From: Azolla caroliniana
Lineage: Eukaryota > Plantae > Polypodiophyta
Assembly (NCBI GenBank): GCA_043228905.1
Contig: JBHGNT010000385.1
Coordinates: 1-29,671, forward strand
DNA length: 29,671 bases
Reading direction: 5' to 3'
Below are positions 1 to 29,671 of the stretch, piece by piece; position 1 is the stretch's first letter, and every line of letters begins with the position of its first letter. Under the pieces are notes generated by a model. That model was given only the letters and a program-made list of their open reading frames with translations. It had not been told where the DNA came from and did not search any database. The position numbers and the translations under genes were made by a program.

Positions 1-2021
1 AAATGACAAGAGAGCAAAGCTAGATCCAAAGTCCATGCCATGCATATTCCTTGGATATGGTGATGATGAGTTCGGTTACCGAGTGTGGGATCTGGTCGAC
101 AAGAAGGTATTCTGGAGTCGTGATATTATCTTCATGGAGGATAAGACCATTGTCGACTAGGAGTCAGAGAAAAAGATAATGAATTCCAGGTCGCCAGGCA
201 AAGATCAGTTGAAGAAGCTGAGGATCCTTCCGACCGGAAGCCGGATGACACTCGAAGAACCGGATGGATTCGGAGTAGAAACCGAACCGACCGAAGAAGA
301 AGAAGACACTGGAACCGTACAAGATCTTGAATTGGAGGAGGATGAGGAACAAACGGAGGAACCGGTAGTCAAAAAGCAAGGACGGAGATACCCTCTCAGA
401 GAGAGAAGAGCCCCTCGGAGATTTCCAGATGCAGAGCACGTATTGTGAACTATGAGGAGTAGACGAAAAGCTTCGAAGAAGCAATGAAAGACACCCACAG
501 TCGCAAGTGGTTGAGTGCCATGCCGAACGAGATGGATTCCCTACATGAGAACCACACATACGAATTGATGGAGTTGTCGAAAGGAAAGAGGGCACTCCGG
601 CACAAGTGGGTGTACAAGCTAAAACAGGAAATCCACCAAGCTACAAAGCCCGGATTGTGGTGAAGGGGTTCCACCAGAAGAAAGGAGTGGATTTCGACGA
701 GATCTTTCCCCTAGTAGTTAAGATGACTTCCATCTAGATGGTGTTGAGCATAGCGGCAAGCATGAACCTCGAGGTAGAGCAACTAGATGTCAAAACGGTA
801 TTCCTCCATGGTGACCTCGAAGAAGAAATCTACATGCAGCAACCGGAAGGATTTGTGGAGAGAGGGAAGGAGCACCTGGTTTATCGGTTGAAGAAGAGCC
901 TATCCGGCTTGAAGCAAGCTCCCCGACAATGGTACTGGAAGTTTGACTCCTTCATGATGGATCAAGGGTACCACAAAATGCAAGCCTGTCACTGCATGTT
1001 TGTGAAGAAATTCGACGAAGAAGATTTCGTGATACTCCTTCTTCACGTGGATGACATGTTGATCGTCAGACCGAACCGAACCAAAATCGGGATGCTGAAG
1101 AAGGCCTTGAACCGGACCTTCTCCATGAAAGATTTGGGTGCGGCAAGACAAATCTTAGGGATGCACATCATCTGGGACCAGAAGAAGAAGCTATTGTGGT
1201 TATCACAAGAAAAGTACGTGACAAAAGTGCTTCAAAGGTTCAACATGTTGGAAGCGAAACCGGTCGGATCGACACTTCCGGCAAATTGCAAGTTTTCCAG
1301 AAACCAGAGCCCAAAGACAAAGGTAGAGAAGTCAAATATGACGAAGATACCATATGCCTCTATTGTCGGAAGCTTAATGTACGCAATGGTGTGCACCTGG
1401 CCGGATATTGTATATGTTGTCGGAGTAGTCAGCCAGTTCATGAGCAATCCGGGAAGAGAGCACTGGAACGCGGTCAAGTGGATACTCCAATATCTGAAAG
1501 GAACCTCGAGTATGTGTCTCCAGTTTGGCTCCGGTAAACCCCAACTTGACGAATTCACAGATTCAGATATGTCGGTTGATGCGGATACCAACCAGTCTAC
1601 ATCCGGATATGTCATGACTTATGCAGGGGGAGCCGTATTGTGGCAGTCGGGGCTGCAGAAGTCTATGGCACTATCGACAATGGAAGTGGGGTACATGGCA
1701 ATTGTGGAAGCAGGCAAGGAGATAATCTGGATGAAGGACTTCATCAGAGAGCTAGGGATCCGGCAGGAGGAATTCCGGCTCATCTACAATAGTCAAAGTG
1801 TCATCCACCTTGCGAAGAATGTGACCTACCATTCCCGGACGAAGTACATCCAGCAGAGGTATCATTGGATCCGAGAGAGAGTAGAAGATCAAGACTTCGT
1901 GCTGATGAAGATTCACACCAAGGAGACTGGATCAGATATGCTGACCAAGGTGTTGTAAGCTAACAAACTGGACATGTGCCGGAAACGGATCGGATTAACG
2001 AGAAATCCCATGCCAGAGTGA
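1..2021 (+). pseudogene. pol: Degenerate copia pol (integrase C-term, RT, RNase H)
   Basis: ORF 738-1958 contains QLDVKTVFLHG, LKKSLSGLKQAPRQW, LLLHVDDML and FTDSD. Stops and frameshifts lie upstream; the natural stop is TGA 2019-2021. Confidence 0.93.
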
Positions 2022-2031
2022 AGGGGGAGTT

Positions 2032-2591
2032 TGTTAGGAATTCGGTCCCTCCGGATGGGATCTGGACGAGAACCGGAGGAGCCGGTTGAAGGAACTAGAT
2101 CCGGAAAGGTTCCGGATGAAACCCGAAAACCGGATCGAGTGAATCTGGATGGATCCGATGCAAACCGGATCAAAGGACATATGTGTAAATATGTTTCATA
2201 GTGAGCCCATCGAGGCTATATTTGTAAATAGCCCAAATTTCATATATAAGTATAAATATGACTTAGGGCAATCACTTTAAGAGTGATGTGATTCTTGTGA
2301 GTGGCCGTAGAGTTGTAGTATACAGAGAGTGAGTGAGAGTGAGAGAGATACAGAACTAGTTTTCTGTTTGTAACTGCCATTGGCGAAGACATAGAGCTCG
2401 GGGTCGTTGCCTCTGAGTCTCACTTTGTATTCCTCCTCTCATAATGATAGTTGGAGTCCGTGGGCTCCCGTGGTTTTTCCCGTTTAGGGTTTTCCACGTA
2501 AACATCCTGTGTCATCTTAGTTTTAGTTTGTTCTCTTCTATTCCTTGTTGAAGACTTGGTTGTTGCCGAGCGTTATTTTCGTACAGAAACA
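2032..2591 (+). repeat. 3' LTR of first copia element
   Basis: Starts TGTTAGG 2 nt after the PPT and ends GAAACA. Shares its start and the CCGTGGTTTTT motif with the LTRs of copia A and B. Confidence 0.85.
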
Positions 2592-2598
2592 TAAACCA

Positions 2599-3644
2599 TT
2601 ACCATGATATAGTAATGTTTGTAATTGTACTTTCCATGCAAGCGGGGTGCTCAACTACATCTGGACACAGAGTGTCTAAACGTTTTTCTTTTAGACCATT
2701 AATCAAACATGTTAGGTTCTCTGAATGTAGCTTTAAGGTTGATAATTGCTTATCAATTTCATAACAAGAAGACCGCCATGTCTTTATATCTTTCTTCTAT
2801 GCTTCCAGATGAGTACCCATAGTTGTGAGCTCCTTCTTCAACTCCTCTTTTAACACATCGCTTTCAGAATTTTGGATTGTTGATGCAATCCATTCGTATG
2901 TATTCGACATAGATGTGAATTGTTTCTCTGCTGCCATCTCACCAGATGAAACTTCTTCCAAATCGGCCAACAGTGCTTGCATTTTTGTTTGCATGGAAGC
3001 TATACAACACAATAATCGTTCTTCATGTTTTTTTGTCAGTGTCACTTTCTGTTTTACAATTTGTTGAGTCAACACAGATGTCTGAGTTGGGATTTCAATA
3101 TGAGAGGTACCCTCAGACTTCATTGTAGTGTTGGTACTTAAGGACCCTCTATAATGTGATGATCGATGATGAGCAAAATCTTCCCAATCAACTTCAATGC
3201 CACCATGGAGTTCACATGAAAATGCACGTGCAAAGACAAATCCTACCTCATTGTTTAGGATATGTTTCATATCATAAACTTGTTCATATCGTGACTTTAG
3301 TTCAGTGATATAATCCTTCTTCAATTGAGTGAGGTGGAAACTCTCCTTATCTCGGGTTGTGATGAGCCCCAAGTTTTCATCATCCACATGTCTACGTCTT
3401 CATAAGTGTCAAGTCGTGTAGGAAGGAAATAACCTCATCCTAATTTTGTACCTCGAAGGATGTTTGAGTGAATCTTCTTGCCCCGAGTTGTTGAAAACTT
3501 TGACCTCCCTCTAGTGGGGGTCATCTTACTTTCTTTGATGGGGGTCCTTTTTTTTTCTTTGCATGGTGTGTTGACATTTTCTTTGACCATTTTCTTCTTC
3601 GTGGGTGTCTTCCTTGTCATTAGAATCTTGTCTCTCTTCTTCAC
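2599..3644 (-). pseudogene. Decayed gene of unknown function (basic Lys/TP-rich part plus probable coiled coil)
   Basis: ORFs 3435-3644 and 2797-3387 are separated by a stop and a frameshift. The frame stays open past TAG 2797 to TAA 2599-2601. Confidence 0.5.
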
Positions 3645-3900
3645 CTCACATGCACAACAATGGTAAATAATAGTAAATCATGCACAACAATAGTAAACAA
3701 TATTAAATAATATACAATTCAAGGAGATGTTGGATATGAAACATAATGTTAACTCCCAATACACAACATATATACATGCATCATAATAGTTCTAAATCAG
3801 GTAGGAAAACAAGAATAATAAGGATGACAAGAACAAGTACAAGATCAAGATCATTTAACAAGAACCCTCTTTCAATATATCAACATGTACAAAATTCAAG

Positions 3901-4328
3901 AACCCTAAATGACAATAACACATAGAACCAAACATACAATAGAACATGTACCAAATGTCATTAAGGTTGGGGTTGTACAAAATTCAAGCACCTATAGAAA
4001 ATGACATAAGCATGTTGACCGACTCTCAAATTCAAGCATATGCATGTACAAAACTCTGAAATGATCAAGGGAGAACAACAACAACAAAACCCTAAATGAT
4101 AATAACATATAGAATCAAATATACAGATAAACATGTCCCAAACATCGTTATGGTTGCAGATTTACAAAATTCAAGCACCTATAGAAAATGACATAAGCAT
4201 GTACAAGACTCTCAAATTCAGGCATATGCATTTACAAAGCACTCAAATGATCAAGGGATAACAACAACAACAACCAAACCCTAAATGATAAAAACAGATA
4301 GAATCAAACATACAATAGAACATGTACC
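3901..4328. repeat. Tandem repeat, ~188-bp unit, ~2.3 copies
   Basis: AACCCTAAATGA recurs at 3901, 4088 and 4277 with alignable downstream sequence. Confidence 0.9.
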
Positions 4329-4329
4329 A

Positions 4330-4450
4330 GGTAGAGGGAACACACCAAGTAGAGGGAACTAGGTACTAGAGGGAACACACCAGGTAGAGGGAACACTTGG
4401 AGGTAGAGGGAACACGACCAGTAGAGCAGAGACCGATGCGAAGGGAACAC
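4330..4450. repeat. Minisatellite, 17-19-bp unit, core TAGAGGGAAC
   Basis: Core at 4332, 4350, 4367, 4385 and 4404, with a degenerate copy near 4441. Confidence 0.9.
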
Positions 4451-7188
4451 GGTGAGAAAACCACACTTCTGAGAACGTGAACGAGTAGAAGGGGGAAGGA
4501 AAGAGTGATAGAGAGAGGAGGTACGAACCTAGGGAATCACCGAGTGTAGAGAGAGAGAGACTAATTGATAGTTCGAGATAAACCTTCGAGCCAAGAGAGA
4601 TAGAGAGACAAAGTGGAAGAGACACTGACTAACTATCTTCATGATTGACTAACTACTAGAGATCTTATATAGTTAAGACCTCCGTACAACATTACCTAGG
4701 ATTTTACACAAGTGATGTTTTTTCATATTTGAAATCTATTTTCATTGAATGTGACTTTTAATTTTCACACAAGTGATCAACTTTTTAAACCCAAATATTG
4801 GATTTACTTTTACTTTTTTAAGTTTTTCCTCCACATGGAATCTAAAGTTTTGGCCAAAAGTTGGTACACTGTAGCATGCTCTGACCCTCTACCAATGCAC
4901 CATCTCCTTTTCATCAAATTTCAGCCATCACATTGCAACAATTGCGCTAAGCTGGAGGCAAGGAGGACCTTTTCTTATTTGCAGTATCAATGACACCTTC
5001 TAGTGACACTCAAGGGAATTTAGACATCCAAATTCCCATAAAATATCAAGACTATGTTGATGTTTTTGACAAAGTCAAAGCTAGTGTTCTTCCAAAGCAT
5101 CGGTCGTACGACTAGCCTATTGATCTCCAACTAGGAAAAGAGCCACCGTGGGGTTCGATTTACAATTTATCATCCACTGAGCTTGAGGTTCTTCGAGAAT
5201 ACATCGAGGAAAATTTTGCACATTGGTTTATTCGACATTCAAAGTCTCCAACTGGTGCTCCTATCTTTTTTGTGAAGAAAAAGGATGGCAACTCCCTTCG
5301 TTTGGTTGTGGACTATCAAGGCTTAAATAAAGTCACCATAAGGAATAGGTATGCTCTACAGTTAATCTCCAGTCTCTTAGAATGCATTGGTGGGGCAAAG
5401 TATTTTATCAAAATTGATCTAAGGGGTGCATATAATCTTGTTCGAATTCAACCGGGAGATGAGTGGAAAACTGCATTTCGTACTCGGTATGGTCATTTTG
5501 TGTATACAGTCATGCCTTTCGAGCTCACAAATGCACCCGCAGTATTTCAACATATGGCAAATGACATTTTCCGGGATTTCTTGGATATCTTTCTCATCAT
5601 CTACCTAGATGATCTGTTGATTTACTCTAAAACACAAGAGCATGATATACATGTGCGGAAAGTACTTGAACGCCTAAGAAAGTATGGTCTTTATGCCAAA
5701 ACTTGAGAAATGCAGTTTTGATTGCAAACAAATCGAATTTTTGGGATACACTATTTCATCCAAGGGTATTTTCATAGATCCGGAAAAAGTCCAAACAATA
5801 TTGGAATGGAAACCCCCATGCTCAGTTTAGGACGTCTGGTGTTTCCTCAGATTTGCGAAATTCTATCACAAATTCATACGTAATTATTCAAGCATTGTGT
5901 TGCCCCTCACCCAACTCACCAAGAAAAATCAAGCATTTTTTTGGAGTATCGAAGCAGACAAGGTTTTTACTTTGCTGAAAGAGGCTTTCACATCAACACT
6001 TACCCTAGCGCATATTGATCCCGAAAAGCCATTTACTATTGAGGCGGATGTGTCAGACTTCGGATTGGGGTGTATCCTATCGCAACCAGCCAAGGACAGG
6101 TAGGCTCATCTAGTCGTGTTTCACTCGAGAAAATTTACCGTTTCGGAGATAAACTATGAGGTGCATGACAAGGAGTTACTAGCTGTGGTTGACTCATTCG
6201 AGCAATGGCGTCATTTTCTAGAAGGATCGTCTCATCAGATTCTCATTTATAGTGATCACAAAAATCTCACATATTTTCAAACAGCGTGAGTATTAAGTAG
6301 ACGACAAGTTCGGTGGGCCCAATTTCTAACGTGTTTCGATTTCAAGATCATTTTTCGCCCTTGAAAACAACAAGGGAAAGTAGATGCTTTGTCTCAGCGT
6401 TCATATCTAGCTCTTCGACTTGGATATGCGGCCTTTGACTATCAAAATCAGATTCTCCTTGGGCCATCAAAGTTACAGGCAACAGCAATTTATGCCACGC
6501 CACTTGATTCTAGCCTTCTTGACACTATTCGGCAACAAGTTCACTCTGATGATTTCGCTAAGGATGTCTTATCCCACATTGGTTCAAGTCGTCCATCGTG
6601 CTCCACATTGCAAGGGTCATCTCAACATTATCAGGACTTCAAGTGGCAAGATAGCTTACTCTTCTACAACAATCTCCTTTACGTCCCTAACGAATCACCC
6701 TGACTTCAAGTGTTAGAACATTGTCATGATGCCCCCCTGGCTGGACATTTTGGTATTGCCAAGACCATTGAGTTGGTGAAACATTCATTTTGGTGGCCTC
6801 ACTTGCAAAAATTTGTCGAAGATTACGTTCGCACATGTGACACCTGCTATCGTGCCAAAATACCTAGGCATCATCCTTATGGCTTACTACAACCATTACC
6901 ACCTCCCAGCAAGCCATGGCAGTCTATTTCTATGGATTTCAATCTGCTACCTTCCAAAGGCTTTGATAGTATTTTAACAGTAGTGGATCAGTTCACAAAG
7001 ATGACACATTTTGTATCATGTGTAAAGACCATTAGTAATGAAGAAACTACAAATCTCATTATGCGTGAGGTGTTTCGCCATCATGGTCTCCCAATGATAT
7101 TATTAGCGATCGAGCTCCTCAATTTATCTCACACTTTTGGAAGCACCTATGGGCAAGTCTCAAAATCTCCTACAAACTCTCTTCGGCT

Positions 7189-7783
7189 AAAAAACGGATT
7201 GATATTCTGGAGCGCTAACAATGGCCATAGTATGAGATAAAAGAGGAATAAGAGATTAGTATGAAGGGAGGGAGAAGTAAGAAGATAAAGGAAGAGAAGG
7301 AAGGAGACCAAAATCGGTTCAAACTACCAGGAGCAGTACTAAGATAGAGAAGTATTGTCAAGAACAGTATTGAGACAGAGAAGGAATTTGCATTAAAAGA
7401 CGAGGACTAGTACTAAGGGAGGTGTAGAACTCTCGAGAGAAGGAAAGAGTGAGTGAGTGAGAAAGAGAGAGAGAGAGAGAGAGAATGATGATGACAAAAT
7501 ATATATATTATGTTAAGAGAATATACAATAGTAGCTAGGAGGCTTAAGATTGGCGCGATTTGGTTCGAAATAATGCCTTGTGCCTCTTTTTATAGTGTTC
7601 TCAGGAGTACTCCTGAAGTTTCTAAAATGTTCCAGAGAAATCTAGAATATACATCAATTTTTTATAGTAAAACTTAAATGAAAATAATATCCTTTATATT
7701 ACAACATATAGTCTAATGGTCAAGAGGCGACCCAGACCCATGTACCATAAGGTTATGGGTTCGAGTCTTGCCATATCATGACA
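7189..7783 (-). mobile_element. Truncated family-D gypsy element: 5' LTR (7325-7783), leader and first gag codons, inverted within G1 integrase
   Basis: Reverse complement aligns with 24449-25020, with the gag ATG at 7228. It splits the integrase motif KLSSA|YHPQT. Confidence 0.88.
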
Positions 7784-8293
7784 CTTATCATCCACAAACT
7801 AACGTACCAATAGAGCGCACAAATCAAAAGCTCGAATTGTATCTTCGATGCTTCATCAGTTATCAACAAGATGATTGGAGTAATATTTTACATCATGTCG
7901 AGTTTGCATACAACAACACGGTATACTCTTCTACCAAAGTTACAGCTTTCTTTACCTACACTGGCAACCACCCTCGATGGTGTATCTTGGATCTTCTTGA
8001 GGTGTCACGAAACCCTAGTGCGGAGTATCACCTCCACCGACTACAACAAATCCAATTTGAGTTATCTTCACATCTTCAAAAAGCGCAAGCACACCATAAG
8101 ACCACTTGGCATTGTCTTAGGTTTCCTTTTAAGGTTGGTGACCGAGTATGGTTGCTTTGTCGTCACATCAAGACTACCCGACTGTGTGTTAAGCTCAATT
8201 ATCAACGCTTAGGTCTTTTTGTCATCATAGCGTGGATTAATGATGCAACATTTCGTCTTAACCTTCCTGCACATATGTGGCTTCACCCAGTCT

Positions 8294-8434
8294 TTCATAG
8301 CTCTCTCTTGGAACCTTTCCACACCTCTTTAATTCCTAATTGTGTTGTACCACCACCGCCTTCGTTCATAGCTCTCTTTCAGAACCTTGCCACACCTCTT
8401 TAATTCCTAATTGTGTCGTACCACCACCGCCTTC
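8294..8434 (+). repeat. 71-bp tandem duplication in G1 integrase C-terminus
   Basis: TTCATAGCTCTCT...CCACCACCGCCTTC occurs at 8294 and 8365. Confidence 0.92.
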
Positions 8435-8680
8435 TGTCAAACTGGTTGATGGCCCCGAATACAAGGTAGTTGTTATTCTCGATTCTAAGATTGTGCACAA
8501 TAAACTTTATTATCTAGGTGATTGGCTTGGCTATCCTTCGAGTGATCTCACTTGGGAACCTGTCGATAACATTTGTAATGCTCAAGCTCTTATCGACGAC
8601 TTCCATCGCCACTATCCAAACAAAGCCGGCCCTACAATGTGAACGCCGACTTCCACTCGGCGTTCTCGGAGGAGGGATAG

Positions 8681-9095
8681 TGTCATGAACAAATTGACCA
8701 TTATGGTGTCACCCGGACTTGAACCTCAAACCGTCTAATCCATAATTGAAAACCTCAACCATTAAGATAGCTTATTGTCATATGAGAGGATAAAAGCTAC
8801 TTTTTGTATTACATTGATTATTGTAAAAACTCTAGATCATTCTAGGTTGTTCTAGAATGTCCTAGAACATTAAAGAACATTATAGAAATCTCAAAGTTAT
8901 TCTATAGGAACCTATAAATAAGGGCATACATGTATTCTCAAATCAATTCGAATCAACACCAGTATTTAGCTCTCATTACATATCTTGTATCCATTCTCTT
9001 TCTTTCTCTATCTTAATACACCCATTCGTTCATTTCTTCTCGTGTTCTCTTATATCCCTCTTCCATCACTTTATCTTTTATTCTTGGTTCTAACA
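8681..9095 (+). repeat. 3' LTR of G1 (right end tentative)
   Basis: TGTCATGA directly follows the PPT, TATAAATA is at 8913, and the candidate end TCTAACA at 9095 abuts an unrelated tandem repeat. Confidence 0.7.
8715..8769 (-). promoter_or_regulatory. tRNA-like Pol III A-box/B-box module in G1 LTR
   Basis: Minus strand: TATCTTAATGG (8769-8759) and GGTTCAAGTCC (8725-8715), starts 44 nt apart. Confidence 0.6.
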
Positions 9096-9240
9096 CCATC
9101 ATTTGGCCGATTCTATGGGATATTGTGGCCTTGACGAGGTGTATATCGCTTACCTATGCCACTCTACCCTCTATTGAGCCATCACTTGGCCGATTCTATA
9201 GGATGTGGTGGTCTTGAGGAGGTACATGTCAACTACCCTA
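9096..9240. repeat. 83-bp-period tandem repeat, ~1.7 copies
   Basis: CCATCA(T/C)TTGGCCGATTCTAT occurs at 9096 and 9179. Confidence 0.8.
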
Positions 9241-9705
9241 GAGTTTCTTACTTTATGGCATGTTTAATGTTTCATACACCTAATTGATTATTATTCTACT
9301 TATTTATTAATTACACAAGTTATCTTCCCTCTTTCTTATTAAGATTTTCTTGTGATTTTCATCTACCCACTCACACTTCACTCTCTCTTTTTTACCATTA
9401 CTTTTCACGTTTAAAGTATTTACGTGTGTTTACCGATGATGTAACGCTTCCATGTAAACTATTTTTTCGTGAGTGGGCATCATGCCCCTTTTTGAACCAT
9501 TTCTCCAATGAGTCATCTAGGTTTAACTTATGTTATCGAGCCTTAGAACTCGAGTAAAACCACATGAATTCCCCTATTGATGTTTTACTCATAGAGTTGA
9601 GTACTGCATCTTTGCGCGCAACACCACCACCACTTGTATCAACTTCTGCAAATTACAACCACCAGATAAGGATGGATATGTGCATACCTCGTACCATCCA
9701 TTTAT

Positions 9706-10191
9706 TGTTAGGAAACAGGTCCCTCCGGATGGGAAGTGAGAAGAACCGTGTTGATGAGCAACTTGGAAATCATGGAGATAGCCAACACGGAAGGCTAAAC
9801 TTGTAAATAGTCGAAAGGTTACATTAGTATGTTAGTATTTAGGGCAATCATGTTAGATAAGTGCATTATTGTAAAGTTACTGTTGATGAGGTTGTTGCCT
9901 CTGTAACTGTGAGAGTGAACGAGTGTGAGTGGAAGCGTGGGAGCTCCATAGCCGCCTGTTGGCGAAGCAGGATCTCGAGTGTGTTGCCTCTGAGATCTCT
10001 GATTGTATTCCTTTCTCTCATAGTGTTTTGTTTCGGAGTTTGTGGACTCCACGTGGTTTTTTCCCAGTTCGGGTTTCCACGTTAAAATCTGTGTCATTCT
10101 CAATTTCTGTATTCTGTTTTTCTTTTCCATTAGATTGACTATTATTCCACACACGTACAACCGGTTGTGGCCAGCAACGATCTGAACTTCA
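9706..10191 (+). repeat. 5' LTR of copia A
   Basis: TGTTAGGAAAC...GAACTTCA; aligns with 19726-20195. Confidence 0.95.
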
Positions 10192-10194
10192 AAC

Positions 10195-10206
10195 TGGTAT
10201 CAGAGC
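10195..10206 (+). other. Primer binding site, initiator tRNA-Met (copia A)
   Basis: TGGTATCAGAGC just after the 5' LTR. Confidence 0.95.
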
Positions 10207-10220
10207 GAGCAACACAGAAA

Positions 10221-11644
10221 ATGGAAGGAGGTGGGAGCGGCTTCCCATGTATGATGGTTCTAAATTCACAGAACTATGCAGACTGGAAGATTAAGATGGA
10301 AGACCTTCTCATTGTAAAAGACCTGTACGAGCCAATCGATAGATCAGAAATACCAAAGGGGGTATTGGAGTCGGATTGGAAGCTTCTAAATAGGAAAGAT
10401 GTGGCCACTATCCGACAGTGTGTCAACGTAAGTGTCCTTCAGCACGTGGCAAACGACACGAATGCCCACGAGATGTGGCAGAAGTTGTTGGGTCTTTATG
10501 AGAGGAAGAATGCGCTCAACAAAACCTCATTGATGAGGAAAATAGTAAACCTGAAATACAGAGACGGCGAGAGCATGGTTGAACACGTAAGCACATTCAT
10601 GGGGTATGTAAATCAACTTGCAGCGATCAAGTTCCCCTTGGATAATGTAATGCAAGCAATCATGTTGATGTGTACGTTGCCGGAAAGCTGGGAGAACTTG
10701 GTGGTTACTCTCAGCACCTCCTGCCAATAAGAGAACTTGTCTTTGCAGACGGTGAAGACAAGCATCCTGAACGAGGAGGCGCGTCGGAAGGACAAGGAAC
10801 CGATCCCCAACTCAAAAGCGCTCCTTTCTAAATCGGAACGTGGAAGACAAAGGAACCGGAGTCCCCAGAACCGGGAAAAATCGGGGACACGGTCAAAGTC
10901 AACAGGGAGGCCTACTTGCTTCTACTGCGGGAAGTCGGGGCACTTCCAGAAGAACTATCAACATTTACCGATTCGAAGAATTCATCAGACCGAAACGGTT
11001 CGGATCGGCGAGGGCAGGACCGGAAAGGAACGATGGCAATCATAGCAAACGAAGAGAAGCTAATGCTTATCACTGAGGAGAGTGAGCTGAACCTTGCCAG
11101 CGACGAGATGACCTGGGTGCTCGATTCCGGAGCGTCGTTCCACTTGACCCCAGATAGAAAATGCTTCTTATCCTACTCAACTGGTGACCACGGCCGTGTT
11201 CGAATGGGGAATGAAGGTACATGCCGAATTGTCAGCTTAGGAGATGCGTGGTTGACAACATCAACCGGATGCAAGATGCTGCTAAAGGATGTTCGACATG
11301 TTCCGGAGGTTCGATTGAACCTAATATCAGCCGGTCGGCTAGATGATGAAGGCTACACGGGTAGCATCCGGAACGGTGTTATGAAGTTCAGCAAAGGGAG
11401 CCTGATTGTGGCTCAGGCCCGGAAAGTCAACACTTTGTACCTGATGAATGCCCGGTTATGTCCGGAGGAAGTGAACGTGGCATCTGACACTTTCGGTGAG
11501 TTGTGGCACAAGAGGTTGTGTCACATGAACGAGAAGGGGATGAAGAGGCTTGCAGACGACAACCTCATTCCAGTGAAGAACGTGCACTTGGAGAAGTGCA
11601 CTGATTGTCTGACCGGTAAACAAAACCGGACCTCCTTCCGATCG
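10221..11644 (+). pseudogene. gag-pol: Copia A gag, protease and integrase N-terminus
   Basis: NYADWKIKMEDLL, zinc knuckle CFYCGKSGH, WVLDSGASFH and LWHKRLCHM..CTDC. Stop at 10728-10730 and a frameshift near 10970. Confidence 0.93.
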
Positions 11645-12432
11645 TGTTGGGAGACAGGTCCCTCCGGATACGGAGAGCCGGATGGTGCAAACCCGGTGAG
11701 AACCGGATGAGGAGTACCCGGCTACGGAGAGCTGGATGGTGCAGACCCGGTGAGAACCGGATGAGGAGTACCCGGCTACGGAGAGCCGGATAGTGCAGAC
11801 CCGGTGAGAACCAGATAAGGAGTACCTGGCTACGGAGAGCCGGATGGTGCAGACCCGGTGAGAACCAGATGAGGAGTACCCGGCTACGGAGAGCCGGATG
11901 GTGCAGACCCGGTGAGAACCGGATGAGGAGTACCTAGCTACGGATAGCCGGATGGTGAAGAGCCGGTGAGGAGTGCTCACCGGATGAAGAGACATATTCG
12001 TAAATATGTTTCTGAGAGTCCATAGAGGCTATATTTGTAAATAGCTGAAAAGTCATATTAGTATAAGTATGACTTAGGGCAAACTTTTAGTATTTTATTG
12101 TTGTCTGCGCGAGATCCGAGCGCGTAACTGTGTACAGAGAGAGAGAAAGAGAGAGAGGAAGAGGTCGCTGCCTCTATTGTAACCGCCACCTATGGCGAAG
12201 ATCGTGAGCATGAGGTCGTTGCCTCCGTGAACTGACTGTTGTACATTCTAGCATAGTGATAGTTTGCAGCCTGTGGGTTGCCGTGGTTTTTCCCTAGTTT
12301 GGGTTTTTCACGTCAACATCCTGTGTACTCTTCTCTTCTTTGTGTCGTGTGTTTCATTTCCCGTTTTTTGTGTATGATTCTAAGCTCAGTTGTGGCTGAG
12401 CGTTGCGTATAAGGAGCGTGCGGTTCCTGTCA
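11645..12432 (+). repeat. 5' LTR of copia B (788 bp)
   Basis: TGTTGGGAGAC...TGTCA, followed by the PBS. Confidence 0.95.
11669..11970 (+). repeat. 54-bp tandem array (5 copies plus a partial) in U3 of copia B 5' LTR
   Basis: Units start TACGGA at 11669, 11723, 11777, 11831, 11885 and 11939. Confidence 0.97.
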
Positions 12433-12434
12433 AG

Positions 12435-12446
12435 TGGTATCAGAGC
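12435..12446 (+). other. Primer binding site, initiator tRNA-Met (copia B)
   Basis: TGGTATCAGAGC 2 nt after the LTR. Confidence 0.95.
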
Positions 12447-12461
12447 GAAACGACACAGAAA

Positions 12462-15400
12462 ATAGACGAATCGTTGGGCGGCATGTTCAAGCTCACCGGC
12501 TCCAACTATTCAGTATGGAAGTCGAAGATGAGGGATATGCTTGTGGTTAAAGATCTTTGGTTGCCGGTTCAGTTTGGGGACAAGAGACCAGACAAAATCG
12601 ATGCCACGATATGGGAGGTGATGCACATGAAGACAACGGCGTACATACGGTGCTTCATCGACATGAGCCTATACAACAACTTCAATGAAGAGAGCAAGGC
12701 TCATGAGCTCTGGGAGAAGATCGGCATTATGTTTCAGAACAAAAATGTTGTTCATCAGGTTTCGGTATTCCGGAAGCTAGTAAGACTCCAGTACCAAGAT
12801 GGCTCCAGCATGGCGGAGCACATGAATGCCTTCCAGGGGCTGATCCACCAGGCAACTTCATTGGAAGTACCTCTCGTCGATGAGGTACTAGCGCTACTCC
12901 TGCTCGGTTCCCTCCCGGATAGCTGGGAGATGTTGGTTGTCACTTTGGGCAACGCCGGGCCGGAAGGAAAGCGGTTATCCCTAGCAAGAGTAAAGCTGAG
13001 CTTGCTAGATGAGGAGGCGCGTCGGAAAGATAAGAATACGAGCTCCGACTCCGAAGCGCTCCTTACCGAATCGGAACGCGTAAGACATAGAAACCATAGT
13101 CCCCAGAACCGGGAGAAGTGGGGGACATGATCAAAGTCAAGGGGGAGGCCTACTTGCTTTTATTGCGGCAAGCCGAGACACTTCCAAAAGAACTGTCGGC
13201 ATTTCCGAAAAGACAAGGAAACCGACGGTACCGATTCAAAGCGGATACCGGACCGGAACGGTAAAGACCGGAGGGGGCCGGGCCGGAAGGGAACGACGGC
13301 AATCACGGCAAGTGAAGAAGAGTTGATGCTCATCACCGAGGAGAATGAGATAAACCTTGCCGGCGATGAGACGACCTGGGTGGTAGACTCCGGAGCGTCG
13401 TTCCACCTTACCCCAGACCGGAAATGCTTCTCATTCTACTCAGCCGGTGATCACGGCTGTGTCCAGATGGGGAATGAAGGTACATGCCGAATTGTCGGCA
13501 TAGGAGACGTGTGGCTGACAACACCAACCGGAAGCAAGTTGCTGTTGAAGGATGTCCGACACGTTCCGGAGGTTCGTCAGAACCTGATATCAGCCGGTCG
13601 GCTAGATGATGAAGGCTACATGGGTAGCATCCAGAACGGTGTCATGAAGTTCAGCAAAGGGAGCCTGATTGTGGCTCGGGCCCGGAAGGTCAACACACTG
13701 TACCTGATGAATGCCCGGTTATGTCCGGAAGAAGTGAACATGGCATCCGACACTGCCGGTGAGCTGTGGCACAAGAGGCTGTGTCATATGAGCGAGAAGG
13801 GGATGAAGAGGCTTGCAGACGACAACCTCATTCCAGTGAAGAACGTGCACTTGGAGAAGTGCATTGATTGTCTGACCGGTAAGCAAAACCGGACCTCCTT
13901 CCGACCAAGGCCACCGATGAGACGTAATGCACCACTGGATAAGGTGCATACGGATGTGTGTCAAGTAAACACGAAGTGACATGCCGGAGCACAGTACTTC
14001 GTGACGTTCATTGATGACCACAGTCGGAAGCTGTGCGCCACACCGTTGAAGACGAAGGATCAGGTGCTATCCGTATTCAAAGAGCTCCACGCGATAGTGG
14101 AAAGAGAAACCGGCCGGAAGTTGAAGGCGATTCGAGCAGATAACGGAGGTGAATATTGGGGGCAGTTCGAGGAGTATTGTCGCTCGAAGGGAATACGGCT
14201 CGAATTTACTGTGCCGAAGACACGGGAACTAAACGGACTGGCCGAGAGGATGAACCGGACCATAATGGTGAGGGTCCGGAGTATGCTAGCGCATGCAAAA
14301 CTACCCAAGAAGTTTTGGGTTGAGGCATTGTCGACGGTGACATATGCGATAAATAGATCACCCTCAGTACCCTTGGACAGAGATACGCCACAGAGAGTGT
14401 GGACCGGTAAGGAAGTATCCTACCGGCATCTGAAGGTGTTCGGGTGTCTCGCGTACATGCATGTAGCTAAGGACCGGAGAGGAAAGTTAGATCCAAAGAA
14501 CCAGCCATGCATATTCCTCGGTTACGGTGACGATGAGTTCGGCTACTGAGTGTAGGACCTAGTCGACAAGAAGGTATTCCGGAGTCGAGATATTATCTTC
14601 ATGGAGGACAAGACGCTCGCCGACTGGGAGTCGGAGAAGAAGATAATGAACTCTGAGTCGACCGGTAAGGAGCGACTCTACGATGAGCAGACCCAACTGG
14701 CAAGAGACCGGTTAGCACTCGAGGGACCAGCCGGTTACGGTGAGGATACTGAATAGGCTGAAGAAGAAGTAGAGGAAGCTGAAACCGGAACCGGCCAAGA
14801 CCCCGAATCAGATTCGGATGAAGAGCAAATGGAGGAGCCGGTTACCGAAGCCCGAAGACAGAGATATCCTCTCAGAGAGAGAAGGGCGCCCCGGAGATTT
14901 CCGGATGCAGAGCATGTTCTACTGACCGATGAGGGGGAGCCGGAAAGCTTTAAAGAAGCGAAGGATGACACCCATAGCCGCAAATGGTTAAGTGCCATGC
15001 AAGATGAGATGGATTCCCTGCATGAGAACCATACGTACGAATTGGTGGAGTTGCTGAAAGGAAAGTGGGCACTCTGAAACAAGTGGGTGTACAAGTTGAA
15101 ACCGGGAGATGCCGGCAACCCCCCGAGATACAAAGCCAGGATCGTGGTGAAGGGGTTCCAGCAGAAGAAGGGCATGGACTTCGACGAGATATTTGCCCCG
15201 GTTGTAAAGATGACCTCCATCCGGATGGTGCTGAGTATAGCGGCAAGCATGGACCTTGAGGTAGAGCAGCTGGAGGTGAAGACGACATTCCTTCACGGCG
15301 ACCTCGAAGAGGAGATCTACATGCAGCAACTGGAAGGATTCATGGAGAAAGGGGAGCACTTGGTATGCCGGTTGAAGAAGAGCCTCTACGGGTTGAAGCA

Positions 15401-16505
15401 AGCCCCCCAGCAATGGTACCGGAAGTTCGACTCCTTCATGACTGATCAAGGGTACCACAAGACACAGGCCGATCACTGCGTGTTTGTGAAGTAGTTCGAA
15501 GGAGGCGACTTCCTGATACTCCTTCTGTACGTGGACGACATGTTGATTGTCGGACGAGACCAAGTCAAAATACGGATGCTGAAGAAGGCACTCCAACGGA
15601 CCTTCTCAATGAAAGACTTGGGTCCGGCAAGGCAGATGCTGGGGATGCACATTATCCGGAACCGGTCAGTGAAGCAATTATGGCTGTCACAGGAGAAGTA
15701 CGTGACAAAGATGCTTCACCGGTTCAACATGTCGGAAGTGAAACCGGTTGGATCGACACTTACGGCAAACTACAGGTTATCCGGTAAGCAAAGCCCGAAG
15801 ACGAAAGCAGAGAAGGCGGATATGATGAAGATTCCATATGCCTCTGCCGTCGGGAGCTTGATGTACGCAATGGTGTGTACCCAACCGGATATAGGATACG
15901 CAGTCGGAGTGGTGAAATGGTTTATGAGCAATCCCGGCAAGGAGCACTGGAACGCGGTCAAATGGATACTCTAGTATTTGAAGGGCACTTCAAATATGTG
16001 TCTCCGATTCGGCTCCGGAAAACCTCAACTTGACGGTTTCACCGATTCGGACATGTCGGCTGATGTGGATACCAGCCGGTCTACATCCGGGTATGTAATG
16101 ACATATGCAGGGGGAGCTGTCTCGTGGCAGTCGAGGCTGCAGAAGATGGTTGCATTGTCAACCACGGAGGCGGAGTACATGGCGGTTGTGGAAGCCGGCA
16201 AGGAAATATTATGGATGAAGGACTTCATCGGAGAGCTCGGTATCCGGCAAGATGAATACCGACTCTATTGCGACAGTCAAAGTGCCATCCATCTTGCTAA
16301 GAATGCGGCCTACCATTCCCGGACGAAGCATATCTAGCGAATATATCATTGGATCCGAGAAAGAGTAGATGACCAGGAGTTTTCACTGACGAAGATCCAC
16401 ACGGCCGAGAACGGGTCAGATATGCTAACCAAAGTGCTGACAACCGACAAGCTGGACGCATGCCGGAAGAGGATCAGACTAGTAAGACACAACATGCCGG
16501 AGTGA
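12462..16505 (+). pseudogene. gag-pol: Copia B gag-pol polyprotein, disrupted
   Basis: The likely start codon reads ATA at 12462. Motifs NYSVWKSKM, WVVDSGASFH, IRADNGGEY, LLLYVDDML and GFTDSD. Multiple in-frame TAG/TGA stops. Confidence 0.95.
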
Positions 16506-16515
16506 AGGGGGAGTT

Positions 16516-16803
16516 TGTTGGGAGACAAGTCCCTCCGGATGGGAAGGGAGGAGAACAGTGTTGATGAACAAACTAGGCCGAGGCCGGAACCGGATGAGGA
16601 GTACTCGGCTACGGAGAGCCGGATGGTGAAGACCCGGTGAGGAGTGCTCACCGGATGAAGAGACATATTCGTAAATATGTTTCTGAGAGTCCATAGAGGC
16701 TATATTTTTAAATAGCTGAAAAGTCATATCAGTATAAGTATGACTTAGGGCAAACTTTTAGTATTTCATTGTTGTCTGCGCGAGATCAGATCGCGTAACT
16801 GTG

Positions 16804-16851
<48 letters not shown>

Positions 16852-17123
16852 GAGGTCGTTGCCTCTGTTGTAACCGCCGCCTGTGGCGAAGATCGTGAAC
16901 ACGAGGTCATTGCCTCCGTGAACTCACTGTTGTTCATTCTAGCATAGTGATAGTTTGTAGCCTGTGGGCTGCCGTGGTTTTTCCCTAGGTTGGGTTTTCC
17001 ACATAAACATCTTATGTACTCTTCTCTTCTTTGTGTCGTGCGTTTCATTTCCCGTTTTCTGTGTATGATTCTAAGCTCAGTTGTGGCCGAGCGTTGCATA
17101 TAGGGAGCGTGCGGTTCGTGTCA
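16516..17123 (+). repeat. 3' LTR of copia B (608 bp) with (AG)21 at 16807-16848
   Basis: Follows the PPT, aligns with the 5' LTR and is followed by the TSD. Confidence 0.95.
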
Positions 17124-17128
17124 GATCG

Positions 17129-19715
17129 AGTCCACCAATCAGACGTAATGCACCACTAGAGTTGGTGCATACTGATGTGTGTCAAGTGGACACGAAGTCA
17201 CATGCCAAATCGCAGTACTTCGTGACATTCATAGATGACCACAGCCGAAAGTTGTGGGTCACACCATTGAAGACGAAGGATCAGGTGTTGTCCGTCTTCA
17301 AAGAGCTCCACGCAAGAGTGGAAAGAGACACCGGCCAGAAGCTGAAGGCGGTTCGAGTAGATAACGGAGGAGAATACCAGGGGCAATTCAAGGAGTACTG
17401 CCGCTCGAAGGGAATCCGGCTCGAATTTACCATGCCGAAGACGCCGGAACTAAACGGGTTGGCCAAGAGGATGAACTAGACCATAATGGAGAGGGTCCGG
17501 AGTATGAACCCAAGACATTTTGGCTTGAGGCACTATCAACGGCGACATATGTGATAAATAGATCACCCTCAGTACCCTTGGATGGAGACACGCCGCAGAG
17601 AGTCTGGACCGGTAAGGAAGTGTCCTACCGGCATCTGAAGGTATTCGGGTGTCTTGCATACGTGCATGTAGCTAAAGACCGTAGAGGAAAGTTAGATCCG
17701 AAGACCCGGCCATGCATATTCCTCGGTTACGGCGACGATGAGTTCGGTTACCAAGTGTGGAACCCTATCGACTAGAAAGTATTCCGGAGTCGAGATATTA
17801 TCTTCATGGAGGACAAGACGCTCGTTGACTGGGAGTCGGAGAAGAAGATAATGAACTCCGAGTCGACCGGTAAGGAAAATTTTCAATTTGATGAAATGCA
17901 GTTCCAACCGGCAAGAAGCCAATTAGCCCTCGATGAACCGGCCGGTGACGGTGAGGAGACAAAACCGGCCGAAGAAGAAGGAATAGGTGAAACCGAAACC
18001 GGACAAGACCCCATATCGGATTCGGATGAAGAGAAAACATAGTAGCCGGTTACCGAAGCCCAAGGACGCAGATATCCTCTCAGAGAGAGAAGGCCCCCGT
18101 GGAGATTTCCGGATCCAGAGCACGTGTTGCTAACCGATGAGGGGGAGCCAGAAAGCTTCGAGGAAGCTAAAAGTGACGCCCATAGCCGCAAATGGTTAAG
18201 TGCCATGCAGGATGAGATGGATTCCTTGCATGAGAACCATATGTACGAATTGGTGGAGTTGCCAAAAGGAAAGCTGGAACTTCGAAACAAGTGGGTGTAC
18301 AAGTTGAAACCGGGAGATGACGACAACCCCCCGAGATGCAAAGCTAGGATCGTGTTGAAGGGGTTCCAGCAAAAGAAGGGCGTGGACTTCGACAAGATAT
18401 TTTCCCCGTTAGTAAAGATAACTTCCATCCGGACGGTGCTGAGTATAGCGGCAAGCATGGACCTCGAGGTAGAGCAGCTGGACGTGAAGACGGCATTCCT
18501 TCATGGTGACCTCGAAGAGGAGATCTACATGCAGCAACCGGAAGGATTCGTGGAGAAAGGGAAGGAGCACCTGGTTTGCCGGTTGAAGAAGAGCATGTAC
18601 GGACTGAAGCAGGCTCCCAGACAATGGTACCGGAAGTTCGACTCCTTCATGACTGACCAAGGGTATCACAAAACGCAAACCGATCACTGCATGTTTCTGA
18701 AGAAGTTCGAAGGAGGCGACTTCCTGATACTCCTTCTATACATGGACGACATGTTGATCGTCGGACGGGACCAAGACAAAATACGGATGCTGAAGAAGGC
18801 TCTCAATCGAACTTTCTCAATGAAAGACTTGGGCCCAGAAAGACAGGTATTGGGGATGCACATCATCCAGGACCGGTCAAAGAAGCAATTGGGGTTGTCA
18901 CAGGAGAAATATGTGACAAAGGTGCTTCACCGGTTCAACATGTTAGAAGCGAAACCGGTCGGATCGACACTCCTGGCAAACTACAGATTATCCGGTAAGC
19001 AAAGCCCGAAGACGAAAGCAGAGAAGGCGGATATGATGAAGGTTCCATATGCCTCTGCCGTCGGGAGCTTAATGTACGCAATGGTGTGTACTCGACCGGA
19101 TAGTGGATACGCAATCGGAGTGGTGAGTCGGTTTATGAGCAATCCCGGCAAGGATCATTGGAACGCGGTCAAATAGATACTCCGGTACTTGAAGGGCACT
19201 TCGAATATGTGTCTCTGATTCGGCTCCGGTAAACCTCAACTTGACGGTTTTACCGATTCGGATATGTCGGCTTATGTGGATACCTGCCGGTCTACATCTG
19301 GGTATGTAATGACATATGCAGGGGCAACTGTTTCGTGGCAGTCCAGGCTATAGAAGACGGTTGCGTTGTCAACCACGGAGGCGGAGTACATGGCGGTTGT
19401 TGAAGCCGTCAAGGAAATCTTATGGATGAAGGACTTCATCGGAGAGCTCGGTATCTGGCAAGATGAATATTGGCTCTATTGTGACAGTCAAAGTGCCATC
19501 CACCCTGCTAAGATCGCAACGTACCATTCTAGGGCGAAGCACATCCAACGAAGGTATACTAGATCCGGGAGCGAGTAGAAGATCGAGAGTTCATGCTGAC
19601 GAAGATCCACACGGCCGAGAACGGGTCAGATATGTTGACCAAAGTACTGATACCCGACAAGCTGGATGCATGTCGGAAGCGGATCGAAGTAGTAAGACAT
19701 CCCATGCCGGAGTGA
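17129..19715 (+). pseudogene. pol: Copia A pol remainder (integrase core, RT, RNase H)
   Basis: VHTDVC, VRVDNGGEY, ORF 18124-19176 with LLLYMDDML, and STTEAEY. Stops and small deletions are present. Confidence 0.95.
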
Positions 19716-19725
19716 AGGGGGAGTT

Positions 19726-20195
19726 TGTTAGGAAACAGGTCCCTCTAGATGGGAAGTAAGAAGAAACCAGAAATCATGGAGATAACCAACACGGAAGGCT
19801 AAACTTTTAAATAGTCGAAAGGTTACATTAGTATGTAAGTACTTAGGGCAATCATGTTAGATAAGTGCGTTATTGTAAAGTTATTGTTGACGAGGTTGTT
19901 GCCTCTGTAACTATGAGAGTGAACGAGTGTGAGTTGAAGCGTGGGAGCTCCATAGCCGCATGTTGGTTAAACAGGATCTCAAGGTCGTTTCCTCTTAGAT
20001 CTCTGATTGTATTCCTTTCTCTCATAGTGTTCTGTTTCGGAGTTTGTGGACTCCACGTGGTTTTTTCCCAGTTCGGGTTTCCACATTAAAATCTGTGTCA
20101 TTCTCAGTTTTTGTATTCTGTTTTTCCTTTCCATTAGATTGACTAGTATTCCGCACACGTACAACCGGTTGTGGCAGGCAACGATCTGAACTTCA
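19726..20195 (+). repeat. 3' LTR of copia A
   Basis: Follows the PPT and ends GAACTTCA before TSD TTTAT. Confidence 0.95.
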
Positions 20196-20200
20196 TTTAT

Positions 20201-20797
20201 TTGTGACAATTATTTTTAGTAGACAACACATGGTTTTCTGAACCTTGTTTTTGTCACTTCTTGACGCTAATAGGTAGTGACTTATTTTTCTTTCTTTTTT
20301 CATAACATTTGCTTGCTACTCGCAAGACTAAAATATTACTTGCGAGTGCACTTGTTTTTGCATATAATACACTTTCTCGACCATATCAATACATGTTGAG
20401 GTTGCATTTTAATATAAGGCTAACTAGGAAATTACATTGATGCTAGAACCATGGCTGAGCCTCGGGAAGCCGCCATGATAGGGATGGATATGTGCATACC
20501 TCACACCATCCATTTATTTGTGGCAATTTTTTGTAGTAGACAACGCATGGTTTTTTGAACCTTGTTTTCGTCACTTCTTGACGCTTATAGGTAGTGGCTT
20601 AGTTTTCTCTTTTTTTTCATAACATTTGCTTGCTACTCGCAAGACTAGAATATTACTTGCGAGTGCACTTGTTTTTACACGTAATTTACACTTTCTTGAC
20701 CATATCAATACATGTTGAGTTGGCATTTTAATATAAGGCTAACTAGGAAATTACATTGATGCTAGAACCAAGGTTGAGCCTAGGGAAGCCGCCATGA
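20201..20797. repeat. ~319-bp tandem duplication; the first unit begins at 9665 and is split by copia A
   Basis: GCTAGAACC occurs at 20442 and 20761. Segment 20477-20530 matches 9665-9705 joined to 20201 onward. Confidence 0.93.
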
Positions 20798-21174
20798 GTA
20801 TTCAAGAAAGAGATCCGAGAAAGACATCTTTGGTATGTTTTCCCCCATGGTTTTTAAAACACCATAGTGTTACCATAGTTATTAGATCTTGAATCACATC
20901 TCATATTTCCAGAGGGGTAAGGACATGAGATGCTTTCTTGGCTAAGGTTCTTCCAATCAAAATTTCAAGCATTCATTTTGCTTGTGTATTTTCTGAACCT
21001 CGCAACTTGTGTACACGCAACTTGCATCATGGAATAAATTTTGAACACTATTGGAGCGATCCCTCTGATAGAGACCTCTCAAGTCCAATCCGCATCTCGC
21101 ATACAACCTGAGATCACTATTGAGAAATTGCTCACTACTACCTTGAATCAATTGGCTAGAATGAGGCCAAGAAT

Positions 21175-21993
21175 ATGGCTTTGGAAAAGAAATTCCAAGA
21201 ATTGACTATTGAGTCCAAGAAAGAAGGTGAACCTTCTTTCATAGTCATGCCATTCAAGGAAGATAAGAAAGAAAGAACCGAGGAGGCCAGATTCAAGGGA
21301 GATAAGAAAGAAAGAACCAAGGAGGCCAGTAACACTTGGCTTGGTCGTTGGGAGTCTCACTTTGATCTCCATCCCAAGCCCGATGCTGTAAAAATTGGTT
21401 ATGTCGGTTGTGAGGAAGGTTATTGAGCTACTGCTTGGTGGCACGGCCTAAGGACTGCAAAGAACTTACCCACCACTTGGGAAGGTTTTGTCGATGTTTT
21501 TAAGAAACTGTTCTTGCAGTCACCTTCTCAAACCGAACAAGCGCAAAACTGGCTCACGTTGTCGAGCAAGCCATTTACCTCTCTCGAGGATTTTGTGCAT
21601 CATGCTCGAACCTAGATCCAAAAATCGGGACTTACGGGTAGGAAATGGTTTGTCGCTTGTTTTTTGAATGGTATTCCCAATGGGGATTACCATTGGATTT
21701 TCCATGACAAGGACCCCATGACTTTCGAGGAAGCCGTCAACATTTTACTTCGGTACCATAGGACTTCCAAGAAAGACCACGATAAACCTGAGTTTGCAAA
21801 AACTCAAAATGTCAAGTTCATTGGGAAACGTAAGCAATCCAGTGACACTCTTGACCGTGACTCAAAGAAACCGAACCTCTTCTATGCATATGGCAAGAAG
21901 CAGAGCCACACAAAGGATAGATGTTGTCGTCTTGAAAGGAAGTCAATGAACACCCCTCCCTCCTCAAGACAAATCTACGAGTCACACAAGTGA
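21175..21993 (+). pseudogene. gag: Degenerate gag of gypsy element C
   Basis: FKGD...TWL..WE.HF capsid-like start and a decayed CCHC knuckle (HTKDRC), directly upstream of the protease. Confidence 0.7.
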
Positions 21994-22077
21994 GTCTTTT
22001 GATGTTATTGAAGGTCATACCAACCACTAAGTTCATGTGAATGCACTTTTCCTTCACATTTACTTGGACCTAATGAT

Positions 22078-24448
22078 TTACTCCGAGCAGTCGGGTATAT
22101 CAATGGAACACAAGCACATTTCTTGTTTGATTCTGGTAGTTCTCACAATTTTCTTAATGATCACTTGGTGCAGCAAATGCAACTCCACATAAAAGCAAGT
22201 GATCATATCTATCAAGTTCACATGGCAAATGGAGGCGTTCAATACATCAATGGCATTGTTTGTCAACTGCCAATTCAAATAGATACCTATCTGGAGAAGC
22301 TTGACTTTCATGTTGTGAAACTACAATCCGCAAATATCATTTTAGAATACCCTTGGTTTTTTAATAAAAACCCTTCTTTGTCCATTGATTGGGTTAATCA
22401 CTCAATCACATTTGAACTTAATAATTGTAAACATTTTATTCAATGTTCCAAAATTCCTTCTCATTCACTTGTGTCTTATAAATCTATAAGTGATTATTCT
22501 AGTTCATCAATTTATTCGTGTGTAATTGATCCCGAGCTTCAATTTTATTATTTTAATATTGACGCTAAACAATTACCACATTATGAACGACAATTACTCG
22601 ACTCTATTTTAGCTGATTTCCAAGACGTGTTTCCTAATGAATTGTGGCTTACGTTACCACCAAAACGTAATATGGAACATCAGATTGAACTCATCCTGAG
22701 TGCTGCTCCTGTGACCATTCCACCTTATCGACTTAGTCGATTAGAAGACAATGAGATCACTAAACAACTTAAGGAATACTTGAGTATGGGCCACATTAGG
22801 TATAGTAAATCACCTTGGGTTGTGCCAGTTCTATTAGGTAAGAAGAAGGAAGGTTCATGGCGAATGTGTATCAATTATCTCCATTTGAATAAAATGACAA
22901 TAAAAAATTCATATATGTTACCTCGTGCCAATGATTGTTGCCGGTTAGGAACACAGCCTACCCTCACTCCTTCGGGGTAGGTATCAAGGTGATCATGGTG
23001 CAAGGGTAGGATCTTGCATAGCGCGTGGAACGTATTGACTTATATCGTTAGAGCGTGTTTACCAAAGGCGTAAAACTAGAGACAGCTACAACCGAGCTCC
23101 TAATGTGCGTAACTACGCACATGTCCTCCTCTTACACACTTACGCTTAAACAACCACACAGAGACAACAGAGAAGAGACCAGAGATAAAAGACGGAGCTC
23201 GGAGAAGACAAAAACTATATTAAACGACTGTGCTCAGAAATGGCTAACCCTTTACAATGTTCATATGCCCTTTATATCATAGGGCCTAGTCGGTTACGCT
23301 TCCTGCGTGAACCGTTACACATGTTACTTCAATGCTTCTATTATAATTAATACGCCTCTTTATCATGCATTATTTACGTTTTTCCTCTTATGGAGGACAA
23401 CAATGATTTGATTGATTGTTTGCATGGGGCCGATATTTTACAAAAATTGACTTACGAACAGGTTATCATCAGATTTGCATTGCCGAGGACGATATTCCTA
23501 AAACTGTGTTTCGTATGCACTATGGCCATTATGAGATTTTATTCATGCCTTATGGATTGACTAATGCTCCAACCACATTCCAACAAGTGATGAATGACGT
23601 TTTTCGAGATCAACTTGGTGATTTTGTTGTCGTCTTCTTGGATGATATTCTCATATATAGCCGCACCTTGCAAGATCATGTTCAACATGTTTGATTTGTT
23701 TTGCAAAAGTCGCATGACAACTCTTTCTATGAAAAAATTCAAAATGTGATTTTTTCCAAAAATCTATTGTGTACCTAAGTCATTAAATTACAGAAAATGG
23801 TGTTGAAATTGAACCTTCTTGTATTGAAAAGGTTAAACTATGGCCCATTCCTCGTAATATTCGTGAATTTCGATCATTCTTAGGATTTGTTGGATTTTTA
23901 CGAAAATCAATTCGTAACTATTCCAAATTGAGTACACCATTAACTGGCCTTTTAAAAGGTCATCCACGCAAGTCTGTCAAACCAATTTCCTGGAATGAAA
24001 AACTTGGCACATCATTTGAGACACTCAAAGAGCATGTGTGTCAAGCTCCCACTCTTCTATTACCGGACCCTTCCAAGCCTTTCTCAATTGAAACCAATGC
24101 TAATGATTATGCTATTGGTGTTGTCCTTTATCAAGGCGGTCACCCTATCACTTTTAAAAGTAAAAGGCTTGATGCTACTCAATCTCTGTATTCGGTTCAA
24201 GAGAAAGAGTTGTTCGCGGTAATACATGGACTAAAAACATAGAGGCATTATCTCTATGGAAATCAATTTGTGGTTACAACGAACCATCAATCCTTTAGGT
24301 ATTTTTGTGACGAGCCGGATCTTGTTGGTGTTAAAGGCCATTGAGCTGACCTTATGCAAGATTTTGATTTTTCCATACGGTATTCCAAGGGTTCTATGAA
24401 CACCATTGCAGATGCTCTTAGTCACATTAAAGAAGTTAACATGGTTAG
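22078..24448 (+). pseudogene. pol: Degenerate pol of gypsy element C (PR, RT, RNase H), cut by LTR D
   Basis: [55 protein letters not shown] and EKELFAVI. Confidence 0.92.
22936..23402 (-). mobile_element. Solo LTR (467 bp) in RT of C
   Basis: TGTTG...CAACA termini and perfect TSD ATGAT. Removal restores LPRANDLID. Orientation is inferred from a minus-strand TATA near 23271. Confidence 0.92.
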
Positions 24449-24909
24449 TGTCATGATATGGCAAGACTCAAACCCATGACCTTATGTTATATGGGTCGAG
24501 CTCTTGACCATTATACCATCTATTGTAATACGTAGGACATTATTTTCATTTAAGTTTTATTATAAGAAATTAATGTATATTCCAGATTTCTCTAGAACAT
24601 TCTATAAGCTTCAGGATTACTCCTGAGAACACTATAAAAGAAGGAACTAGGCATTATTTTGAACCAAATTGGTTCAACGCCGGTCTTAAGCCTCATAGCC
24701 CTTTTGTACTTACTCTTCACATAATATATCATCTGTTATCATCATCTCTCTCTCTCTCATCCTCTCTCTCTCGTCCTTGCCATGTCTCTCTCTCTCCTCT
24801 TCTCTCTTTCTCTCTCTCGGGAGTCTTACGCAGTCCCGTCCTCTTAGTACTAATAGTACTTCCCTTCTCTAGTACTAATTCTCTCTTTGTTTTAGTACTA
24901 TTCCTGACA
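24449..24909 (+). repeat. 5' LTR of D (461 bp)
   Basis: TGTCATGA...TCCTGACA termini and TATAAAA at 24633; homologous to 7325-7783. Confidence 0.88.
24464..24518 (-). promoter_or_regulatory. tRNA-like A-box/B-box module in D LTR
   Basis: Minus strand: TGGTATAATGG and GGTTTGAGTCT, starts 44 nt apart. The sister copy has TAGTCTAATGG (7709) and GGTTCGAGTCT (7758). Confidence 0.62.
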
Positions 24910-24978
24910 GTTTCAACCAATTTTCCCTCTCTAGTTTTTCTTTTGGTTTCCCTCATCCTCTTATCCTTTTTCTTTACA

Positions 24979-25661
24979 ATGGCTTTTGTTAGCGCCCACG
25001 AATACCAATCTGTTTTCTCCGAGCTACAGTGTCTAAAAGAAAAATTGGTTGCCTTGGAACAAGAAAACCAACGGTTGTTAGGGGATCTTCAACAAATCAC
25101 CCTAGAAAAACAGCAAACGTAGCAACAACATGGGGAATTGCAACAGCAACATGGGGAGTTAGCATTACATGTGCAACAACTTGAAGCAGCATTGCAACAA
25201 GGATCAAGTCCCCAAGGATTTCATAAAGAGCCCAAGAGTGGACTTCTTCTGAAAACCGCATTTTCGAACAGCGTTCGGAACATCAATTACAAATACCACG
25301 CCCTAGGCCAGAGCCCACATATGCCTTAGTCGCGGCTAAGCCGTTTGCACGAGAAATATCTCAAGCAAATACTCCGACACCGATGGAGATCGACACCATG
25401 CGTGGACGTGGCCCGTTATCGGAAGAAGAAAAGCAACGACGACGTGCAAATCGATTATGTCTTTATTGCGGTGGACTAGGGCATATCGCAATCAACTGTC
25501 CCCATAGGCCAAGAAGACTGGTAAATCAAATCGTAGCCTATACTAAACCCGAGTCAATTCTTCCCTTAGGCGTGTCTAATAGTATTAATAGTACTACTAG
25601 CCCAAGTATCTCAAACAAATTTGAAATCCTTAGTCAATTAGATGAAGAGTTAAACGACTGA
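24979..25661 (+). pseudogene. gag: Gag of D with internal deletion
   Basis: N-terminal coiled coil, KEPK, then a frame jump to PTPMEID..EEKQRRR.NRLCLYCGGLGHIAINC. Confidence 0.85.
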
Positions 25662-25700
25662 GTCCAACCAAAATAGGAGTCGTTTGGTTGGACAGCCCTA
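25649..25700 (+). promoter_or_regulatory. Putative -1 ribosomal frameshift signal
   Basis: G TTA AAC in the gag frame, a 6-nt spacer and a perfect 11-bp stem. Pol is open in the -1 frame from this point. Confidence 0.75.
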
Positions 25701-26504
25701 GATTTGTACAACCCATTAGTGGTTCCATTCCCTCCAAGCAAGTTAGCAATGTGTTCCTAGCCCAAGTCATGTTTAGTACTAAAAGTACTCCTCCAGTACA
25801 CGTCCTAGCACTTTTAGATTCTGGAGCCAATTCCTGTTTCATGGATCGAAATTTTGCCCAAGTTTCTCAAATATCCTTAAGAAAACTTCCTTGGCCCACA
25901 TCTGTAGTAGTCATTGATGGTCATCCCATTGCTTCCGGGAATATTGTACAAGAGTCAGAACCCATTCAGGTTGTCCTAGGTAGTTTTGTGTGTGTAGTAT
26001 CATTCAATATAATTAGTAGTCTAGAGCATCCCATTGTCCTTGGATTACCTTGGTTTGAATTACATAATCCAGACATAGATTGGAGAACAAGAGAAGTCCG
26101 ATATCAACAACCCCAAGAATCCACTCATCCAGTTTCGACCATTTCACTACGTCAACTACGCGAAGAAGGACACAAGGAGGCAATGTTCCTATTTGCAATA
26201 TCAGTACATCCTTCCAGCAATATTAAGGAGGAATCCTTAGTACAACTTCCGAAGAAATATCATCCTTATGCCGATGTATTTGACAAGGTAAAAGCCGGTA
26301 CTCTTCCTCATCATCGTCCCTACGGTTGTCCCATCAATTTACAACCAGGAGCAAAGCCACCATGGGGACCAATCTACAACTTGTCACTAACCGAGTTAGA
26401 AGTCCTTCGGGCCTACATAGAGGAGAACTTGGCAAGCGAGTTTATTCGTCATTGGAAATCTCCGGCCGGTGCACCCATCTTCTTTTTCAAGAAGAAAGAT
26501 GGTT

Positions 26505-26799
26505 GGGTGAAAGCATGGGAATGGGAACAATTGGTTGTCCTTGACATAGCTAATTAGCTATCTAAAAAGCTACATGTAATCTGTATATTTTGGCAAATTT
26601 AGGGATGATTAGAATTTGATCTCAGAAAAAGACTAGCTAAACGGTGGACCATAAATGGTAATATTTCCATCTCCATAATAAATGGTACGTATCTTTAAGA
26701 TCTTCCTACTAAAAATTAGCTATAAAGAAAACTATTTAGCTGTGGTCATTTTAGCAGCTAAATAGCTATAATAGTGTTTCCATTCGCATGCTTTCACCC
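26505..26799. mobile_element. MITE-like TIR element (~295 bp)
   Basis: GGGTGAAAGCATGGGAATGGGAACA...TGTTTCCATTCGCATGCTTTCACCC with 2 mismatches. AT-rich and non-coding; splits the RT motif KDG|SLRL. Confidence 0.9.
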
Positions 26800-27018
26800 A
26801 GCTCACTTCGTCTCGTTGTTGATTACCGCAGCTTGAATAAAGTCACGATCCGGAATAGGTATGCACTTCCTCTTATATCGTCTTTTAGAGTGAGTTAATG
26901 CTGCCAAGTTTTTTACAAAAATCGATCTACAAGGAGCATATAACCTTGTGCGGATCCGATCGGGAGATGAATGGAAGACCGCCTTTCGTACGCGGTATGG
27001 GCATTTCGAGTATACCGT

Positions 27019-28082
27019 TGTCATGAAGATCCATCACTAGGCGCGGATCGCGAGGCGGAACCGCCAGGGTTCTGGACCGGAAAGATCGAAGTTCGCACCA
27101 AGCTTAGCGAGAAAGTATTTAGGATAGATTGAGAGAGAGAAAGAGATTAAGATTAAACGCTTGACTTAGATTGAGAAAGATTGATATGGCCAAGAGAGAG
27201 ATATTGAGATTAAGATTTTAACTCTTGATTTAAGAAACAAGATATATCATCAATGAATTTTCTTCTCATTAATTTCTTAGTTCATACATGGATCCATAAT
27301 ACATTTTCATCCATCCTTTTATAGATGCCTCCATGCATATGATGCATGTTTGCCATTTGGCGCTCGTGTATTTACATGTGGTGCATGATAACCATGTCAC
27401 TCATTTTAGCTCTCATGCATAAGAATTTACATGTAAAAGTACAATGATAGAAATATAATTTCAACTAAATATCTTGGCTTAGTGGTAAGCTAATTGACTC
27501 CTAACTTGGAGGTGCAAGGTTTGAATCCTTACTTGCCCTCCTTGTATATGTATATATATTTATATATTTATTTATCTAGTCATCGGATGCCGGTTTTCGG
27601 CCAGTTCGCCAGATGTTGCCGGTTACCAGTGGCCACTGCCTCGCCGGATGTCGGTTTCGCCGGATCACCGACTCCATCGTCGGTCCGGTTTTGGTTGGCC
27701 AAAACCTTTATGAGTGGTTAGGCCACCTCCACTCTTAGTTCAAGTTACCTTGAACTCTCTATGGTCCACAAATAGACACAAAGATAACATCTTTTGCTCT
27801 ACCTTATATATGATGAGAGCCGTATTTTTCATGCCTATGTGGGATATCTCATAGTTTTCTCTTTTCCTTTCACAAACTTTATACCCTCATATCTTGACAT
27901 CTAGTTGTCCGTTTCTCATGTAATAAAGTGCATTCAAAAGCTCTTGAAGACCTCCATCATTTTGTACTTAGATAGTAAACTTATTTAAAATGTTATCTTC
28001 ACTATTATTGTTTTATGTGATTCATACTCAATTTTGTACGTTTTATGTGATTTTCACACCATTGCCAAAAATCTTCACGACA
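27019..28082 (-). mobile_element. Solo LTR E (1064 bp) in RT of D
   Basis: TGTCATGAAGAT...ATCTTCACGACA termini and decayed 4-bp TSD CCGT/CTAT. Removal restores EYTVM. Minus-strand TATAAAA near 27320. Confidence 0.85.
27475..27528 (+). promoter_or_regulatory. tRNA-like A-box/B-box module in solo LTR E
   Basis: TGGCTTAGTGG (27475) and GGTTTGAATCC (27518), with an AAGG/CCTT T-stem remnant. Confidence 0.68.
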
Positions 28083-28145
28083 CTATTATGTCGTTTGGTC
28101 TAATCAATGCACCCGCAATCTTCCAACGCATGACAAATGATATTG

Positions 28146-28870
28146 TGAAAGTGTTTTTAGAATCTAAGCCATTGAACATTAGGAGAATATAAAGTATAGA
28201 TAATTCACCTTTTGAGGATAAGAACACGAACTAAGACCTTAGGAAAGAAGTCAAAAGTAAAAGTACGAGACCAAGAGAAAAGTAAAAAGAGAAAACGCAG
28301 ACTATAAAAAACAGTAAAAATAGAATGGTCATAACTCCCTCGTTGTTTATCCAAATATCACGTTTAAATATGGATTAGAAAGCTTGTAAAAAGAACTTTC
28401 TATAGCTTTTTAAATCGCTTAATTTGGATATCGGATGAGGGAGATATGACGATTAGAAGGTCGATGTGTCATAGCTAAAAATAGGGAGATAAAAAGCTTC
28501 TAAAAATAGCATGAACGTGGATAAGAAGAGGAAGGTTATAAAAGAAGAAGTGATATTAGTGAGGAGGGGGCGAAGAGTAAAGGAAAAGAGTGGATGAGGA
28601 GTGTTAGGAAGAAGTGTCTTAGAAGAGGAAGGTCTTTGGTTTTAGTTCAATGTGGAGTTTGTCTCCTTTGTATTCTCTTGATGTTGGAATATCAGAACAT
28701 TCTTATTTCTTGCTCGCTTTCTCTATCTTTTTTCTTAGTTTCTTGAGTTATACTCTCTAATCATAATTACCTAGAGCTATATAATATATTATGATTTTCA
28801 ACTCCATCTAATCGGTTTGGTCAAGCCCTCATATAGTGTATAACTATCTATTATCTTATACACCCTATCA
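28146..28870 (+). repeat. 5' LTR of gypsy element F (start at 28144 or 28146)
   Basis: D RT stops at NDI. TG...TATCA termini and TATAAAA near 28537, followed by the PBS and gag. Confidence 0.8.
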
Positions 28871-28873
28871 TTT

Positions 28874-28890
28874 TGGCGCTCCAGGGAGGG
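28874..28890 (+). other. Primer binding site of F (non-Met tRNA, possibly Asn-like)
   Basis: TGGCGCTCCAGGGAGGG 3 nt after the LTR end; complementary to a tRNA-like 3' end CCCTCCCTGGAGCG-CCA. Confidence 0.75.
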
Positions 28891-28958
28891 CGGATCCTTT
28901 CCGTATAGGAGGGAGAACTTATCATTTAATTGTGTTACTATATTACATTAACTTAGCT

Positions 28959-29671
28959 ATGCAATTTGCATTTTCAGGTGAAAGAACACAAGATGCGGGT
29001 GCCTTTTTGGCATCTTTTGAGCATCATGCTGTCTCTATTGGACGCATCACCGACAATGAGAAGTTACCTTTATTGGTAGCTACATTCTATGGTCGAGCTC
29101 GAGATTGGTATGACTCTCTTCCTCCAAACCAACAGGGAGCATATCAATTGTTGGTGCACCAGTTTCGTGCCAAATATATTCAACGACGAAGTGCAACCGA
29201 AGTAAGGGAAGAGCTATTTCGACTAAAGATGGAATCACCAATTGGTTTCACTGAGTATGAAAGAAATTTCAAGGATTTGTGGACTACATGGATTCGTCTT
29301 CGTGGCGGCACTGAAGACGAGTGGTTTAAAATGGAACGATTCAAGATGGGTCTTGATATGTATTTCCGTTTGGAAGCAAACTTGAAGGATCCCACATCGT
29401 TTCAAGCTCTTATCCAAGTTTGTCAAGCTTATGATCGACAAGTGAAGATGATGAGCTCCTTGGGGGATCCCCAAATGACGGCTTTGGGTGCAAATTTGAT
29501 GCCTCGTGCCAACTTTCAAGCCTCATCTTCAATTGTGCATGGGGGACAAGTGTTTCCAAATGTGTATACCACCACAACAATAAACCCAACAAGTATATCC
29601 CAAGAAGTTGAACAAGTGAGGAGTGAACAAGATACCATGGCGTTGGTAAATCGGCGCTTTGATGAAGTGAT
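28959..29671 (+). CDS. gag: Gag of gypsy element F, open to the window edge (missing from the ORF track)
   Basis: Hand translation MQFAFSGERTQDAGAFLASFE...GRARDWYDSLP...FKMGL shows no stop in 237 codons and fits the retrotransposon gag pattern. Confidence 0.85.
   Translation, partial: MQFAFSGERTQDAGAFLASFEHHAVSIGRITDNEKLPLLVATFYGRARDWYDSLPPNQQGAYQLLVHQFRAKYIQRRSATEVREELFRLKMESPIGFTEYERNFKDLWTTWIRLRGGTEDEWFKMERFKMGLDMYFRLEANLKDPTSFQALIQVCQAYDRQVKMMSSLGDPQMTALGANLMPRANFQASSSIVHGGQVFPNVYTTTTINPTSISQEVEQVRSEQDTMALVNRRFDEV

Follow-up and report, generated by a model that had tools for sequence, protein, structure and literature searches.

Outward-facing pairs of tRNA-type A and B boxes are present in three LTR families of the window analysed here (the whole stretch of 29,671 nt), and in the Tcn1-like clade of chromoviruses this module lies antisense in U3, 10-60 nt from the outer LTR end. 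We give an even chance to the reading, drawn from sequence, that it is a tRNA- or SINE-derived type-2 promoter kept by this clade at the edge of U3 for TFIIIC to bind at the DNA level. What is observed is its position, orientation, spacing and clade-wide conservation over flanks, that the cloverleaf is gone and that these elements prime themselves at another site. The original prediction, a conserved LTR module recruiting TFIIIC/Pol III, stands as regards conservation, position and absence from shuffles, the sense strand and deeper LTR sequence; its recruiting part is kept here as a conditional claim.

Box pairs and host elements in the window

A scan with generic A- and B-box patterns (the textbook Pol III consensus; spacing of 40-50 nt allowed; ≤2 mismatches) returned five pairs at four sites, exactly the A-box/B-box pairs proposed beforehand at 7709/7758 (+), 8769/8725 (-), 24518/24474 (-) and 27475/27518 (+), with spacings of 49, 44, 44 and 43 nt; the fifth pair re-uses the B box at 7758. 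Local shuffles of the window (n = 100) gave a mean of 0.06 pairs at this threshold, with a maximum of 1. As predicted, each pair is antisense to its own LTR and points away from the TATA box, at A-box-to-TATA distances of 115, 144, 115 and 152 nt. The CAA predicted to precede the A box was found ≤15 nt upstream in all four pairs, but it is not clade-wide (13/26 relatives versus 6.7 expected).

The LTRs at 7783 and 24449, with 82% identity over 340 nt, group as a single family, which agrees with the three families first named and makes three independent cases, not four. LTR A1 (7325..7783, minus strand; TATA at 7594) is a 5' LTR; the family-A element to which it belongs is truncated and sits inside the integrase of element B. 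LTR A1 is followed by a self-primer site (~7311-7323) and then a gag stub from 7228 to ~7189. Its module (7709..7768, plus strand; A box 7709-7719, B box 7758-7768) is spaced 5 nt above the 44 nt of its relatives. Element B comprises a broken pol (4911..8680, plus strand) with RT, integrase and a chromodomain (8397-8642), a polypurine tract (8668-8680) and a 3' LTR (LTR B, 8681..9095, plus strand; TATA at 8913), whose length of 415 bp is based on the point at which its match to relatives L001, L002 and L004-L007 stops. The module of LTR B occupies 8715..8769 (minus strand; A box 8769-8759, B box 8725-8715). LTR A2 (24449..24909, plus strand; 461 bp; TATA at 24633) is a 5' LTR in which the start of R (24666-24674) is complementary to a self-primer directly after the LTR (24915-24923), and the gag ATG follows at 24979. 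The A2 module (24464..24518, minus strand; A box 24518-24508, B box 24474-24464) differs from high-coverage relatives at position 56, where it has T and they have C, a change of the CpG type.

The third family is represented by LTR C (27019..28082, minus strand; TATA at 27323), an inserted solo LTR-like sequence of 1064 bp that interrupts the RT of element A2 and whose orientation is inferred. Read so that the module is antisense, it starts TGTCGTGA and ends TCATGACA, and the module (27475..27528, plus strand; A box 27475-27485, B box 27518-27528) lies ~555 nt inside the LTR rather than at its edge. Three signs mark LTR C as a high-copy family: its depth from end to end, the mixture of flanks at 28082 and, in one run, empty-site joints. 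Depth over the module is like that of the rest of the LTR, so the module belongs to the family rather than to a single-copy insertion, and no joint among those shown skips it cleanly. Listed variants affect 2/11 places in the A box, both purine swaps at R9/R15, versus 16/42 upstream and 11/22 downstream. LTR C had no blastn match in the 78 chromodomain loci described below and was also missed by the module profile. One contig of run X21 extends over the C module; the RNA status of runs X18 and X21 is a guess, their contigs carry no strand or start information, and neither run speaks to expression. Targeting of new insertions to the module is unsupported, the two nested window insertions lying 0.9 kb and 2.5 kb from the module of the host element.

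The pol pieces in the window match RVT_1, Integrase_H2C2 and Chromo, and on domain order and self-priming LTRs A1, A2 and B group with Tcn1-like, self-priming chromoviruses. The gypsy label proposed for all four LTRs is accordingly borne out for those at 7783, 8681 and 24449 and is not shown for 27019-28082, because LTR C has no internal region in the window. Among relatives, L004 has open gag and pol frames and encodes protease, RVT_1, RNase H, integrase, SH3_Tf2-1 and Chromo, the gypsy order with a C-terminal chromodomain, and by eye the Pol of these elements closely resembles that of SM-Tcn1. A perfect 12-bp complement of the R start lies 2 nt behind the LTR in L001, L004, L006, L007, L017 and L024, with 9 bp in A2 and 7 bp in L014; 51 sources were examined, and most of the other 43 stop short of the LTR-to-5'-leader junction. 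The 12-bp R/PBS complementarity shows matched changes in three lineages. A separate self-priming site makes a tRNA primer unnecessary. The module itself was rejected as a self-encoded primer, since the priming site pairs with R and not with the module, and 'CCA' near the B boxes was rejected as a tRNA end, since it is off tRNA positions 74-76.

Spread and conservation of the module among relatives

Relatives were picked by chromodomain alone, blind to the module (78 loci), nearly all from one assembly series that probably represents few related hosts. At ≤3 mismatches, 43/60 LTR starts carry an antisense pair, 41 of the 43 spaced 43-44 nt, and the antisense pair maps to 9 of 14 sequence clusters (80% rule) versus none in sense; the other 17 starts exceed 3 mismatches. 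At ≤4 mismatches, the 56 unique LTR starts (53 from loci and 3 from the window) include 44 with an antisense pair versus 1 with a sense pair, and at ≤5 mismatches the counts are 49 and 6, with 3.1 expected from shuffles. The inner-LTR control yielded 0 antisense pairs and 1 sense pair among 55. Carriers are lineages at 37-63% protein identity; the protein tree leaves out 21/79 rows for short overlap, and its label 'weak_or_none' includes L010, L026, L028, L048 and L051, which were merely too short for anchoring. The module is deleted in L009 and degenerate in the L010 group, L050, L064 and L071. Beyond the A box, several families have heat-shock-element-like repeats (43 words versus 2.5 expected in 13 representatives), and the TATA box lies 104-253 nt from the A box. 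No relatives were found among viral contigs; 15 IMG/VR pattern matches were put down to chance and not used.

In a motif-blind MAFFT alignment of 32 hand-picked clade representatives, the module lines up, and mean conservation is 0.90 at ten near-invariant tRNA positions versus 0.58 elsewhere (P = 1e-6, with columns that are not independent), and the excess of boxes over flanks was seen again with 13 cluster representatives. The free positions track the promoter consensus (R9, Y11, R15 and R57), with position 59 fully variable between fixed A58 and T60, and the best-kept part of the A box and the B core fit the plant SINE motifs RVTGG and GTTCRA. Conservation in the 5' half of the A box does not exceed that of the flanks (0.58), and G10 (0.41) and C62 (11/32) depart from the tRNA consensus. 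No indels occur between the boxes, the flanks are rich in them, and the boxes are retained between families whose spacers are down to 57% identity. Conservation also extends to positions 44-48 (0.88) and T35 (0.94), which are not known as promoter elements, and a spacing of 43-44 nt is stricter than TFIIIC is known to need; these positions and the rigid spacing go beyond what TFIIIC alone explains.

The boxes are also cleanest in probable young, multi-copy elements: 22/24 high-coverage contigs have the pair at ≤3 mismatches versus 20/35 low-coverage contigs, a contrast that is expected in part because contigs of high coverage collapse several copies and are cleaner throughout. In high-coverage contigs C56 is kept in 23/23, G57A occurs in 6/23 and the CpG at 56-57 is kept in 17/23. 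Counted as events, the C56/G57 asymmetry is 7 to 4 in the box versus 52 to 73 outside, and as proof of selection it was set aside as weak at this level.

A and B boxes at tRNA spacing, the mark of a type-2 Pol III promoter, were found with a weak A-box 5' half, and the features of an intact tRNA gene were not. ARAGORN detected no tRNA in the window or in any of the 60 loci, out of 78, that it was given, and Rfam gave no tRNA match. A cloverleaf was rejected, with the acceptor (0.38) and anticodon (0.39) stems paired like slid controls and no stem covariation. Separate SINE insertions do not account for the module, which occupies the same homologous place across the clade in all clusters, and no tail or TSD of its own was seen around it.

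Candidate functions

The pattern of conservation fits DNA recognition by TFIIIC. The likely origin is one ancient insertion of a tRNA or tRNA-derived SINE into the LTR, after which the module would have been retained through host TFIIIC binding the boxes as DNA. TFIIIC on the boxes would position TFIIIB in the AT-rich sequence that separates the A box from the Pol II promoter region of the element (0.72-0.96 AT upstream of the A box in 25/26 relatives). Such occupancy would keep the outer LTR edge open, as a barrier against silent chromatin from the flank, and a barrier would be of use to an element whose chromodomain likely steers insertion to heterochromatin. On this reading, outward Pol III transcripts, if made, would vary in length and be incidental.

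Alternatively, though we think it unlikely, the RNA of an outward Pol III unit may be what matters: a transcript started in the 3' LTR would cross U3, the polypurine tract and the end of pol in antisense, and antisense or small RNA would tune expression or silencing. The complete A and B pair, its optimal spacing and the AT-rich upstream stretch are consistent with transcription, the rigid spacing, positions 44-48 and T35 could be constraints at the RNA level, and four members of one sub-clade have a T4 run 10-11 nt after the B box. However, a conserved Pol III terminator was not found, with T4 inside the LTR in only 6/26 relatives (3.1 expected) and none within 400 nt in 7/26; there is no conserved fold, and the CAA is found in just half of relatives.

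A role on the sense strand is improbable. U3 of the genomic RNA would pair with conserved parts of a host tRNA in the particle and aid strand transfer, dimerisation or packaging, for which precedents are HIV-1 U3-R, where a tRNA3Lys-like sequence has reportedly been proposed to pair with tRNA, and the bipartite primer site of Ty3. The antisense orientation, the near-continuous conserved block 43-61 and the fixed spacing agree with pairing, and wobble also predicts that C56 is kept and G57A tolerated. Against this, self-priming leaves the cDNA without an attached tRNA, wobble-neutral changes are nearly absent (T47/T54/T55 to C in 1/96, G53 to A in 0/32) and position 59 is free within the conserved block. 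Slightly more doubtful still is that Pol II factors read the motifs on the strand of the LTR itself, which would account for their retention and reduce the tRNA likeness to ancestry. The retained A-box part and positions 44-48 do resemble such sites, in what we take to be W-box-like and MYB-like words, and the nearby heat-shock-element-like words indicate that U3 collects Pol II sites, but such sites rarely need a fixed 43-44-nt spacing, and degeneracy tracks the tRNA promoter at many positions. Least probable is a neutral relic, either an old undecayed insertion or conservation due to shared descent or alignment bias: the carriers are all one clade, and some members have degenerate modules or none (above), but the boxes persist at 57% spacer and 37% protein identity, the CpG is mostly kept in high-coverage contigs and indels spare the interval between the boxes.

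Known systems and implications

Foamy viruses have Pol III miRNA units in U3, and the module resembles these and HIV-1 U3 as tRNA-like or Pol III sequence in an autonomous LTR element; hosts and element class differ, and here there is no hairpin product and no tRNA primer. The closest parallels are Helenus/TRIMp3, Cassandra and Ajax, which the sections drawn on here describe as short non-autonomous TRIMs with a tRNA PBS (Kojima 2024, PMC10886601). As in Helenus/TRIMp3, tRNA-derived A and B boxes are conserved in the LTR without a functional tRNA or primer use, and the origin proposed there is likewise a SINE insertion into the LTR (PMC10886601, in the same sections). The Helenus module is thought to make genomic RNA, and the Helenus LTRs displayed in those sections, including Helenus-1_SMo, carry it in sense, whereas present carriers have it antisense at LTR starts. 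The present elements also differ in being ~5-6 kb long, with gag-pol, a Pol II TATA box, self-priming and an outward module. The same sections state that many Repbase LTRs hold tRNA-like pieces, in an analysis limited to TRIMs <1 kb. Plant tRNA-derived SINE heads, as far as the SINE-Finder motifs RVTGG and GTTCRA with a 25-50-nt spacer define them in the part cited (PMC7315354), share the short A/B motifs and spacer range; unlike them, the module has no tail, no TSD of its own was seen and its place in the LTR is fixed clade-wide.

SM-Tcn1 (PMC2864245) and the Tcn1/Tf1-sushi elements (Neumann et al. 2019, PMC6317226) are described, in the portions cited, as having the order PR-RT-RH-IN-chromodomain, no tRNA PBS and self-priming, all of which the present elements share, and by eye the SM-Tcn1 R start and post-LTR complement are nearly identical to those of family B. 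By eye, the U3 of Selaginella SM-Tcn1 is a tandem array in which the boxes are absent (sequence as given in PMC2864245), and they are also absent from the initial 400 nt of the RLG1 transcript of the moss P. patens; judged in this way, SM-Tcn1 and RLG1 work without the module. The portions cited of PMC2864245 and PMC6317226 mention no tRNA-like LTR sequence for the Tcn1 clade, and in the open-licence literature, Repbase entries being outside this scope, we found no account of such a module in protein-coding chromoviruses.

Pol III promoters in LTRs have so far been described for small non-coding TRIMs, in which they make element RNA. An outward module in protein-coding chromoviruses cannot do so, and another use is thus called for, whether as a barrier in chromatin, through antisense regulation or by pairing with tRNA. 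More tentatively, autonomous LTR elements in this host may have captured tRNA-type promoters repeatedly and use TFIIIC/Pol III at the edge of the LTR as an anti-silencing barrier that moves with the element. Family C and a sense module in another LTR, L066, would then be independent captures; if so, thousands of LTR copies would be TFIIIC sites outside tRNA genes that shape host chromatin. The module bears on a question open to single-base mutants, namely how a promoter stays usable in elements whose insertion is probably directed to heterochromatin, and it would give the host genome many more potential TFIIIC sites.

Box pairs and LTR anatomy in the window

The window is composed of nested, broken copia and gypsy elements, and the four tRNA-type A-box/B-box pairs reported in its LTRs by the original prediction were confirmed in coordinates, strands and start-to-start spacings: 7709/7758 (plus, 49 nt), 8769/8725 (minus, 44 nt), 24518/24474 (minus, 44 nt) and 27475/27518 (plus, 43 nt). 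A scan with generic box patterns (textbook consensus, spacing 40-50 nt, ≤2 mismatches) returned solely these four sites across 29.7 kb, and 100 local shuffles gave a mean of 0.06. ARAGORN and Rfam called no tRNA genes in the window. LTR A1 (7783 to ~7325, minus strand) belongs, as 5′ LTR, to a truncated element lodged within the integrase of element B; LTR B (8681-9095), the 3′ LTR of element B, is preceded by a polypurine tract and chromodomain; LTR A2 (24449-24909), likewise a 5′ LTR, has gag behind it; and LTR C (27019-28082) is solo LTR-like, inserted in the RT of element A2, with an orientation inferred from its TATA and CT-rich tract. A1 and A2 share 82% identity. The distance between the end of the B box and the outer LTR end is 15-34 nt in A1, A2 and B, and about 555 nt in C. 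Family C has high copy number over nearly all of its extent, and this covers the module; the flanks at 28082 are mixed, and the family's listed variants change the A box at tRNA positions R9 and R15 only.

Other LTR-like segments (22938-23403 and 28146-~28870, the latter with a TGG-type primer site and gag frame behind it) lack a box pair at ≤2 mismatches. A ~295-bp MITE-like insertion with terminal inverted repeats (26503-26798) splits the RT of element A2, six 54-bp tandem repeats occupy a copia LTR region (11612-12024), and a CpG-rich, partly palindromic word just 5′ of the polypurine tract (8645-8667) is kept clade-wide, in most loci.

The module among chromodomain-linked relatives

Relatives were chosen without regard to the LTR: with the chromodomain of B as query, the best 80 of 87 listed matches gave 78 loci from metagenome contigs, nearly all from one series of assemblies. 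LTR starts were located in 64 of the 78 (≥120 nt of LTR in 60); unique starts numbered 56, 53 from listed loci and 3 from the window. The module is real and clade-wide. At ≤4 mismatches an antisense pair was present in 44 of these 56 starts and a sense pair in one; at ≤5 the counts were 49 versus 6, where shuffles predict 3.1. With R permitted at position 57, 43/60 listed LTR starts matched at ≤3 mismatches, 41 of them with 43- or 44-nt spacing. Among 14 clusters at 80% coding identity, nine carry the antisense module and none a sense one, and an inner-LTR control (n = 55) had no antisense and one sense pair; four more clusters have degenerate boxes, in register in the alignment. The distant, GC-rich element L067 lacks the module, and in L009 it is deleted. 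Carriers are spread over the tree (21 of 79 rows dropped), with pol-end identity from 37% to about 63% (median), and include L004, a collapsed contig with open gag and pol frames and a complete domain set.

A pair at L066:583-640, in an LTR-like repeat ending near 905, is apparently sense to its own TATA and has a T4 run behind it, possibly an independent capture in opposite orientation. Further tRNA-promoter-like matches (L070:1052-1107, L066:4991-5046, L035:172-197, L048:295-318 and L064:3400-3422; 0 in the shuffled set) fall outside chromodomain-linked LTR starts; those in L035 and L064 resemble other LTR starts.

Self-priming and known kin

Twelve bases from 32-33 nt past the TATA complement bases 2 nt past the LTR in six loci (L001, L004, L006, L007, L017 and L024), and the two sides change in concert between lineages; the A2 complement is 9 bases. 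By sequence, this R/post-LTR complementarity amounts to self-priming of the Tf1 type, the mode that Neumann et al. (PMC6317226) predict for Tcn1, and its presence rules out the module as primer. The SM-Tcn1 record (PMC2864245 supplement S3) has by eye a 13-base complement of this kind directly behind the 5′ LTR, although that paper found no evidence for self-priming; the SM-Tcn1 U3, also by eye, lacks boxes. Boxes are likewise absent by eye from the opening 400 nt of the RLG1 transcript, and the module therefore appears to mark a sub-lineage rather than all plant Tcn1. Helenus, Ajax and Cassandra are non-coding TRIMs whose LTRs hold small-RNA-gene promoters (PMC10886601); in the Helenus LTRs compared here the promoter is in sense, whereas the chromovirus module is antisense. 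The same source finds tRNA-like pieces in many Repbase LTRs and leaves autonomous elements unanalysed, so single cases may be recorded in Repbase; searches of the open-licence literature yielded no description of this module.

Conservation and candidate roles

Motif-blind alignment of 32 hand-picked representatives left the module nearly gap-free between indel-rich flanks, a pattern repeated with 13 cluster representatives. Mean column conservation (32 representatives) was 0.87 at positions 14-21, 0.88 at 44-48 and 0.82 in the B box, against 0.59 upstream, 0.58 at 8-13, 0.58 at 22-43 and 0.48 at 63-68; conservation of the B box and positions 14-21 exceeds that of the flanks, and the A box in its 5′ half stays at flank level. 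Variable positions obey the tRNA promoter consensus (R9, Y11, R15, R57, N59), with departures in that weak 5′ half and at C62, frequently T; T35 and 44-48, which are not known promoter elements, are conserved as well and also count against the consensus. Acceptor and anticodon stems show no more pairing than slid controls, and the module shows no covariation. High-coverage contigs matched at ≤3 mismatches in 22/24 cases versus 20/35 for others, with C56 in 23/23 and G57A in 6; counted as events, the C56/G57 asymmetry is weak (7 to 4 in the box versus 52 to 73 outside).

The simplest account would be that a tRNA or SINE head was captured once, long ago and in antisense, and that its boxes are retained as a DNA site for TFIIIC, with a predicted barrier-like role; we give this about an even chance. 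A functional antisense Pol III RNA is unlikely, a terminator lying within the LTR in only 6/26 relatives and CAA preceding the A box in 13/26. Pairing of U3 RNA with host tRNA is less probable again, and Pol II factor sites are slightly more doubtful still. A neutral relic is the least credible reading of a module that is likely under selection.

Heat-shock-element-like repeats adjoin the Pol II promoter region in several families (43 versus 2.5 expected, 13 representatives). Arrays lie between module and TATA in the U3 of L004, L033, L053, L050, L065 and others, suggesting heat-inducible families; window LTRs have one such word each, and 4/13 representatives none. The A box lies 104-253 nt from the TATA, and a retained TFIIIC site would place TFIIIB on an AT-rich stretch facing the Pol II promoter. 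tRNA genes and TFIIIC sites act as barriers and nucleosome-free sites, and a barrier role would fit an element that likely inserts into heterochromatin.
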